Of a stretch of DNA of 64,000 nucleotides, positions 1 through 64,000 are shown piece after piece. The notes under the pieces were generated by a model. The model was not told the origin of the DNA, did not search any database, and saw nothing but the letters and a program-made list of their open reading frames with translations. A program made the translations under genes and the position numbers. The stretch lies in contig OX638340.1 in assembly GCA_951812955.1 (NCBI GenBank), forward strand, positions 1,184,001-1,248,000. Direction: 5' to 3'. The stretch is from an uncultured Gemmatimonadota bacterium (GTDB taxonomy: Bacteria; JAAXHH01). The stretch's first letter is position 1. Each line of letters begins with the position of its first letter.

Positions 1-1
1 G

Positions 2-178
2 GAAGGCGAAAGCGCTACCGTTGTGTTTGAAACCGACCAGGTATCCTACGGCGATCAGATCTTGTTACGAACTATAGATAAACGTGCCTTTGTTGTTGAA
101 GGCAAGTTCATTATAGATCGAGATGGGCCTATAACAGTAAGACAATTACAAACGGGGCGACCCTTCAAGCCACAGTAT
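2..178 (+). CDS. 3' end of an unidentified CDS running in from upstream of the window
   Basis: Open frame from position 2 to TAA at 176-178 (…VSYGDQILLRTIDKRAFVVEGKFIIDRDGPITVRQLQTGRPFKPQY*). GC is lower than the neighbouring sequence. No recognisable family. Confidence 0.25.
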
Positions 179-612
179 TAAGTCGTAACATCATTTGCTC
201 GAACGCGGCCGGTGGTGTGTAGCCTAACACTGATGGTAGATCGGACCACATGACAAAGAACCCGGTCTTCGTCGGTGATCCACTCGCTCCAGGACCCCGG
301 ATAGAGCACGGCGTCACCCAGGCCCGCGTGGGCAATGGCGAGCAGGTTGTGGCAGGCCGAGACCCCTGAACCGCAGTAGTTTATGGCGCGCTCCACGGGG
401 ATACCTGCGAGCAAACCCTCGTATCTCTGCCTCAGTTCCTCAGGCGCCCGAAAGCATCCGTCTTCCCCGAGATTCTCATCGAAAGACGCGCACCGCGTCG
501 ACCATTGAGAACCGCGCGTCGATCACGCGCCAGTCCGGATCCCGGTGATGGCGGTGCAGCGTCTGAACGTCGATCAGCGTGGTTTGCATGGCCGATCCAC
601 GTGCCGGTGTAT
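178..612 (-). pseudogene. Rhodanese-domain sulfurtransferase, degraded (two in-frame TGA codons upstream of the intact C-terminal part)
   Basis: The 178..414 ORF has the rhodanese active-site loop and tail (…AINYCGSGVSACHNLLAIAHAGLGDAVLYPGSWSEW). Extending the same frame upstream gives rhodanese-like sequence (FDENLGEDGCFRAPEELRQRY; GIRTGA resembles GHIPGA). It is broken by TGA at 523-525 and 574-576, and the N-terminal region abuts an IS remnant. Confidence 0.5.
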
Positions 613-720
613 TCAGGCTTCTTTACCCGTTCTCTTCGTATGTGAATTGGGAGGTAGCAATATCACTATACTGATGTTACCCCGTTTTCGTGGATGGTTT
701 ACCATTTGGGATTCAGGCAG

Positions 721-1208
721 TTATCTTGAACCTCCTTTCGAAGTATATAGGTGAGAGGTATCCCCAAGGGAAGAGTGCCTTCTCCGGGTGTTGTAGAAGC
801 CCGCGATGCACTGGAACTGGGCGAGTCTGGCGTCGGCCCTGGTTCCAAAGCACTTGCGATCGAGCAGTCCGCATTCCAGGCTGGTGAAGAAGCCCTCGCA
901 CAGGGTATTGTCGTAGCAGTCGCCGACCGAACCCATCGAGGGTCTGACCGCGGCCTGCCTGCATTGATTGCCAATGGCCATCTGGGTGTATTGCAATCCC
1001 TGGCCGCTGTGGTGGATCACCGCGTGGGGTCTGTGCATTCCAAAAGGGTCATGCCGAGGGCGTCTGTGACCAGTTCGCTTCGCAGGTGGTTGGGTATGGG
1101 CCAACGCTTCTCAGGCTGCGGCCGGAACGTACGAGGTCGACCATCTGCTGGCGGAAGGCTGCCAGACAGGGGCCATGTAATTCGGGCAGGGCACGCTCCT
1201 TTCAACAA
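721..1208 (-). mobile_element. IS3-family transposase (OrfB, DDE/rve integrase core) remnant, frameshifted and truncated
   Basis: ORF 721..1104 encodes …VIHHSGQGLQYTQ…MGSVGDCYDNTLCEGFFTSLECGLL…FYNTRRRHSSLG, the conserved C-terminal motifs of IS3 OrfB. The upstream ORF 1017..1208 in another frame carries LRSELVTDALGMTL, which precedes the 'HSDRGSQY' region in IS3 transposases. No intact OrfA or full-length OrfB. Confidence 0.6.
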
Positions 1209-1516
1209 AAGAAGTTACATGTCCACTAAACCGGGTAAACTCCACCCAATTGGGGTCTTTAATCCCGGTCAAGTTTCTCAGGTTCCAGACCGTTCCCCAA
1301 ACAATTACTTGACGTTAAAAGCTTGCGAACAGTACTATGCAGTTAATCGTACGACTATATCCCCAACAAAGCTGGCAGTATTACCGGCCAACCTACTCTG
1401 TACGGCATTCAATTCGGCTGGATCATCAAATCTAGACCGAAATCTGAAAACGTCAACTTGGCTGATACACATGTTCGGTATCAGCGCCAATTCAACGGAA
1501 TCATGGGAGGCATGAT

Positions 1517-2752
1517 ATGAAATGGCTTATCGGAACAACGGTTGTAGCGTTGTTTCTCACACTGACCGTCGCGTGCGCAAACATGGAAGTGGCTGAGCAG
1601 ACCGATGAAGTGGCCGAAGAGACCGCCTCCGACGCCGTGATGGCGCCGGTATTCGAGGTGGATCCCATGTGGCCGAAGCCGCTTCCCAACCACTGGATCC
1701 TAGGTTCCGCCATCGGCGTGACCGTCGACTCCAACGACAACATCTGGATCATACACCGGGGCAACGGTAATCCGAATACGGAACTGGGCGCCGCGCAGGA
1801 TCCACCCGTGGCCGAATGCTGCATTCCCGCTCCGCCCGTACTCCAATTCAGTCCCGAAGGCGATCTATTGAACCACTGGGGTGGACCGGGTGAAGGATAC
1901 GACTGGCCCGGATCGAATCACGGCATAACCGTAGACCCGATGGGCAATCTGTGGATAGGGGGCAACGGGGGTGACGACGCCCATATCCTGGTCTTCGCAC
2001 AGGACGGCACCTTCCTGAAGCAGTTCGGTTCCCCGGGCGCACGACGGGCCGAATCGTTTGACGAGGCGGACCCGTCATGGTCCGGCAACAGCATGGATCC
2101 CGGGAATTTCGGGCGGGTGGCCAAGATTTCCTTCGACGCCAGCGCGAACGAGGCCTACGTAGCGGACGGCTACCTGAACAAGCGGGTCGCGGTGCTCGAC
2201 ATCGAGACAGGAACCCTGAAGAGGTATTGGGGCGCTTACGGCAACGAGCCGGACGATGCCGATATCGGGCGGTATGATCCGGAAGCTCCGCCTGCCCAGC
2301 AGTTCCGCAATCCAGTCCACGCCGCCGATCCTTCAAACGACGGTCTCGTCTACGTCTGCGACCGCCCGAACAACCGTATCCAGGTATTCCGGACGGATGG
2401 AACCTTCGTGCAGGAGAAAGTCCTCTCCGTCAACACGCTGGGCGCCGGGTCTACCTGGGACGTTGCCTTCTCAAAGGATTCCGAACAAAAGTACGTCTAC
2501 GTGGCCGACGGACAGAATATGAAGGTATACGTGTTGCTCCGGGAGACGATGGAAGTTCTGACCACATTTGGAGCCGGCGGCCGTCAGCCCGGCCAGTTCT
2601 TCGGTACGCACAGCATCGCGACCGATTCGAAGGGCAATATCTACACCACCGAGACCTACGAAGGCAAGCGCGTCCAGAAGTTCACCTACATGGGTGAGGG
2701 CCCTGTCGAGCAAAAAGACCAGGGCGTCATATGGCCTGCCGCATCCCGGTAG
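1517..2752 (+). CDS. NHL-repeat (six-bladed beta-propeller) lipoprotein
   Basis: Signal peptide with lipobox (LTLTVAC). Repeated NHL-like motifs: YVADGYLNKRVAVLD, VYVCDRPNNRIQVFRTDGTF, VYVADGQNMKVYVL, NIYTTETYEGKRVQKF. Confidence 0.7.
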   Translation: MKWLIGTTVVALFLTLTVACANMEVAEQTDEVAEETASDAVMAPVFEVDPMWPKPLPNHWILGSAIGVTVDSNDNIWIIHRGNGNPNTELGAAQDPPVAECCIPAPPVLQFSPEGDLLNHWGGPGEGYDWPGSNHGITVDPMGNLWIGGNGGDDAHILVFAQDGTFLKQFGSPGARRAESFDEADPSWSGNSMDPGNFGRVAKISFDASANEAYVADGYLNKRVAVLDIETGTLKRYWGAYGNEPDDADIGRYDPEAPPAQQFRNPVHAADPSNDGLVYVCDRPNNRIQVFRTDGTFVQEKVLSVNTLGAGSTWDVAFSKDSEQKYVYVADGQNMKVYVLLRETMEVLTTFGAGGRQPGQFFGTHSIATDSKGNIYTTETYEGKRVQKFTYMGEGPVEQKDQGVIWPAASR

Positions 2753-4128
2753 GAAGGGCCGACGGGGTTTCCCCTCTCCAGGGACGCAGGACGGCGACCA
2801 GCCCGGTTGCCGTCCGCGTCCTGCTGTATCTTGCCTTCACCGGAATCGCGGCCGCCGTATCGTTAACCGGTGCATACGGCCATGACATCCCCAGTGACAT
2901 AACTGTTCGAGCTTTCGTCAAGCCGGAAGGCCAGCGTCTCAGGATGCTCGTGCGCGTACCGCTCGAAGCCATGCTCGACGTGACGTTTCCCCTGTCCGGT
3001 CCCGGCTACCTGGATCTCGCCCGGGCCGACGAATCCCTGAACAACGCGGCCATGCTCTGGATCGGGCAGGAGGTGTCGATTTACGAAAACGGCTCGCGCC
3101 TCTCCTTGCCCGAACTCGCGGCCGTCAGGGCCTCTCTCCCTTCCGACCCATCCTTCCGAACGTACGAATCCGCACTGGCCTCCACCCTTGGACCGCCGCT
3201 TCCTGAAGGCACACAGGTCTATTGGCAACAGGTAATGCTGGATGTGCTGTTCGAATACCGGATCACATCGGACCGGTCGGAGTTTTCAATCCTGCCCGGC
3301 CTGGAAAGACTGGGGATGCGGGTCTCGACGGTACTGCGCTTCCTGCCCGCCGCCGGTGGCGAACGTATCTACCAGTTCACAGGGAATCCCGGCCGTATCA
3401 TGCTCGATCCCCGGTGGCACCAGGCCGCGTTTCGCTTCGTGTGGCAGGGTTTCACCCACATCCTCGACGGCATGGACCACCTCCTGTTCCTGCTGTGCCT
3501 GGTTATCCCCTTTCAAAGGCTGCGCGTACTCGTGATCCTCGTCACCGCCTTCACGATCGCGCACTCGATAACGCTGATCTCTGCCACGCTGGGTCTGACG
3601 CCCGCCGCCCTCTGGTTCGTCCCGCTCGTTGAAACGGTGATCGCGGCCTCTATCGTGTACATGGCGCTGGAGAACATCGTCGCGCCCGGACTGCGCCGGC
3701 GCTGGATGGCCGTGTTCGGATTCGGACTCGTACACGGCTTCGGTTTCGCCTCCGCGCTCCGGGACATGCTGCCCTTCGGCGGGACCCACCTTTTGACCTC
3801 GCTGCTGGCGTTCAACGTGGGCGTCGAACTCGGCCAGCTGCTGGTGATCCTGGTCTGCGTTCCTATACTGAGGGTACTCTACAGGTACATCCCGGGTGAG
3901 GGGACCGGAAGGGCCAGGCCGGTCGGCGCCATCATTCTCTCAGTACTCGTGGGGCATACGGCTTGGCATTGGCTGGTGGAACGAGGCGGAACGCTGTGGG
4001 AATTCGATGTGATGTCCACGTCGCCGGACGGCGCGCTCTATGGGGTGGCGGGACTCCTGGCCCTGATGCTGGTCATCGCCGCACTGGCCGGCTGGGCGCT
4101 TACCCGTCCTGGCCGTCCGCTCGAATGA
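2731..4128 (+). CDS. HupE/UreJ-family membrane protein with an extra N-terminal periplasmic domain
   Basis: The C-terminal half is polytopic and carries HILDGMDHLLFLLCLVIPF, AFTIAHSITL and HGFGFASAL motifs typical of the HupE/UreJ_2 family. A signal-peptide-like segment follows residue ~25. The true start is probably downstream of 2731, since the ORF overlaps the preceding gene. Confidence 0.6.
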   Translation: MACRIPVGRADGVSPLQGRRTATSPVAVRVLLYLAFTGIAAAVSLTGAYGHDIPSDITVRAFVKPEGQRLRMLVRVPLEAMLDVTFPLSGPGYLDLARADESLNNAAMLWIGQEVSIYENGSRLSLPELAAVRASLPSDPSFRTYESALASTLGPPLPEGTQVYWQQVMLDVLFEYRITSDRSEFSILPGLERLGMRVSTVLRFLPAAGGERIYQFTGNPGRIMLDPRWHQAAFRFVWQGFTHILDGMDHLLFLLCLVIPFQRLRVLVILVTAFTIAHSITLISATLGLTPAALWFVPLVETVIAASIVYMALENIVAPGLRRRWMAVFGFGLVHGFGFASALRDMLPFGGTHLLTSLLAFNVGVELGQLLVILVCVPILRVLYRYIPGEGTGRARPVGAIILSVLVGHTAWHWLVERGGTLWEFDVMSTSPDGALYGVAGLLALMLVIAALAGWALTRPGRPLE

Positions 4129-4699
4129 AGGTCTCGGATAACGCGAATACGCAGGAGCTGCGCTCTCCGCCCAGGCTGGGCTTCCAGATATCGACTTCGT
4201 AGGGATCACCGGCAATCAGATGCCCGTTTAACATGACCTGCGCGGAATGGGCGAAGAACAGGACGGAGAAAACGTCCCATCCTTCCCTGAGTTTCGGCGA
4301 CGGCGCTTCGAGCAGTTCAGGGGACTGCAGGTCGCTCCAGCGGGCAATCACCTGGTCATTGCCCGAGTCGATCGTCCAGGCTGGCGCGTCGAGTACGTTC
4401 CCGCTCCGTGTGAAGGTTGCCTGCCTGATTTCCAATTCCATGTCGTACATGCCGCCCCGGCCGCTCATCCATTCCTGAATGAACGCCGCCATCTCCGGGT
4501 TGTCGGTGCAGATCCCCCGGTACGGTGATCCACCTCCGATCAGGACGAAGGCCACGTTTCCTTCACCGGCCGAACTGTAGTGCGAATGCCAGAGGCTGAC
4601 CATGCCGCTGTTTTCGTCTGCGCCGGGAGGACGCACGTAGTTGATCCAGTGCTGCCCAGTCCAGAACAGCCTACCCGGGTTTACCAGGGACCTTTCCAT
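4100..4699 (-). CDS. Hypothetical protein (199 aa)
   Basis: Long ORF at host-typical GC with no recognisable motif. Its 3' end overlaps the convergent HupE-family gene by ~29 nt. Confidence 0.45.
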   Translation of the reverse strand: MERSLVNPGRLFWTGQHWINYVRPPGADENSGMVSLWHSHYSSAGEGNVAFVLIGGGSPYRGICTDNPEMAAFIQEWMSGRGGMYDMELEIRQATFTRSGNVLDAPAWTIDSGNDQVIARWSDLQSPELLEAPSPKLREGWDVFSVLFFAHSAQVMLNGHLIAGDPYEVDIWKPSLGGERSSCVFALSETFIRADGQDG

Positions 4700-4768
4700 T
4701 CGTTCACTCCGATCCGTTTTGTCCGTTGTGCCCGCCTTCGTCCCGCTATCCCAATCGGTTTAAACTGG

Positions 4769-4870
4769 CCGGCGCGGTCCCTTGCGTCAAGCGCGAACTG
4801 TGCGACCGGACGGCGCGGAACTTTCCGTCATGCGCAAACTGTCCGACTGGACGGCGCGGTCCCTGCGCAA
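4769..4870. repeat. Intergenic GC-rich repeat cluster upstream of tatA
   Basis: Two 28-nt near-identical direct copies: gcgcgaactgtgcgaccggacggcgcgg (4791-4818) and gcgcaaactgtccgactggacggcgcgg (4832-4859). ggcgcggtccc(t)tgcg occurs at 4771-4785 and 4853-4867, and acggcgcgg recurs three times. Confidence 0.6.
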
Positions 4871-5013
4871 GGCTTCTCCGCATTATTCGCTTGCCCGGTA
4901 ACGGCCCGTCCTGTACATTTTCTGCATCCCGCTTTCCTTTCGGGGAGGGACCCCGATACCCGGCCTGTTCGAACAGACGGATCATCGTATTATCATCCCA
5001 GGAGCGCAGCGAC

Positions 5014-5244
5014 ATGATCGGCGATATCGGCATGCAGGAACTGATGGTGATCTTCCTGATCGTACTGCTCCTGTTCGGTGCGGACCGGATTCCTTCTCTT
5101 GCGAGGGGACTGGGTAAAGGTGTGCGGGAATTCAAGCGGGTCGTAAACAATGCGAATACTGAAATCCAACGCGCAATCGACATCGACGAAAAGGAACCGC
5201 CTCCTCGAAAGCCTCCGCCGACAAAGGAATTGGATCGGTCATAG
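5014..5244 (+). CDS. tatA: Twin-arginine translocase subunit TatA/E
   Basis: MIGDIGMQELMVIFLIVLLLFGADRIPSLARGLGKGVREFKRV aligns with the TatA N-terminal transmembrane helix plus amphipathic helix (FG…G..G..I..FK motif). GGAG RBS at 5001-5004. Confidence 0.8.
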   Translation: MIGDIGMQELMVIFLIVLLLFGADRIPSLARGLGKGVREFKRVVNNANTEIQRAIDIDEKEPPPRKPPPTKELDRS

Positions 5245-5307
5245 GGCAACTTTACGATAGACCTGTCGAATGGGCGTGCCGGCCGGTTGGCGGTGCGCCC
5301 GTTTTGC

Positions 5308-6675
5308 ATGATCCGAAGTCTGCAGCGCTTTCCACGAATTATGGACATGTCCACAGCTGCCCTTCGTAACGATGTCAGATGCATATTCGACGCAGCGCTA
5401 GAGGCCGTAGATCCAGCGGAGGCGATCCGGCGTCATGTCGTGCGAAAGGGGAACCGCCTGGAAGTCGGCGGCATTTCCTGCGACCTGGACTGGTTCGACC
5501 ACGTATACGTCGTCGGCGCCGGCAAAGCGGGTTCCGTGATGGCCGGCGCCATGGAATCGATTCTCGGAGACCGGCTTACCGGGGGCGTCGTCAACGTCAA
5601 ATACGGCCATACATCGCCTCTGCGTCGCGTGGAATTGGTCGAAGCGGGACATCCCATACCCGACGCGGCCGGGGTGGCCGGTACGAAAACGATCGTCGGA
5701 CTCCTGGAGCAACTCGACGAAGAGGATCTTGTATTCTGTCTGCTTTCTGGTGGGGGATCCGCGCTCCTGCCGTTGCCGGCCGAAGGGGTGACGCTGGAGG
5801 AAAAACAGGCGGTCACGGGCCTGCTGCTGCAATGCGGTGCGACGATCAACGAGACCAACACGGTTCGCAAGCATATCTCGCAGGTAAAGGGTGGACAGTT
5901 GGCCAGACTGGCATCGCCCGCGCGATTGGTGAGCCTGGTGCTTTCGGACGTCATCGGAGATCCGCTCGACATCATCGCGTCGGGCCCCACGGTACCGGAC
6001 GCGAGCACCTATTCCGATTGCATGTCGATTCTGAATAGATATGGCCTGGAGGATGAACTTCCCGATTCGGTGCTAAGCCACTTAAATGCGGGGGTGAAAG
6101 GAACCGAACCTGAAACTCCGGACCCTGGAGACCGGGTCTTCGATCGAACGCATACCGTACTGATCGCCAACAATCGACAGGCGCTCGAATCCGCCCGGAC
6201 CGAGGCAAGTAAAAGGGGCTATAGTCCGCTCGTGCTGTCCAGTTCGATCGATGGAGAGACCCGCGAGATCGCTCGTGTCTACGCGGCCATGGCCCGCGAA
6301 ATCGAACGCCATGGGGATCCTGTCCGGAGTCCGGCATGCGTGATTTCCGGTGGCGAGACCACGGTAACGCTTAAAGGAGACGGAAAGGGCGGACGAAACC
6401 AGGAATTCGTGCTGGCCGCCGTTTCCGGAATCGAAGGACTGGAAAGAACCGTCGTGTTCAGCGCAGGCACGGACGGTACGGACGGTCCAACCGACGCCGC
6501 CGGTGCGGTGGCGGATGGCCGGACGATGGCACGGGCCGCCGAAAAGGGGCTGGACGCCGATGCAAGCCTGGACAACAACGACGCCTATCACTTTTTTGAG
6601 CCGCTGGGCGATCTCGTCATTACAGGACCAACGCATACGAATGTAATGGACCTGCGCCTGTTACTCGTCGGTTAA
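5308..6675 (+). CDS. Glycerate 2-kinase (MOFRL / DUF4147 family)
   Basis: VYVVGAGKAGSVMAGAMESIL, GHPIPDAAGVAGTKTIV and LLSGGGSALLPLP are hallmark motifs of GckA/TtuD-type glycerate kinases. Start is ambiguous (TTG 5287, ATG 5308, ATG 5341). Confidence 0.8.
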   Translation: MIRSLQRFPRIMDMSTAALRNDVRCIFDAALEAVDPAEAIRRHVVRKGNRLEVGGISCDLDWFDHVYVVGAGKAGSVMAGAMESILGDRLTGGVVNVKYGHTSPLRRVELVEAGHPIPDAAGVAGTKTIVGLLEQLDEEDLVFCLLSGGGSALLPLPAEGVTLEEKQAVTGLLLQCGATINETNTVRKHISQVKGGQLARLASPARLVSLVLSDVIGDPLDIIASGPTVPDASTYSDCMSILNRYGLEDELPDSVLSHLNAGVKGTEPETPDPGDRVFDRTHTVLIANNRQALESARTEASKRGYSPLVLSSSIDGETREIARVYAAMAREIERHGDPVRSPACVISGGETTVTLKGDGKGGRNQEFVLAAVSGIEGLERTVVFSAGTDGTDGPTDAAGAVADGRTMARAAEKGLDADASLDNNDAYHFFEPLGDLVITGPTHTNVMDLRLLLVG

Positions 6676-6701
6676 GGACCTGAAAAAGGCTGGAGCCGGA
6701 T

Positions 6702-7508
6702 ATGATGACCGAAGCGCAGAGATACCTGTTCGACCTGACCGGCTATCTACACCTGGAAGGCGCGCTCGGCGAATCGGATCTCTCCGAGGCCCGCGCCGCC
6801 GCGGAGCGGTATATCCAAACACCTCCTGAAGATCTCCCGCTGGACTTCGGAAGCAGGGACGGTCGCATTTACGATAACGGGTTCGCTTTCGACAAGTCGC
6901 TGGAGCGGCTGATCTTCCAGCCGAGTTACTGGCCCATCGTGAAGGAGTTTACATCTGGAAAGCCCCGCTTCGTCCGAGGTTCAATGCTCGTGAACCAGGC
7001 GGGCGGCGTCGTAGACGCTGGGTCGCTCCACTGCGCGCGGGAATCCTATGGATGGCAGAGCACGCGCTACGAATGCCGGGACGGCCGCATCTACTGTGAT
7101 GACTTCGTCATTTTCACCTATCTCACCGATGTAAATCCCGGCGACGGCGGACTCGTCGTCGTGCCCGGGTCCCACAAGTGCAATTTCGACCGGCCCGATG
7201 CGATCTTCAACGGGGGTGACCTGGGAGATGACGCGCCGCCCGGCACGATCAACGTCACGCCCCGGGCGGGAGACGCGGTGATCATTTCCGAACTGCTCAC
7301 ACATGGCACGCTCAGGTGGAAGCCGACCGACCGGAGGCGTATCGTGCTCGTGCTCAGGTACGCACCGCAGTACAACGGCGGGGGACCGTGGACGACGGAT
7401 ACCCTGAAAACCCGGTTGTCGCCGGAAACCAATGAATTGATGGCCCTTGCCTCGTATACTGAAATCAAGGATGTAGCGCGCAGGGACGTGGTCACGTTGA
7501 CGGTGTAA
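6702..7508 (+). CDS. Phytanoyl-CoA dioxygenase (PhyH)-family Fe(II)/2-oxoglutarate oxygenase
   Basis: N-terminal MMTEAQRYLFDLTGYLHLEG, the PhyH-family signature also seen in the 48948 and 49775 paralogs. Carries NPGDGGL…VPGSHK, the HxD-containing core. Confidence 0.8.
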   Translation: MMTEAQRYLFDLTGYLHLEGALGESDLSEARAAAERYIQTPPEDLPLDFGSRDGRIYDNGFAFDKSLERLIFQPSYWPIVKEFTSGKPRFVRGSMLVNQAGGVVDAGSLHCARESYGWQSTRYECRDGRIYCDDFVIFTYLTDVNPGDGGLVVVPGSHKCNFDRPDAIFNGGDLGDDAPPGTINVTPRAGDAVIISELLTHGTLRWKPTDRRRIVLVLRYAPQYNGGGPWTTDTLKTRLSPETNELMALASYTEIKDVARRDVVTLTV

Positions 7509-7573
7509 CCCGCCTGCATTTCGGAATCAGAAACTACCAGGCATAGGCCCGGTATATCGTAAAGGCAAGGTAC

Positions 7574-10453
7574 ATGGACACATCCTGGCGGGAACAGATC
7601 GGGAAAGAGATCGACTGCACGTTTAGGTTCGACGAAACGGCCAGGGTCCTGTACAGCACAGACGCCAGCATTTACGAAATCGAACCCCTGGGCGTCGCCT
7701 ATCCCGCCCACGCGGATCAGGTCTCCCGCATCCTCCGTTTCGCGTACGAACGGGGCATTCCCGTCACGCCCCGCGGCGGAGGCACCAGCCTGGGCGGCCA
7801 GGCCGTGGGACGCAGCATCCAGATCGACTTCTCGCGCCACATGAACCGGATTCTCGAGGTCGACGTCGAAGCGCGATGGGCGCGGATCCAGCCCGGCGTG
7901 GTACTCGACGAGCTCAACGCCCACCTGAAACCTCTCGGACTGCTATTCGCCCCTGACGTCTCTCCGAGCAACCGGGCGAACGTCGGCGGCATGATCGGCA
8001 ACAACTCCTGCGGGTCCCATTCCATCATCTACGGTAAGACGATAGACCACGTCCTGGAACTCGACGTGGTCCTGAGCGACGGTACGCAGACGGTCTTCAA
8101 GCCGGTCGGTGACCGCGAGTACGGCGAGAAGTCCGCCGAGGGCGGCATGCAGGGGAAGATCTATCGTGAAATCCGCCGTATCGCCCACGAGCACCGGGAC
8201 GAGATCGAGGCCCGTTACCCCCGGATCATGCGTCGGGTGGGCGGTTACAACCTGGACGAATTTCTCGGAGACGGTCCCTTCGATCCCTGCAAGATGATCG
8301 TCGGGTCCGAAGGCACCCTGGTCGCCGTGACCGAGGCGCGGGTCAACCTGGTTCCGCTGCCGGCCCATACCGGACTGGGCATCTGCCATTTCTCGGACCT
8401 GATCGAATCCATGGAGGCGACGGTCGAGATCCTGAAGACCGATCCCTCGGCAGTTGAACTCACCGACAGGACCATATTGGACCTGGCCAAGGCTTCTCCC
8501 GCGGCCGCTAATCAGCGCGACTTCATTGAAGGCGATCCGGAAGCCATCCTCATGGTCGAATACTACGGTGAAACGGCCGATGAGGTGTCGGACCGCCTGG
8601 ATGCCCTCGAAGTCCTGCTCCGCGAGAAAAACCTGGGCTATGCCTGTGTCCGGGCCACAACCGCCTCCGCCCAGTCGAACGCATGGGGAATCCGAAAGGC
8701 CGGGCTTGGGTTGCTGATGGGCATGAAGGGGGATACCAAGCCGGCCACTTTTGTGGAGGACACGGCCGTCTCGCCGGAGAAGCTGCCGGACTACATCCGC
8801 GACTTTCGCGATATCGTCCACAAACACGACACGGTGGCGTCCTACTACGCCCACGCTAGCGTGGGTACGATTCACATCCGGCCGCTCATCAACCTCAAGG
8901 AGGCCGGAGAGATCGCCAAAATGCGGTCCATCGCCGAAGAGATACGCGACCTGGTCATTGCCTATGGCGGCGCGGTCAGTTCCGAGCACGGCGACGGACT
9001 CGTGCGGAGCGAGTGGAACGAGAAGGTGTTCGGCCCGCGGCTCTACGAGGCCTTCAAAGAGGTCAAGGCCGTATTCGACCCGAACGGCATAATGAATCCA
9101 GGCAAGATCATCGCGAACCAGAAGATGACGGACAACCTTAGATTCGGACCGGCTTACCAGGCGGAGGAGATCAACACTTATTTCGATTTCTCCGGCGACG
9201 GCGGCTTCTCGCGGTCCATCGAACTCTGCAACGGGGTCGGCGCGTGTCGCAAGAAACTGGTGGGCACCATGTGCCCGTCCTATATCGCCACGCTCGACGA
9301 GGAACACAGCACCAGGGGCCGTGCGAACGTGCTCCGGGCCGCCCTCTCCGGCAAGCTGGACGATGAAGGCTTCACGAGCCGGCGGGTATACGAAGCCCTC
9401 GATCTATGCCTTGAGTGCAAGGGCTGCAAAGGGGAGTGTCCCTCCAACGTCGACATGGCCAAGATGAAGTACGAGTTCCTTGCCCACTATTACGAGAAAC
9501 ACGGCCTGCCCCTGCGCAACCGACTGTTCGGCCGCATCGAGACGCTCAACCGGCTTGGTTCCGCCTTCGCTCCGCTGAGCAACCGGGTCCTGAACCATCC
9601 CTGGCACAAGAGGATCCTGGAACGGACTATCGGCGTGGACAAGCGAAGGTCCCTGCCTGAATTCGCCGAGGAGACGTTCGAACAGTGGTTCTATCAACGA
9701 AGTCCGACGAACAGCGTTGGCCGCGACCGACCGACCGTCGTCTTTTTCCCCGACACCTTCATAAACTACAGCGAACCCCATATAGGCATCGCGGCGGTGG
9801 AGGTGCTGGAAAGCTCCGGCTACACAGTGGTGCTTGCCGAACCCCGCGCCTGCTGCGGCAGGCCCTTGATATCGAAAGGGATGCTGCGCCAGGCCCGGGC
9901 GGCCGCGGAATACAACATCGCTCAGCTGGAACGGTACGTGGACCGCGGTTGGGCGATCGTGGGCTGCGAACCCAGCTGCGTCATGACCTTCCGCGACGAT
10001 TACCCCGACCTCGTGGACGACCCGCGGGCCGCCAGGATAGCGGATGGCATGTTCATGATCGACGAGTTCCTTGCCAGGGAACACGAGGCCGGACGGCTTT
10101 CGCTCCCAGTCAGACCCACCGACGGTAAAATCAGCCTGCACGGGCATTGCCAGCAGAAGGCCATAGCCGGTACGGGTCCCACAGTGGCTTCCCTGGAGTT
10201 GGTGCCCGGTTACGAGGTAACGACCTTGAATACCGGGTGTTGCGGCATGGCCGGCAGCTTCGGCTACGAACGGGAGCACTACGACCTGTCCATGAAAATC
10301 GGCGAAGACCGGCTTTTCCCGGCCATCCGGAACGCCGATGAAGTGACCGAATTCGCGGCGACGGGGACCTCCTGCCGGCACCAGATCGCCGACGGCACGG
10401 GGAGGACGGTCCGCCACCCGATCGAGCTGATCAGGGTGGCCCTGGACCGCTGA
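7574..10453 (+). CDS. Fused FAD-linked oxidase (GlcD-like) / Fe-S CCG-domain oxidoreductase (GlcF-like)
   Basis: N-terminal FAD-binding PCMH domain (PRGGGTSLGGQAV). C-terminal cysteine-rich CCG motifs (CLECKGCKGECPSNVD; CCGRPL; CCGMAGSFGYE) as in glycolate oxidase / D-lactate dehydrogenase Fe-S subunits. 959 aa in a single frame. Confidence 0.85.
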   Translation: MDTSWREQIGKEIDCTFRFDETARVLYSTDASIYEIEPLGVAYPAHADQVSRILRFAYERGIPVTPRGGGTSLGGQAVGRSIQIDFSRHMNRILEVDVEARWARIQPGVVLDELNAHLKPLGLLFAPDVSPSNRANVGGMIGNNSCGSHSIIYGKTIDHVLELDVVLSDGTQTVFKPVGDREYGEKSAEGGMQGKIYREIRRIAHEHRDEIEARYPRIMRRVGGYNLDEFLGDGPFDPCKMIVGSEGTLVAVTEARVNLVPLPAHTGLGICHFSDLIESMEATVEILKTDPSAVELTDRTILDLAKASPAAANQRDFIEGDPEAILMVEYYGETADEVSDRLDALEVLLREKNLGYACVRATTASAQSNAWGIRKAGLGLLMGMKGDTKPATFVEDTAVSPEKLPDYIRDFRDIVHKHDTVASYYAHASVGTIHIRPLINLKEAGEIAKMRSIAEEIRDLVIAYGGAVSSEHGDGLVRSEWNEKVFGPRLYEAFKEVKAVFDPNGIMNPGKIIANQKMTDNLRFGPAYQAEEINTYFDFSGDGGFSRSIELCNGVGACRKKLVGTMCPSYIATLDEEHSTRGRANVLRAALSGKLDDEGFTSRRVYEALDLCLECKGCKGECPSNVDMAKMKYEFLAHYYEKHGLPLRNRLFGRIETLNRLGSAFAPLSNRVLNHPWHKRILERTIGVDKRRSLPEFAEETFEQWFYQRSPTNSVGRDRPTVVFFPDTFINYSEPHIGIAAVEVLESSGYTVVLAEPRACCGRPLISKGMLRQARAAAEYNIAQLERYVDRGWAIVGCEPSCVMTFRDDYPDLVDDPRAARIADGMFMIDEFLAREHEAGRLSLPVRPTDGKISLHGHCQQKAIAGTGPTVASLELVPGYEVTTLNTGCCGMAGSFGYEREHYDLSMKIGEDRLFPAIRNADEVTEFAATGTSCRHQIADGTGRTVRHPIELIRVALDR

Positions 10454-10467
10454 CGGAGCATCTATCG

Positions 10468-11118
10468 TTGAACCACGCACCCTGTTTCTCCACTTTTTCC
10501 ATCGTCGCCCTGGATCCCGACACGGGGGATCTCGGCGTGGCGACCCAGTCGAAGTACCTCGCCGTGGGATCCGTGGTGCCCTGGGCAAGATTCAATGCGG
10601 GCGCCATCGCCACGCAGGCCTGGGCGAACGCTTCCTTTGGCCCCAGGGGCCTCGACCTGCTCGAAGCCGACGTGGGCGCCATCGACACCCTGGAACGGCT
10701 GATCGAATCCGATCCCGGACGGAAGTCCCGCCAGGTGGCCGTGGTGGATCTCGATGGTACGGCGGCGGCCTTTACGGGGGAGGATTGCCAGGAGTGGGCG
10801 GGACACGTTACCGGCCCGGGCTTCGTCTGCCTGGGTAACATTCTGGCGGGAGAAGAGGTGGTCAACGCCATGGCAGAAACGTTCGAAGCGCCTGGTGAAG
10901 AGCGTTTCGCCGAATCACTGCTGTCGGTGCTTGCCGCGGGCCAGGCGGCCGGGGGAGACCGTAGGGGCCGGCAGTCGGCCGCCCTGCTCGTGGCGCGGGA
11001 AGGTGGCGGTTGCGGTGGTACATCGGACTACCTCGCGGATCTCCGGGTCGACGACCACACCGACCCAATCGAGGAACTGCAGCGTCTGTATGGGCTCCAC
11101 GCAAGGCTGAATCCATGA
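10468..11118 (+). CDS. DUF1028-family (Ntn-hydrolase-like) protein
   Basis: N-terminal STFSIVALDPDTGDLGVATQSK matches the conserved TFSIVARDPETGE…GVAV start of DUF1028 proteins. TTG start inferred. Confidence 0.55.
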   Translation: MNHAPCFSTFSIVALDPDTGDLGVATQSKYLAVGSVVPWARFNAGAIATQAWANASFGPRGLDLLEADVGAIDTLERLIESDPGRKSRQVAVVDLDGTAAAFTGEDCQEWAGHVTGPGFVCLGNILAGEEVVNAMAETFEAPGEERFAESLLSVLAAGQAAGGDRRGRQSAALLVAREGGGCGGTSDYLADLRVDDHTDPIEELQRLYGLHARLNP

Positions 11119-12320
11119 AGTCGGATATACAGCGCGCCAAGCTGGTCCTGCTTACCGTAGTTCATTTCCTGGTGGACCTCTTTTCCTCCCTGGTAACCCC
11201 CATTCTCCCCGCGCTCGTGACGCGGCTGCAGCTTTCGCTCACGCAGGCGGGCATACTCGCCGGCCTGCCGGCCATGACCTCCTCCCTCGTCCAGCCCCTG
11301 ATGGGCGTACTCGGCGACCGGATGGAGAAACGGTATTTCATCATCCTCGGACCGTTGTTCTGTGCCGTCTTCATGTCGGCCGTGGGACTGGCCCCCTCCT
11401 TCATGATGCTGCTGCTGTTCATCATCCTGGGAGGATTCGGCACCGCCAGCTTCCACCCGCAGAGCGTATCCATGGCCGGTGACGTCAGCGGATCGAGGCG
11501 GGGATACGGCGTGTCGCTCTTCATCGTCGGCGGAACCGCCGGGCTGGCGGCCAGCCCATTCGTCGTGCCCCGCATCGTGGAACGATTCGGACTCGAAAGC
11601 CTCGTCTGGCTGTCCGTGCCCACGGTGATCGCCGTGCTGGCGATGGCCCGGGTCATTCCCATTCGCAACGAGGATCGCAGGGTGACCCGCCTGGCCGATG
11701 TGGGCGCTTCCTTTCGTCCGAACCTCTGGCCCATGGTCAATCTCACCGTGGTGGGCATCATCCGGACCATCTCGGGAGTCGGCTTCGCCACATTTTTCGT
11801 GTTGCTGCTACAGGACCGGGGACTTACCCTGCAGCAGGGGGGAGACCTGCTCTTCGTTTACCAGGCCGGCGCGGTGATCGGCGGATTCGTCGGAGGCTGG
11901 CTGTCGGACAGGCTGGGACGGGGCCGCGTGATCTGGTCTACGATCCTGATGTCCACACCCTTCCTGCTCGTTTCACTGTATGATACCGGACCGCTGCTTC
12001 CCCTGTGGCTGTTCCTTGGAGGATTCATGAACATGGCGTCCAATTCCGTCTCCGTAGCCATGGCCCAGGAGCTCGTTCCGGACAGCGCGGGGACGGCTTC
12101 CGCCTTTCCCATGGGCTTCAGCTGGGGCGCGGCGGGAGGCGCACTGATCATCTTCGGCAGTATCGCGGACCGCATCGGCGTGGTGCCTACCCTTGAAGTG
12201 CTGGCACTGGTACCACTGGCCGCGGTGGTGCTGGCCCTGATGCTGCCGCGCGACCGAGAATTCCGGCGGGGCGCGACCCAGGTGCGAAAGACGGCAACAG
12301 CCACGGGGCGGGTATCGTGA
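11116..12320 (+). CDS. MFS transporter
   Basis: 12 predicted TM helices. Start ATG at 11116 overlaps the previous stop. Typical MFS loop motifs (GVLGDRMEKR between TM2 and TM3). Confidence 0.8.
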
Positions 12321-12411
12321 AACCGGGGAGATTTTCGAAGTTGCCGGGAATGTGTACTCCGGGCTTGCCGTGACCACCAGTTGACACCATGACCTTGAAG
12401 GAGGCCCTTTG

Positions 12412-12762
12412 ATGTCGGATCACATCGTGCAACTCACCACGATGGAAGAACTGGAAAAGGCCGTAACGTCGTCGTCTGACCGGCCGGTATTCGTATATAA
12501 GCACAGTACGGTTTGCCCGGTAAGCGCCCGGGCCGCGGATCAATACAACGATTTCGCGGAAGAAGACGCATCCTCGCCGGCCCCAATGTTCACTCAAGTA
12601 ATGGTTATTGAGCACAGGGACATCTCCAATGCGATCGAATCCCGCCTGGATGTCAGGCACGAATCGCCGCAATTGCTCCTCCTCAGGGATGGGAAGGTCG
12701 CCTGGCACGCCTCCCATTTCTCCATTACGGGAAAGGCCATAGGGCAAGCGTTGGAGGGCTAG
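12412..12762 (+). CDS. Thioredoxin-like monothiol protein (YtxJ/DUF2847-like)
   Basis: A single TxCPxS-type motif (HSTVCPVS) in a ~115-aa thioredoxin-fold-sized protein. AAGGAGG RBS 7 nt upstream. Confidence 0.5.
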   Translation: MSDHIVQLTTMEELEKAVTSSSDRPVFVYKHSTVCPVSARAADQYNDFAEEDASSPAPMFTQVMVIEHRDISNAIESRLDVRHESPQLLLLRDGKVAWHASHFSITGKAIGQALEG

Positions 12763-12765
12763 CAC

Positions 12766-13971
12766 ATGTCGAGACATGCCGTCATCATAGGCGCGGGTGT
12801 GACCGGGCTCAGCACGGCGTACCATCTCGCCCGAAGGTCCTACGGCAGAATCACGGTCATCGAGAAGGGACGCGTCGGCGACGGCGCCAGTAGCCGCGCC
12901 GCGGGTATAATCACGGGGCTGCTGTGGTCGGAAACCGGCATACGGGCCCGCAAAATCAGCCTGGACCGGTTCAGGGAACTGTCCGATGAACTGGATGGTT
13001 ACCGGTTCCAGGACGTAGGCTGCCTTAATCTCTTCGACGCTTCCAGTTGGCCGGAAAGGGAACGTCTGCTACCCCTGTATGACCGCCTGGGTGTGAAATA
13101 CGAGATACTGGACTCGGCAGAAATGGCCGCGACGTGGCCGGACCTGGTTCTGACCGGGGAGCCGATCGGGCTTTACGATCCCCTGGGCGGCTACAGCGAA
13201 CCGGACCACTATGTACCCGCCCTGGCTGAGGGCTGCCGGAAACTGGGGGTGGAGATCAGGGAGGGCTGCATGATCTCTGACTTCATCATGGACTCGGGAC
13301 GCATGGCCGGCGTCGTCGCAGAAGACGAACGCATAGAAGCGGATGCGGTGGTGAGTACCGTGCACGTATGGACCCTGAAGGTGCTGGAAAGTGTCGGACT
13401 TCAGCTGCCCTTGAAGTCCTTCATCCACCAGCGTTACGTTACGGCGCCCTTGCCATCCCCGGCCAGGATACCGGCGGTCAACGCCAATCCCTACGGCGGA
13501 TACATCCGGCCGCACTACGGTCAGCGTTTGCTGGCCGGAATCGAAAACCCCGCGGCGCCGGAGTTTCGTGTCCCCGACCGGTCCTTCAGGATGTCGACAA
13601 TCACTCCGCCGGCGGGTCTCGGCGACGCGGCGCGGGATAACCTGCTTCCGCTCGTGCCCTCGACGGGCAGGACCGAATGGGAAATCCAGAAGGCCGGGCT
13701 TCTGTCCTTCTCCGGGGACGGTGAACCGGTACTCGGCCCCGTGGAGCGCTTTCCGGGACTGTATGTGGGGGTAGCCTTTCATTCCGGGGGATTCGCGTAC
13801 AATCCGGCGGCAGGCGCGTTGCTGGCGGGATGCGTCGCGGACGGAAGTCCCGAAATCGATATCGGGAATTTTTCGCCCAACCGGTTCGACCCGAGTGAAA
13901 CGGATGCCTACAACAGGACACTGATTACGCATGAAGAATACAACGAGACCGGGCTTTCCAGACGACACTGA
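12766..13971 (+). CDS. FAD-dependent oxidoreductase (DAO / glycine-oxidase-like)
   Basis: N-terminal Rossmann dinucleotide motif VIIGAGVTGLSTAYHLA…ITVIEKG. Size and layout match the DAO family. Confidence 0.8.
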   Translation: MSRHAVIIGAGVTGLSTAYHLARRSYGRITVIEKGRVGDGASSRAAGIITGLLWSETGIRARKISLDRFRELSDELDGYRFQDVGCLNLFDASSWPERERLLPLYDRLGVKYEILDSAEMAATWPDLVLTGEPIGLYDPLGGYSEPDHYVPALAEGCRKLGVEIREGCMISDFIMDSGRMAGVVAEDERIEADAVVSTVHVWTLKVLESVGLQLPLKSFIHQRYVTAPLPSPARIPAVNANPYGGYIRPHYGQRLLAGIENPAAPEFRVPDRSFRMSTITPPAGLGDAARDNLLPLVPSTGRTEWEIQKAGLLSFSGDGEPVLGPVERFPGLYVGVAFHSGGFAYNPAAGALLAGCVADGSPEIDIGNFSPNRFDPSETDAYNRTLITHEEYNETGLSRRH

Positions 13972-14079
13972 GGCAAGCACTTCCTTTAACGTGCACGTTC
14001 AGCGCACGTAGCGCGTGCACGCGCCTTCAAAGCCGTTCCACACTTCCCGGATATCGCTGCTTGGAGCGTAGATACTACC

Positions 14080-15264
14080 GTGGTTTCGAACGTCGATACC
14101 CTACTTGATTCCAGCCGGATCGAAGCGTTTCGCAGCGCCCTGCTCGCCTGGTACGAGACTCACCAGCGGGAAATGCCCTGGCGCGGATCCCCCGACCCCT
14201 ACGCGGTCTGGATTTCGGAGATCATGCTCCAGCAGACGCGCGTAGACCAGGTCCGGCCCTATTACGACAGGTTCATGAAACGTTTCCCCACGGTAGAAGC
14301 CCTGGGCATGGCTTCGCTCGAGGAAATCCTGAAGGCGTGGGAAGGCATGGGGTACTACGCCCGGGCGAGAAACCTCCATCGAGCAGCCGGGCAGATCGTC
14401 GAACGGCACGAAGGAAAGATACCCGACAACCCGGCTCAGATCTCCGTTCTGCCTGGCATCGGGCCCTATACGGCCGCAGCTGTATTGAGTATCGCCTACG
14501 GGAGAGACTGCCCCGTGGTCGACGGAAATGTCGTTCGCGTGCTGAGCCGCCTGTTCCACCTTACGGATGATCCCGCGGCCGCCGCTGCGAAGAAGCAGAT
14601 GGCCGCGCTGGCCGAAAGACTGCTCGTAACGGGGCGAGCCGGGGATTTCAACCAGGCCATGATGGAACTGGGAGCAACTGTGTGTACACCGCGGCAACCG
14701 GACTGCGGGGGTTGTCCCGTAAGTAGCTTCTGCCTTGCCCGCAGGGAACTGCCGGACCCTTCGGTCCTGCCACGCAAACAGCCGCGCAAACAACGTCCCC
14801 ACCATCATGTTGCCGCTGGCATCGTGCGCAGGGGAGACAAAATCCTGATCGTACGACGGCCAATGGATGGGCTGTTGGGCGGTCTGTGGGAGTTTCCGGG
14901 CGGGAAATCGGAGGATGAGGCAGCCATGGAAGAGTTTCTGCGTAACGACTTAAAACGTAAACTGGGCATTGAAATCCGTGTCGGCCGAGTCCTGGCGACC
15001 GTCAGGCACGCATTTACCCATTTCGAGATGACGTTACACGGATACGATTGTACGTATCATGGCGGGGAAGCGCGTCACCGGGACGGCAACGAATGCCGTT
15101 GGATTCGATTCGAAGATTACGAACAGTACGCTTTTCCCAGGGCACACATCCGACTCATCGAAACCATGAAGGAATCAGAAGGAAGTCCCCAACCTGCCTC
15201 GGCCACACAGTCCGAACTGTCCGCACAGTCCGGACCATCCACCAAAAATCTACCGAATGCCTGA
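14080..15264 (+). CDS. mutY: A/G-specific adenine DNA glycosylase MutY
   Basis: HhH-GPD domain (WEGMGYYARARNLH…VLPGIGPYTAAAVLSIAYG). 4Fe-4S cluster loop C-x6-C-x2-C-x5-C (CTPRQPDCGGCPVSSFC). C-terminal NUDIX-like domain (GLWEFPGGK). Confidence 0.88.
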   Translation: MVSNVDTLLDSSRIEAFRSALLAWYETHQREMPWRGSPDPYAVWISEIMLQQTRVDQVRPYYDRFMKRFPTVEALGMASLEEILKAWEGMGYYARARNLHRAAGQIVERHEGKIPDNPAQISVLPGIGPYTAAAVLSIAYGRDCPVVDGNVVRVLSRLFHLTDDPAAAAAKKQMAALAERLLVTGRAGDFNQAMMELGATVCTPRQPDCGGCPVSSFCLARRELPDPSVLPRKQPRKQRPHHHVAAGIVRRGDKILIVRRPMDGLLGGLWEFPGGKSEDEAAMEEFLRNDLKRKLGIEIRVGRVLATVRHAFTHFEMTLHGYDCTYHGGEARHRDGNECRWIRFEDYEQYAFPRAHIRLIETMKESEGSPQPASATQSELSAQSGPSTKNLPNA

Positions 15265-15276
15265 AACCACAGGCGC

Positions 15277-16356
15277 TTACCGGCCCTTGGCCGAAGGTGC
15301 GGTCCTCGACGCCGGTTTCTCCTCGGCGCCATTGTTCGCGGTGGCGGCGTCCTGACTCGCCGGCGCAAAGACCGCGCGCACTTTCTGCTCTATCTCCTGG
15401 GCGAGTTCCCGGCGTTCCCGGAGCAACTGCCGCACGTTTTCGCGGCCCTGCCCCAGCCGTTCGTCATCGTAGGAGAACCATGTCCCGCTCTTATCAATGA
15501 TGCCGTTATTGACGCCTAGTTCGATCAGGTCGCTTTCTTTGGAAATGCCTTCTCCGTAGATTATGTCGAATTGCGCCTCGCGAAAAGGAGCCGCCAGCTT
15601 GTTCTTCTTTACGGTACCCCGAACCTGGATGCCCGCCGAAGCGTCTTCTCCCTTGATGTTCCCGATCCTGCGTACCTCGATCCGGATCGAGGAGTAGAAC
15701 TTCAGGGCCAGTCCGCCGGTCGTCGTTTCCGGATTGCCGTACATTACCCCGATTTTCTGGCGGATCTGGTTGATGAAGACCAGGCAGGTTCCGGATCTGT
15801 TGATCACCGAGGTCAATTTCCGCAGCGCCTGCGACATCAGGCGGGCCTGCAGACCGACGTGCGAATCACCCATTTCGCCTTCTATCTCGGCCCTCGGAAC
15901 GAGCGCGGCGACGGAGTCGATGACGATGACGTCCACGCCACCGCTGCGAACGAGTATCTCGGCGACGTCGAGGGCCTGTTCGCCCGTATCCGGCTGATGA
16001 ATGAGCAGTTTGTCCATATCCACGCCGAGTGCCCGCGCGTAGCGGATGTCCAGCGCATGCTCCGCGTCGATGAAGGCCGCCATCCCACCCAGTTTCTGTG
16101 CTTCCGCCACGATATGCTTGGCCAGCGTCGTTTTTCCGGAAGACTCGTTTCCGTATATCTCCACCACGCGTCCACGCGGCACGCCGCCTATACCGAGCGC
16201 CAGATCGAGGGTCAGGGATCCCGTTGGTATGGATTCTACGGCCAGTTGAGGGTTTTCGTCTCCCATCCTGATAATGGAACCCTTGCCGAACTGCCGCTCT
16301 ATCTGCGTTATGGCGCCGCTGAGTGCCTTCTCCTTACCCGGATCGATATCTTTCAT
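15277..16356 (-). CDS. recA: Recombinase RecA
   Basis: Full-length match to RecA, including Walker [12 protein letters not shown], the L1/L2 loops and the C-terminal acidic tail. Confidence 0.97.
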
Positions 16357-16398
16357 ATCCGCGGTCTCCCCCTCGTTGATGTCTTGTGAGAATCTCCT

Positions 16399-16420
16399 GG
16401 CATATCCTACTCAATATGCC
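16399..16420. promoter_or_regulatory. Perfect 7-bp inverted repeat (GGCATAT-N8-ATATGCC) ~45 nt upstream of recA; candidate LexA/SOS-type operator
   Basis: ggcatatcctactcaatatgcc sits between divergent recA and the TPR gene. A second palindrome aaaca-tg-tgttt follows at 16421-16432. The assignment to LexA is inference only. Confidence 0.3.
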
Positions 16421-16658
16421 AAACATGTGTTTAGTGTCAAGCGGTTTCCGGTTGACTGATTGAATTAGTCGGAGTCAGGTGAGGATTCTTGGAAAAAAAG
16501 TACCGCGGGACCGTATCAAAGTAAAGTAGTTTCGAGGCGATTCCGGGGCAGATCGGCATTGCCGGGCAAAAATGGAAGTACAAACGCTGAAATACCGTAT
16601 ATTACAATGGTATGCATACCGCCAGGCCTCTGCAAAACAGTTGAAGCGAGGAATATAA

Positions 16659-18896
16659 ATGAAGTTCTGCCGGCTCGAAATCTGCAACTGGATGGCCGCG
16701 CTTATACTCCTGTGGACCGCCGCAGGTTGCGCGAGCACACCGAGACCCGTTTCCCATGACGCCGATATCGGAGGCGTGATGGAAGCCGGCAACGCGTCAA
16801 TGCGCAACGGAGACTACGAAAGCGCCATCTCCTTCTACCGCAGGGCATTGGCGATCGACATGACGGATTCTGAAGCCTTCGGGAACCTCGGCGTGGCCTA
16901 CTACTACCTGGAAAGATACGATGATGCGGTCCGGGAGGTATTGCAGGCCGTCGTACTTTCACCCGAAGAGATCAACTGGCGGCTCAACCTGGGTGCGATC
17001 TATACGCGCAGGGATGATCACGAAGGCGCTGCGAGGGCCTATGGCGCCGCCGTCGATATCGCCCGGGACCTGCCGGACGAAAACCGGCATCAGCTACGGA
17101 ATGCCCTGCTCGGCCTGGGGCGGTCGTGTGAAATGGTCGGCTGGTACGACCGGGCGCTTGAGGCCTACGAAGAGGCACTGGTGTTCGGACCCGAGGACAC
17201 GGAACTGCTGACAGGGGCCGGCAACGTGTATTTCCGGCTGGGACGGCTGGACGAGGCCGAAGCGTCTTATCAACGCACGCTGGCGCGGGATTCCACCCAC
17301 ACCGTGGCCAGGTATAACGTGGCCCTAATCTACGCCAGGACGGGACGGTACGAAGAGGCACTCGAACTCTTTGAGGATAATCCCGCGGTGGACAGGCAGC
17401 TGGAAGGCGCCCTGGAAGGGAGTACCGTGAGCGCCGTGGACCGGTCGAAGACGCGCAGCATCACGGCCTATCGCGCCAGGCTCGAGAGAATGGGCGGAAC
17501 GCCGCCCCCCGTCGCCAGGCAGGGGCGCCGAGCGAGCCGGCCGCTGCCCTATATCCACGTGATGGGCGTGTCCTATTACGAGCAAGGTGCATACTTCGAG
17601 GCGATGCAGGCCTTCGAAAAGGCGCTGGAGGAAGACCCGGGGCTTGCGGACGCTCATCTGTATATAGGTAATATCCACGCCAGGCAGAATCGCCATGCGT
17701 CGGCGATCGATGCCTATGAAAAAGCGGTAGATGCCGACGCAGAATTCGCCGAGGCCTATAACAACCTGGGCAGCATGTATGCCAACGTGGACCGGACCGA
17801 AGACGCCATGGCGGCATATAGGAAGGCGCTCTCGCTCAACGATCGATTCTATGACGCCCGGACCAACCTCGGGCTGCTGTATGCAGAGGCCGGGCGACTG
17901 GATGACGCGGTCGACGAGTACATGCAGGTCATCCGGGCCGATGTAGGCATCGCCGAGGTCCACAACAACCTTGGCATGGTGTATCTCAGGCAGGGGAGGT
18001 ATGACGATGCCAGGGAACAGATTGAAAAGGCCATAGCGCTTCACGCCGGCTTTGCGGAAGCCTACAATAACCTCGCGCTTACATACAGCAGGAACATCGT
18101 CCTGGACGATGTGATAGAAACCTGGCGTGAACTCGCGGCCGGGTGGGCGGGTCATGATCGCACGACCGGGACGGTCTACGACTGGCTGCCGCTCCGGCGC
18201 GTTCCCGCCCATTCCTCCGCCGTGGGCGGCGAAGCGAGATCGGCCTACCGCGACGGAGTCGATGCCGCCTTCGCACATGACCTGGACACCGCGATTTCCC
18301 GCTTCGAAGAAGCCCTTGCGATGCGGCCCGGGTGGAGCGCCGCGCGGATGGCCATCGGCGCCGTGTTGCTGGCCCAGGGGAAATGGGACGCGGTGGAATC
18401 AGTAGTCGCAGAAGCCCTGGACCCGGAATCTTCCGATCCGCTGCCCAATGCCATCCTGGCTATCGCGCAGGTATCCGGCGGCGACTACGGCTCGGCACTG
18501 ATGTCCTGGGAAGAATCGGTCCGATTTGCCGCGGAACCGGACAGAACGGCCGCGCGTGAAGCGCTGGAGGCGATGCGTTCGCGTACCGAGGCAGGAGAAA
18601 GCGTGTTGAATGCACTGGACCGGGCCTTGGCGTTGCGGCCGGGCTTTACAACCGCTCATTTCAATATTGGTCTTGTCAATGACCAGTTGCACCGGTACCA
18701 TCAGGGCATTCGAAGCTACAGGGAAGTCGTCCGCCTCGCCCCGGAGCTTGCAGCCGGACATTTCCGTCTTGGTATCGCATACTACCGGTTGGGGGAGTTC
18801 GAAAAGGCCCGGGATTCGATGCGCGAGTACATTCGTCTCTCCGCAGATCCCATGCTGCTCCCCCAGGTAGAAACCTTCTTGAATAAACAGGGGTAG
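16659..18896 (+). CDS. TPR-repeat lipoprotein
   Basis: Signal peptide plus lipobox (LLWTAAGCAST). More than 12 consecutive tetratricopeptide repeats (AxxYxxxG…A patterns: AISFYRRALAID, AFGNLGVAYYYL, AYNNLGSMYANV, etc.). Confidence 0.85.
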   Translation: MKFCRLEICNWMAALILLWTAAGCASTPRPVSHDADIGGVMEAGNASMRNGDYESAISFYRRALAIDMTDSEAFGNLGVAYYYLERYDDAVREVLQAVVLSPEEINWRLNLGAIYTRRDDHEGAARAYGAAVDIARDLPDENRHQLRNALLGLGRSCEMVGWYDRALEAYEEALVFGPEDTELLTGAGNVYFRLGRLDEAEASYQRTLARDSTHTVARYNVALIYARTGRYEEALELFEDNPAVDRQLEGALEGSTVSAVDRSKTRSITAYRARLERMGGTPPPVARQGRRASRPLPYIHVMGVSYYEQGAYFEAMQAFEKALEEDPGLADAHLYIGNIHARQNRHASAIDAYEKAVDADAEFAEAYNNLGSMYANVDRTEDAMAAYRKALSLNDRFYDARTNLGLLYAEAGRLDDAVDEYMQVIRADVGIAEVHNNLGMVYLRQGRYDDAREQIEKAIALHAGFAEAYNNLALTYSRNIVLDDVIETWRELAAGWAGHDRTTGTVYDWLPLRRVPAHSSAVGGEARSAYRDGVDAAFAHDLDTAISRFEEALAMRPGWSAARMAIGAVLLAQGKWDAVESVVAEALDPESSDPLPNAILAIAQVSGGDYGSALMSWEESVRFAAEPDRTAAREALEAMRSRTEAGESVLNALDRALALRPGFTTAHFNIGLVNDQLHRYHQGIRSYREVVRLAPELAAGHFRLGIAYYRLGEFEKARDSMREYIRLSADPMLLPQVETFLNKQG

Positions 18897-18902
18897 TCCG
18901 TA

Positions 18903-18981
18903 CCGATGCGTTCCGGGAACGGTAGTTCGAGCCGATGCGTTCCGGGAACGGCATTCCGCTTCGGTGCGTTCCGGGGACAGG
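18903..18981. repeat. Three tandem 29-bp repeats, each containing the palindrome cgttcc-g-ggaacg, immediately after the TPR gene stop; terminator/REP-like
   Basis: ccgatgcgttccgggaacgg at 18903-18922 and 18932-18951, with a degenerate third copy cggtgcgttccggggacagg at 18962-18981. Confidence 0.6.
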
Positions 18982-18995
18982 AAACCTAAGCGCAT

Positions 18996-19838
18996 ATGAC
19001 CGATAAAACGCTCGAACAAGTCGTACTCGAAAGGCCGTTTCCCGAATATGCCGCCTGGTGGCAGGTAGGCAACGAATTCACCACGTTCATGTCCGATGCC
19101 ATTGTCAGCGAATGGAAGGCGCTAGACCCGCACGACGATGGGTTTACGGACGTCGAGGCAGACGCCGATTCATATATACGGACGGTGTACGGCAGGCCGG
19201 CCAGGCGTGGATTGCTGGAGTCCTTTGTTCGTCCCGACGGTGAAACGACTTTGCAGTCCGGCGAATTCGACGCGCTTTCCTACGCGTTTTACCGGTCGGC
19301 CTTCCAGCTGATCGAAAGGCATGCCGATCGCTACGATTACTCACTGGAGCGTGAACGCCGCCTGTTTACCATACGGGTGGGGAAGTTGTTCTTCGACCGC
19401 CTAAGGTGCTACCTCGCGCTGGACCTGCCAGATGACCTGGCCAGGCAGGACCGGCTCGACCAACTGTCCAGCGGCATCGACCGCATTGGCCGTTTCCTGC
19501 ACGACCAGGGATACCTCCGCAGTCATTTCGCATTCCGTTTCGACGTAGATATCGAGCATGGCGGCGCGCGGATTGCTCAGCAAGCCCATGACGTTATTCG
19601 TTGCCTGCATCAGAATCAACCGGCCTATGCGTTGTACGAGATGGGTTATCCCGTGATTCTTCCGTCTGCGGTCTATCTTTACCACACGATCGGCGAGGCG
19701 CAGCATCATTCTTCCCGAACCATCGAGAACCTGTTCGGCGCGGTAGGCTACGACGCCAGGGAGACGGACGACTTCGATCCCATCGGCTATCCTGCCGACA
19801 TGGTAGTCGAACTCTGGGAAATACGAAGAATCGGATGA
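18996..19838 (+). CDS. Hypothetical protein (280 aa), probably co-transcribed with the downstream oxygenase
   Basis: Long ORF at host GC with no recognisable family. A 53-nt gap separates it from the next gene on the same strand. Confidence 0.45.
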   Translation: MTDKTLEQVVLERPFPEYAAWWQVGNEFTTFMSDAIVSEWKALDPHDDGFTDVEADADSYIRTVYGRPARRGLLESFVRPDGETTLQSGEFDALSYAFYRSAFQLIERHADRYDYSLERERRLFTIRVGKLFFDRLRCYLALDLPDDLARQDRLDQLSSGIDRIGRFLHDQGYLRSHFAFRFDVDIEHGGARIAQQAHDVIRCLHQNQPAYALYEMGYPVILPSAVYLYHTIGEAQHHSSRTIENLFGAVGYDARETDDFDPIGYPADMVVELWEIRRIG

Positions 19839-19891
19839 GAACCCGTGCGGACCGTACCGGTTTTGCCCGTGCCCGTGAGAGGATCAGGACC

Positions 19892-20734
19892 ATGAAACCC
19901 GTGCGTCCCGCCGCCCTGGTCGACGTCGGCCGGTACCCGATGGATAACCTGGACGGTCCTTCCGGTACGGAGTTCCTCGCGTCCTGCCGATCCGAGCTGC
20001 AGGAGAAGTCCATCTGCGTGCTTGAGGGTTTCGTGAAGCCACATGCGCTGGCCGGCATGGTGAAGGAGACCCGCGCCCTGATCCCGCTGGGCTATTACTA
20101 TGACAGGCCACGCACAAGCTACGAGGGGAACGACTACGTTGACCGGAACTGGCCCTCCGACCATCCCAGGACGGTCGAGCACACAAACAGGTACCGGCAG
20201 GTCCTGAACTACCAGATACCCAATGACAGCCTCGTACGCAGTGTATTTCACTGGCCGGCGCTGACCGAATTCGTGCGAAGGATACTGGGATTCGATACAC
20301 TGTATACGTGCGCCTGTCCCCACCTTGCCCTGACCCTGCAGATCGCCATGGAAGGCGACAGCAACGGGTGGCACTACGATTCCAACAACGGGAACATCAC
20401 GCTGTTGATCCAGGAGCCCGATTCCGGTGGGGAGTTCGAATACGTACCCGGCCTTCGGGAGGACCACGACGAGCACTACGACGACGTGCGCGCCGTCTTC
20501 GAAGCGCCTCGGCGCCACGCTCGCCGCACTGACATCCGGCCGGGCACACTCGTGCTGTTCAACGGCAAGTACGCGCTGCACCGGGTTGCTCCGGTCGGAC
20601 CGACGAAACGGCCCCGGATCATCGCGATCTTCAGCTACGACAGGCGCCCGGACAAGCTATTCTCCCGAGACTACATCGACATGGTGCGCAGCTTCAGGCA
20701 GGACGCGGAAACGGGGCTTAACCCGAGACCGTAA
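19892..20734 (+). CDS. Fe(II)/2-oxoglutarate-dependent oxygenase family protein
   Basis: HxD…H facial triad: WHYDSNNGNITLLIQEPDSGGEFEYVPG followed by LVLFNGKYALHRVAPV. GAGAGGA RBS upstream of ATG 19892. The track ORF from 19601 overlaps the upstream gene and is rejected as the start. Confidence 0.6.
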   Translation: MKPVRPAALVDVGRYPMDNLDGPSGTEFLASCRSELQEKSICVLEGFVKPHALAGMVKETRALIPLGYYYDRPRTSYEGNDYVDRNWPSDHPRTVEHTNRYRQVLNYQIPNDSLVRSVFHWPALTEFVRRILGFDTLYTCACPHLALTLQIAMEGDSNGWHYDSNNGNITLLIQEPDSGGEFEYVPGLREDHDEHYDDVRAVFEAPRRHARRTDIRPGTLVLFNGKYALHRVAPVGPTKRPRIIAIFSYDRRPDKLFSRDYIDMVRSFRQDAETGLNPRP

Positions 20735-20776
20735 AGAGTAGACTCCTGAATCCGCACAAGCCGGTAATTCCTGGCC

Positions 20777-22168
20777 ATGACCTTCATAGAACCCTACGTA
20801 GTCGCCTTTTCCAACCTGGTGTGGTCATACGTATTCTATCTGATCATCGGCGGCGGGGCGCTGCTGTTGCTTTACAGCCGCTTCGCGCCGTTCCGGTACG
20901 TGAAACACGCCTTCGACCTGGTCCGCGGCAGGTACGATGATCCTGCCGACCCAGGGGACGTTTCCCACTTCAAAGCGCTCGTCAGCGCCCTCTCCGCCAC
21001 GATTGGCATGGGAAACATTTCAGGCGTCGCCATCGCCATCTCCACGGGAGGCCCCGGAGCGATTTTCTGGATGTGGGTCAGCGCCTTCGTCGGCATGGCT
21101 ACCAAGTTCTTTACCTGTTCGCTGGCCATCATGTACCGGGCGCGAGACACCGCGGGACGCATACAAGGCGGTCCGATGTACGTGATTTCGGAAGGCCTGG
21201 GGAGCGCCTGGAAACCCCTGGCTTTCCTCTTCGCCGTAGCCGGCGTCATCGGATGTCTCCCGCTCCTGCAACCCAACCAGTTGATACAGATTTTCCGGGA
21301 CGTCGTGTTCTCGTCCTACTTGTCTCCCGGAGATGGCCACTTCCAATTCGATCTCATCGCGGGTGTGGTTCTGTCCGTCCTGGTAGCGGCAGTGATTTTC
21401 GGCGGAATCACCCGCATTGCGGAAGTGGCTTCCCGCGCCGTTCCCGCCATGGTGGTTCTCTACATGGTCTCGACGCTTTGGATTATCCTGAACAACCTGG
21501 ACGAGGTGCCCCGGTACCTGTCTCTTATTCTTACCGATGCATTCACCGGGACCGCGGTGGCGGGTGGCCTGGTCGGTACGACCATCGTCACCGGGGTCCG
21601 TCGCGCGGCGTTTTCCAACGAGGCCGGCATAGGCACGGAAGCGCTGGCCCACGGCGCCGCCAAGACCGACGAGCCGGTTCGGGAAGGCCTCGTCGCCATG
21701 GTGGGGCCGGTCATCGATACGATGATCGTTTGTACCTGCACGGCCCTTGTCATCCTGATGACCGGAGTATGGCGGACCACATCGGACGACGGAGTAACGC
21801 TCACCGCCGGCGCGTTCGAAGCCGCCATGCCCGGTTATGGTGCGTACATCCTGACCGTATGCGTGTTTTTCTTCGCCGTTACCACGCTGTTGACCTACTC
21901 CTACTACGGCGCCAAGTGCCTGAGCTTTCTGATCGGCGCCCGGTATGCAAAGTACTATAACGTGGCCTATGTCATCTTCGTCGTGGTCGCCTCCGTCGCC
22001 TCGATTGACGCGGTGATCAGTTTCGCCGACGCCCTGTTCGCCCTCATGGCGATTCCGACCATGACTTCCGCCTTGCGTCTCGCTCCTGCGGTAATGAACG
22101 CTTTCCGAAGGTACAACGCCTCTTCGACGCACGGCAGAAAGAAGTCAGTAAGACCTTCCGCTGTATAG
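20777..22168 (+). CDS. Alanine/glycine:cation symporter (AGCS family) amino-acid carrier
   Basis: VSHFKALVSALSATIGMGNISGVAIAISTGGPGAIFWMW matches the AGCS signature region. Polytopic membrane protein. Confidence 0.88.
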   Translation: MTFIEPYVVAFSNLVWSYVFYLIIGGGALLLLYSRFAPFRYVKHAFDLVRGRYDDPADPGDVSHFKALVSALSATIGMGNISGVAIAISTGGPGAIFWMWVSAFVGMATKFFTCSLAIMYRARDTAGRIQGGPMYVISEGLGSAWKPLAFLFAVAGVIGCLPLLQPNQLIQIFRDVVFSSYLSPGDGHFQFDLIAGVVLSVLVAAVIFGGITRIAEVASRAVPAMVVLYMVSTLWIILNNLDEVPRYLSLILTDAFTGTAVAGGLVGTTIVTGVRRAAFSNEAGIGTEALAHGAAKTDEPVREGLVAMVGPVIDTMIVCTCTALVILMTGVWRTTSDDGVTLTAGAFEAAMPGYGAYILTVCVFFFAVTTLLTYSYYGAKCLSFLIGARYAKYYNVAYVIFVVVASVASIDAVISFADALFALMAIPTMTSALRLAPAVMNAFRRYNASSTHGRKKSVRPSAV

Positions 22169-22356
22169 CCTTATAAATCCCGGTAAAAGGCAGATTTGGA
22201 AACTCCCACTCTATCCTGCTCATTACTTAAAAAAAACAACATTTTGTATTGGCAACTTTAACATTAGTCGCCATATTGCAATTACTGGTTATTCACCACA
22301 CCATTTACCCACACTACGAGGGGGGAGGCGTTACATCGAATCCACCATTCACGAGT
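22169..22356. promoter_or_regulatory. AT-rich leader/promoter region upstream of the tandem TonB-dependent receptor genes
   Basis: ~190 nt at <40% GC (…cattacttaaaaaaaacaacattttgtattggcaactttaacattagtcgccatattgcaattactgg…) in a ~65% GC genome. AAGGAG RBS at 22357-22362, 8 nt before ATG 22370. Confidence 0.4.
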
Positions 22357-22369
22357 AAGGAGAATTGCC

Positions 22370-25174
22370 ATGATACACCGTAGGTTTATTTCCTGGATTG
22401 CGCTTGCGCTGTTTGCTCTGGTCTCGACCGATGCCATCGCACAGCAAGATCAGGAAATGGAAGAGATCGATTTCGTCGCCGAAGAAGTGACCGTTACCGG
22501 TTCCCGCATCAGGGGCGAAGCCGCAGAATCTACCGCACCCGTTATAATCCTCGCTAAAACACAGATTCAGGAGTTGGGGCTCGCGTCCATCGGCGACGTG
22601 CTCCAGACCCTGACCGTCCAATCCAACGCCATCAACACCCAGGCCAACAACGGCGGAGACGGATCCACTCGGATCAGCCTTCGCGGACTGGGCTCTACCC
22701 GAACATTAGTACTGGTCAACGGCCGCCGTTTCGTGCCGGGCGGCACCGGGGCGAACTCGTCCGTCGATCTGAACTCCATACCCGCGTCCGTGATCGAACG
22801 AATCGAGGTGCTTAAAGACGGCGCCTCGGCCGTGTATGGTTCCGATGCCATCGGAGGTGTCGTAAACGTTATTACGCGGTCCGACCTGGAAGGCGTGGAG
22901 TTCGAGTACTACCAGGGCGTTTCGGGCGCGGGCGACGGTGACGTGATCGACGCGAGCATAACCGCCGGCTTGCGAAGCGGCCGGGGGAGTATCCTGTTCT
23001 CCGCCGGGTACCACAACCGCAAACCGGTCTGGACCGGCGACCGCGATTTCAGCGCGGCGGACAAGAGCTATGACTGGGGTGCGAACGACGGAACCTTCAC
23101 CACCAGCGGCAGTTCGGCCACGCCCGAAGGAACCATTATCGACCGTTTGGGTGAGGAGGGCAACGCGGCCTGGCAGGCGATTGTTGACAGGGCCGGGGAA
23201 GACGCTGGAGTCTACTTTAACGCACCATCCGGTGGGTGGCGTCCCTTCAACTTCTCGGGAAACTCGCTGGACGGGACAGGCGACCTGTACAACTACCAGC
23301 CGGCGAACTACCTGTACACGCCGCAGACAAGGTACTCCGCGTTTCTAAGTGGCAATTACCTTTTCAACGATAATCTGAGCGGGTTTTTCGAGGTGTCGTA
23401 CACTAACCGGCAATCGGACCAGAAGCTAGCGCCGACTCCTCTGTTTATCTTCTTCGAAGATGATGTCTCGGTGTCAGAGGAAAACCAATACAACGAATAT
23501 GGCCGCGACTTCTTGGACGTCCGACGGAGATTCGTCGAAGCGAGCAACCGCAACTTCCTGCAGGACCTCGACACTTACCGGATCGTCCTCGGACTGGATC
23601 ACGAATTCAGAGGATTTACCGGAGACCTGGCCTTTTCCTATGGCCGCACCAGCGGAACCAACATAAACGAGGGCCGGTTCATCCTGAGCAATGTAAGGAA
23701 AGCGCTGGGACCTGATTCGGAGTGTGTGGCGCCCTGCGTACCCCTCGACCTGCTGCACGGGCCCGGTACAATCACGGAGGATATGCTTAAGTACATTCAA
23801 TACACCGGCATCGCCAGGGGTTATACGAAGCAGAGAATCCTGCAGTACAACCTGACCGGTGACCTGTATGAATTGCCGGCGGGACCCCTTGCCGTGGCCG
23901 TAGGTGCATCGTCCAGGTGGGAAGCGGGTGGCGCTATTCCCGATCCCATTACCGCCACGGGCAACACCACGGGCAACAAGGAAGAAGCGACCGAGGGCGA
24001 CTACTCGGTCCGCGCAGTTTACGCCGAGACCAGCATTCCTGTGTATCAGAACGAGATGGGCGGCCTGGACATTACGGCCGCGGGCCGTCTTTTCAACTAC
24101 GACACCTTCGGTACGGACTTCACGTACGAGGCGGGCGCCCGGCTCGAACTCCCACGGGGCCTGGCCTTCCGTTCGACCTTCTCAAAGGCATTTCGTGCAC
24201 CGAGCGTCGCCGAGATGTTCCTGGGACAGAGCGACAGCTTCCCGCTGGTCAGCGATCCGTGCAGCGTCGTGGACGAGGCCGGCAACCCGCGCAACCTGTC
24301 TTCGCAGCAGAGGAGCAACTGCGCGTCCGCGGGGGTACCTGCGGATTTTGAAGACACCAGGGCACAGCTCAGGGCCCGGATCGGTGGCTCCACCGATCTC
24401 GATCCCGAACGAGCCAACACGGTCACGGCCGGCGTGGTGTACCAGCCCGAGTTCATGGAAAACCTCGATGTCGCAGTCAGTTACTACGCCACAAAGATCG
24501 AGGACGAAATTGGAGCACTCGGCGCGGGTCTGATCCTGAGCAACTGCTACTCCCAGGACAGCCCGACGGACTGCGACAAAGTCCAGCGTGACCAGAGCGG
24601 AGTGATCAGAAACATCTTCTCGACCGCCACCAACATCGGCGAGACGGAAACCAATGGGCTGGACTTCGAACTGAATTACTTCGAAGACACGCCCCTCGGC
24701 CTGCTCTCGGCACGGCTCGAATCCAATTACCTCTTCGCCTACGACGTGTACCTGCCCATACCGGGTGGTTTCGAACTGGTCCAAGGCAGAGGGTATTACG
24801 ACCTGGGTGTGTACCCCACCTGGCGGCACAACGCCAACGTCGGGTTGAAGTGGAGCCGCACATCGGCGGGTGTGACTTGGCAGTACACCGGTGGATTTCA
24901 GGAGTGCGAAGACGATGACTGCAAGGGCCTGTACCGCGACGACGTCGAAACGTCCCCGACGGTCCGGGACGTGGATGCGAACCACCTCTTCGGCATCCAG
25001 GGGTCCTACCGGTTGTTTTCACGGGCAGGCGGCTCCATAATAACGGTCGGTGTCAACAACGTGTTCGACACGGCGCCCTCGGTGATCTTCAACGGGTTCC
25101 TGGGCACGTCTGACGCGTCGACGTACGACTTTCTGGGCAGGTACCTGTACATCCGTCTGTCCCACTTTTTGTAG
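22370..25174 (+). CDS. TonB-dependent outer-membrane receptor
   Basis: Signal peptide. TonB box/plug (EEVTVTGSRIRGE…TRISLRGLGSTRTLVLVNGRRFVPGG…IERIEVLKDGASAVYGSDAIGGVVNVIT). Long beta-barrel ending in an aromatic C-terminus (YLYIRLSHFL). Confidence 0.9.
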   Translation: MIHRRFISWIALALFALVSTDAIAQQDQEMEEIDFVAEEVTVTGSRIRGEAAESTAPVIILAKTQIQELGLASIGDVLQTLTVQSNAINTQANNGGDGSTRISLRGLGSTRTLVLVNGRRFVPGGTGANSSVDLNSIPASVIERIEVLKDGASAVYGSDAIGGVVNVITRSDLEGVEFEYYQGVSGAGDGDVIDASITAGLRSGRGSILFSAGYHNRKPVWTGDRDFSAADKSYDWGANDGTFTTSGSSATPEGTIIDRLGEEGNAAWQAIVDRAGEDAGVYFNAPSGGWRPFNFSGNSLDGTGDLYNYQPANYLYTPQTRYSAFLSGNYLFNDNLSGFFEVSYTNRQSDQKLAPTPLFIFFEDDVSVSEENQYNEYGRDFLDVRRRFVEASNRNFLQDLDTYRIVLGLDHEFRGFTGDLAFSYGRTSGTNINEGRFILSNVRKALGPDSECVAPCVPLDLLHGPGTITEDMLKYIQYTGIARGYTKQRILQYNLTGDLYELPAGPLAVAVGASSRWEAGGAIPDPITATGNTTGNKEEATEGDYSVRAVYAETSIPVYQNEMGGLDITAAGRLFNYDTFGTDFTYEAGARLELPRGLAFRSTFSKAFRAPSVAEMFLGQSDSFPLVSDPCSVVDEAGNPRNLSSQQRSNCASAGVPADFEDTRAQLRARIGGSTDLDPERANTVTAGVVYQPEFMENLDVAVSYYATKIEDEIGALGAGLILSNCYSQDSPTDCDKVQRDQSGVIRNIFSTATNIGETETNGLDFELNYFEDTPLGLLSARLESNYLFAYDVYLPIPGGFELVQGRGYYDLGVYPTWRHNANVGLKWSRTSAGVTWQYTGGFQECEDDDCKGLYRDDVETSPTVRDVDANHLFGIQGSYRLFSRAGGSIITVGVNNVFDTAPSVIFNGFLGTSDASTYDFLGRYLYIRLSHFL

Positions 25175-25207
25175 TCTGCACGAACTGTAAACCGACAGGT
25201 CCCGGTC

Positions 25208-34990: not shown

Positions 34991-35074
34991 ACTGGTAATT
35001 CGGCCTTTACTCTCTCGATTAGTTCACGGACCTGGGACTGAAAGTAGCTTATATTAAAAGTTACAATCAGGTTT

Positions 35075-35097
35075 TTCGATTCCCACACGCTCCCCCA
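35075..35097. repeat. Right copy of the tRNA-Sec 3'-end direct repeat (attR-like)
   Basis: ttcgattcccacacgctccccca is identical to 34236-34259 apart from one missing C. Confidence 0.7.
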
Positions 35098-35115
35098 ACC
35101 AAAAAGGAATAACCC

Positions 35116-35724
35116 TTGACCCGAAAGGCCGGTCAACCCGCGACAAAACCTGTCGAACCTGATACACAGCCCGGCATGCCCATGGAAATCCTGGGCATGT
35201 ACCTCTTCATCGCCAGCGAACTGATCATCTTCATCACGCTGCTCTTCATCCTGTTCTGGCTGAGGTCGGGTCTCGTAGCGGAATGGCCTCCACCGGACCA
35301 GCCCCGGCTACCCATCGGGATCACGGGTATAAACACCCTGTTTCTACTGGTAAGCGGCTACACCATGCACCGGGCATACCAGGCCGTGAAGCGGAATGCC
35401 TCCCGCCAGCTGACCCGGTGGCTGATGATAACGTGCGTACTGGGCGTGGTCTTCCTCACGGTCCAGGGCTTCGAATGGATCCGGCTGATTCGCTTCGGGC
35501 TGAGTATGACCTCGAGTCTGTACGGCGCCATGTTCTATTCGATCATCGGACTCCACGCGGTCCACGTACTCGCCACCGTGCTCGTCCTGCTCTACCTCTG
35601 GGTTCGGTCCTCCACCGGCGTCTATACCGCTGATAAACACATGGGCGTCGTACTGGGCTACATGTTCTGGCTCTTCGTCGTCCTCATCTGGCCCATCCTC
35701 TACATCCTGGTCTACCTGGTATAA
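35116..35724 (+). CDS. Cytochrome c oxidase subunit III-family membrane protein (stand-alone)
   Basis: Five TM helices and the IIGLHAVHVLATV motif, comparable to the conserved GxHGxHV region of Cox3/NorE-like proteins. No other oxidase subunits adjacent. Confidence 0.6.
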   Translation: MTRKAGQPATKPVEPDTQPGMPMEILGMYLFIASELIIFITLLFILFWLRSGLVAEWPPPDQPRLPIGITGINTLFLLVSGYTMHRAYQAVKRNASRQLTRWLMITCVLGVVFLTVQGFEWIRLIRFGLSMTSSLYGAMFYSIIGLHAVHVLATVLVLLYLWVRSSTGVYTADKHMGVVLGYMFWLFVVLIWPILYILVYLV

Positions 35725-35882
35725 ACCGACTAACCTGAACACAACGATGGATAGAAACCAAAAAGCTGTGCTATCTATACAACGTGCAAAACCCCCTCAG
35801 AGTATAGGTTTGTTTTCTACACTACACAAATTGGGACAGGTCTGCATTGCGGGGTTAATATGATCACATCCATGCAGAAAAC

Positions 35883-36566
35883 TCAATATGCCAGAACTCC
35901 AGTTTTATCGACAATCCAGTCGATCATGCAGCGGAAGCATGGACACTGTTCGCCACCTCTCTCGTCAAACAAAACTTCTGATAAGTCTGCTTTGTTTAGA
36001 ATGGTGTGGCAGTCCGATATTTCTCGGTAGGATCGTTTAAGTTTGGTACGAAACAACTGCTCAACAATCCTTTTGGGGGGATTGTCTTGGTTTTGTTCTT
36101 CGGGAGGTAGTCGCCAACCCTGAGGTTTGGTGCTCATCTTGAGTTGCGACTGCAGGTGATTCGGTGTTGCGAGAAGCAACATTTCCAAGTCGTGTTTCAA
36201 TGCACTAGGGTAAAATCGAGATAAACAACTTTGAACCTCATTCGGTCTAGCCCGTGCAGGCAATTCCCTCTTCACCAACATTCTCTGTAAGTCTTTAAGT
36301 TCTCGAAGGTTTCTGTGCCTAAACTCTGTATTCTCATAATAACGATTGGGGTAAAGATCGGGTAACCCTACGACAAGATCATTCTCATCATTCAACAGCT
36401 TTTCGGCTCCTCTAGGTCCAATTTTACGGAAAAACTTTGATTTGTTTTCGAGTGAAATCGTCTGTATACCCCATCCATTTACTCTAAGTATTGATATCCA
36501 GTCTCCCCACAGCGCAGATAGCGCTTTACAGTCCGACTTACCTTCCAAGTAGACCCACACCTTCAC
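35883..36566 (-). CDS. DUF4276-like protein (possible Toprim-like partner of the upstream ATPase)
   Basis: 227 aa with N-terminal MKVWVYLEGKSDCKAL, a (V/I)x(V/I)xxEGxxD start typical of DUF4276 and of the Toprim catalytic glutamate. About 47% GC. Lies 150 nt downstream of the ATPase on the same strand. Confidence 0.45.
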   Translation of the reverse strand: MKVWVYLEGKSDCKALSALWGDWISILRVNGWGIQTISLENKSKFFRKIGPRGAEKLLNDENDLVVGLPDLYPNRYYENTEFRHRNLRELKDLQRMLVKRELPARARPNEVQSCLSRFYPSALKHDLEMLLLATPNHLQSQLKMSTKPQGWRLPPEEQNQDNPPKRIVEQLFRTKLKRSYREISDCHTILNKADLSEVLFDERGGEQCPCFRCMIDWIVDKTGVLAY

Positions 36567-36717
36567 GCACCTGCCTCCAGTTCGCCAGATCTATGAAGGT
36601 CGCCTAAGGTTTCGCCGGAGACGTCTTCAAGCATTTGCATCAGTGCGCTGCGACTCGAGGGGCGATACCACCTGACTTTCGAGTCGTCCAACGTGCGAGT
36701 CATAACGGCTACATCAT

Positions 36718-37863
36718 CTATACCAATATACCAAAGCAGTCGAGCAGGTCTGGGCTATGGGTTGTCACGAGCACCTGTGCACGCTCTGCAGCAGACTTGA
36801 TCATTTCCGCCACTATCGGCAACAGGCCGGGATGAAGTCCCAACTCCGGTTCGTCTATAGCTATCAGTGGAGGAGGAACTGGATTCAATAGCGCAGTCGC
36901 CAGACACAGGAACCGCAACATACCGTCAGAGAGTTCCCACAGGTACATGGAACGGGAGATTCCTTTTTCTCGTATCCCGACCAGAGCTTGCGGAGGAGTT
37001 CCGTAGGTAGTTTCGCAATGGATATCCTCGAATGTGGGATACGACACGCGCAGGTATTCGTGTAAGTCCTCTGCAGTCGAACGATAGTCGTATCGTGTCA
37101 GAATTTCGTGTAGCACTGTACCCAAATTGTCACCCACTGACGTCAACATCGTATCCCGTTTTATATCCGCTGGTTTTGATCTAAGCGCAGAAGACCAGGT
37201 GACGTCAAAGCCCGGGTAAAATGCCATACCTGCCAACAAAAACCTAGCGACAGCGGGAATTGGAAACTCATTAAAGAACCTTATCTGGGAAAGTAATAGA
37301 GCCATTTCTTGTTGTGCGGCTATTCCGCGTTCCTGATTCTTTTCTGCCGAACTGGATTCCTGCACCGCAGAAGGTTCGGGCTGCGCAACATCAAAAGGAA
37401 TCAAACGGTGTTTTTCTCTGTCAAATACTTGCCTTCTATACTGTGTTGCCTCCAGAAACTTTAGTGATTCATCATGGCCTGTATACGGATTCAGATTCCT
37501 GAGAACTTCATACTCAGGTTGCATCTGTCCATCCACATTCACTTTCAAAACAACTTCGTACTTTAGTGGGTTATCATTCTGTAGTGGTAGATCATTCCAT
37601 CGAGGAGTCCTTGGTCTACAAAAATCAATCTTCCAACTCAATCGATCAGTGCTGTTGCCCGCCGTAAGCATAGATTGAGCGCCTCGATGCCAACTAAGAG
37701 CAGTTTCTATCGGAAAGTCACAACATTCTCTTATTAACCTTAGGCAATCGATCAGCGAACTCTTGCCGCTAGCATTCGCACCGATTACCACCGTCAAAGG
37801 CTTAAGGTCAGCCTTAAAATCGCTGAGGAGCCGGTAGCCACTTACCTCGATATTCATGATCAT
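36718..37863 (-). CDS. AAA_21/ABC-type ATPase (SMC/OLD-like ATP-binding protein)
   Basis: Walker A VIGANASGKSSLIDCL. ABC signature-like LSDGMLRFLCLATAL. Walker B LIAIDEPELGLHP. H-loop VTTHSP. About 42% GC. Confidence 0.8.
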   Translation of the reverse strand: MIMNIEVSGYRLLSDFKADLKPLTVVIGANASGKSSLIDCLRLIRECCDFPIETALSWHRGAQSMLTAGNSTDRLSWKIDFCRPRTPRWNDLPLQNDNPLKYEVVLKVNVDGQMQPEYEVLRNLNPYTGHDESLKFLEATQYRRQVFDREKHRLIPFDVAQPEPSAVQESSSAEKNQERGIAAQQEMALLLSQIRFFNEFPIPAVARFLLAGMAFYPGFDVTWSSALRSKPADIKRDTMLTSVGDNLGTVLHEILTRYDYRSTAEDLHEYLRVSYPTFEDIHCETTYGTPPQALVGIREKGISRSMYLWELSDGMLRFLCLATALLNPVPPPLIAIDEPELGLHPGLLPIVAEMIKSAAERAQVLVTTHSPDLLDCFGILV

Positions 37864-38182
37864 GATCTACCACCTTAAGCTTACTCTCGAAGGTCCATAG
37901 ATCTTCTACTGAGTTAGAATACGATGCACTCCGCCAGAAGGTATCAAAATCTAGATTCAAATATACATAGTCATTCTTTCAATTACAATCTCGTTGACAG
38001 TGTTGAATCTTGGTACGTCAGAAAGGTCATGAAGACACATGAGAAGATGACTCGGTTGAACCTACAAGTTTACCATTTATTTATTGTTGTAGTTCAGGCT
38101 AATTTCAATCTGTGTTATGGGCATAAAGGAAGATCCAAAAACAGTGGAAGATGAACAAAGCTCACTGAGACATGAAGGTTCT

Positions 38183-39013
38183 TCACCTGAAATCCGCGAT
38201 GGATGAAAGATATTCGTAGCTCTGGCGGGCGGCGTCTTCGGGTTCCATGAGCTCGGCAAAGGCCTGGTGCACGGTGACGTAACCGTCGTATTCCAACTCC
38301 TCAAGCGTCCGCATGATGACGGGGAAATCGATCCCGCCCGTTTCCTGGAGTGGAACCGGATCGTGGGGCGCGGGTCCTCGTACCCAGGTGTTCAGGGTCA
38401 TGGATCCATCGGGATTCAGGCGGTGGTTCTGCAGGTAGACGTTGAAGAGCCAGGGCTCGAAACGCTTTATGGTTTCCGGACCGTAATCCTGGCCGCACAG
38501 ATCCAGGTTCGCCGGTTCGTAGATGATGCCGAAATTCTCGCGACCGACCTGTTTCAGCACCGAAACCGACTCCTCCACGGTTTCAAACAGGCTGCGGGTA
38601 TGAGACTGGTGGGCCAGCCGGATGTCCCGTTCGGCCGCCTCGTCCGAAGCCCACCGCACCCAGGCGATATCTTCTTCCGTCTTCATGCCGATCCGGATCA
38701 GGTCGGCGTCCAGCAATTCTGCCAGGTCCAGGTAGGGCGTGATGTTCCGCAAGGCGTCCGGGGCGTGTTCGTCATTTGCGGGAATGGGGATGTCTCCCGT
38801 AACCATTGAAACGGGGAGATCCCGATCATCGAGGATCTTCCGTACGGCTGTGATCTGTTCCAGCGGCGACTTGATGCCGGCCTGGGAAGCCCGCATGCAC
38901 ATGGCGGAGTATCCGATCTCCAGCGCCAGGTCGGCCAGGTGTTCCATGGATCGGTTGGCTTCTTCCTTGTTCAGAACGGATTCGGCGACGCGTACGGACA
39001 ACGAGAGCTCCAT
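38183..39013 (-). CDS. Sugar phosphate isomerase/epimerase (xylose-isomerase-like TIM barrel)
   Basis: Size and motifs (…IRIGMKTEE…IIYEPANLDLCG…) are characteristic of the AP endonuclease 2 / xylose isomerase-like TIM-barrel family. Confidence 0.75.
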   Translation of the reverse strand: MELSLSVRVAESVLNKEEANRSMEHLADLALEIGYSAMCMRASQAGIKSPLEQITAVRKILDDRDLPVSMVTGDIPIPANDEHAPDALRNITPYLDLAELLDADLIRIGMKTEEDIAWVRWASDEAAERDIRLAHQSHTRSLFETVEESVSVLKQVGRENFGIIYEPANLDLCGQDYGPETIKRFEPWLFNVYLQNHRLNPDGSMTLNTWVRGPAPHDPVPLQETGGIDFPVIMRTLEELEYDGYVTVHQAFAELMEPEDAARQSYEYLSSIADFR

Positions 39014-39093
39014 AGACTCAAACCTCTACTTTTTCAGGGTAACATGGCTATAAGGTAACATGGCAATAAGGATGACGAGGCAACACCAACGGC

Positions 39094-39720
39094 CTAACGC
39101 AACTGTACTTCTGATCCACCCGGCAACTGGTGACCGACACAGGCAAGAACCTGGGCGGCAAAGCGATACGTGAGGCCCCAGAGCACGGGCCCTTCACCGT
39201 CCAGGAGATCGATGGCGCATACTTCCCGTTCTCCCCATTCGCCCACGACTGGGGTAGTCACGTACCGGTTCTGATCCATTAGACCAGCAAGCGGGAACCA
39301 GAATGCGTCCTGGACCTCGTGGTTAAGTGATAACTCGAACCCATGCGTAAGACAAAACACGAAAGCGGCGACGTGCACCTTGCTGAGATGTGTAGCCTGG
39401 TCGTCGAGCCGGCAGACGTAGTCCGCCCCGGTAAGGTCGAGACCGGTTTCCTCCCGCGTTTCACGTATGGCGGTTTGCCGGGGATCGACATCGGTAGCGT
39501 CGATCTTCCCGCCGGGAAAACCGATATGGCCGGACCATGGATCGCCGTCGCGCCGCGCACGCACCAGGAAGAGCAATTCCATTCCCCCAACCGCCTCGCG
39601 CAGAAGGACGGCAACGGACGCCGTGAGCGCGCCGGCGGCGGGGTCCAGCAACCTGGCGCGCCTGACGCGCAGCTTTTCAATCAGTGCTCTTTCTTGAATC
39701 ATCGCACCGCTGCTCTCCAT
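39094..39720 (-). CDS. NUDIX hydrolase (CoA pyrophosphatase-like)
   Basis: NUDIX box GHIGFPGGKIDATDVDPRQTAIRETREETGL. Start set at the ATG that does not overlap the downstream PhyH gene. Confidence 0.75.
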   Translation of the reverse strand: MESSGAMIQERALIEKLRVRRARLLDPAAGALTASVAVLLREAVGGMELLFLVRARRDGDPWSGHIGFPGGKIDATDVDPRQTAIRETREETGLDLTGADYVCRLDDQATHLSKVHVAAFVFCLTHGFELSLNHEVQDAFWFPLAGLMDQNRYVTTPVVGEWGEREVCAIDLLDGEGPVLWGLTYRFAAQVLACVGHQLPGGSEVQLR

Positions 39721-39772
39721 AGGCAGAACATTTCCACTCGCGACCTGTTTTTCGTGTGCGGCTCCCGACGAT

Positions 39773-40630
39773 TCATGACCGTGCGAACACGACCTGGTTT
39801 CGGGGATGGTCGGCGCGCTGGCCCGGACGCCTGTTGCCCAGGTTGGCATCGATGACCGGCCGGTTTTCCTCGCTGCACGCCGAATCGTCGATACAGAGGC
39901 CGTCCTCATAGAACGTGATCCCAATTGCTTCGCGGATGCGGCACGACGTGTTGGCCCGGGCGCCGTGCACGACCCAGTGGCTGTGCAGGGTGGCGTCGCC
40001 AGCGGGAATCTCCTCTTCCACCACGGGGTTCCGCCTAGTGCGGATGTGGCCTTCGAAGTAGGATTCCGATTTGCGGTGGATCCCCCTGGGGCCCAAGACT
40101 CTTGACCTGTGGGTACCGCTGGCGAATCGCGGCGGCCCCATGTCGATAGCGGTGTCCACGAGGGGTATCCACATGGTGAGCACGTTGTCCGAATGAAGGG
40201 GCCAATGCGGACCGTCCTGGTGCCATGGCGTGAGCCAGCTACCGGGTTCCTTGAACATCGCCTTGTCGTAGTAGATGCGCACCGCGTCCACGCCCATCAG
40301 GTCGGCCGCGATCTTCCCGAAACGGGGCGACTGGATGAACCGCGCCGCACGCTCGTCGGCTTCCCTCAGGTTGAAGGTCTGCATGAATACGCGGGAGAAA
40401 TCATCCTCCGGCCGGTCGCTCATCTTTTTCGCCCCGGCAAACCGATTGGCCGTGACCGACTTCAACACTTCGCGGTACACGTCGATCTCTTCCCTTGAAC
40501 AAACGCCACCCAGATGGACGTGGCCGTTCTCGCGGTATTGGCGTACGTGGTCTGCGGTCAGGGAGTATTCCGACGAAAGATCCGGTCTGAGGGTCGGTTC
40601 GCACGTCGTCATGGATAGAAATCCTTCCAC
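39773..40630 (-). CDS. PhyH-family Fe(II)/2OG dioxygenase
   Basis: WHQDGPHWP motif and family-typical length, paralogous to 45681..46529. Confidence 0.8.
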   Translation of the reverse strand: MEGFLSMTTCEPTLRPDLSSEYSLTADHVRQYRENGHVHLGGVCSREEIDVYREVLKSVTANRFAGAKKMSDRPEDDFSRVFMQTFNLREADERAARFIQSPRFGKIAADLMGVDAVRIYYDKAMFKEPGSWLTPWHQDGPHWPLHSDNVLTMWIPLVDTAIDMGPPRFASGTHRSRVLGPRGIHRKSESYFEGHIRTRRNPVVEEEIPAGDATLHSHWVVHGARANTSCRIREAIGITFYEDGLCIDDSACSEENRPVIDANLGNRRPGQRADHPRNQVVFARS

Positions 40631-40948
40631 CCGGCGGATAAAGTCGCCGGTTAGTCTGGGACTGGATCGCAGGTAACGGCAACTAACCTTTTCGCCCTGG
40701 GAAGGTCAAGGAGTTTGCCCCGCTGACGGGAGACCGGCGAACTGAACATTGCAGGGCTCTCCGGAAACGGTTTTACAGGCATCCGCACTTGAAAGTTGAC
40801 AGACCGAATCCGTCCACCAGCCCCCCACACTTGACAGGTCGCATCGGTTCGTCTTTATTTGAGGAAACGCGGCGAGACGATCTTGCAGCACACGAGTCCG
40901 CCGCGATTGCAGTTTATGAAACCCGGACGGCAAAGCCCGGAGCATACC

Positions 40949-41950
40949 ATGGAAGAAAACGGCCCGATACTCGAATTCGAAAAGCCGATTTACGAGCTCG
41001 AAAAACGCATCGAGGAAATGAGAAACTATGCGGTGACCGAAAACCTCGATGCCCTGGCCGATGAGATCCAGCGCCTGGAAGAGGAAGTGGTCCGTCAGCG
41101 GCAGAAGACCTATGCCAACCTAACCCGGTGGCAGCGCGTGCTCATCGCCCGCCATCCGAACCGCCCCCACACGCTCGATTATATAAACGGGATGATGACG
41201 GATTTCGTCGAGCTGCACGGTGACCGGTCTTTCGGGGATGACAAAGCCATGGTCACCGGACTGGCGAAAATGGACGGACGGCCCATCGCCGTCGTGGGCC
41301 ACCAGAAGGGAAAGAACACCAAGGAAAACGTGATGCGCAATTTCGGCATGGCGGGTCCCGAGGGATACCGCAAGGCCCTGCGCATCATGAGGCTGGCCGA
41401 GAAGTTCGACATGCCGGTCCTGTCCCTCGTCGACACCCCTGGAGCCTATCCCGGCGCGGGTGCCGAGGAACGGGGCCAGGCGGAAGCCATCGCACGGAAC
41501 ATTTATGAGATGGGACGCCTACGTGTACCGATCATCGTCATGGTCATCGGCGAAGGCGCCAGCGGCGGCGCCCTGGGCATCGGCGTGGGCGACCGGGTCA
41601 TCATGATGGAGAACGCCTGGTATTCGGTGATCAGCCCCGAACCCTGTTCCACCATCCTCTGGAAAGACCAGGAGAAGGCCGCGGCCCGCAAGGCGGACTG
41701 CGCGGAAGCCCTCCGCCTTTCTGCCACCGACCTGCTACAGTTCGGCGTCATCGACGAAATCGTCCCCGAGCCCTTCGGAGGCGCGCACCGCGACCACGAA
41801 ACATCCATTGCCAATGTCAGAAAATCCATCCTCAAGGCGTTGCACGAGGCGGGCGAACAGTCCGTCGAGGAGCGCCTAGAAGCCCGGCTGGAAAAGTACA
41901 GCAGCATGGGCGCATACGATGTAGTACCCACCGCGGACGACCAATCGTAA
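40949..41950 (+). CDS. accA: Acetyl-CoA carboxylase carboxyltransferase alpha subunit
   Basis: Full-length match, including [18 protein letters not shown] and the [26 protein letters not shown] carboxyltransferase core. Confidence 0.95.
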
Positions 41951-41973
41951 ATCGGAATCCGGGAGCGGGATTC

Positions 41974-43161
41974 TTGTTAAAAGCCATCCAGGGCGGCTCG
42001 ATCATTAACGGTAAGGGTGAAATCCCGATTCCCAATGGGATGATCCTGTTGGACGGCAATCGGATAGAAGCCGTCGGTTCCCGCGATAGCCTTCCCATTC
42101 CCCGCGACGCGGAAGTCATCGACCTGGGTACGGCCACCCTCCTCCCCGGTCTCATCGATACCCACGTGCATCTCGTCATGAACGCGAAGGAGGACTGTGT
42201 AACCTCCCTGGCGCGCAAGAACGCAGTGGAGTCGGTGGTCGAGGCCGCCGGCAACGCCCGCCGCGCTCTGCGGGGCGGCGTGACGACCGTGCGGGACTGT
42301 GCCGACGTGTTCGGCGTAACGCTGACGTTGAAGCGAGCCATCGACGCGGGTGAGCTCGAAGGTCCGCGCATTCTCGCCTGCGGACTGCCCATCACCACGA
42401 CGGCGGGACACCTTCACTACATGGGGATCAGCGCGGACAGCAAGGAGGAGGTGCTGAAGGCCGTGCGCACGGTGGTCACCATGGGGGTGGACTGGGTCAA
42501 GGTGTGCGCGACCGGCGGAGGTCTGACCCCCGACAGCAACGTCCGTCGCGCCCAGTATTCGGCGGAGACGTTGTCGGCCCTCGTCCGGGACGCCCATCGT
42601 CTCGGAAGGAAGGTCGCCGCCCACGCCCACGGGACCGAAGGCATTTTGAACTGTGCCATCGCCGGCACCGACAGCATCGAGCACTGTTCGTGGATGGGAG
42701 AGGAAGAAGGACACCGCTACGATGAAAATGCCGTCGATCTGATTCGGAAGAAAGGACTCTACGTCAGCCACACCATCACCGGACCGAGGACGGCTTCGCC
42801 GGAAGAGGTGGAAGAACTGCTGAACAGCGAACTAGGCGAGCGGTTCGCCTTGCAGCGGCGTACGCTGGAAGAAGGCGTGCGCATGGTCATATCCAGCGAT
42901 GCGGGGGTCATCGACACCCGATTCGAGGATTTCACCGGAGGCCTCGTCATCGCCGTCCAGTGCTGCGGCTTCTCACCAATGGGCGCCATCATCGCCTCCA
43001 CGAGCCGTGCGGCCGAAATGCTGGGCATGGAAAACCGGATCGGCTCCCTGGAACCCGGTAAAAGCGCCGATATCCTGGCGGTCGACGGAGATCCGCTTCA
43101 GGATATCAGCGCGATCCGGCGGATCGTCGGCGTGTTCAAGGACGGCGAGCGATACGTGTAA
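41974..43161 (+). CDS. Metal-dependent amidohydrolase-family protein
   Basis: N-terminal LPGLIDTHVHL metal-binding motif. Downstream conserved His and Asp residues of the amidohydrolase fold. Confidence 0.85.
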   Translation: MLKAIQGGSIINGKGEIPIPNGMILLDGNRIEAVGSRDSLPIPRDAEVIDLGTATLLPGLIDTHVHLVMNAKEDCVTSLARKNAVESVVEAAGNARRALRGGVTTVRDCADVFGVTLTLKRAIDAGELEGPRILACGLPITTTAGHLHYMGISADSKEEVLKAVRTVVTMGVDWVKVCATGGGLTPDSNVRRAQYSAETLSALVRDAHRLGRKVAAHAHGTEGILNCAIAGTDSIEHCSWMGEEEGHRYDENAVDLIRKKGLYVSHTITGPRTASPEEVEELLNSELGERFALQRRTLEEGVRMVISSDAGVIDTRFEDFTGGLVIAVQCCGFSPMGAIIASTSRAAEMLGMENRIGSLEPGKSADILAVDGDPLQDISAIRRIVGVFKDGERYV

Positions 43162-43327
43162 TCCGCAGGAACCCTTCCGTATTTCTCGACAACTGCTCCC
43201 TGCGTTCGCGACCTCCGCACAGTATACCGCGACATCCACGCTGTATATACATTGTATCTACTGAAACTACCTCGCAGAAACCTAGTAACCATACGTGTTT
43301 CAGCACGCCTGGATGGCGCCATGAGGG

Positions 43328-44500
43328 CTAGGCTATCGTACGGGGTTTCAGTTCGCCTGGACGGGTGAATCGAGCGAGCGCGAAGAGGCTAGTGTCGACT
43401 GGCGGCGTTTCGTCGTACAGTTTGGCGGCCAGGATCTCGCCCAGTACCGGGCCGAACTTGAACCCGTGCCCCGAAAACCCCGCGGCTACGACTACGTGGC
43501 TGTAATCGGGATGGCGATCCAGGATGAAGTGGTAGTCCGCAGAATTGGTGTAGAGACAGTGTTTCACCGTGACGGGATTGCGGAAAAGGTGGGGACATCT
43601 TCGGCCGACGAATGCCTGCACCGCGGCGAGATTGACGCGATCCACGTCTTCGGGGTCATCGGCATCGACGATACGGCCGGTTCTATGGCAGCCGGCTTTC
43701 ACCCCAGGCACCTGTACCTGGGGCACGCAGTAAAAGGGATCGGCGGTGTGATAATCGATCACGTTGGGCATGGCACCCGCCTCATGCGAGACCGGCCCGG
43801 CCTGCGGAAAGTAGGCCAGCAGTTCGCGCGTGATCACCAACTTGGCTTTGATCCCCAGTGCGTCAAGCCACCGGCCCGTCCATCCACCCGCTGCCAGCAC
43901 CAGGCTGGCAGCCGACCAGGAGCGCCCGTCGGACGCTGTTACCTCGACACGGTCTTCGCGCGGATCAATCGCAGCGACTTCCGTTTCCGTCAGGGCGTCC
44001 ACGCCATCTTCCCGGACGCAGTCCCACATACTCCGAACCAATACGTCCGCGAAAAGTACCGCGCTGTCGGGCTGGTGGATCGCTTCGCTTGTCCGTGGCA
44101 GGTTCAATTGAGGGAAACGGCGGGAAAAGGCAACGCCGGCCAGCCGCTCGTAGGGTAGTCCGCATTCCCGCAACCGGGTTTCAAGGATACCCAGTACCTC
44201 CGCGTCTGCTGGCGCCAGGTTGCAGATCCCGGTCTGTCTGAACAGCGGCCTGCCCAGGCGTTTCGCGAGGTCTTCCCAGAACCGGAACGCCCGCGACGCC
44301 ATTTCGACGTACACGTTCTCTTCGTAATCGAAACGAAACATCCGGCTGTCGCCGTGCGAACTGCCGTGTTGGTGTGCGGGCGCGTATCTTTCTAGCAGAA
44401 GTACGCGTTTTCCGCGCCCGGCCAGGACATAGGCAGACGAGACGCCGACGACCCCTCCGCCGACCACGATGACATCGTACTGGTTCTCCCGCCGGCTCAC
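43328..44500 (-). CDS. FAD-dependent oxidoreductase (sarcosine / N-methyltryptophan oxidase-like)
   Basis: YDVIVVGGGVVGVSSAYVLA Rossmann motif. About 390 aa, comparable to SolA/MSOX. Confidence 0.8.
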   Translation of the reverse strand: MSRRENQYDVIVVGGGVVGVSSAYVLAGRGKRVLLLERYAPAHQHGSSHGDSRMFRFDYEENVYVEMASRAFRFWEDLAKRLGRPLFRQTGICNLAPADAEVLGILETRLRECGLPYERLAGVAFSRRFPQLNLPRTSEAIHQPDSAVLFADVLVRSMWDCVREDGVDALTETEVAAIDPREDRVEVTASDGRSWSAASLVLAAGGWTGRWLDALGIKAKLVITRELLAYFPQAGPVSHEAGAMPNVIDYHTADPFYCVPQVQVPGVKAGCHRTGRIVDADDPEDVDRVNLAAVQAFVGRRCPHLFRNPVTVKHCLYTNSADYHFILDRHPDYSHVVVAAGFSGHGFKFGPVLGEILAAKLYDETPPVDTSLFALARFTRPGELKPRTIA

Positions 44501-45492
44501 GGCAGGCCCCGTGTCGCGCGGAGCAAGGTCTCCTGCACGAGCAGTTCGTGGGACGGGGGACGGTCCGGCGGCTGATCCCCGGATATGGTTTTCAGGAACG
44601 ACTCCAGCTCGAGGTCGTACAGCTCCTGGCGGCTTCGGCCCTCCACGGGCACCCGGGATTCTCCAGCTGAATATCCGTCCCGGTCGCCGGTCAGGACCAG
44701 CCGGATCTCCGTGCCCGGTTCGAAGGGTTCGATGAGTATGGCGCTTCCCTCTGTGCCGTACACCTCGAAACGGCGCGCGGCCGGCGAAGGTTCCATGGCG
44801 GCGATGTCCACGGTGGCCATGGCGTGATCGTATTCGAATACACCCAGACCGTTATCGGTGAAGGCGGTGACTTCCCCGGTCTCGTTTCTCAGGAACGCGG
44901 TTACCTTTGACGGACGGCCGAGGATCCAGACCACCTGGTCGAGCATGTGGCCGGCCAGGTCGTAGAATATGCCGCCTTGGTGTGTACCGATTACCTCTCT
45001 GGAAGTGGCTGGAACGTTTGTCGACATGTGCGCCCGTATGGAAAAAACGTTGCCCAGCATGCCGGACCTTGCCCAGTCCGCAATTTTGACGAACCCGTCG
45101 TGATACCGGAACATGTACCCCATCTGCACCTGCAGGTTCGCCTTTTCCGCCAAAGCGGCCACCCGCTGCCAGGCGGGCCAGTCGTCCCCGGCAGGCTTGT
45201 CATACCAGGCATGTTTGCCGGCGCGGATGATCTCTTCGGTCTGGGCCAGGCTTTCGTCGTTGCGGCCTTCCGATGCAACGGCGACGACAGCCGGGTCACC
45301 GAGCATATCCTCCGCGCATTCGAACCAGCGGACGTCGGCGTACGGACCGTCGACGTGTTCCAGGGCGGCCCTCCTCTCCGCATTGGGCTCGAACACCCCG
45401 ACGCACTCGACGTCTGGGTTGGTCAACATGGACTGAAGTTTGCCGGCGGCATGCCCGTGACCGGTGCCGTATTGCGCCATGTGAATCGACAT
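44497..45492 (-). CDS. Gfo/Idh/MocA-family NAD(P)-dependent oxidoreductase
   Basis: N-terminal Rossmann fold and C-terminal alpha/beta domain typical of the family. Start chosen at MSIHMAQYGTGHG. The longer upstream-extended ORF is rejected. Confidence 0.75.
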   Translation of the reverse strand: MSIHMAQYGTGHGHAAGKLQSMLTNPDVECVGVFEPNAERRAALEHVDGPYADVRWFECAEDMLGDPAVVAVASEGRNDESLAQTEEIIRAGKHAWYDKPAGDDWPAWQRVAALAEKANLQVQMGYMFRYHDGFVKIADWARSGMLGNVFSIRAHMSTNVPATSREVIGTHQGGIFYDLAGHMLDQVVWILGRPSKVTAFLRNETGEVTAFTDNGLGVFEYDHAMATVDIAAMEPSPAARRFEVYGTEGSAILIEPFEPGTEIRLVLTGDRDGYSAGESRVPVEGRSRQELYDLELESFLKTISGDQPPDRPPSHELLVQETLLRATRGLP

Positions 45493-45680
45493 TTTACGGT
45501 TCCTCTGTGTGCAATGACTGAGACTGTTTCGGGTTACCGGGAAGTAAATGCCGGACGTGGTATCGTCAAGCGAATTCGGGTGGATATGACGCTTGACATC
45601 CGGTCCCGTTTCCGCTACGTTCGCACCAATCTTTCCATGATCCATTAGCTCAAAACCTATTACAGACCAGGAGTTGCAAG

Positions 45681-46529
45681 GTGTCCCTTTCCCAGGCGCA
45701 GATCGACCGATTCAGAGAGGTCGGTTTCCTTAACGTGGGCCGCGTTTACAGCGATAATGAGGCCGACGCATTGCGGGACCGCCTGATGACCGTAATCGCG
45801 GGCACGTCCCGCGGGAGGGCCGAGGCGGTTCGTAACCTGCGCGGCGAGGAGCTCGAGGCGGAAAGAGACGTGGTGATCCAGGTGGTCAATACCTGGCAGG
45901 CGGATGACGGGTTCCGGATCCATCTCTATCACCCCGGGATATGCCGGATGGCCTGCGAACTGATGGGGACCGACGTACTGCGGGTGTGGCACGACCAGAT
46001 CCAGTATAAACCGCCGCGGCGAGGCGGGGCGACGGACTGGCACCAGGACCATCCGTACTGGCCGATCATCCAGCCAGCCGATCTGGTTAGCGCCTGGGTG
46101 GCTCTGGACGATGCAACTGTCGAAAACGGCTGCATGCGTATGGTGCCGCGCAGCCACCAATGGGGACCCCATAAGGGCGGTACGATTGGGACGAACGAAG
46201 ACGGTTTCACGCCGGATCCTGATCTTTCCCTCTTACCGGATGACGAAGATGTCGAAATAGTGCCCTGTGAAGTCAAGAAAGGCGAGTGCATGTTCCACCA
46301 CTGCCTTACGTGGCACGGCAGTCCGCCCAATCCATCCGAATACGGCCGGCCGGCCATCGCGGTGCACTACATGCCCGGATGGACGCGTTACGAACCGACC
46401 AGGACGCATATCATGGAACGAAGGGTAGACGTGGAACCCGGAGAACTCCTGACCGGCCATTACTTCCCCACCGTGTGGGATCACGGCCCCGTCAAACCGC
46501 CGGAGCACTGGTCCGAGGAGCAGGCATGA
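45681..46529 (+). CDS. PhyH-family Fe(II)/2OG dioxygenase
   Basis: WHQDHPYWP, LDDATVENGCMRMVPRSH and HHCLTWHGSPPN motifs. Its stop overlaps the next gene's start (ATGA). Confidence 0.8.
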   Translation: MSLSQAQIDRFREVGFLNVGRVYSDNEADALRDRLMTVIAGTSRGRAEAVRNLRGEELEAERDVVIQVVNTWQADDGFRIHLYHPGICRMACELMGTDVLRVWHDQIQYKPPRRGGATDWHQDHPYWPIIQPADLVSAWVALDDATVENGCMRMVPRSHQWGPHKGGTIGTNEDGFTPDPDLSLLPDDEDVEIVPCEVKKGECMFHHCLTWHGSPPNPSEYGRPAIAVHYMPGWTRYEPTRTHIMERRVDVEPGELLTGHYFPTVWDHGPVKPPEHWSEEQA

Positions 46530-47773
46530 GCGTTGAGGCCAACGTCAACACCGCCTCCCGGCCCGGCGAACTGCGTATCACCGACATGCGCACGGTCACG
46601 ATCGGCGCGTCAACGATTATCAGGCTCGATACCAACCAGGACATTCACGGCCTGGGCGAGGTGCGGGACGGCGCGAGCAAGACCTATGCCCTGGGCCTCA
46701 AGTCGCGCATCCTGGGCGAGAACCCCTGCGAAGTCGACAGGATATTCCGGAAGATCCGCCAGTTCGGGCACCACGCCAGGCAGGCCGGCGGTGTCTGCGC
46801 TATCGAGATGGCCCTGATGGATCTGGCGGGCAAGGTCTACGGCGTGCCCGCCTATCAACTTGCAGGCGGTAAATTCAGGGATTCGGTGCGCATATACTGC
46901 GATACGACCACGTCCCCGGACGCAGAAGAGATGGGGCGTCGCCTCAAGGAACGCGTGGAACGGGGGTTCACCTTTCTGAAGATGGACGTGGGTATCGGCC
47001 TGCTGAAGGCCATACCCGGAACCCTGTCGGCCCCTGCAGGGATGCTGGACACGCTGCACATCATGCATCCATTCACGGGGATTCGGCTGACGGACAAAGG
47101 CATCGGCGTATTGTCGGATTACGTGGCGGGTGTCCGCGACATAGTCGGTTACGAAATCCCGCTCGCCGTCGACCACTTCGGGCACATCGGCGTGGAGGAT
47201 TGCATCCGCCTGGGCAAGGCGCTGGACCGGTACAACCTGGCCTGGTACGAGGATATGGTCCCGTGGCAGTTCACGGAGCAGTACATTCGCTTGCGGGACG
47301 CCTGCGACACGCCGATCTGCACGGGGGAGGACATCTACCTCAAAGATGGGTTCATGGACCTCTTCGAAAACCGGGCCATCTCCGTGTGTCATCCCGACCT
47401 GGCCACGTCGGGCGGCATCCTGGAAACCAAGAAGATCGGCGATTCGGCCCAGGAACACGGCATCTCCATGGCGCTGCACATGTCCGCCATGCCGGTCGCC
47501 CAGATGGCCAGCGTACACTGTGCCGCGGCCACCGAGAACTTCATCGCCCTGGAACACCACCACGTGGACGTGCCGTGGTGGGACGACCTGGTAACCGGCC
47601 TGCCGGATCCAGCGGTACAGGACGGTTTCATGGCGGTGCCCGAAGCGCCCGGTCTGGGAATCGAATTGAATGAAGAGGCGATTCGGGAGCACATCAGCGA
47701 CAAGGATCCGGGATACTTCGAACCCACAGACGAGTGGAATGACCTGCGTTCGCACGATCGCCTATGGAGTTAG
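46526..47773 (+). CDS. Enolase-superfamily enzyme (mandelate racemase/muconate lactonizing / sugar-acid dehydratase-like)
   Basis: N-terminal capping domain, then the TIM barrel with conserved metal ligands (…VDHFGH…EDMVPW…GEDIYL…) and the catalytic HxxxA/E region. Confidence 0.85.
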   Translation: MSVEANVNTASRPGELRITDMRTVTIGASTIIRLDTNQDIHGLGEVRDGASKTYALGLKSRILGENPCEVDRIFRKIRQFGHHARQAGGVCAIEMALMDLAGKVYGVPAYQLAGGKFRDSVRIYCDTTTSPDAEEMGRRLKERVERGFTFLKMDVGIGLLKAIPGTLSAPAGMLDTLHIMHPFTGIRLTDKGIGVLSDYVAGVRDIVGYEIPLAVDHFGHIGVEDCIRLGKALDRYNLAWYEDMVPWQFTEQYIRLRDACDTPICTGEDIYLKDGFMDLFENRAISVCHPDLATSGGILETKKIGDSAQEHGISMALHMSAMPVAQMASVHCAAATENFIALEHHHVDVPWWDDLVTGLPDPAVQDGFMAVPEAPGLGIELNEEAIREHISDKDPGYFEPTDEWNDLRSHDRLWS

Positions 47774-47845
47774 TAAAACGGAAGAGCACCAGGAGGTCCA
47801 CGCCCACGTTCGTCTTTGGAGCGGGGCATCTGAAGGAGCGTATCC

Positions 47846-48868
47846 ATGACTATTCCCGTTGCCCAGGGTCCGCCGTTACCGTTTGAGCCCAGCCCCTACA
47901 TCGCGCTTACTGAAACGCAACAGAGCCGGTTCGACGAAGACGGCTTTATCCTGATTGAGGATGCCCTCTCGCCGAGCCACGTCGAACGGCTGCTCAAGGT
48001 CGTCGACACGCTCTACGACAATTTCCACAGGACCCACGGTACCCCGCCCGACGCGCCTTACCAGATTCGCAACGCCCTGATTCACCACGAGGAGCTTTTC
48101 GCGTTGATCGAATACCGGAAGATCCTGTCGCTGGTCGTGGACGTCATGGGGGTAAACATACAGATCCGCACTTCCCACGTGGACGTCCGTCCTCCCATGA
48201 AAGATCACATGGGTGGAGAACTGGGGGCCAAGGGCAGCTTTTTCCCATGGCATTCGGACGCACCCAATTACGGCTATCCCATTACCAACGGCCGGATTCC
48301 CTTTTTAGAAGTGAAAGTCGGGTACTACCTCACCGATCTCACCGAGCACAACAGCGGCGCCATATGCGTGGTGCGGGGCAGTCACAAGCTTTCGCCGGAA
48401 CTGATCCACGATCCGGATTACCAGATCGACCCGATGGACATCGTGGAAGTGCGTGTCAGGCCGGGTACCGCCATGGTCTGGCGCACGGCGCTCTGGCACT
48501 GCCTGGCCCCCAATCTCTCCGGGCGAACCCGCAAGTGCCTCTACTACGGTTACAACCACCGCTGGGCACGACCCGGGGACTACGACCGCCAGGACTCCGA
48601 CCTGTTGGCCCGTTGCACACCCGTTCAGCGCCAGCTGCTGGGTTCCAACACCACGGAGGACGGAGTGGTTTACCAGGACGGCGATCCGGCCCATCCGGCT
48701 TCCAGGTACTGGCGGCCCGAAACCGCGGACGTACCCCTGGAAGCATGGGCTGATAGTCAATATCGGAAAAAACACCGCAGGGAACGGAAGCTATGGGAGA
48801 AACGGAATAGGCTGCCCCCCGGCGCCGTGGGCGCGCCAATAGAGCAGGAGGAAAGCCTCCTGGATTAG
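47846..48868 (+). CDS. PhyH-family Fe(II)/2OG dioxygenase
   Basis: PWHSDAPNYG, GAICVVRGSHK and ALWHCLAPN give the His-x-Asp…His facial triad. AAGGAG RBS. Confidence 0.8.
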   Translation: MTIPVAQGPPLPFEPSPYIALTETQQSRFDEDGFILIEDALSPSHVERLLKVVDTLYDNFHRTHGTPPDAPYQIRNALIHHEELFALIEYRKILSLVVDVMGVNIQIRTSHVDVRPPMKDHMGGELGAKGSFFPWHSDAPNYGYPITNGRIPFLEVKVGYYLTDLTEHNSGAICVVRGSHKLSPELIHDPDYQIDPMDIVEVRVRPGTAMVWRTALWHCLAPNLSGRTRKCLYYGYNHRWARPGDYDRQDSDLLARCTPVQRQLLGSNTTEDGVVYQDGDPAHPASRYWRPETADVPLEAWADSQYRKKHRRERKLWEKRNRLPPGAVGAPIEQEESLLD

Positions 48869-48947
48869 AGCCGAGACGGGGACCGGAAGGAAACCCTCAA
48901 ACCGCAAGTCATCCGCGAATAAGGGTGTATTTACATCAGAGGAAACC

Positions 48948-49679
48948 ATGACCGAAGCCGAAATCTTCGAATTCGACCTCAATGGCTATATCATGTACCG
49001 GAACGTTCTAACCCGGGACCAGGTCGACCACATGAACGGGGTGCTCGACGAACACCTTACAGAAGAATCCTTCAATTTCCCATTTCTTCACCTGGACCCG
49101 ATGTTCATGGAAGTCATGGCCCTGCCCCGGACGCTGAACATACTCGGGACGATGATCGGGGACTGGATGCGCCTGGACCATGCCTACGGGCTCCAGATGG
49201 ATACGCTCTCCGAGGAACGGGGCGATACAAGACCAAACCTCCACGGCGGACCGCTGGAGGACAACGGCGAGCACCATTACCAGTGGTTCAATGGAAAGAT
49301 GTACAACGGCCTGACCGTCGTCATGTATGCTCTCGAAGACGTGAACCCCGGTGACGGCGGCTTCATCTGCGTACCGGGAAGCCACAAGGCCAACATGGAC
49401 TTCAAACCCGCGGTGAATTCGCATATCGTCGTCAATCCTGCCTTCAGGTCCGGCGATATGCTCATCTTCACGGAAGCGCTGGTCCATGGGACGAACACGT
49501 GGACCTCGTCGAACAAGCGGCGATCCCTGCTATACAAGTACTCCCCGGGACATTCCACGTGGGCGATCCCGGAAAATTGGGAAAAGCTGCGGGCCCTGGC
49601 GGCCAACGATCTGCAGCGCGACCTGCTCAGGGCGCCCAGCATCGAGGGCCGGACGCCCGTTGAGATACCGAAAGCGTGA
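48948..49679 (+). CDS. PhyH-family Fe(II)/2OG dioxygenase (tandem paralog A)
   Basis: MTEAEIFEFDLNGYIMYRN…NPGDGGFICVPGSHKAN…EALVHGT. Confidence 0.85.
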   Translation: MTEAEIFEFDLNGYIMYRNVLTRDQVDHMNGVLDEHLTEESFNFPFLHLDPMFMEVMALPRTLNILGTMIGDWMRLDHAYGLQMDTLSEERGDTRPNLHGGPLEDNGEHHYQWFNGKMYNGLTVVMYALEDVNPGDGGFICVPGSHKANMDFKPAVNSHIVVNPAFRSGDMLIFTEALVHGTNTWTSSNKRRSLLYKYSPGHSTWAIPENWEKLRALAANDLQRDLLRAPSIEGRTPVEIPKA

Positions 49680-49774
49680 GGGCGTAGAGCATCTGGCGGG
49701 GGCCGCTCCTTCGAACGCTTCCCGCGACTGAAAACACCCGATGTTGCGCGACGCGGGGCATTCCGGAGGAACCC

Positions 49775-50506
49775 ATGACCGAAGCCGAAATCTTCGAATT
49801 CGACCTCAACGGATACATCATCTACAAGGACATGCTGTCCCGGGACCAGGTGGATCACATGAACGGAATCCTGGACGGGCACCTCGCCGACGATGCCCAC
49901 GGCTTCCAGTTCCTTACACTCGATCCGGTATTCATGGAACTCATGGCCCATCCACGCACGCTGCGGATCATCCGCACGATGATCGGTGAATGGATGCGTC
50001 TGGACCATGCGTACGGTATGCAGATGGACAGACAGTCCGTCGAACGGGGCCATGTGAAACCGAATCTTCACGGCGGCCTGCGCCACGACCACGGAGAACA
50101 CCAGTACCAGTGGCACGATGGAAGGATGTACAATGGACTCATCGTGGTCATGTACGCACTCAAGGACGTCCACCCTGGCGACGGCGGCTTGATCTGCGTC
50201 CCGGGAAGTCACAAGGCCAACATGAATTTCCGGCCACCGGTGGATTCCCACCTAGTGGTGAATCCCTCCTTCATGGCGGGCGACATGCTCATCTTCACCG
50301 AAGCGCTGGTCCACGGCACCACCACGTGGACTTCCGACCAGCGGCGGCGCTCCTTGCTCTATAAGTATTCGCCCGGGTACTCCGCCTGGGCCTCGGCCGA
50401 CGGGCTGGACGACGCCCGTGCCCTGGCAACTGACGATGTCCAGCGCGACCTGCTGAGGCCGCCCAGCGTCGGAAGACGGACGCCCGTGGAGATCCCGGAT
50501 GAGTGA
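49775..50506 (+). CDS. PhyH-family Fe(II)/2OG dioxygenase (tandem paralog B)
   Basis: MTEAEIFEFDLNGYIIYKD… with the same motifs. The first 36 nt are identical to the 48948 paralog. Confidence 0.85.
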   Translation: MTEAEIFEFDLNGYIIYKDMLSRDQVDHMNGILDGHLADDAHGFQFLTLDPVFMELMAHPRTLRIIRTMIGEWMRLDHAYGMQMDRQSVERGHVKPNLHGGLRHDHGEHQYQWHDGRMYNGLIVVMYALKDVHPGDGGLICVPGSHKANMNFRPPVDSHLVVNPSFMAGDMLIFTEALVHGTTTWTSDQRRRSLLYKYSPGYSAWASADGLDDARALATDDVQRDLLRPPSVGRRTPVEIPDE

Positions 50507-50654
50507 AGGTTACTCCGGCGACGGGCAGAAGCTAGACTCGGAGATGAGCACGAGGAGGCACTGAGCACAATGACGGATGGCACGGCAGGATAAGTGAGCA
50601 AGGTCCGATGCAGATATACGGATGGCCCGGCACGGTAAATGAGGAGATACAGTA

Positions 50655-51470
50655 ATGAACGTGCGCGACGAATTCCGTTACAACCGGTTGACCTGGGAGG
50701 ATATGAACGAGGCGATCGCCATGCAGAAGGTGGTGGTCCTTCCCACGGGTTCAACCGAGCAGCATGGCAAGCACCTTCCGCTGGACACGGACGCGTTCCT
50801 CGTCGAATCGGTCTGTCACGAACTGGGGCGGCGGATCCCCGACCGCGTACTCGTTCTGCCGACGGTCTCCTACGGACTCAACCTGCACCACATAGACTTT
50901 CCCGGTACGATCCACATCGAACCCGAAGTGTTCATCGCCTTCTGCCTGAACATCACCAAAAGCGTCGCCTACCACGGTTTCGAGAAGATCCTGCTCGTTA
51001 ACGGACATGGTTCGAATGCCCCCATGATCGATCTGGTCGCCCGGAAGACGGTGCTGGCCACGGAGTCGCTTTGTTTCGCGGCCAATTACTTCACTTTCCT
51101 GGTGGACGCCTTCAACGAGGTGAAGGAATCAGAGGTGATGGCACACGCAGACGAACTGGAGACCTCATTGTACCTCCACCTCGCCGCCGATCGCGTTAAG
51201 ATGGACAAGGCCGCGCCGGATAACGATCGGGTGGGGAAGTACTGCTCATCGGACAGCACCGGTACCGTGCGCTTCAACGATTTCTGGGGAAGATGGACGG
51301 GCCTCGGGGTCCACGGCGACCCCACGCCGGCGACGGCGGAAAAAGGCGAGATCATCTTCAACGCGTCCGTGGAGGGCCTCGTCGAATTGATCGACGACAT
51401 TCACAAATGGCCGATCGAAAAGCGGCGCGATCAGCACACGGGGCCGGTTCAGAAGGGGATAAGGTGGTAA
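50655..51470 (+). CDS. Creatininase-family amidohydrolase
   Basis: VVLPTGSTEQHGKHLPLDTD and LLVNGHGSN are the conserved metal-binding motifs of creatinine amidohydrolase-family proteins. Confidence 0.85.
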   Translation: MNVRDEFRYNRLTWEDMNEAIAMQKVVVLPTGSTEQHGKHLPLDTDAFLVESVCHELGRRIPDRVLVLPTVSYGLNLHHIDFPGTIHIEPEVFIAFCLNITKSVAYHGFEKILLVNGHGSNAPMIDLVARKTVLATESLCFAANYFTFLVDAFNEVKESEVMAHADELETSLYLHLAADRVKMDKAAPDNDRVGKYCSSDSTGTVRFNDFWGRWTGLGVHGDPTPATAEKGEIIFNASVEGLVELIDDIHKWPIEKRRDQHTGPVQKGIRW

Positions 51471-51638
51471 GGTTCTGCCTGGCCGTGCGCAGTGACGCAG
51501 GGAGACGCCACCCTGTTCGGCTCGCATAAAACCGGCGGCAAGCCGACTTCGCGTTCGACAGAAACCGGCGGCGAGCAGACAGTGCTTTCGCTTGAAACTG
51601 GCGGTGAGATTAAAGCATTCGATTGCGCGATTTAACAG

Positions 51639-52418
51639 CTAGTAGCCCAGGAATCCCCCGTCCACCAACCATGTCGCTCCCGTAACGAAGCCTGCATCGT
51701 CGCTGGCCAGGAACACGGCCACGCGGCCGATTTCCTCGGGCCGGCCCCGGCGGTCCAGGGGCGTATGGCGAAAGTACTTCCCCGATGCGCCTCGACTGAC
51801 GGCGTCTTCTCTCGGATTATCGCTCTGCTCGGTGTGGATATCACCCGGCGCAATACTGTTCACCCGGATCCTGTGACGGGCCAGTTCGATCGCGGCCGAC
51901 TTGGTGAGCCCATCCAGGCCCGCCTTGCTGGCACAGTAGGCGGATGCGCCTTCCTGGGCCGCAAACTGGGCCACGGACGAGATATTGATAATGGCGCCTC
52001 CCACATCCCGGTCAATCATCCGGCGGGCCGCCTCCTGCGTCCCGATGAACGCGCCGGTAAGGTTGATGTCGACGACGTTGCGCCAGTGCTCGTCCGTCTC
52101 CTCCATGAAGGGCCGCAACTCCAGTGACATTCCGGTCAGCGCGGCATTGTTGATCATCACGTCTACCGGACCCAGCAGGTGTTCCGTCCGGTCCAGCAGC
52201 GCCGCTATGTCCTCGCGGCGGCGCACGTCGCACCGTTGCGCGTGGACGGAAAAGCCCTGACTCCTGAACCGCTCGGCCTCGTGCTCGGCGATCTCGACCC
52301 GACGCTGCGCAATCATCACCGCGGCCCCTGCTTCGGCACAACAGCGGGCAATACCGAGACCGATGCCGGTGCCGCCGCCGGTGACGACTACGGTTCTTCC
52401 CTTCAACCGGTCATTCAT
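51639..52418 (-). CDS. SDR-family oxidoreductase
   Basis: TGGGTGIGLGIA cofactor motif, NNAAL, and the catalytic YCASKAGL (YxxxK). Confidence 0.9.
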   Translation of the reverse strand: MNDRLKGRTVVVTGGGTGIGLGIARCCAEAGAAVMIAQRRVEIAEHEAERFRSQGFSVHAQRCDVRRREDIAALLDRTEHLLGPVDVMINNAALTGMSLELRPFMEETDEHWRNVVDINLTGAFIGTQEAARRMIDRDVGGAIINISSVAQFAAQEGASAYCASKAGLDGLTKSAAIELARHRIRVNSIAPGDIHTEQSDNPREDAVSRGASGKYFRHTPLDRRGRPEEIGRVAVFLASDDAGFVTGATWLVDGGFLGY

Positions 52419-53667
52419 CGGTTACACCTCCCGCTTCCCTTCTCGCATCGCTCTCCATCAAAGACGCGACCTCTTTGGCGACAGCTTCGATCACCGGGAA
52501 ATCCCTTTCCTCCAGTGTACGTACGTCGAGCAGAAATCGGTTCCCCGCCAACCTGCCGAACACTGGTGGCGATTGTCGTCTGAACGCCGCGGCTAGTTGC
52601 CGGTTGGTCCATCCGTCGGGACGCAGCGCGACGGCGCGGGAAGGCAGTTGCTGGACCGGCAGGGCGCCGCCTCCGATTTCGGCGAGGGATTCCTCCACGG
52701 TCACTTCGACGCGGCAACCGAAACAGGCTGCGATGCATTCCGCGAGTCTTCGCGCCTTTAAATCGAGCGCTTCCATCGTCGCTGCGATCATGCCCGTAAC
52801 GGGGTGAGAATCCGCGAGCATAGCCGGATTATGAAAGAGCTCGAGCGTAGCCTGAAGGGCGGCATAGACCATCTTGTCGGCGCGAAAGGCCCGCATCAGC
52901 GGATCCTTTTTCATCTTGTCGAGCAAATCCCTCCGGCCGACGATGATTCCGGCCTGGGATCCGCCCAGCAGTTTGTCGCCACTGAAACAAACCACGTCGA
53001 TTCCGCGGCCGAGCGCGTCCGGGACGGTATATCCAATGTCCAGGCCGTGGTCTTCAAGGCCGACGAGGGCGCCGCTTCCCTGGTCGTACACGACAGGTAT
53101 ATCCCTTTCCCGACCCAACCTGGCCAGTTCCTCGAGTGGTGTGGAGACATCGAGGCCGGCAATATCAAAGTTGCTTCGGTGTACCGCCATGATAAGCGCC
53201 GTCTTTTCGGTGAGGGCGGCCCGGTAGTCTTCCGCTACCGTGTAATTTGTCGTACCGACGCCAACCAGGTCGACCCCACCCGCGGCCATGACGTCGGGCA
53301 TGCGGAAGGACCCGCCGATCTCCACCAGTTGGCCCCGGGAGATGACGACCTCCCCGTCCAGGGCGAGCGCGTGCAGGATCAGCATCACCGCGGCGGCGTT
53401 GTTGTTCACGACGATGGCGGACTCGGCCCCGGTGAGGGAGCAAAGCAGATCGGAAACCAGGTCGTGCCGAGAACCCCGCTTGCCCGTCTCCGCATCAATC
53501 TCGAGCGTACAGAATCCTTCGATTATGTCAGCCACTGCCCGCCGCGCATGCTCGGACATGACGGCCCGTCCCAGACCGGTGTGCAGGATCACGCCCGTGG
53601 CGTTCACCGCGGGTGCCAGTGCACTGATCGAACGTCCGCCTCTGGTTGGATTGGCCCGGTCTGTCAT
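52411..53667 (-). CDS. selA: L-seryl-tRNA(Sec) selenium transferase SelA
   Basis: PLP fold-type I enzyme with SelA-specific layout: N-terminal tRNA-binding region, then …VVNNNAAAVMLIL…, with the PLP lysine in FSGDKLLGG. Confidence 0.88.
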   Translation of the reverse strand: MTDRANPTRGGRSISALAPAVNATGVILHTGLGRAVMSEHARRAVADIIEGFCTLEIDAETGKRGSRHDLVSDLLCSLTGAESAIVVNNNAAAVMLILHALALDGEVVISRGQLVEIGGSFRMPDVMAAGGVDLVGVGTTNYTVAEDYRAALTEKTALIMAVHRSNFDIAGLDVSTPLEELARLGRERDIPVVYDQGSGALVGLEDHGLDIGYTVPDALGRGIDVVCFSGDKLLGGSQAGIIVGRRDLLDKMKKDPLMRAFRADKMVYAALQATLELFHNPAMLADSHPVTGMIAATMEALDLKARRLAECIAACFGCRVEVTVEESLAEIGGGALPVQQLPSRAVALRPDGWTNRQLAAAFRRQSPPVFGRLAGNRFLLDVRTLEERDFPVIEAVAKEVASLMESDARREAGGVTDE

Positions 53668-53757
53668 ATGCGGTGCCGCGAAAGTGTCATATGCGGTGCT
53701 GCGAAAGTGCCTATGCGGTGCTGTGAAAGTGTCATATGCGGTGCCGCGAAGGATGGC
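53663..53757. repeat. Four tandem ~23-bp direct repeats with a CATATG core, overlapping the selA start codon and filling the selA-amidase intergenic region
   Basis: gtcatatgcggtgccgcgaaagt / gtcatatgcggtgctgcgaaagt / gcctatgcggtgctgtgaaagt / gtcatatgcggtgccgcgaagga. Periods of 23, 22 and 23 nt, not a multiple of 3. Confidence 0.7.
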
Positions 53758-53812
53758 AAGTTAATCAAATCTCATCTGTGACAGTTGTTTCCAGATATTG
53801 AGCATTATCCGT

Positions 53813-54406
53813 CTACCATCGGCCGGCAATCACTCCGGCCATGCTGGCCTTGAATTCCACCCAGGGAAAGGCCGGACCGGGATCGATCTTTCGATCCGGC
53901 GCGATATCGCTGTGACGTACGACGTTGTCCAACGGGATCTTGTAGCGTTCGACGAGGTGGCCGGAAAGCGAGACCACTTGCTCGACCTGACCGGCCGGAT
54001 AGGGCGTCCACCAGTCTCCCTCCGCTGCGATGGGCGACGGTCCGCCATAGGGCGTACTGAAATCCTCGGGCCAGCAGAAGAAGCTTCCGTTCTCCTTCTT
54101 CAGGCGTCCCCAGTTCACGATCTCGATGCCGAGTGACCGTCGATTGCAGCCTTCCCGTCCCCGCCAGGAACTCGTCCCGCAGTGCCAGGCGCAATCTTCG
54201 TCCCGAACCATCTGCAAAAGGGTGCCGTCGAGCCCTACGATATAGTGGCAGCTGACACGCCGATCCGGGTCCCGGAAGATCGCGACGCATTCATCCAGCG
54301 ACGGACCGTCCGTGTAATGGAGCACGAGCATATCAATCTGTTCATCCTCGCGGCTCGAAGCGTACAGGGCCGGGTAAAACGGTATTGCGGCAAGAAACTC
54401 CGACAT
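53813..54406 (-). CDS. N-acetylmuramoyl-L-alanine amidase (Amidase_2 / AmpD-like)
   Basis: HYTDGPSLDECVAIF, SCHYIVGLDG and AWHCG motifs of the PGRP/AmpD zinc amidase family. Confidence 0.85.
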   Translation of the reverse strand: MSEFLAAIPFYPALYASSREDEQIDMLVLHYTDGPSLDECVAIFRDPDRRVSCHYIVGLDGTLLQMVRDEDCAWHCGTSSWRGREGCNRRSLGIEIVNWGRLKKENGSFFCWPEDFSTPYGGPSPIAAEGDWWTPYPAGQVEQVVSLSGHLVERYKIPLDNVVRHSDIAPDRKIDPGPAFPWVEFKASMAGVIAGRW

Positions 54407-54533
54407 TTGGGCTTAACGCCTTTCCGAAAGGATGTTTCGATTCCCTGATTGCACTGTTAAACTATAGAAGAGACCGTTCCAAGGCAATCCGTTTCACCGC
54501 GCTCACAAGGCGTCAGGTTCAACTCCTCGCAGG

Positions 54534-54562
54534 TTGACACGTCCATGTCCGCCAGGTATACT
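54534..54562 (+). promoter_or_regulatory. Consensus-like sigma70 promoter (TTGACA-N17-TATACT) ~65 nt upstream of the iorAB-like gene
   Basis: ttgaca at 54534-54539, a 17-nt spacer, tatact at 54557-54562. The downstream ORF starts GTG 54628. Confidence 0.55.
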
Positions 54563-54627
54563 ATCGCCATGTTTTATACGCGTGCGATCCCAGATTTCAG
54601 GCGTCACAGGACCAGGCAGGCACTTAC

Positions 54628-57600
54628 GTGACCAACGACTCCTTCCAAGAACCATCGCTACGGGACAGATACCTCGAAGAACGGGGGACGGTCTTTCTCA
54701 CCGGCATACACGCCATCGTCCGTTTTCTCGTGGACAAGCAGCGGCGCGACCTGAATTCCGGCGGTCCCATAAGAAGCAGTTTCATATCCGGTTACGAAGG
54801 ATCGCCGCTGGGCGGGCTCGACCTCGAAATTCGCCAGCAGGCATCCCTGCTAAATGAAGCGGCGCCTTTTGTGCACCAGGCGGCGGTCAACGAGAAAACG
54901 GCGGCCGCGGCGGTACATGGCAGCCAGTTCGAAGGCGGCGTGGACGGGTTCTGGTACGGTAAAGCCCACGGCGTAAAATGGGCCCTAGACGAGTTCAGCC
55001 TGGCCAACATCGCGGGGACGGGCAGGGACAGCGGCGTGGTCCTCTTTGCCGGGGACGATCACATGGCGAAGAGCTCCGGTTACCCCGCCAGCAGCGAACA
55101 GGCCCTACGAGACGCGCGCATACCCGTATTCTACCCTTCGACGGTCTCCGAGGTCGTCAGCTACGGACATCACGCACTCGCACTGAGCCGGTACGCCGGC
55201 GTCCTCTGCGGACTTAAACTCGTCACCCCCATCTGCGACGGTGCGGAGACGGTGGATATCGATCCGGACCTTCCTGCGGTTCTGCTTCCCCCGGTCGGCC
55301 CGGTCGGCCAGGTCGGCACGGACGGACACCTTTTCGAGAAACACTTTCACCGGGTGGTCATTTCTACCCAGTCTGTCCCCTTCGAAGAAGAGCTTGCCAC
55401 GGTGCGCCTGGATATCGCCGGCGAGTACGCACGGCTGAACGGGATCGACACGGTCGATAATTCGGAATCGGACAGTTCTCTCGGTATTGTAGCGACTGGA
55501 AAGAGTTACGCGGATATCAAGCAGGCGCTAAGACTGGTGCGCCTCGAGGACCGTATACCGATCCTGAAACTGGGCGTGATCTACCCGGTAAACCGGCAGA
55601 CCATCCGGGATTTCGCCCACGGATTCCAAAACGTGCTGGTCGTCGAGGAAAAAGGGCCCTTCGTGGAAGAAGCGGTAGCCCAGGCCCTCGTAGGCACCGG
55701 CGTATCCAACGTATACGGAAAACGCGGACCAGACGGGCAGCACCTCGTGCCCGCCTACGGAGAACTGAATCCCGATCTGCTCACCCTGCGCCTTGGTCCG
55801 ATACTGCAGGGGATCTTCCCGACGGCTCCCATTTACGACCGCCTGGAAGAACTGAAAACCATCGAGGAAAGGGATCCCGGCACCTTCCTGCGCCGAACCG
55901 CCCATTACTGTCCGGGTTGTCCGCACAGCGTATCGGCCCGGGCGCCTTCCGGGGAAGTCGCTGGCGGCGAGATCGGCTGCTCCTCTCTGGACGCTTACAT
56001 CGAGGCGGACGGCAGAGGCGTCCGGTACATCCCCACCATGGGGCTGGGCGGCGCCATCTACAACGGGATGTTCCCCTTCAACGGGAACGAACACCTGTTT
56101 CAGAATATCGGTGACGGCACCGTGCTGCACAGTGGATTGATCACGCTATTCAGTTCCATATCCCACGGAGCCAACATCACCTACAAGATCCTCTGGAACC
56201 ACGTCGTGGCCATGACCGGCGGGCAGGGCATCACGGGACAGCCGACGCTGGACGATTTCACGCTCATACTCCTGGGCATGGGCGTGAGAGACGTCACGGT
56301 CGTCAGCAAATTCCCGGAGCGGGTGTCGCTCAAGCGCGCCCGGGCCGCGGTGAATACGGATCAGCGTCTCCTGCTCGAACCACGGGACCGGCTCCAGTCC
56401 GCCCAGGAAAGCCTTTCCCGGAAGCCGGGCGTAAAGGTGCTGATCTACGACCAGGAATGCGCCACGGAGTACCGCAGACGCCGCAAGCGTGAAGACCTTG
56501 CCCCGGACCGGTACGTTTACATCCACGAAAGGGTGTGCGAAGGGTGCGGAGACTGCGGTCAGCAGTCCATGTGTCTTGCGCTCGAGCCCAGGCAGACCGA
56601 GTTCGGACCCAAGACCGCCATACTCCAGTCGGCGTGCAACCAGGACCTCTCCTGCCTCAAGGGCGATTGTCCCTCATTTATCTCAGTCGAACCGGTCGGG
56701 GACAGCAGGCCCGTGAAAAAGGAATGCCCGGTTCTCGGCGAAACCGACCTGGATGAGCCTGCACGCAAAGCGGCCATAGCGGGCGAATACGCCATACACC
56801 TCATTGGGATCGGGGGCACCGGTGTCGTGACCGCGGCCCACCTGCTCGCCTTCGCAGCACTTTTTGACGGGAAGAAGGTGAGTGAGATGAACCGCACCGG
56901 ACTGGCGCAGAAGGGTGGTCCGGTGGAATCGCCCATCGTGCTGGGGGACAGGGAAATTCCTCCGTCCAGTTACATCGCGGCCGGCCGGTGCGACCTCTAC
57001 CTGGCGGCGGACATCGCCGGTGCGGTGAATCCCCTTAATCTGCAGGTCGCCTCCTCGGACAGAACCGTCGCCGTGGTAAGCCGTTCCGGCGTCCCGACCG
57101 CACAGATGGTATACGATCCCCAGGTGCCCGGCGCTGACGTCCCGGCCATGGAAGCGCTTATCGACCGCCATACCCGGTCGAAGAACAATGTCTACATCGA
57201 TGCGCAGGACTACGCGATGAAGCTCTTCGGCAACCACATCGTGGCGAACGTGTTTCTCCTGGGCGCAGCCTACCAGGCCGGATACATCCCCCTGCGGGGC
57301 GGGAGTATCGAACGCGCCATCCGTTTGAACGGACAGGCGGTCGACGCCAATCTCCAGGCGTTCCGATGGGGACGCATGGCCGTACTCGACCCGGCCCGGC
57401 TGGACGAAGCCGTGGCGGTGCCAGAACCCGATTCGGACACCCTGATTCAGCGTTACGAGCGCCAACTCGGCCACAAACTGTCACGAATCTACAAGGCGCT
57501 GATCGACCGGATACCCGTTGCCGAGGAATCCTTCCGAAAGTCATGGGTGACTCGCGTGGCCGAACTGATCGCATACCAGGACACGACACTCGCCGAACGG

Positions 57601-58185
57601 TTCGTCGACAGGATTGAACGGATCTTCGATGCCGACAAACGGACAGGGGGATCGGACCGCGGATACCTGCTCACTTCGCACGCGGTGTTCATGCTGCACA
57701 AGCTCATGGCCTACAAGGACGAGTACGAGGTGGCCCGGCTGCTGACGGACCCGACCGAAACCGGCGTCGCAGACCGTTTCGACGGTCCGGTCAAGGTGTC
57801 TTACCATCTTCACCCGCCGCTGTTGCGAGCCTGGGGACTCGATCGTAAACTCCGGCTGGGGCCATGGTTCAGGCCGATGCTTCGGATCATGGCACCTTTC
57901 AAGCGGCTGCGGGGAACCCGATTCGATCCCTTTGGATATACCGCGGCCCGGCGTGAGGAACGTGAACTCGTGACCTGGTATGAATCGTTGTTGTCCCAGG
58001 CCTTCGACTCACTCACCGCGGAGAACTACCCCGAAGTCTCCGAACTGCTGCGGCTGCCCGACGAGATCCGCGGCTACGAACAGGTCAAGCGCCGCTCTGT
58101 GATCAGGGTGAAGAAGAAGGCGGATGAAATACTCGCCGGCCTCCTTCGCCGGGACGAGAGCCTGAAAGCAGAAAGCCGGCCCTGA
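54628..58185 (+). CDS. Indolepyruvate:ferredoxin oxidoreductase-family protein (fused IorA-IorB type)
   Basis: 1185 aa. N-terminal ERGTVFLTGIHAIVRFL (TPP-dependent 2-oxoacid:ferredoxin oxidoreductase), a central cysteine cluster (CEGCGDCGQQSMC… CLKGDCPSF), and a C-terminal IorB-like domain. Confidence 0.85.
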   Translation: MTNDSFQEPSLRDRYLEERGTVFLTGIHAIVRFLVDKQRRDLNSGGPIRSSFISGYEGSPLGGLDLEIRQQASLLNEAAPFVHQAAVNEKTAAAAVHGSQFEGGVDGFWYGKAHGVKWALDEFSLANIAGTGRDSGVVLFAGDDHMAKSSGYPASSEQALRDARIPVFYPSTVSEVVSYGHHALALSRYAGVLCGLKLVTPICDGAETVDIDPDLPAVLLPPVGPVGQVGTDGHLFEKHFHRVVISTQSVPFEEELATVRLDIAGEYARLNGIDTVDNSESDSSLGIVATGKSYADIKQALRLVRLEDRIPILKLGVIYPVNRQTIRDFAHGFQNVLVVEEKGPFVEEAVAQALVGTGVSNVYGKRGPDGQHLVPAYGELNPDLLTLRLGPILQGIFPTAPIYDRLEELKTIEERDPGTFLRRTAHYCPGCPHSVSARAPSGEVAGGEIGCSSLDAYIEADGRGVRYIPTMGLGGAIYNGMFPFNGNEHLFQNIGDGTVLHSGLITLFSSISHGANITYKILWNHVVAMTGGQGITGQPTLDDFTLILLGMGVRDVTVVSKFPERVSLKRARAAVNTDQRLLLEPRDRLQSAQESLSRKPGVKVLIYDQECATEYRRRRKREDLAPDRYVYIHERVCEGCGDCGQQSMCLALEPRQTEFGPKTAILQSACNQDLSCLKGDCPSFISVEPVGDSRPVKKECPVLGETDLDEPARKAAIAGEYAIHLIGIGGTGVVTAAHLLAFAALFDGKKVSEMNRTGLAQKGGPVESPIVLGDREIPPSSYIAAGRCDLYLAADIAGAVNPLNLQVASSDRTVAVVSRSGVPTAQMVYDPQVPGADVPAMEALIDRHTRSKNNVYIDAQDYAMKLFGNHIVANVFLLGAAYQAGYIPLRGGSIERAIRLNGQAVDANLQAFRWGRMAVLDPARLDEAVAVPEPDSDTLIQRYERQLGHKLSRIYKALIDRIPVAEESFRKSWVTRVAELIAYQDTTLAERFVDRIERIFDADKRTGGSDRGYLLTSHAVFMLHKLMAYKDEYEVARLLTDPTETGVADRFDGPVKVSYHLHPPLLRAWGLDRKLRLGPWFRPMLRIMAPFKRLRGTRFDPFGYTAARREERELVTWYESLLSQAFDSLTAENYPEVSELLRLPDEIRGYEQVKRRSVIRVKKKADEILAGLLRRDESLKAESRP

Positions 58186-58269
58186 AAAGGACCGGCTCCC
58201 TACCTTAATACTGTCACACTTCAGTTTCGGTTCAGTGCGAGAGGCTTCGCGGCCTCCTGGCTCTGCTTC

Positions 58270-59484
58270 TCAGCTGCTCACCAGCACCTTCTTGAGTGCG
58301 GCGATGAAGGCCTCGTTTTCCGCCTGCAGGCCGGAGGTGACTCGCAGCCAGTTATTCATCCGCCAGCGCCGCTTGCCGTTGCCGACGAGTACGTTGTACT
58401 CTTCGAATAGTTTGCGGGTAACCTCGTCCGCGTCCTTGCGTACGTTGACGAGCATGAAACTGGACTGGCTGGGCACGTACTCGAGTCCCATCTCATCGAA
58501 CTGGCTCATGAGATAGTCATGACCGTCCCATGCGGCCTTCCGTGCACGGTCCTGGTAATCTCCATCCTCTATACAGGCCTCTGCGGCGACCACCGAGAGC
58601 GAACTGACCCGGCCGCCCTTGTTGTCCTCGAGCTTTTCGATAACATGGGGCCGCGCCAGGCCGTAGCCGATACGCAGGCCGGCCATACCCATGATCTTGG
58701 AAAAAGTACGGGTCACAATGACGTTTTCATGGTCAAGGATCAGCGGTGCCGCGCCGATGCGGTCCTGGGGATTTCGGGCGAACTCGATATAGGCCTCGTC
58801 CACGAAGACCATGACGTCGGAGGGTATCCCGCTCACAAACTTCTTGAGGTCTTCGAAAGGCGCGATGATCCCTGTCGGATTTCCCGGAGAGGTTACGACC
58901 ACGACTCGCGTATTCTCGGTGACGGCCGCCTTCATGGCATCGAGGTCCTGGTGGAAATCCCGGGTTGTGCGTACCAGGCGTGCACTGGCGCCGTAATTCC
59001 GGGCCGTACGTACCACGCCGCCGTAACCGGGCGCGGCCTCGATCATCTGTCCGCCGTCACGCAGGTAGGCCGACGCGATGGCAAAGAGTACCTCGGACGA
59101 TCCGCATCCGAGGGTGACCCACGGTTCCGGCCCTTCAGAGGAGTTGTTGGAAGGAATGACGACCGGCAGTCCGTGCCGTTCCGCGATCTGGCCGTAGAGA
59201 CCCCGGCCCCGGTAGTACCGGTTGAACTTGTAGACGTACTGCATTATGGCCTCGACGGCGCGGGGCGACGGACCGATCGGGTTCTCGTTGCTGCTCAGCC
59301 GGACTAATCCCTCGGGTACACCCCAACCGCGGACGGGCCGCGCACGCGGGCCCGCCACCATCTGGGCCACGGCTTCGTAACTTCCCAGGGAAGCCGCACC
59401 GGCCCCGATCGCAAGCCCCCTGAGAAACTTCCTTCTCGTGAACCCGGATGCTCCCAGATTCACCGCCTTTATCATATTCGACAT
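58270..59484 (-). CDS. Class I/II (HisC-like) PLP aminotransferase with a twin-arginine (Tat) signal peptide
   Basis: N-terminal TRRKFLRGLAIGAGAASLG Tat motif. LSSNENPIGPSP aminotransferase motif. 404 aa. Confidence 0.8.
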   Translation of the reverse strand: MSNMIKAVNLGASGFTRRKFLRGLAIGAGAASLGSYEAVAQMVAGPRARPVRGWGVPEGLVRLSSNENPIGPSPRAVEAIMQYVYKFNRYYRGRGLYGQIAERHGLPVVIPSNNSSEGPEPWVTLGCGSSEVLFAIASAYLRDGGQMIEAAPGYGGVVRTARNYGASARLVRTTRDFHQDLDAMKAAVTENTRVVVVTSPGNPTGIIAPFEDLKKFVSGIPSDVMVFVDEAYIEFARNPQDRIGAAPLILDHENVIVTRTFSKIMGMAGLRIGYGLARPHVIEKLEDNKGGRVSSLSVVAAEACIEDGDYQDRARKAAWDGHDYLMSQFDEMGLEYVPSQSSFMLVNVRKDADEVTRKLFEEYNVLVGNGKRRWRMNNWLRVTSGLQAENEAFIAALKKVLVSS

Positions 59485-59528
59485 AACGCCATCCTTTGAT
59501 CAGATGCTCGATACGGTCCCGCGAACGA

Positions 59529-60743
59529 TCAGCTGCTTACCAGCACCTTCTTGAGTGCCGCCATGAAGGCCTCGTTCTCCTCCTGCAGGCCGGACGTCAC
59601 CCTGAGCCAGGTGTCCATTTCCCAGCGGCGCTTCCCGTTGCCGACCATCACGTTGTACTCTTCCCGAAGCTTGCGGACGACTTCGTCCGCGTCCTTGTGC
59701 ACGTTTATGAGCATGAAGCTGGACTGGCTGGGGACGTAGTCGATCCCCATCTCGTCGAACTGGCTGGAGAAGTACTCCTGTCCGTCCCACGTCACCTTTC
59801 GCGCCCGGTCCTGGTAGTCGTGATCTTCCATTCCCGCAGCCGCGGCGTTGGTCGACAACATACTGGGCCGGCCGCCCTTGTTCTGGTTCAGCTTTTCGAT
59901 GACCTCGGGACGCGCCAGGCCGTAGCCGACACCCAACCCCGCCATGCCCATGATCTTGGAAAATGTACGGGCAACGATCACGTTCGGGTGGTCCAGAATC
60001 AGCGGCGCAGCGCCAATCCGATCGGCGGGATTCTTCGAGAACTCGATATAGGCCTCGTCGACGAATACGATCACGTCCGAGGGAACCTCCTGGACGAACT
60101 TCTTCACGGCGTCCGAGGGAACGAGCACGCCGGTCGGGTTGCCAGGATTCGTTATGACCACCACCCTGGTGTTCTCGGTAATGGCGGACTTCATCGCATC
60201 GAGGTCCTGCTGGAAGCCGCTTGCCAGCGGAACCCACTTCACCGTACCGCCGTTCGGCTCCGCGACACGGAAGACGCCGGCGTAACCGGGCGTCGCCTCC
60301 ACCACCTCGGCCCCGTCTCGCAGATAGGCGGATGCGACGGCATAAAGCACTTCCGACGATCCGCAGCCCAGGGTGACCCAGGCGCCGGCCGGCGTGAAGG
60401 CATTGGGAGCCCACTCCACCACGGGCAGTCCGTGCCGCTCGGCGATCCTGGCATAGATGTCCCTGTTCCGGTTGTATCGATTGAACGAATACACGTTTTC
60501 CAGTACGGCTTCCACCGCCCGCGGCGACGGTCCGATTGGCATTTCGTTGCCGCTCAGTCGGACGAGTCCTTCGGGTACGCCCCAGCCACGCACGGGCCGT
60601 GCATTGGGACCGGAGATCATCTGCGCCACCGCCTCGTAACTTCCCAGCGAAACGGCGCCCGCGCCTGCCATAATGCCTTTGATGAAGCCTCGCCGCGAAA
60701 ATCCGGAAGGGGCCTCCATCGTAGTTTCAGCCCTGTCTGCCAT
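59529..60743 (-). CDS. Class I/II PLP aminotransferase with Tat signal peptide (tandem paralog)
   Basis: SRRGFIKGIMAGAGAVSLG followed by LSGNEMPIGPSP. Colinear with the 58270 gene and the same length. Start taken at ATG 60743 (MADRAETTMEAPSGF…). Confidence 0.8.
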   Translation of the reverse strand: MADRAETTMEAPSGFSRRGFIKGIMAGAGAVSLGSYEAVAQMISGPNARPVRGWGVPEGLVRLSGNEMPIGPSPRAVEAVLENVYSFNRYNRNRDIYARIAERHGLPVVEWAPNAFTPAGAWVTLGCGSSEVLYAVASAYLRDGAEVVEATPGYAGVFRVAEPNGGTVKWVPLASGFQQDLDAMKSAITENTRVVVITNPGNPTGVLVPSDAVKKFVQEVPSDVIVFVDEAYIEFSKNPADRIGAAPLILDHPNVIVARTFSKIMGMAGLGVGYGLARPEVIEKLNQNKGGRPSMLSTNAAAAGMEDHDYQDRARKVTWDGQEYFSSQFDEMGIDYVPSQSSFMLINVHKDADEVVRKLREEYNVMVGNGKRRWEMDTWLRVTSGLQEENEAFMAALKKVLVSS

Positions 60744-60954
60744 GATAAACTCCTTGATGGATTGAGTGTGCAGGCTGCGGTGAAGTTCCCGGAATGCAGA
60801 ACAAACCATGAGCCTTCGCGGCCTGTAATAGTAATATACCGGGAATTCGATCCTGTAATTCAATCAATTTAATGCGCCGGAGGCAACATGACAATATAAT
60901 CGTAAGCGCAATGGATCGAGCCGGTTGACGGGACTTGCCAGGCTACTGCTCAAT

Positions 60955-61977
60955 TTACGCCGCGCACAGGTAGTCGTCCACTTCGGCCAGTCCCATGCCT
61001 TGGAGCGCCTGGCGTATCAGCTTCCGCGCGCCCCTGGAGGAAACGGCGACGACGAGCATTGGACGACTATGGCGGGACCAGGCGTCCATCAGTCCACCGG
61101 GACCGATCACCGGCGCTCCCCGCAGTATGCCGCCGATCTTACGGGGAGAAATATCGACAAAGGCATCGACCGTGCGGCCCATGCGGACAAGGTGCTTCGA
61201 CAGCCTGCGGCCGGTCTGGCCCGCGCCCCACACGATCAGACCGTCCCGGCCGTCGAGAGGGCCGTCGATGAGAAACCGGGCCTTGACGCGGAGGAAGTTC
61301 TCCACGGAGTACCTGGAGTCCGTTCTCGTCAACCGCCCGTCGTGCTCCCGCCAGTATAACAGGACCTCCGGTACCTTGGCGAACCGCAGGCCCGCTGCGT
61401 GGCAGCGAAGCCACAGGTCGTAATCCTCCGGCCAGCCGAGATCCCGGTATCCTCCGAGCTTCACGAAATCATCACGGCGCACCATGGCCGACGGGTGGGC
61501 GACAGGGCTTTCTATGTATATCTCGCGGGCGATGTCTTCGGGCTCGACAAGGCTGTTCAACCAGGCTTCGTAGATCTTCATGCCCTCACCAACCGACCCG
61601 TCGGCGAAGGTTTCCACGAGCGACCCGGCAACGCTGATATCCGGTCTGGATTCCAGCAACTCCGCCTGCCTGGCAAGTCGACTTGGATGCATGCGGTCAT
61701 CGGCGTCCATGCGGGCGACATACGTTCCTTCGCATACCGATAATCCGCGGTTCAAGGCCTCGACCAGCCCAACGCGGCCGGCGTTGACCGGCTTGATTCT
61801 CCGGTCCCCACGCCGCCAGGCCTCCAGGATCATCCCGCTGTCGTCGTCCGAACCGTCGTCGACCGCGATGACCTCGAAATCGGCCAGCGTCTGCCCGGTG
61901 ATGCTTTTCAATGCATCGGGAAGCGTTCCGGCGGCATTGTATACAGGCATCAGGATGGATACACGAGGTGGGGACAT
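60955..61977 (-). CDS. Family 2 glycosyltransferase
   Basis: N-terminal VSILMPVYNAAGTLPDALKSI…AVDDGSDD…ARMDADD (GT-A fold with DxD). Confidence 0.85.
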   Translation of the reverse strand: MSPPRVSILMPVYNAAGTLPDALKSITGQTLADFEVIAVDDGSDDDSGMILEAWRRGDRRIKPVNAGRVGLVEALNRGLSVCEGTYVARMDADDRMHPSRLARQAELLESRPDISVAGSLVETFADGSVGEGMKIYEAWLNSLVEPEDIAREIYIESPVAHPSAMVRRDDFVKLGGYRDLGWPEDYDLWLRCHAAGLRFAKVPEVLLYWREHDGRLTRTDSRYSVENFLRVKARFLIDGPLDGRDGLIVWGAGQTGRRLSKHLVRMGRTVDAFVDISPRKIGGILRGAPVIGPGGLMDAWSRHSRPMLVVAVSSRGARKLIRQALQGMGLAEVDDYLCAA

Positions 61978-62043
61978 GGCGTAGTTACGAGGAATGGTAA
62001 AGGTGCGGGTACGGCCGTTGGTGAGCGCACCCTCCGGACGGAC

Positions 62044-64000
62044 CTACCCCTTGACCACGATATTGAGCAGCTTGTCCGGCACGAAGATGTTCCGGATCGA
62101 TTCCTTGCCGTCCGTCCAATGACGCACGCGTTCGCTGGCGAAGGCGGCCTGCTCGATTTCCTCGCGGGACCTCCCGGGCGGCAATTCGAGCCTGTCGCGT
62201 ACCCGGCCGTTGATCTGGATGACGTATTCGATCGTGGCCGATACGATCAGGGACGGATCAAATTCCGGCCAGGGCGCGACGCAGATCATGCCCTCGCGGT
62301 CCATGCGTGACCACAGTTCCTGGGTGATAAACGGCGCGAAAGGCGCGGCCAACTGGAGCAGCGTGCAGACGGCGTCGCGATGATGTACCTGCGCGTTCTG
62401 CAGGCCGTTGAGCAGCTCCATGAGGCGCGCGATGGCCGTGTTGTACTGGAACGTCTTCATGTCCTCTGTGACATCGCGGGTCCTGCCGTGCAGCAACGCG
62501 AGCAGTTCGGGGTCTGCCACCGGGGCTGCGCTGAAATCGGTACCTGTGACGTAACGCCACAGACGGTCATAAAACCTGCGCACGCCGTTGATGCCCGCGT
62601 CCTGGAAATCGCCGCCCACCTGGAAAGGTCCCAGGAACATGAGGTAGGTGCGGAAGGTATCGGCCCCGTAATCGTCCAGGTATTCGTCGGGATTGATGAC
62701 GTTGCCCTTGGACTTGCTCATCTTCGCGCCGTTCCGGATGATGGTCCCGTGGGCCCGGAACTTCTTGAAAGGCTCGGAGAAGGAAATGAGTCCGATGTCA
62801 TGCAGCGCCATGGTGATGAACCGGGTGTACATGAGGTGCAGCACAGCGTGCTCGTTGCCCCCGATATACATGTCAACGGGCAGCCATCGCTCGGTGGTCT
62901 CCGGGTCGAAAACCACGTCCTCCCGTTCCGTACTGGGATAGCGGAAGAAGTACCACGCCGAATCGAGGAAGTTGTCGTTTACGTCGGTTTCCCGGGTCGC
63001 GGGGCCGCCGCACTCGGGACAGGTGGTATTCAAAAAGGACGGATCGCGCGCAAGCGGACTGCGGCCCGTACCGTCCGGCTTGAAATCCTCCTCGTGGGGC
63101 AGTACGACGGGTAACTGGTCTTCCGGAACGGGCACCACGCCGCAGTCGCCGCAGTGTATCATGGGAATGGGCGGTCCCCAGTAACGCTGGCGGCTGATGC
63201 ACCAGTCTCGCAGCCGGTAGTTGACCTGGCGCCTGCCAATACCGCTATCTTCCAGCCAGTCGGTGACCGTACGCACGCCCACGGTGCTGTGTGTCCCGTC
63301 GAAGGGCCCGCTGTTGATCATGGTCCCTTCGCCGGCATAGGCCTCCTCCAGGCCGGTGGCGCCGTCGTGTCCATTCGTCCTGTCTTCCGTTCCGCTGATC
63401 ACCTGGACGATCGGCAGATCGAAAGCCCTGGCGAACTCGAAGTCACGGCTGTCATGGGCCGGCACGGCCATGATGGCGCCCGTCCCGTACGTCATCAGCA
63501 CGTAATCGGAAATCCAGATCGGTATTCTGGCGTCGTTCACCGGGTTGACCGCGTAGCCGCCCGTGAACACACCGGTCTTTTCGCGGGTGACGTCCTCGCG
63601 TTCGATAGCCGTCTTTCGACCACTCTCCCTGACGTATTCCTTGACGTCCACACGCTGTTTTTCCGTGGTTACGGCGTCAACCAGCGGGTGTTCCGGCGCG
63701 AGGACCATATAGGTGGCGCCCCAGAGCGTGTCCGGCCGCGTGGTGAATACGCTGAGCTGCTCGTCGTGGTCCGCCAGGCGGAAATCCACCTCGGCCCCTT
63801 CGCTTCGGCCGATCCACCTGCGCTGCGCGGTCTTGGTCGTCTCGGACCAGTCGATCGTCTCCAGGTTCTCGAGGAGTTGTTTGGCGTATGCCGTAATCCG
63901 GAAGAACCACTGGCGCATGTTTCGTTGTTCGACCAATGCACCGCATCGTTCGCATGCTCCGCCCTCGGCCTGTTCCGCCGCCAGCACCGTGTTACAGGAT
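62044..64000 (-). CDS. leuS: Leucyl-tRNA synthetase, partial; the N-terminus lies beyond the window end
   Basis: Contains the KMSKS loop (KMSKSKGN) and the editing/CP1 and zinc-knuckle regions (…CERCGALVEQR…). The frame is open to position 64000. Confidence 0.93.
   Translation of the reverse strand, partial: SCNTVLAAEQAEGGACERCGALVEQRNMRQWFFRITAYAKQLLENLETIDWSETTKTAQRRWIGRSEGAEVDFRLADHDEQLSVFTTRPDTLWGATYMVLAPEHPLVDAVTTEKQRVDVKEYVRESGRKTAIEREDVTREKTGVFTGGYAVNPVNDARIPIWISDYVLMTYGTGAIMAVPAHDSRDFEFARAFDLPIVQVISGTEDRTNGHDGATGLEEAYAGEGTMINSGPFDGTHSTVGVRTVTDWLEDSGIGRRQVNYRLRDWCISRQRYWGPPIPMIHCGDCGVVPVPEDQLPVVLPHEEDFKPDGTGRSPLARDPSFLNTTCPECGGPATRETDVNDNFLDSAWYFFRYPSTEREDVVFDPETTERWLPVDMYIGGNEHAVLHLMYTRFITMALHDIGLISFSEPFKKFRAHGTIIRNGAKMSKSKGNVINPDEYLDDYGADTFRTYLMFLGPFQVGGDFQDAGINGVRRFYDRLWRYVTGTDFSAAPVADPELLALLHGRTRDVTEDMKTFQYNTAIARLMELLNGLQNAQVHHRDAVCTLLQLAAPFAPFITQELWSRMDREGMICVAPWPEFDPSLIVSATIEYVIQINGRVRDRLELPPGRSREEIEQAAFASERVRHWTDGKESIRNIFVPDKLLNIVVKG

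Follow-up and report, generated by a model that had tools for sequence, protein, structure and literature searches.

Does the low-GC pair of genes that stands among housekeeping genes at this locus (AP_endonuc_2, NUDIX, PhyH, accA and COX3-like, according to the ORF list and Pfam) represent a new anti-phage system, and can it still work? An earlier note, made by reading the window (the whole stretch analysed, 64,000 nucleotides) by eye, saw in it a candidate defence module that no described system matched convincingly. That last statement was wrong: the ATPase matches the PADLOC profiles of HEC-01A, and HEC-01 has been published as an ATPase+TOPRIM candidate. Judged by its sequence, the cassette at 35725..38182 is an ordinary member of this already catalogued candidate anti-phage family, and it is probably disabled in the present genome by a frameshift in the ATPase gene. 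The reading we prefer, with a probability of roughly 0.7, is a HEC-01-type split OLD-like two-gene chromosomal module that was exchanged into a fixed slot and is most likely non-functional here, consisting of a recent pseudogene and an intact nuclease gene. For annotation, this means that a single frameshifted gene of 430 aa underlies the “381-aa ATPase + 150-nt spacer”, and that the fitting label for the locus is “HEC-01-type pseudogene/gene pair” and not a new system. The features are collected in Table 1.

Table 1. Features of the cassette and its surroundings (positions in the window)
Feature	Position	Strand	Remarks
tRNA-SeC gene	34162..34259		1.6 kb away from the small gene's end
COX3-like gene	35116..35724	+	conserved right border of the slot; parts the cassette from the tRNA-SeC islet
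Variable cassette segment	35725..38182		45.6% GC over 2,458 bp; runs from the AP_endonuc_2 stop codon to the COX3-like one
DUF4276/OLD-like Toprim protein gene, HEC-01B-type	35883..36566	-	intact, 227 aa
Ancestral ATPase gene, full extent, HEC-01A-type	36563..37863	-	430 codons + stop after deleting one 8-bp copy
Out-of-frame remnant of the ATPase C-terminus	36563..36717	-	ends …DDVAVMTRTLDDSKVRWYRPSSRSALMQMLEDVSGETLGDLHRSGELEAGA* (frame translation)
GGAGG Shine-Dalgarno for the DUF4276 gene	36574..36578	-	7 nt before the GTG start
ATPase ORF as now read	36718..37863	-	381 aa, end ...DCFGILV*
8-bp tandem duplication frameshifting the ATPase gene	36719..36734	-	TTGGTATA/TTGGTATA
AT-rich upstream non-coding region	37864..38182	-	presumed promoter region, 37.9% GC; travels with the cassette
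AP_endonuc_2 (xylose isomerase-like TIM barrel) gene	38183..39013	-	conserved left border of the slot

Relationship to described systems

The two same-strand ORFs reported earlier are confirmed on the minus strand. The ATPase-first order proposed for them stands, and the pairing of an ABC/AAA_21 ATPase with a DUF4276/Toprim protein is upheld by Pfam matches (E = 8.5e-36 for AAA_21). This is also the layout of HEC-01 (Hma-embedded candidate 01 of PADLOC-DB v2; Payne et al., bioRxiv 10.1101/2024.01.29.577857), a conserved adjacent pair of an ABC ATPase (A) followed on the same strand by a DUF4276/TOPRIM protein (B). Against HEC-01A, the ATPase scores E = 1.8e-49 as read and 1.9e-54 with its frame repaired. 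The repaired protein aligns with five HEC-01A models over nearly their full length (183.1 bits with the best model, positions 5–402 of 406 in another), and the full-length matches to several of these profiles range from 1e-39 to 1e-54. The small protein shares the OLD-like metal-site fold of B; its match to HEC-01B is weak and confined to one model (PDLC04188, E = 0.0056), and 66 of 87 of its relatives match HEC-01B, the best with 3.1e-21. The cassette differs from HEC-01 in standing alone between housekeeping genes, without an Hma system, and in its frameshifted ATPase gene.

HEC-01 was discovered embedded in Hma systems, and its discoverers saw no protection of E. coli MG1655 by the representative they tested (bioRxiv 10.1101/2024.01.29.577857). 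In E. coli B, one HEC-01 representative was protective against one or more of the phages T4, T5 and T7 (PMC12881386). Because the discoverers' representative failed in MG1655, defence is established for one member only. In the MADS system of P. aeruginosa, Mad3 and Mad4 likewise combine an AAA_21-type ATPase with a DUF4276 protein. The genes mad3 and mad4, homologous to HEC-01, are each required for defence (bioRxiv 10.1101/2023.03.30.534895), and Mad4 has been described as a member of the Toprim superfamily (PMC12065111). However, the ATPase studied here reaches 101.5 bits against the NCBIfam MAD3 equivalog cutoff of 420, and no mad1, mad2, mad5-8 or methyltransferase gene is found near the cassette.

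PARIS has the same split gene order, the ABC ATPase AriA preceding the Toprim nuclease AriB, and the generic AriA profile (AAA_21, 304 positions) matches our ATPase. AriB, on the other hand, is a DUF4435 protein, whereas the small protein carries DUF4276 alone in Pfam and is not matched by the AriB models in PADLOC; moreover, PARIS often resides on phages and satellites, whereas the present subfamily was not found in viral, phage and plasmid collections. By sequence, the best PDB match of the ATPase is a class 1 OLD nuclease from Thermus scotoductus (6p74, E = 7e-6). The class 2 OLD proteins of Burkholderia pseudomallei and Xanthomonas campestris differ in having the ATPase and Toprim parts fused, which here are two genes, in a sequence identity of merely 12–16%, and in the canonical DxD, in place of which the small protein has P-D-L. 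Gabija GajA, AbiL, Septu and Menshen all combine an ABC/AAA_15-21 ATPase with a nuclease effector. The partial HMM matches of the ATPase to GajA, AbiLi, PtuA and NsnB are, however, all much weaker than those to HEC-01A, and those to AbiLi (1.2e-21) and PtuA (9.3e-09) are confined to the ATPase motifs. The partners differ as well: GajA is a fused ATPase-Toprim protein accompanied by the UvrD helicase GajB, and no helicase gene adjoins the cassette; the small protein has neither a match to RloB, as in an AbiLii-type partner, nor one to HNH, as in a PtuB-type partner; and the three-gene layout of Menshen (NsnB, with NsnC variants bearing DUF4276) is absent. The general likeness in architecture to OLD, PARIS and AbiL that had been remarked on earlier is nevertheless real.

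A frameshifted ATPase gene

All ATPase motifs named before (Walker A, LSDG, Walker B IDEPE…LHP and the H-loop TTHSP) are present, and the following of their residues are invariant across 38 family members: G28-S35, S312-D313-G314, D337-E338-P339-E340 with H344-P345, and T367-T368-H369-S370-P371. The motifs are retained, together with the whole Pfam AAA_21 domain, by the 381-aa ORF, and the publicly deposited genome carries a gene call for the same 381-aa product. This ORF is, however, the truncated product of a 430-aa gene, because an 8-bp tandem duplication shifts the reading frame. The duplication is the sole indel within both genes in the alignment to the closest relative (L001, 96.5% nucleotide identity), and once repaired, the ATPase (430 aa) has 96% identity with its undamaged counterpart in that genome, which is also 430 aa long. 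The spacing of 150 nt that the earlier note gives for the genes is thus not a true intergenic distance, since the final 52 ATPase residues are encoded, in another frame, within these 151 nt (36567..36717). The concern that either gene might be a fragment of a larger degraded ORF proved justified for the ATPase; the small gene is intact. The lost segment contains 13 residues invariant in the 38 family members, and the final 10 residues of the full-length ATPase form its best-conserved block (0.93). We considered programmed ribosomal frameshifting and discarded it, since the relative with 96.5% identity lacks the duplication, no slippery sequence can be made out, and the ORF is contiguous at almost every other locus.

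In the intact arrangement, the stop codon of the ATPase (TGA, 36563..36565) and the GTG with which the DUF4276 gene starts share bases, reading GTGA. Of 45 related loci, 39 have a junction of the form CTGGAGGC...(A/G)TGA, in which ATGA or GTGA makes up a 4-nt overlap, and the ATPase gene lies directly upstream of the small gene in 42 of the 43 loci where this could be tested, so the pairing, whose conservation in other genomes the earlier note proposed to check, is indeed conserved. Among the loci surveyed, a contiguous ATPase frame running to the overlapping stop is missing from only three others, from L046 by a frameshift, from L042 by loss of the stop and from L029 by deletion of the junction, and each of them bears additional lesions. 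Since the 8-bp duplication removes 52 conserved ATPase residues and uncouples both genes, we consider the module most likely non-functional. Some residual ATPase activity of the 381-aa product is conceivable from its sequence, since the shortened ORF retains the full AAA_21 domain.

The conserved motifs and domain, an intact B gene with a complete set of conserved residues and its own GGAGG, and an ATPase dN/dS that is still low relative to L001 (0.18–0.21) would all suit a cassette that still works, either because the duplication is an assembly artefact or because the 381-aa ATPase acts without its tail while the nuclease gene uses its own ribosome-binding site. We regard this as unlikely, although not negligibly so. 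The tail that would have to be dispensable holds the 13 family-invariant positions and the best-conserved block, and the few other loci with an interrupted frame are all damaged elsewhere too. As to an artefact, an exact 8-bp tandem duplication is atypical of sequencing error, and four flanking genes are free of frameshifts relative to L020. The low dN/dS of the ATPase implies that any inactivation is recent. The corresponding values for the nuclease gene (0.58, 22 substitutions) and the ATPase tail (0.59, 6 substitutions) are based on too few changes for a conclusion on relaxed selection.

The DUF4276/Toprim protein

The DUF4276 resemblance proposed for the 227-aa protein exceeds the Pfam threshold (39.5 bits, cutoff 30.2). 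We found 474 full-length homologues; among the 87 diverse relatives compared, all match DUF4276 and 11 match OLD-like_TOPRIM. The N-terminal Toprim glutamate that had been suspected is E8, at the end of strand 1, present in 87/87 sequences and followed by G9 in 85. D70 and E128 are equally invariant. The canonical Toprim DxD after strand 3 is replaced by P69-D70-L71, of which D70 alone is invariant, and the other conserved acidic positions are D/E126, E128 and E156, including a D/E-x-E pair after strand 4. The small protein has the complete acidic set (E8, D12, D70, D126, E128 and E156), and its predicted Toprim active site is a variant one. The AF2 model (pLDDT 96.9) has a three-layer alpha/beta fold with a four-stranded core, nearest to known Toprim nucleases: the top five Foldseek hits are all C-terminal regions of class 2 OLD proteins, and the closest structures are the nuclease domains of class 2 OLD, AriB and GajA. 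Structure prediction, proposed earlier as a check for a Toprim fold, therefore came out in its favour. By sequence, a PDB search with the family profile of the small protein returned no match at E up to 10, and for neither protein was a solved structure matched beyond the distant OLD and PtuA ATPases.

On the preferred reading, translation of an ABC-type ATPase is coupled in this family to that of a small DUF4276/Toprim protein, a predicted metal-dependent nuclease. By analogy with OLD, Gabija and PARIS, we hypothesize that an oligomer of the ATPase senses an infection cue or foreign nucleic acid and that ATP binding and hydrolysis control the nuclease, which would then cut nucleic acid and so halt the phage's replication or the infected cell itself. 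In this scheme, trigger, substrate (DNA or RNA) and contact between A and B are all putative.

It is also conceivable, with a rather small chance in our judgement, that the subfamily is a mechanistically distinct split-OLD system with its own trigger and substrate, whose competing alleles are frequently knocked out at fixed slots. B is barely recognised by the HEC-01B models and has the variant site E8 / P-D70-L / D126-x-E128 / E156, the C-terminal extension of the ATPase is strongly conserved, and the cassette is a solitary chromosomal one of ~50% GC in Latescibacterota-type bacteria, of which the phage and plasmid collections that we searched yielded no copy. In a weaker form of the same idea, the 8-bp tandem duplication might serve as a reversible off-switch of a costly nuclease system. 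On any reading, the subfamily is well conserved, and its many full-length homologues and the high-confidence nuclease model could aid the choice of representatives for testing.

Exchange at a fixed slot

The gene pair has a GC content of 47.1%, against 58.7–60.6% in the flanks and 59.3% in the 64-kb window. The low GC noted earlier is real, whereas the chromosomal value of ~65% set beside it was too high. Across most hosts, the pair lies 5–11 points under its flanks. Homology to the near-identical genomes L020 and L048 (flanks 95–96% identical in nucleotides) ends exactly at 38183 and resumes at 35720; within the slot, identity is 67.9%, with none in 37868..38182. Among close relatives, the slot between AP_endonuc_2 and COX3 is either empty or occupied, by the present allele or by one that is 67% identical to it: L020, L048 and L049 (flanks 95–99% identical) carry the 67/63% allele, and L050 and L051 are empty. 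Relative to L001, dS is 0.05–0.09 for the gene pair and 0.66 for the adjacent gene, i.e., 7–13 times lower in the pair. As accessory DNA, the cassette entered by horizontal exchange at a constant site flanked by two housekeeping genes, in agreement with the acquired look ascribed to it before. Its upstream region is 93–97% identical to L001 over roughly 37864..38100, falling to flank level (~86%) towards 38182, and shows no similarity to genomes with the other allele. A promoter and terminator scan gave nothing beyond shuffle expectation, the sole sigma-70-like match upstream of the ATPase (37988..37960) being no better than chance.

A mobile-element origin was rejected: a repeat search found no terminal inverted repeats or target-site duplication around 35725..38182, and the ORF list shows no integrase or transposase near the cassette. 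We therefore prefer, and infer, exchange through the conserved flanks as the transfer mechanism.

Defence-island guilt by association lends no support to an anti-phage role, since, of 133 nearest neighbours elsewhere, about 4 match PADLOC, all four being other ABC ATPases; the genes next to the cassette at 38 other loci are for the most part housekeeping genes and not defence islands. Most members of the subfamily come from Latescibacterota-type MAGs and often adjoin the same housekeeping genes (ArgJ, aminotransferase and accA), and searches of viral-contig, plasmid and phage collections found no relatives. Together with the one tested HEC-01 that gave no defence, these observations could point to a lineage-typical chromosomal module without anti-phage function, for example an OLD/RecF-like DNA-processing pair or a selfish, toxin-antitoxin-like addiction pair. 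We find this improbable. Presence/absence and allele replacement between genomes with 86–99% identical flanks, the low dS of the pair, its atypical GC in most hosts and the recurrent disruptions in relatives argue against a conserved housekeeping role; in addition, one HEC-01 representative protected against phage, and the structures nearest to the small protein are all anti-phage nucleases.

The proximity of tRNA-Sec pointed out by the earlier note is correct; the link to an island hotspot is not supported. A perfect 22-nt direct repeat of the tRNA end (34236..34257 and 35075..35096) encloses orf170 only; the tRNA-SeC-linked islet measures 0.84 kb and closes ahead of the COX3-like gene, with the cassette outside; an Rfam scan of 33500..39000 returned tRNA-Sec only. 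That the cassette is cargo of a tRNA-SeC-integrated island, or an orphan remnant of a MADS or Hma system, is hardly credible even though the tRNA adjoins a low-GC stretch, mad3 models match the ATPase and HEC-01 was first met inside Hma systems, for the repeat bounds the insertion short of the cassette, a COX3-like gene of native GC intervenes, relatives share the AP_endonuc_2/COX3 slot and have their tRNA-SeC elsewhere, no integrase, methyltransferase, Hma or MADS genes lie nearby, and the MAD3 score is far under its cutoff.

Within the preferred reading of a horizontally exchanged HEC-01-type module, independent lesions in five relatives, belonging to five other species, are compatible with a costly accessory module. 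Taken with the two alleles and the empty and broken states of the slot, they support the view that HEC-01-type pairs are costly, rapidly exchanged accessory modules. In closely related uncultured bacteria, a single slot is found with either of two alleles of ~67% identity, with nothing in it, or with a copy that was broken recently, which makes it a modest yet clear example from nature.

The gene pair

The cassette is a real finding: a damaged, previously undescribed member of a known candidate family, with a probability of about 90% that it is of the HEC-01 kind. It coincides with a GC dip to 40–50% over roughly 35800..38200, the pair having 47.1% GC against 58.7–60.6% in the flanks and a window mean of 59.3%; the background of about 65% assumed in the earlier note was too high. 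The two minus-strand ORFs described there are borne out (see the table), and the ATPase motifs that it named were all found and are invariant within the family. Two of the Pfam families suggested for checking were matched, the large ORF by AAA_21 over the full profile (E 8.5e-36) and the small ORF by DUF4276 (39.5 bits; cutoff 30.2 bits).

Coordinates of features in the window and in related loci (L handles)
Feature	Position	Strand	Remark
ATPase ORF as read	36718..37863	-	381 aa
DUF4276 (small) ORF	35883..36566	-	227 aa
8-bp tandem duplication	36719..36734		in ATPase gene
AP_endonuc_2 gene	38183..39013	-	slot flank
COX3-like gene	35116..35724	+	slot flank
NUDIX/PhyH ORFs	39094-39924, 39773-40630		
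tRNA-SeC	34162..34259		sole tRNA found in window
22-nt direct repeat	34236..34257, 35075..35096		perfect
Islet	34258-35096		839 bp, 38.9% GC
orf170	34478..34990	-	170 aa, single ORF in islet
selB 3′-end repeat	34028-34063		18-nt tandem repeat
86-aa ORF	L050:1960-2220, L051:3606-3866, L002:6810-7070		between AP_endonuc_2 and COX3-like genes
Second ABC ATPase (examples)	L022:8615-9301, L023:10458-11144		
Lesion sites in five relatives	L040:6001-6700, L036:6001-6662, L042:5990-6566, L046:4734-6566, L029:5990-6582		

The two genes co-occur in other genomes, a point that had been raised as a check. A total of 474 homologues of the small protein score E ≤ 0.001; the best 120 are nearly all full length and 56–67% identical, with one at 93%. 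A scan of species-representative genomes gave 44 loci, mostly MAGs labelled Candidatus Latescibacterota, others coming from Planctomycetota, Syntrophia, Terriglobia, Ignavibacteria and Sumerlaeaceae. In 42 of the 43 loci with a contig long enough to test, the gene directly upstream of the small one is the ATPase, the exception being an 80-residue fragment. In 39 of 45 loci the two genes overlap by 4 nt (ATGA/GTGA), with CTGGAGGC ahead of the overlap. The pair forms a conserved operon.

Frameshift of the ATPase gene

We looked more closely at the gap between the ORFs because HEC-01A profiles ran about 50 positions past the end of the 381-aa ORF. Its 151 nt, previously read as a 150-nt spacer, are coding: in another frame they encode the frameshifted ATPase C-terminus, ending in DDVAVMTRTLDDSKVRWYRPSSRSALMQMLEDVSGETLGDLHRSGELEAGA and a stop codon. 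An exact tandem duplication of 8 bp (TTGGTATA, twice in succession) joins the two ATPase frames, and removal of one copy yields a 430-aa ORF. The TGA of this ORF shares bases with the GTG at which the small gene starts (GTGA), and GGAGG stands 7 nt upstream of that GTG. The repaired ATPase matches HEC-01A profiles end to end (e.g., positions 5–402 of 406), the best score rising from 166.8 bits as read to 183.1 bits. In the closest relative, L001, which is 96.5% identical to the window across 2,367 nt, the gene is intact, with 430 aa and a 4-nt overlap with the 227-aa gene; the extra TTGGTATA is the sole indel inside the two genes in this alignment. The ATPase gene in the window is frameshifted and its ORF as read is a fragment of a larger gene, an outcome that the earlier note had listed as counting against its reading. 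The public record of this genome also calls the truncated product as a gene.

The lost tail (residues 379–430) holds 13 residues invariant in 38 family members, and nowhere is the protein better conserved among them than in the final ten residues of this tail; the embedded ribosome-binding site accounts for part of this constraint. Truncation of the ATPase would entail loss of function, and the copy in this genome is quite likely inactive. Five other species-representative loci carry differing lesions, in either gene of the pair: a nonsense mutation together with a frameshift, single frameshifts, loss of the ATPase stop codon, and an N-terminal deletion that removes residues 1–27 of the small protein, catalytic glutamate included. 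These lesions are independent, and some of them may be long-read sequencing errors, several of the loci being long-read MAGs.

The pair's neighbours in other loci are mostly housekeeping genes. Among the 133 nearest ORFs, no defence-type neighbours were found apart from second, distant ABC ATPases (29% identical), which in a few loci lie no more than a few kb from the pair and give Old-, GajA-, AriA- or HEC-01A-like matches.

Small protein and known systems

A shallow alignment gave a poor structure model with unspecific matches. Distant relatives of the small protein were brought in by a library-wide profile search (337 clusters at E ≤ 0.001), and the model from 87 sequences reached pLDDT 96.9 and pTM 0.92, its top five Foldseek matches all being class 2 OLD C-terminal regions. 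All 87 relatives match DUF4276, 66 match HEC-01B and 11 OLD-like_TOPRIM. E8, D70 and E128 are invariant and D12, D/E126 and E156 nearly so, all of them retained in the window's protein; P-D-L stands where the canonical DxD is expected. Given the Foldseek matches, the family profile matches and these acidic residues, the predicted Toprim/OLD-like nuclease with a variant acidic site holds, and with it the Toprim-like reading first made by eye. Two published analyses also put DUF4276 in the Toprim superfamily (PMC12065111; bioRxiv 10.1101/2024.01.29.577857). The analysis thereby shows the family assignment of the pair and, for the small protein, the fold and the conserved acidic residues.

PARIS, OLD, Gabija, AbiL and Septu have the ATPase-plus-nuclease logic in common with the pair, but it departs from each in a defining component. 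The mad3 and mad4 genes are homologous to the pair, and each is required for MADS defence (bioRxiv 10.1101/2023.03.30.534895); however, the window ATPase falls far short of the MAD3 equivalog threshold (101.5 against 420 bits), and the cassette has no further mad genes near it. No described system had seemed a convincing match by eye, yet HEC-01A profiles match the ATPase, and a new defence system is rejected in favour of a member of this known candidate family. [quoted passage not shown] The family may well be anti-phage. The ATPase would sense a cue and control the nuclease, which would cut nucleic acid.

Exchange at the slot

The most interesting by-product of the analysis is the population pattern at the slot, which runs AP_endonuc_2, pair, COX3-like, with accA-PhyH-NUDIX upstream. 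The pair fills it in the window and in the related loci L001, L002/L004, L011, L020 and L040; in L024, the COX3-like gene lies downstream of the pair and the contig stops inside the ATPase. In three relatives (L020, L048, L049), the flanks are 95–96% identical to the window in DNA or 93–99.7% in protein, whereas the pair shows 67/63% protein and 67.9% DNA identity. The break in similarity falls precisely on the AP_endonuc_2 stop (38183); in L048, whose contig reaches that far, similarity returns at 35720, which is 4 nt into the COX3-like gene (stop codon ending at 35724). Alleles have been swapped at the slot in these relatives. The L001 flanks are about 85% identical to the window in DNA and the cassette 96–97%, with dS of 0.05–0.09 for the pair against 0.66 for AP_endonuc_2; judged from these distances, exchange of the cassette between the two lineages appears recent. 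L050 and L051 lack the pair, have flanks 86–96% protein-identical to the window, and carry in the empty slot about 0.5 kb with a conserved 86-aa ORF.

Neither integrase, transposase nor terminal repeats were found flanking the cassette, nor relatives in viral contigs, plasmids or phages, so that exchange via the conserved flanks would be its likeliest route. The cassette is accessory, exchanged DNA. Pair GC stays at about 47–57% in nearly all hosts, reaching 62% in the two with the highest GC, and host flank GC spans 45% to 69% (L003–L047), the pair being 5–11 points below the flanks in most.

Pair and flank GC are equal only in Latescibacterota genomes of about 50% GC, where the pair lies upstream of ArgJ-aminotransferase-accA. 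This GC pattern may point to a donor lineage or to a constraint on composition. The 86-aa ORF, hydrophobic at its N-terminus and then charged and heptad-like, is lost from the window; in L002/L004 it occurs along with the pair and an AbiEi_4 gene. The longest NUDIX ORF in the window has 276 aa, with about 150 nt of NUDIX/PhyH overlap; because relatives call a gene of 164–201 aa, its true start is probably further downstream.

The tRNA-SeC islet

A direct repeat of the tRNA-SeC 3′ end bounds an islet containing orf170 only, which has no Pfam, PADLOC or NCBIfam match; none of the 47 loci searched has a counterpart. Because no integrase is present there, the islet seems to be what remains of an integrated element. 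The earlier note had taken tRNA-SeC as a hotspot for the cassette. This argument fails: the islet is separate, with the native-GC COX3-like gene in between, and relatives keep the slot with tRNA-SeC about 7 kb off (L001) or absent from the genes called up to 6 kb away (L002). A tRNA-linked cassette is rejected, as the islet repeat excludes it. The selB repeat encodes a GDGGQ-type repeat just before the stop codon, and it is at the C-terminus that SelB is least conserved relative to L001 (about 71% identity).

Follow-up and report, generated by a model that had tools for sequence, protein, structure and literature searches.

A tandem pair of HisC-like aminotransferases with predicted Tat signal peptides in an uncultured Gemmatimonadota bacterium

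To our knowledge, PtaA, which acts in pyoverdine tailoring, is essentially the only enzyme for which transamination in the periplasm is documented, and a literature search returned no relevant report on other periplasmic aminotransferases or on Gemmatimonadota. PtaA ("periplasmic transaminase A"; Pseudomonas fluorescens A506, and PA2531 in P. aeruginosa) is a HisC-like class I/II PLP transaminase with a twin-arginine (Tat) signal, and both PtaA and PvdN are exported by Tat with PLP bound (PMC6206403). PvdN (P. aeruginosa PA2394), likewise a Tat-exported periplasmic PLP enzyme (PMC6206403, PMC6085387), converts the pyoverdine glutamate side chain to succinamide directly, without transamination (PMC6206403). 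The Tat signals of P. aeruginosa, including that of the aminotransferase PA2531, have been validated experimentally (PMC6085387). Three further points of comparison are cytoplasmic HisC (TIGR01141; E. coli 1fg3/1gew and M. tuberculosis HspAT 4r8d), the uncharacterised PLP aminotransferases of PRK09105 (NF006580), and PDB entry 3ly1, a structural-genomics entry of putative function described as a histidinol-phosphate aminotransferase of Pectobacterium atrosepticum.

The window analyzed here, a stretch of 64,000 nucleotides from an uncultured, marine Gemmatimonadota bacterium, carries two adjacent genes, W2 (upstream) and W1 (downstream). We consider it probable that these tandem duplicates encode co-transcribed precursors of periplasm-facing PLP transaminases and belong to a branch of the HisC-like (subfamily I-beta) fold that is as yet uncharacterised. 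The first-pass annotation had reported two 404-aa paralogs at 58270-60743, and both are indeed present there as minus-strand ORFs, 72% identical over residues 13-404. The W2 ORF is open upstream to a TTG at 60863, and its length of 404 aa results from the ATG at 60743. That annotation had also placed tatA and tatC in the same window, which domain matches bear out; the TatC domain occupies residues 15-227 of the tatC product and is followed by a long acidic tail.

5014..5244, plus strand: tatA/E-type gene, 76 aa, located by motif search (PF02416, 62.4 bits)
29507..30763, minus strand: tatC, 418 aa (PF00902, 207.9 bits)
58270..59484, minus strand: W1, downstream paralogue, 404 aa, "R-type" (canonical PLP-phosphate Arg retained)
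59492..59497, minus strand: Shine-Dalgarno sequence AAAGGA, 7 nt 5' of the W1 ATG (minus-strand read ...tcAAAGGAtggcgttATG)
59529..60743, minus strand: W2, upstream paralogue, 404 aa, "G-type" (PLP-phosphate Arg replaced by Gly)
60750..60755, minus strand: Shine-Dalgarno sequence AAGGAG, 6 nt 5' of the W2 ATG (minus-strand read ...caAGGAGtttatcATG)
60866..60894, minus strand: weakly supported sigma-70-like promoter match TTGTCA-17-TAAATT, in the 211 nt that separate W2 from the glycosyltransferase gene

The W1 ATG lies only 44 nt past the W2 stop codon, and the two genes are therefore likely to be transcribed together as a tandem pair. The promoter scan gave one site against 0.8 expected in shuffled sequences, which alone is not significant, and the sole terminator match lies inside the W1 coding region, fewer matches than expected by chance. 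Rfam searches detected no riboswitch or other RNA upstream of the pair (positions 57500-62200, E values up to 1) and, at the gathering score, no RNA at seven related loci, including the interval between metH and single-copy relatives.

Predicted Tat signal peptides

The N-termini of the pair, MSNMIKAVNLGASGFTRRKFLRGLAIGAGAASLGSYEAVAQM... and MADRAETTMEAPSGFSRRGFIKGIMAGAGAVSLGSYEAVAQM..., have twin arginines at residues 17-18 in both proteins, and residues 16-22 (TRRKFLR in W1, SRRGFIK in W2) fit the Tat consensus S/T-R-R-x-F-L-K. The two signals share one layout, in which the motif S/T-R-R-x-F-L/I-K/R is followed by a 14-residue uncharged run with a mean Kyte-Doolittle hydropathy of 1.06 to 1.09 and by AVA/Q (the slash marks the predicted cut), with AVA at residues 38-40.

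59365..59484, minus strand: W1 predicted Tat signal peptide, codons 1-40 (TRRKFLRG, h-region GLAIGAGAASLGSY, AVA/Q)
60624..60743, minus strand: W2 predicted Tat signal peptide, codons 1-40 (SRRGFIKG, h-region GIMAGAGAVSLGSY, AVA/Q)

The assignment draws on HMMs and hand-written rules. W1 and W2 each have a weakly hydrophobic, uncharged h-region longer than the 12-13 residues required of a Tat substrate, together with an AxA-type site. Both proteins pass the Tat-signal model TIGR01409 (W1, 22.7 bits; W2, 19.0 bits; cut-off, 16.7), but both fall short on Pfam TAT_signal PF10518 (W1, 16.3 bits, E = 0.009; W2, 19.6 bits, E = 0.0008), whose gathering cut-off is 22.7. In motif, low-hydrophobicity h-region, and AxA-type site they resemble the experimentally validated signals of P. 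aeruginosa (PMC6085387), and their architecture is comparable to that of PtaA. In the AlphaFold model of W1, residues 1-47 are unstructured, and pLDDT stays under 50 over residues 1-38.

Among 116 full-length homologues, 87 retain the RR motif, at identities as low as about 35%; the motif is missing from the canonical cytoplasmic HisC sequences further down the same list. Codons 13-41 evolve at a dN/dS of 0.10 (0.105 for the W1 signal) at a dS of 0.8 to 1.1, equal to that of the mature part. Given this conservation and purifying selection, the RR motif is not a chance match. The Tat motif, hydrophobic region, and AxA-like context first noticed in both N-termini thus hold up, and the true starts very probably do not lie downstream of the RR motif, as the same selection and the Shine-Dalgarno sequences ahead of the upstream ATGs indicate. 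From their sequences, W1 and W2 are supported as predicted Tat-exported, periplasm-facing PLP aminotransferases.

Enzyme core and cofactor pocket

Beyond the N-termini come the motifs LSSNENPIGPSP and LSGNEMPIGPSP; the two proteins share the N-E-N-P-x-G-P-S-P motif with HisC and match Pfam Aminotran_1_2 PF00155 strongly (W1, E = 6e-49, 167.5 bits; W2, E = 3e-45, 155.3 bits; cut-off, 19.7). The AlphaFold model of W1 (pLDDT 83.8) has a HisC fold beyond residue 47, and its best PDB matches are the HisC-type structures 3ffh and 3ly1 (TM 0.76/0.88, rmsd about 2.1 Å). The latter is also the best solved-structure match by sequence (E = 2.7e-36), although identity is only about 28%. The first-pass description of the pair as HisC-like therefore stands for the fold; for function it does not, as scores and substrate-site residues indicate. 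The best NCBIfam match is hisC TIGR01141, at 220.6 bits for W1 and 221.5 bits for W2 against an equivalog cut-off of 276.55. The PRK09105 model aligns end to end, including the signal (residues 15-401 to positions 5-371 of 375), but scores 217.9 and 218.1 bits, short of its cut-off of 444, which none of 10 other Tat-type relatives tested reaches either. The PtaA model NF051461 gives 166.6 and 171.5 bits (W2) against 500, in a match that begins past the signal, and PvdN is absent from the W1 and W2 matches. W1 and W2 are thus outside every curated family tested (HisC, PRK09105, and PtaA). They differ from PtaA also in their Gemmatimonadetes-like host, in the lack of pyoverdine or NRPS genes among the neighbors scanned, and in forming a tandem pair in which one member is without the arginine at the eighth position after the catalytic lysine (K+8).

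58672..58674, minus strand: W1 codon 271, CGT, the PLP-phosphate-binding K+8 Arg, equivalent to E. coli HisC Arg222
58696..58698, minus strand: W1 codon for catalytic Lys263, the Schiff-base lysine (motif RTFSK), invariant in the alignment and aligned to E. coli HisC Lys214
59931..59933, minus strand: W2 codon 271, GGT, encoding Gly where the alignment places the K+8 Arg
59955..59957, minus strand: W2 codon for catalytic Lys263, from the alignment to E. coli HisC

Both proteins have counterparts of all of E. coli HisC Tyr55, Asn157, Asp184, Tyr187, Ser213, Lys214, and Arg335, and Arg381, an anchor for carboxylate or phosphate, is retained. The PLP-site residues are identical to those of HisC in W1 and, except for the Arg222 equivalent, in W2. 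Likewise, W1 has the full subfamily I-beta set (Schiff-base Lys, pyridine-N Asp, O3' Asn and Tyr, distal Arg, and K+8 Arg), and W2 has all but the K+8 Arg.

The substrate site is different. The HisC lid tyrosine (E. coli Tyr20, M. tuberculosis Tyr25; an approximate assignment, owing to alignment indels around the lid) is replaced by Gly and Asp85/Asn103 by Ser in W1, W2, and across the Tat-type clade, all of which have Tyr at a third substrate-site position; at the three positions, the canonical HisC members of that alignment carry Tyr, Asn or Asp, and Phe (roles of the lid Tyr and Asp85/Asn103, PMC4703992). Because they score too low for hisC and have lost the counterparts of Tyr20 and Asp85, W1 and W2 appear not to be HisC, and their substrate would not be histidinol phosphate. 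In contrast to cytoplasmic HisC, they also carry a predicted Tat signal.

The K+8 position is Gly, Ser, or Ala in 22 of 22 sequences of the W2 type. W2 nevertheless evolves at a dN/dS of 0.09 and keeps every other catalytic residue. A group-wise comparison detected no new Arg or Lys compensating for the loss in G-type proteins; the only group-wise differences are at position 258 (Thr to Ala or Ser) and the variable position 191, and coupling to the former is weak, as Ala258 also occurs together with the K+8 Arg in other Tat-type lineages. Since the K+8 Arg is listed among the residues conserved across subfamily I-beta homologues (PMC4703992), activity of W2 is not assured. Any difference between W1 and W2 is therefore likely to lie in kinetics or in the handling of the cofactor, and not at the known specificity positions.

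Relatives and duplication of the pair

The order leuS-GT2-W2-W1 is kept at five related loci (L005, L092, L102, L103, and L105), and three others (L106, L110, and L111) have one G/S-type gene at the corresponding place. In each 50-residue window the sequence nearest to W1 is W2, and in a neighbor-joining tree W1 falls within the G/S/A clade, so that it looks like the later duplicate, with the Arg regained. Gene conversion as the source of the W1-W2 similarity was considered and rejected, dS being saturated and no recent conversion or mosaicism being found.

The neighbor-joining clade holding every Tat-type sequence has RR in all but two members, one of them a gene call truncated at the N-terminus, the other with an N-terminus that is hydrophobic but has no RR. 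Of the 143 nearest full-length representatives of 50%-identity clusters, 58 (about 40%) have Tat-like N-termini, and the Tat-signal HisC-like group occurs in Gemmatimonadetes, Latescibacteria, and Zixibacteria, among others. On the 1.78-Mb contig of L005/L007, the one long contig examined, there are three close-clade members, and a fourth, more distant Tat-type group is likewise annotated Gemmatimonadetes. Among the matches listed in a genome-collection scan that used the full-length alignment and generic HisC patterns, relatives had at most 38% identity and were mostly canonical hisC, with more distant Tat-type paralogues at L011-L013. Exported PLP enzymes of this sort had been called uncommon, which is true of the characterised enzymes only (PtaA and PvdN; PMC6206403, PMC6085387) and not of sequence space; the exported HisC-like kind is under-studied rather than rare.

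Scans of the window and related loci found no periplasmic binding protein, transporter, or siderophore gene consistently adjacent to the pair. The co-localised periplasmic substrate-binding proteins for which the first-pass annotation had advised a search are thus not a consistent feature, and no neighbor of this kind indicates a substrate. A gene of the indolepyruvate:ferredoxin oxidoreductase family adjoins W1 convergently and is kept in L092, L102, L104, and L105; a functional link to it was rejected, as it is convergent and absent in L005.

Export model, alternatives, and significance

In the reading that we favor, each precursor would fold in the cytoplasm, bind PLP at Lys263, and probably dimerize there. 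The S/T-R-R-x-F-L/I-K/R signal would then be recognized by TatA/TatC and the folded holo-enzyme exported, after which a cut following AVA40, probably by signal peptidase I, would leave a mature enzyme of about 364 residues. This enzyme may catalyze amino transfer between a 2-oxo acid and an amino compound of the periplasm, in parallel with Pseudomonas PtaA. Recycling of the PMP form would need a periplasmic 2-oxo-acid pool whose existence is unproven, a point also raised for PtaA (PMC6206403). As to origin, a single gene at the leuS-GT2 locus would have been duplicated in tandem, with the ancestral gene already without the PLP-phosphate Arg, a state kept by W2, and the Arg regained by W1.

Two alternatives concern where the proteins reside. 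That they are ordinary cytoplasmic histidinol-phosphate or aromatic aminotransferases, whose RR region is either untranslated (with a start at Met42) or a nonfunctional relic, would agree with hisC as top NCBIfam match, with homologues annotated "histidinol-phosphate aminotransferase," with an in-frame ATG (Met42) just past the AxA site, and with the oxidoreductase gene beside W1. We regard this as very improbable, because Met42 is replaced by Leu, Ile, or Thr in several homologues that retain RR, and because the ribosome-binding sites, the constraint on codons 13-41, the sub-cut-off hisC scores, the missing Tyr20 and Asp85 equivalents, and the convergent orientation of a neighbor missing at L005 all argue against it. 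The signal might instead target the enzymes but stay uncleaved, tethering them to the outer face of the inner membrane in the manner of Rieske proteins. The c-region, which includes Glu37, is unusually well conserved (YEAVAQM), a pattern atypical of a cleaved signal peptide; together with its flanks (SYEAVAQMV/I) it is conserved far beyond what is usual for one, and dN/dS in the signal region matches the low value of the enzyme core. However, an uncharged stretch of only 14 residues with a hydropathy of about 1.1 offers little length or hydrophobicity for stable anchoring in the membrane, and the canonical AVA/Q site is mostly retained in the close clade, with conservative variants AAA, AIA, ALG, and VLG. 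Residue 17 of 3ly1 aligns to query residue 59, so that the crystallized construct begins near the predicted mature N-terminus, which is suggestive only. Tethering therefore seems to us quite unlikely.

Two others accept export and concern what the pair does. The enzymes might perform other PLP chemistry, either a CobD-like decarboxylation or a PvdN-like oxidative decarboxylation. CobD threonine-phosphate decarboxylase has the same fold (TIGR01140, 125-128 bits; 1lkc/1lc5, TM 0.73-0.75), as does the cyclodehydratase GntC (122 bits), PvdN sets a precedent for unusual chemistry in the periplasm (PMC6206403), and the W2 cofactor pocket is remodelled; yet aminotransferase models score much higher than CobD or GntC, and W1 retains all residues typical of I-beta transaminases, which leaves this reading unlikely. 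An obligate W1-W2 heterodimer, with Arg-less W2 as the catalytically altered partner, would account for the recurrence of R-type and G-type tandem pairs from two different origins, one comprising W2 with W1 in the window and at the five loci of conserved order and the other an R-clade gene with a G-type gene in L004, L097, and L108. I-beta enzymes are, moreover, dimeric, with both chains lining the active sites (PMC4703992). On the other hand, single G/S/A-type genes occur at the locus in L009, L095, L106, L110, and L111, W1 and W2 each have their own Tat signal, and W2 keeps its remaining catalytic residues under the constraint noted above, so that we give an obligate heterodimer little credence. 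A broader proposal, which we consider quite unlikely, is that the Arg-less K+8 lineage is a functionally distinct class of periplasmic PLP enzyme with a remodelled phosphate pocket, and that the recurrent pairs form a required two-enzyme or heterodimeric system. If so, the Arg-less pocket could alter PLP/PMP retention or exchange outside the cytoplasm or take a different B6 vitamer, and the Arg would have been restored in W1 by selection after duplication, giving the cell both forms.

Overall, Tat-exported PLP enzymes are already known, and W1 and W2 are an uncharacterised branch of a known, widespread kind. Should they turn out to be ordinary tailoring enzymes of the PtaA type, this would amount to routine annotation. 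The Tat-signal HisC-like group is nonetheless large and has no curated family covering it, and W1, with the canonical Arg, and Arg-less W2 make a compact, well-defined pair for biochemistry. The contrast between them could show what the substrates are (exported metabolites or dissolved organic nitrogen compounds, for instance) and how PLP enzymes manage under periplasmic conditions.

The paralogous pair and its N-termini

As the first-pass annotation had described, two tandem 404-codon paralogues encoding HisC-like aminotransferases occupy 58270-60743, and tatA and tatC genes are found in the same window. Both paralogues are on the minus strand, 44 nt apart.

59529-60743, minus strand: W2, upstream open reading frame of 404 codons
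58270-59484, minus strand: W1, downstream open reading frame of 404 codons
5014-5244: tatA-type gene
29507-30763, minus strand: tatC

The two products are 72% identical over residues 13 to 404 and match Pfam Aminotran_1_2 with E values of 6e-49 (W1) and 3e-45 (W2). The W2 frame is open as far as a TTG at 60863; AAGGAG lies 6 nt ahead of its ATG at 60743, and AAAGGA lies 7 nt ahead of the W1 ATG. At Met42, the only plausible downstream start, several homologues with intact twin arginines have Leu, Ile, or Thr instead. A start beyond the arginine pair, named in the annotation as one of two cases against exported forms, is thus excluded by these ribosome-binding sites, the constraint on codons 13 to 41, and the variability of Met42.

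In both N-termini, the arginines are residues 17 and 18 within T/S-R-R-x-F-L/I-R/K, followed by a 14-residue uncharged run of low hydrophobicity (mean Kyte-Doolittle value of ~1.1) and by AVA at residues 38 to 40. These signal values fall inside the range of validated Pseudomonas aeruginosa Tat signals, including that of the aminotransferase PA2531 (comparison set, PMC6085387); PvdN and PA2531 are both among the proteins whose signals have been confirmed by experiment as Tat signals (PMC6085387). The annotation's other case, rejection by signal-peptide predictors, was addressed with HMMs and hand-written rules. Both N-termini pass the TIGR01409 Tat-signal model (22.7 bits for W1 and 19.0 bits for W2; cutoff, 16.7) and match the Pfam Tat-signal model below its gathering score. 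Relative to the orthologues in related locus L005, codons 13 to 41 have a dN/dS ratio of 0.10 (dS, ~0.8 to 1.1), equal to that of the mature part (0.09 to 0.10), indicating that the segment is translated and constrained. Of 116 full-length homologues, 87 have the motif SRRxFLKG, including some with as little as ~35% identity; it is missing from the canonical HisC sequences ranked after them. Residues 1 to 47 have no confident structure in the W1 AlphaFold model (pLDDT, 83.8). The twin-arginine observation therefore stands, and the Tat export read from it is supported at the sequence level.

The TatC protein has 418 residues, and its TatC domain ends near residue 227; the remaining ~190 residues form an Asp/Glu/Gly/Ser-rich tail that is unusual for TatC.

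Enzyme type and distribution of the family

The description of the pair as HisC-like holds for the fold but not for HisC function. The W1 model has a HisC-type fold, well defined from about residue 55, with 3ffh and 3ly1 as best PDB matches (TM, 0.76/0.88). The top NCBIfam match, hisC (~221 bits), is below its cutoff of 276.55, as are the uncharacterized subfamily PRK09105 (218 bits; cutoff, 444) and the pyoverdine transaminase PtaA (167 to 172 bits; cutoff, 500), and none of 10 further Tat-type relatives reached any NCBIfam cutoff. When aligned to Escherichia coli HisC (NC_000913.3), W1 and W2 keep Tyr55, Asn157, Asp184, Tyr187, Ser213, the Schiff-base Lys214, and the distal Arg335. Throughout the Tat-type group, Gly stands at the approximate position of the lid residue Tyr20 and Ser replaces Asp85, whereas the canonical HisC proteins aligned with them retain Tyr and Asn or Asp at these positions. 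With these two residues lost and the hisC cutoff missed, the proteins are HisC-like by fold, yet not HisC. In a neighbor-joining tree of 117 sequences, Tat-type proteins form one clade beside cytoplasmic HisC; only P0065 (an N-terminally truncated call) and P0097 (a hydrophobic N-terminus) lack the twin arginines.

The annotation had called Tat-exported PLP enzymes uncommon, which is accurate for characterized enzymes but not for sequence space. Our literature searches recovered only PtaA and PvdN of fluorescent pseudomonads as characterized examples, and further searches returned nothing relevant. A pyoverdine biosynthesis review describes PLP chemistry in the periplasm as surprising and notes that PtaA homologues also occur in nonproducers of pyoverdine, where they may serve other periplasmic pathways (PMC6206403). 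When 1.84 billion cluster representatives were searched exhaustively, the whole W1/W2 clade fell in one 50%-identity cluster (representative, P0044), and 58 of the 143 nearest full-length representatives had a Tat-like N-terminus, which makes the kind common yet unstudied. More distant Tat-signal HisC-like paralogues (36 to 38% identity) occur in L011, on a 3.72-Mb chromosome, L012, and L013, with the motifs SRRGFIAG, PRRRFLQQ, and SRRHFLQG; the family may have expanded inside single genomes.

Arginine replacement and locus history

The Arg found eight positions past the catalytic Lys (K+8) in class I/II enzymes of fold type I binds the PLP phosphate (E. coli HisC Arg222; Mycobacterium tuberculosis HspAT Arg240), and it is listed with the residues retained by subfamily I-beta homologues in organisms ranging from archaea to mammals (PMC4703992). 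The paralogues differ at this codon.

58672-58674, minus strand: W1 codon 271, CGT (Arg)
59931-59933, minus strand: W2 codon 271, GGT (Gly)

All 22 W2-type sequences carry Gly, Ser, or Ala at K+8, and all others in the 117-sequence alignment carry Arg. Arg is nearly universal among the 149 cluster representatives too, with a handful of apparent exceptions that rest on a regex-located motif. No compensating basic residue was found in Gly-bearing (G-type) proteins, and consistent differences between W1-type and G-type proteins near the Lys are confined to positions 258 (K-5; Thr versus Ala/Ser) and 271. W1-type proteins nest within the Gly/Ser/Ala clade in the neighbor-joining tree, and W2 is their closest relative in every 50-residue window. 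These sequences are most simply read as the duplication of an Arg-less gene, one copy of which, W1, then regained the Arg. Independently, L004, L097, and L108 carry tandem pairs that combine an Arg-clade gene with a G-type gene. This speaks for a genuine difference in function between the Arg and Arg-less forms.

The pair is flanked by the following genes.

62044-63999, minus strand (as the pair): leuS
60955-61977, minus strand (as the pair): family 2 glycosyltransferase (GT2) gene
54628-58185, plus strand, converging on W1: fused indolepyruvate:ferredoxin oxidoreductase (IOR)-family gene, 1,185 aa (PRK13030, 1,084 bits; DUF6537 tail)

The best homologues are annotated as Gemmatimonadetes MAGs, and a Tara marine metagenome is the source of one syntenic contig. 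Loci L005, L092, L102, L103, and L105 share the order leuS-GT2-W2-W1 (L102 and L103 being 97 to 98% identical to the window); L106, L110, and L111 have one Tat-type gene, of the Gly/Ser type, at the leuS-GT2 position. Of the related loci, L092, L102, L104, and L105 also have the convergent IOR gene, which L005 lacks. In a sister clade (P0045 to P0065; 50 to 55% identity), there is usually one gene, divergent from metH (L001, L007, L093, L100, L107, and L109), and the 1.78-Mb contig of L005/L007 carries three close-clade members, P0016 (W1-like), P0024 (W2-like), and P0061 (metH linked). A more distant Tat-type group (P0066 to P0079; ~41 to 43% identity), partly annotated as Gemmatimonadetes, lies on other contigs. 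Across the loci compared, no transporter, binding-protein, or siderophore gene consistently adjoined the aminotransferase genes.

The B12-dependent methionine synthase gene metH also divergently adjoins single-copy genes in L095 and L009. Part of this arrangement is shared synteny (lipase_GDSL-MGMT-CBM9-metH), and a search of the intergenic regions of the metH-linked single-copy loci revealed no riboswitch. Three different lineages carry, next to the Tat-aminotransferase gene(s) and divergent from them, orthologous genes of the PhyH family (Fe/2-oxoglutarate dioxygenases); their products lack a signal peptide and may be functional partners.

L009, 6916-7764: PhyH-family orthologue
L097, 4439-5272: PhyH-family orthologue
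L093, 6689-7521: PhyH-family orthologue, split into 105-aa and 172-aa open reading frames

Elsewhere in the window, three successive PhyH-family genes span 47846-50506. Creatininase-family, short-chain dehydrogenase, and SelA-like (PF03841, 445 bits) genes cluster at 50655-53667, and L092 has this cluster in synteny; its SelA-like product is perhaps not a genuine selenocysteine synthase. G+C content falls to 0.44 to 0.49 (versus ~0.60) at 28000-29500 and 34000-38000, which may be acquired islands.

48948-49679 and 49775-50506: tandem 243-aa PhyH-family paralogues with near-identical N-termini
53813-54406: Amidase_2 gene accompanying the creatininase-family cluster
28057-29409, minus strand: 450-aa open reading frame inside the first low-G+C stretch

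Proposed periplasmic role

We consider it likely that W1 and W2 fold and take up PLP in the cytoplasm, are exported by TatA/TatC, are cleaved, probably after Ala40, and work in the periplasm as dimers that transaminate an amino compound, of which Arg381 would anchor a carboxylate or phosphate group. The analysis shows the sequence features with their conservation and selection, the fold, and the Tat genes; export, cleavage, oligomeric state, reaction, and substrate are inferred. The remaining probability is shared by an uncleaved, membrane-tethered form, PLP chemistry other than transamination, and a W1-W2 heterodimer. The recurrence of tandem pairs of an Arg-bearing and a G-type gene would suit a heterodimer, but Gly/Ser/Ala-type genes are single at their locus in L009, L095, L106, L110, and L111, which argues against an obligate one. 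A cytoplasmic location, like that of the HisC proteins beside the Tat-type clade, is unlikely.

W1 and W2 are uncharacterized, predicted members of the already known Tat-exported, PtaA-like periplasmic transaminases, and the Gly at K+8 sets W2 apart within this known kind.
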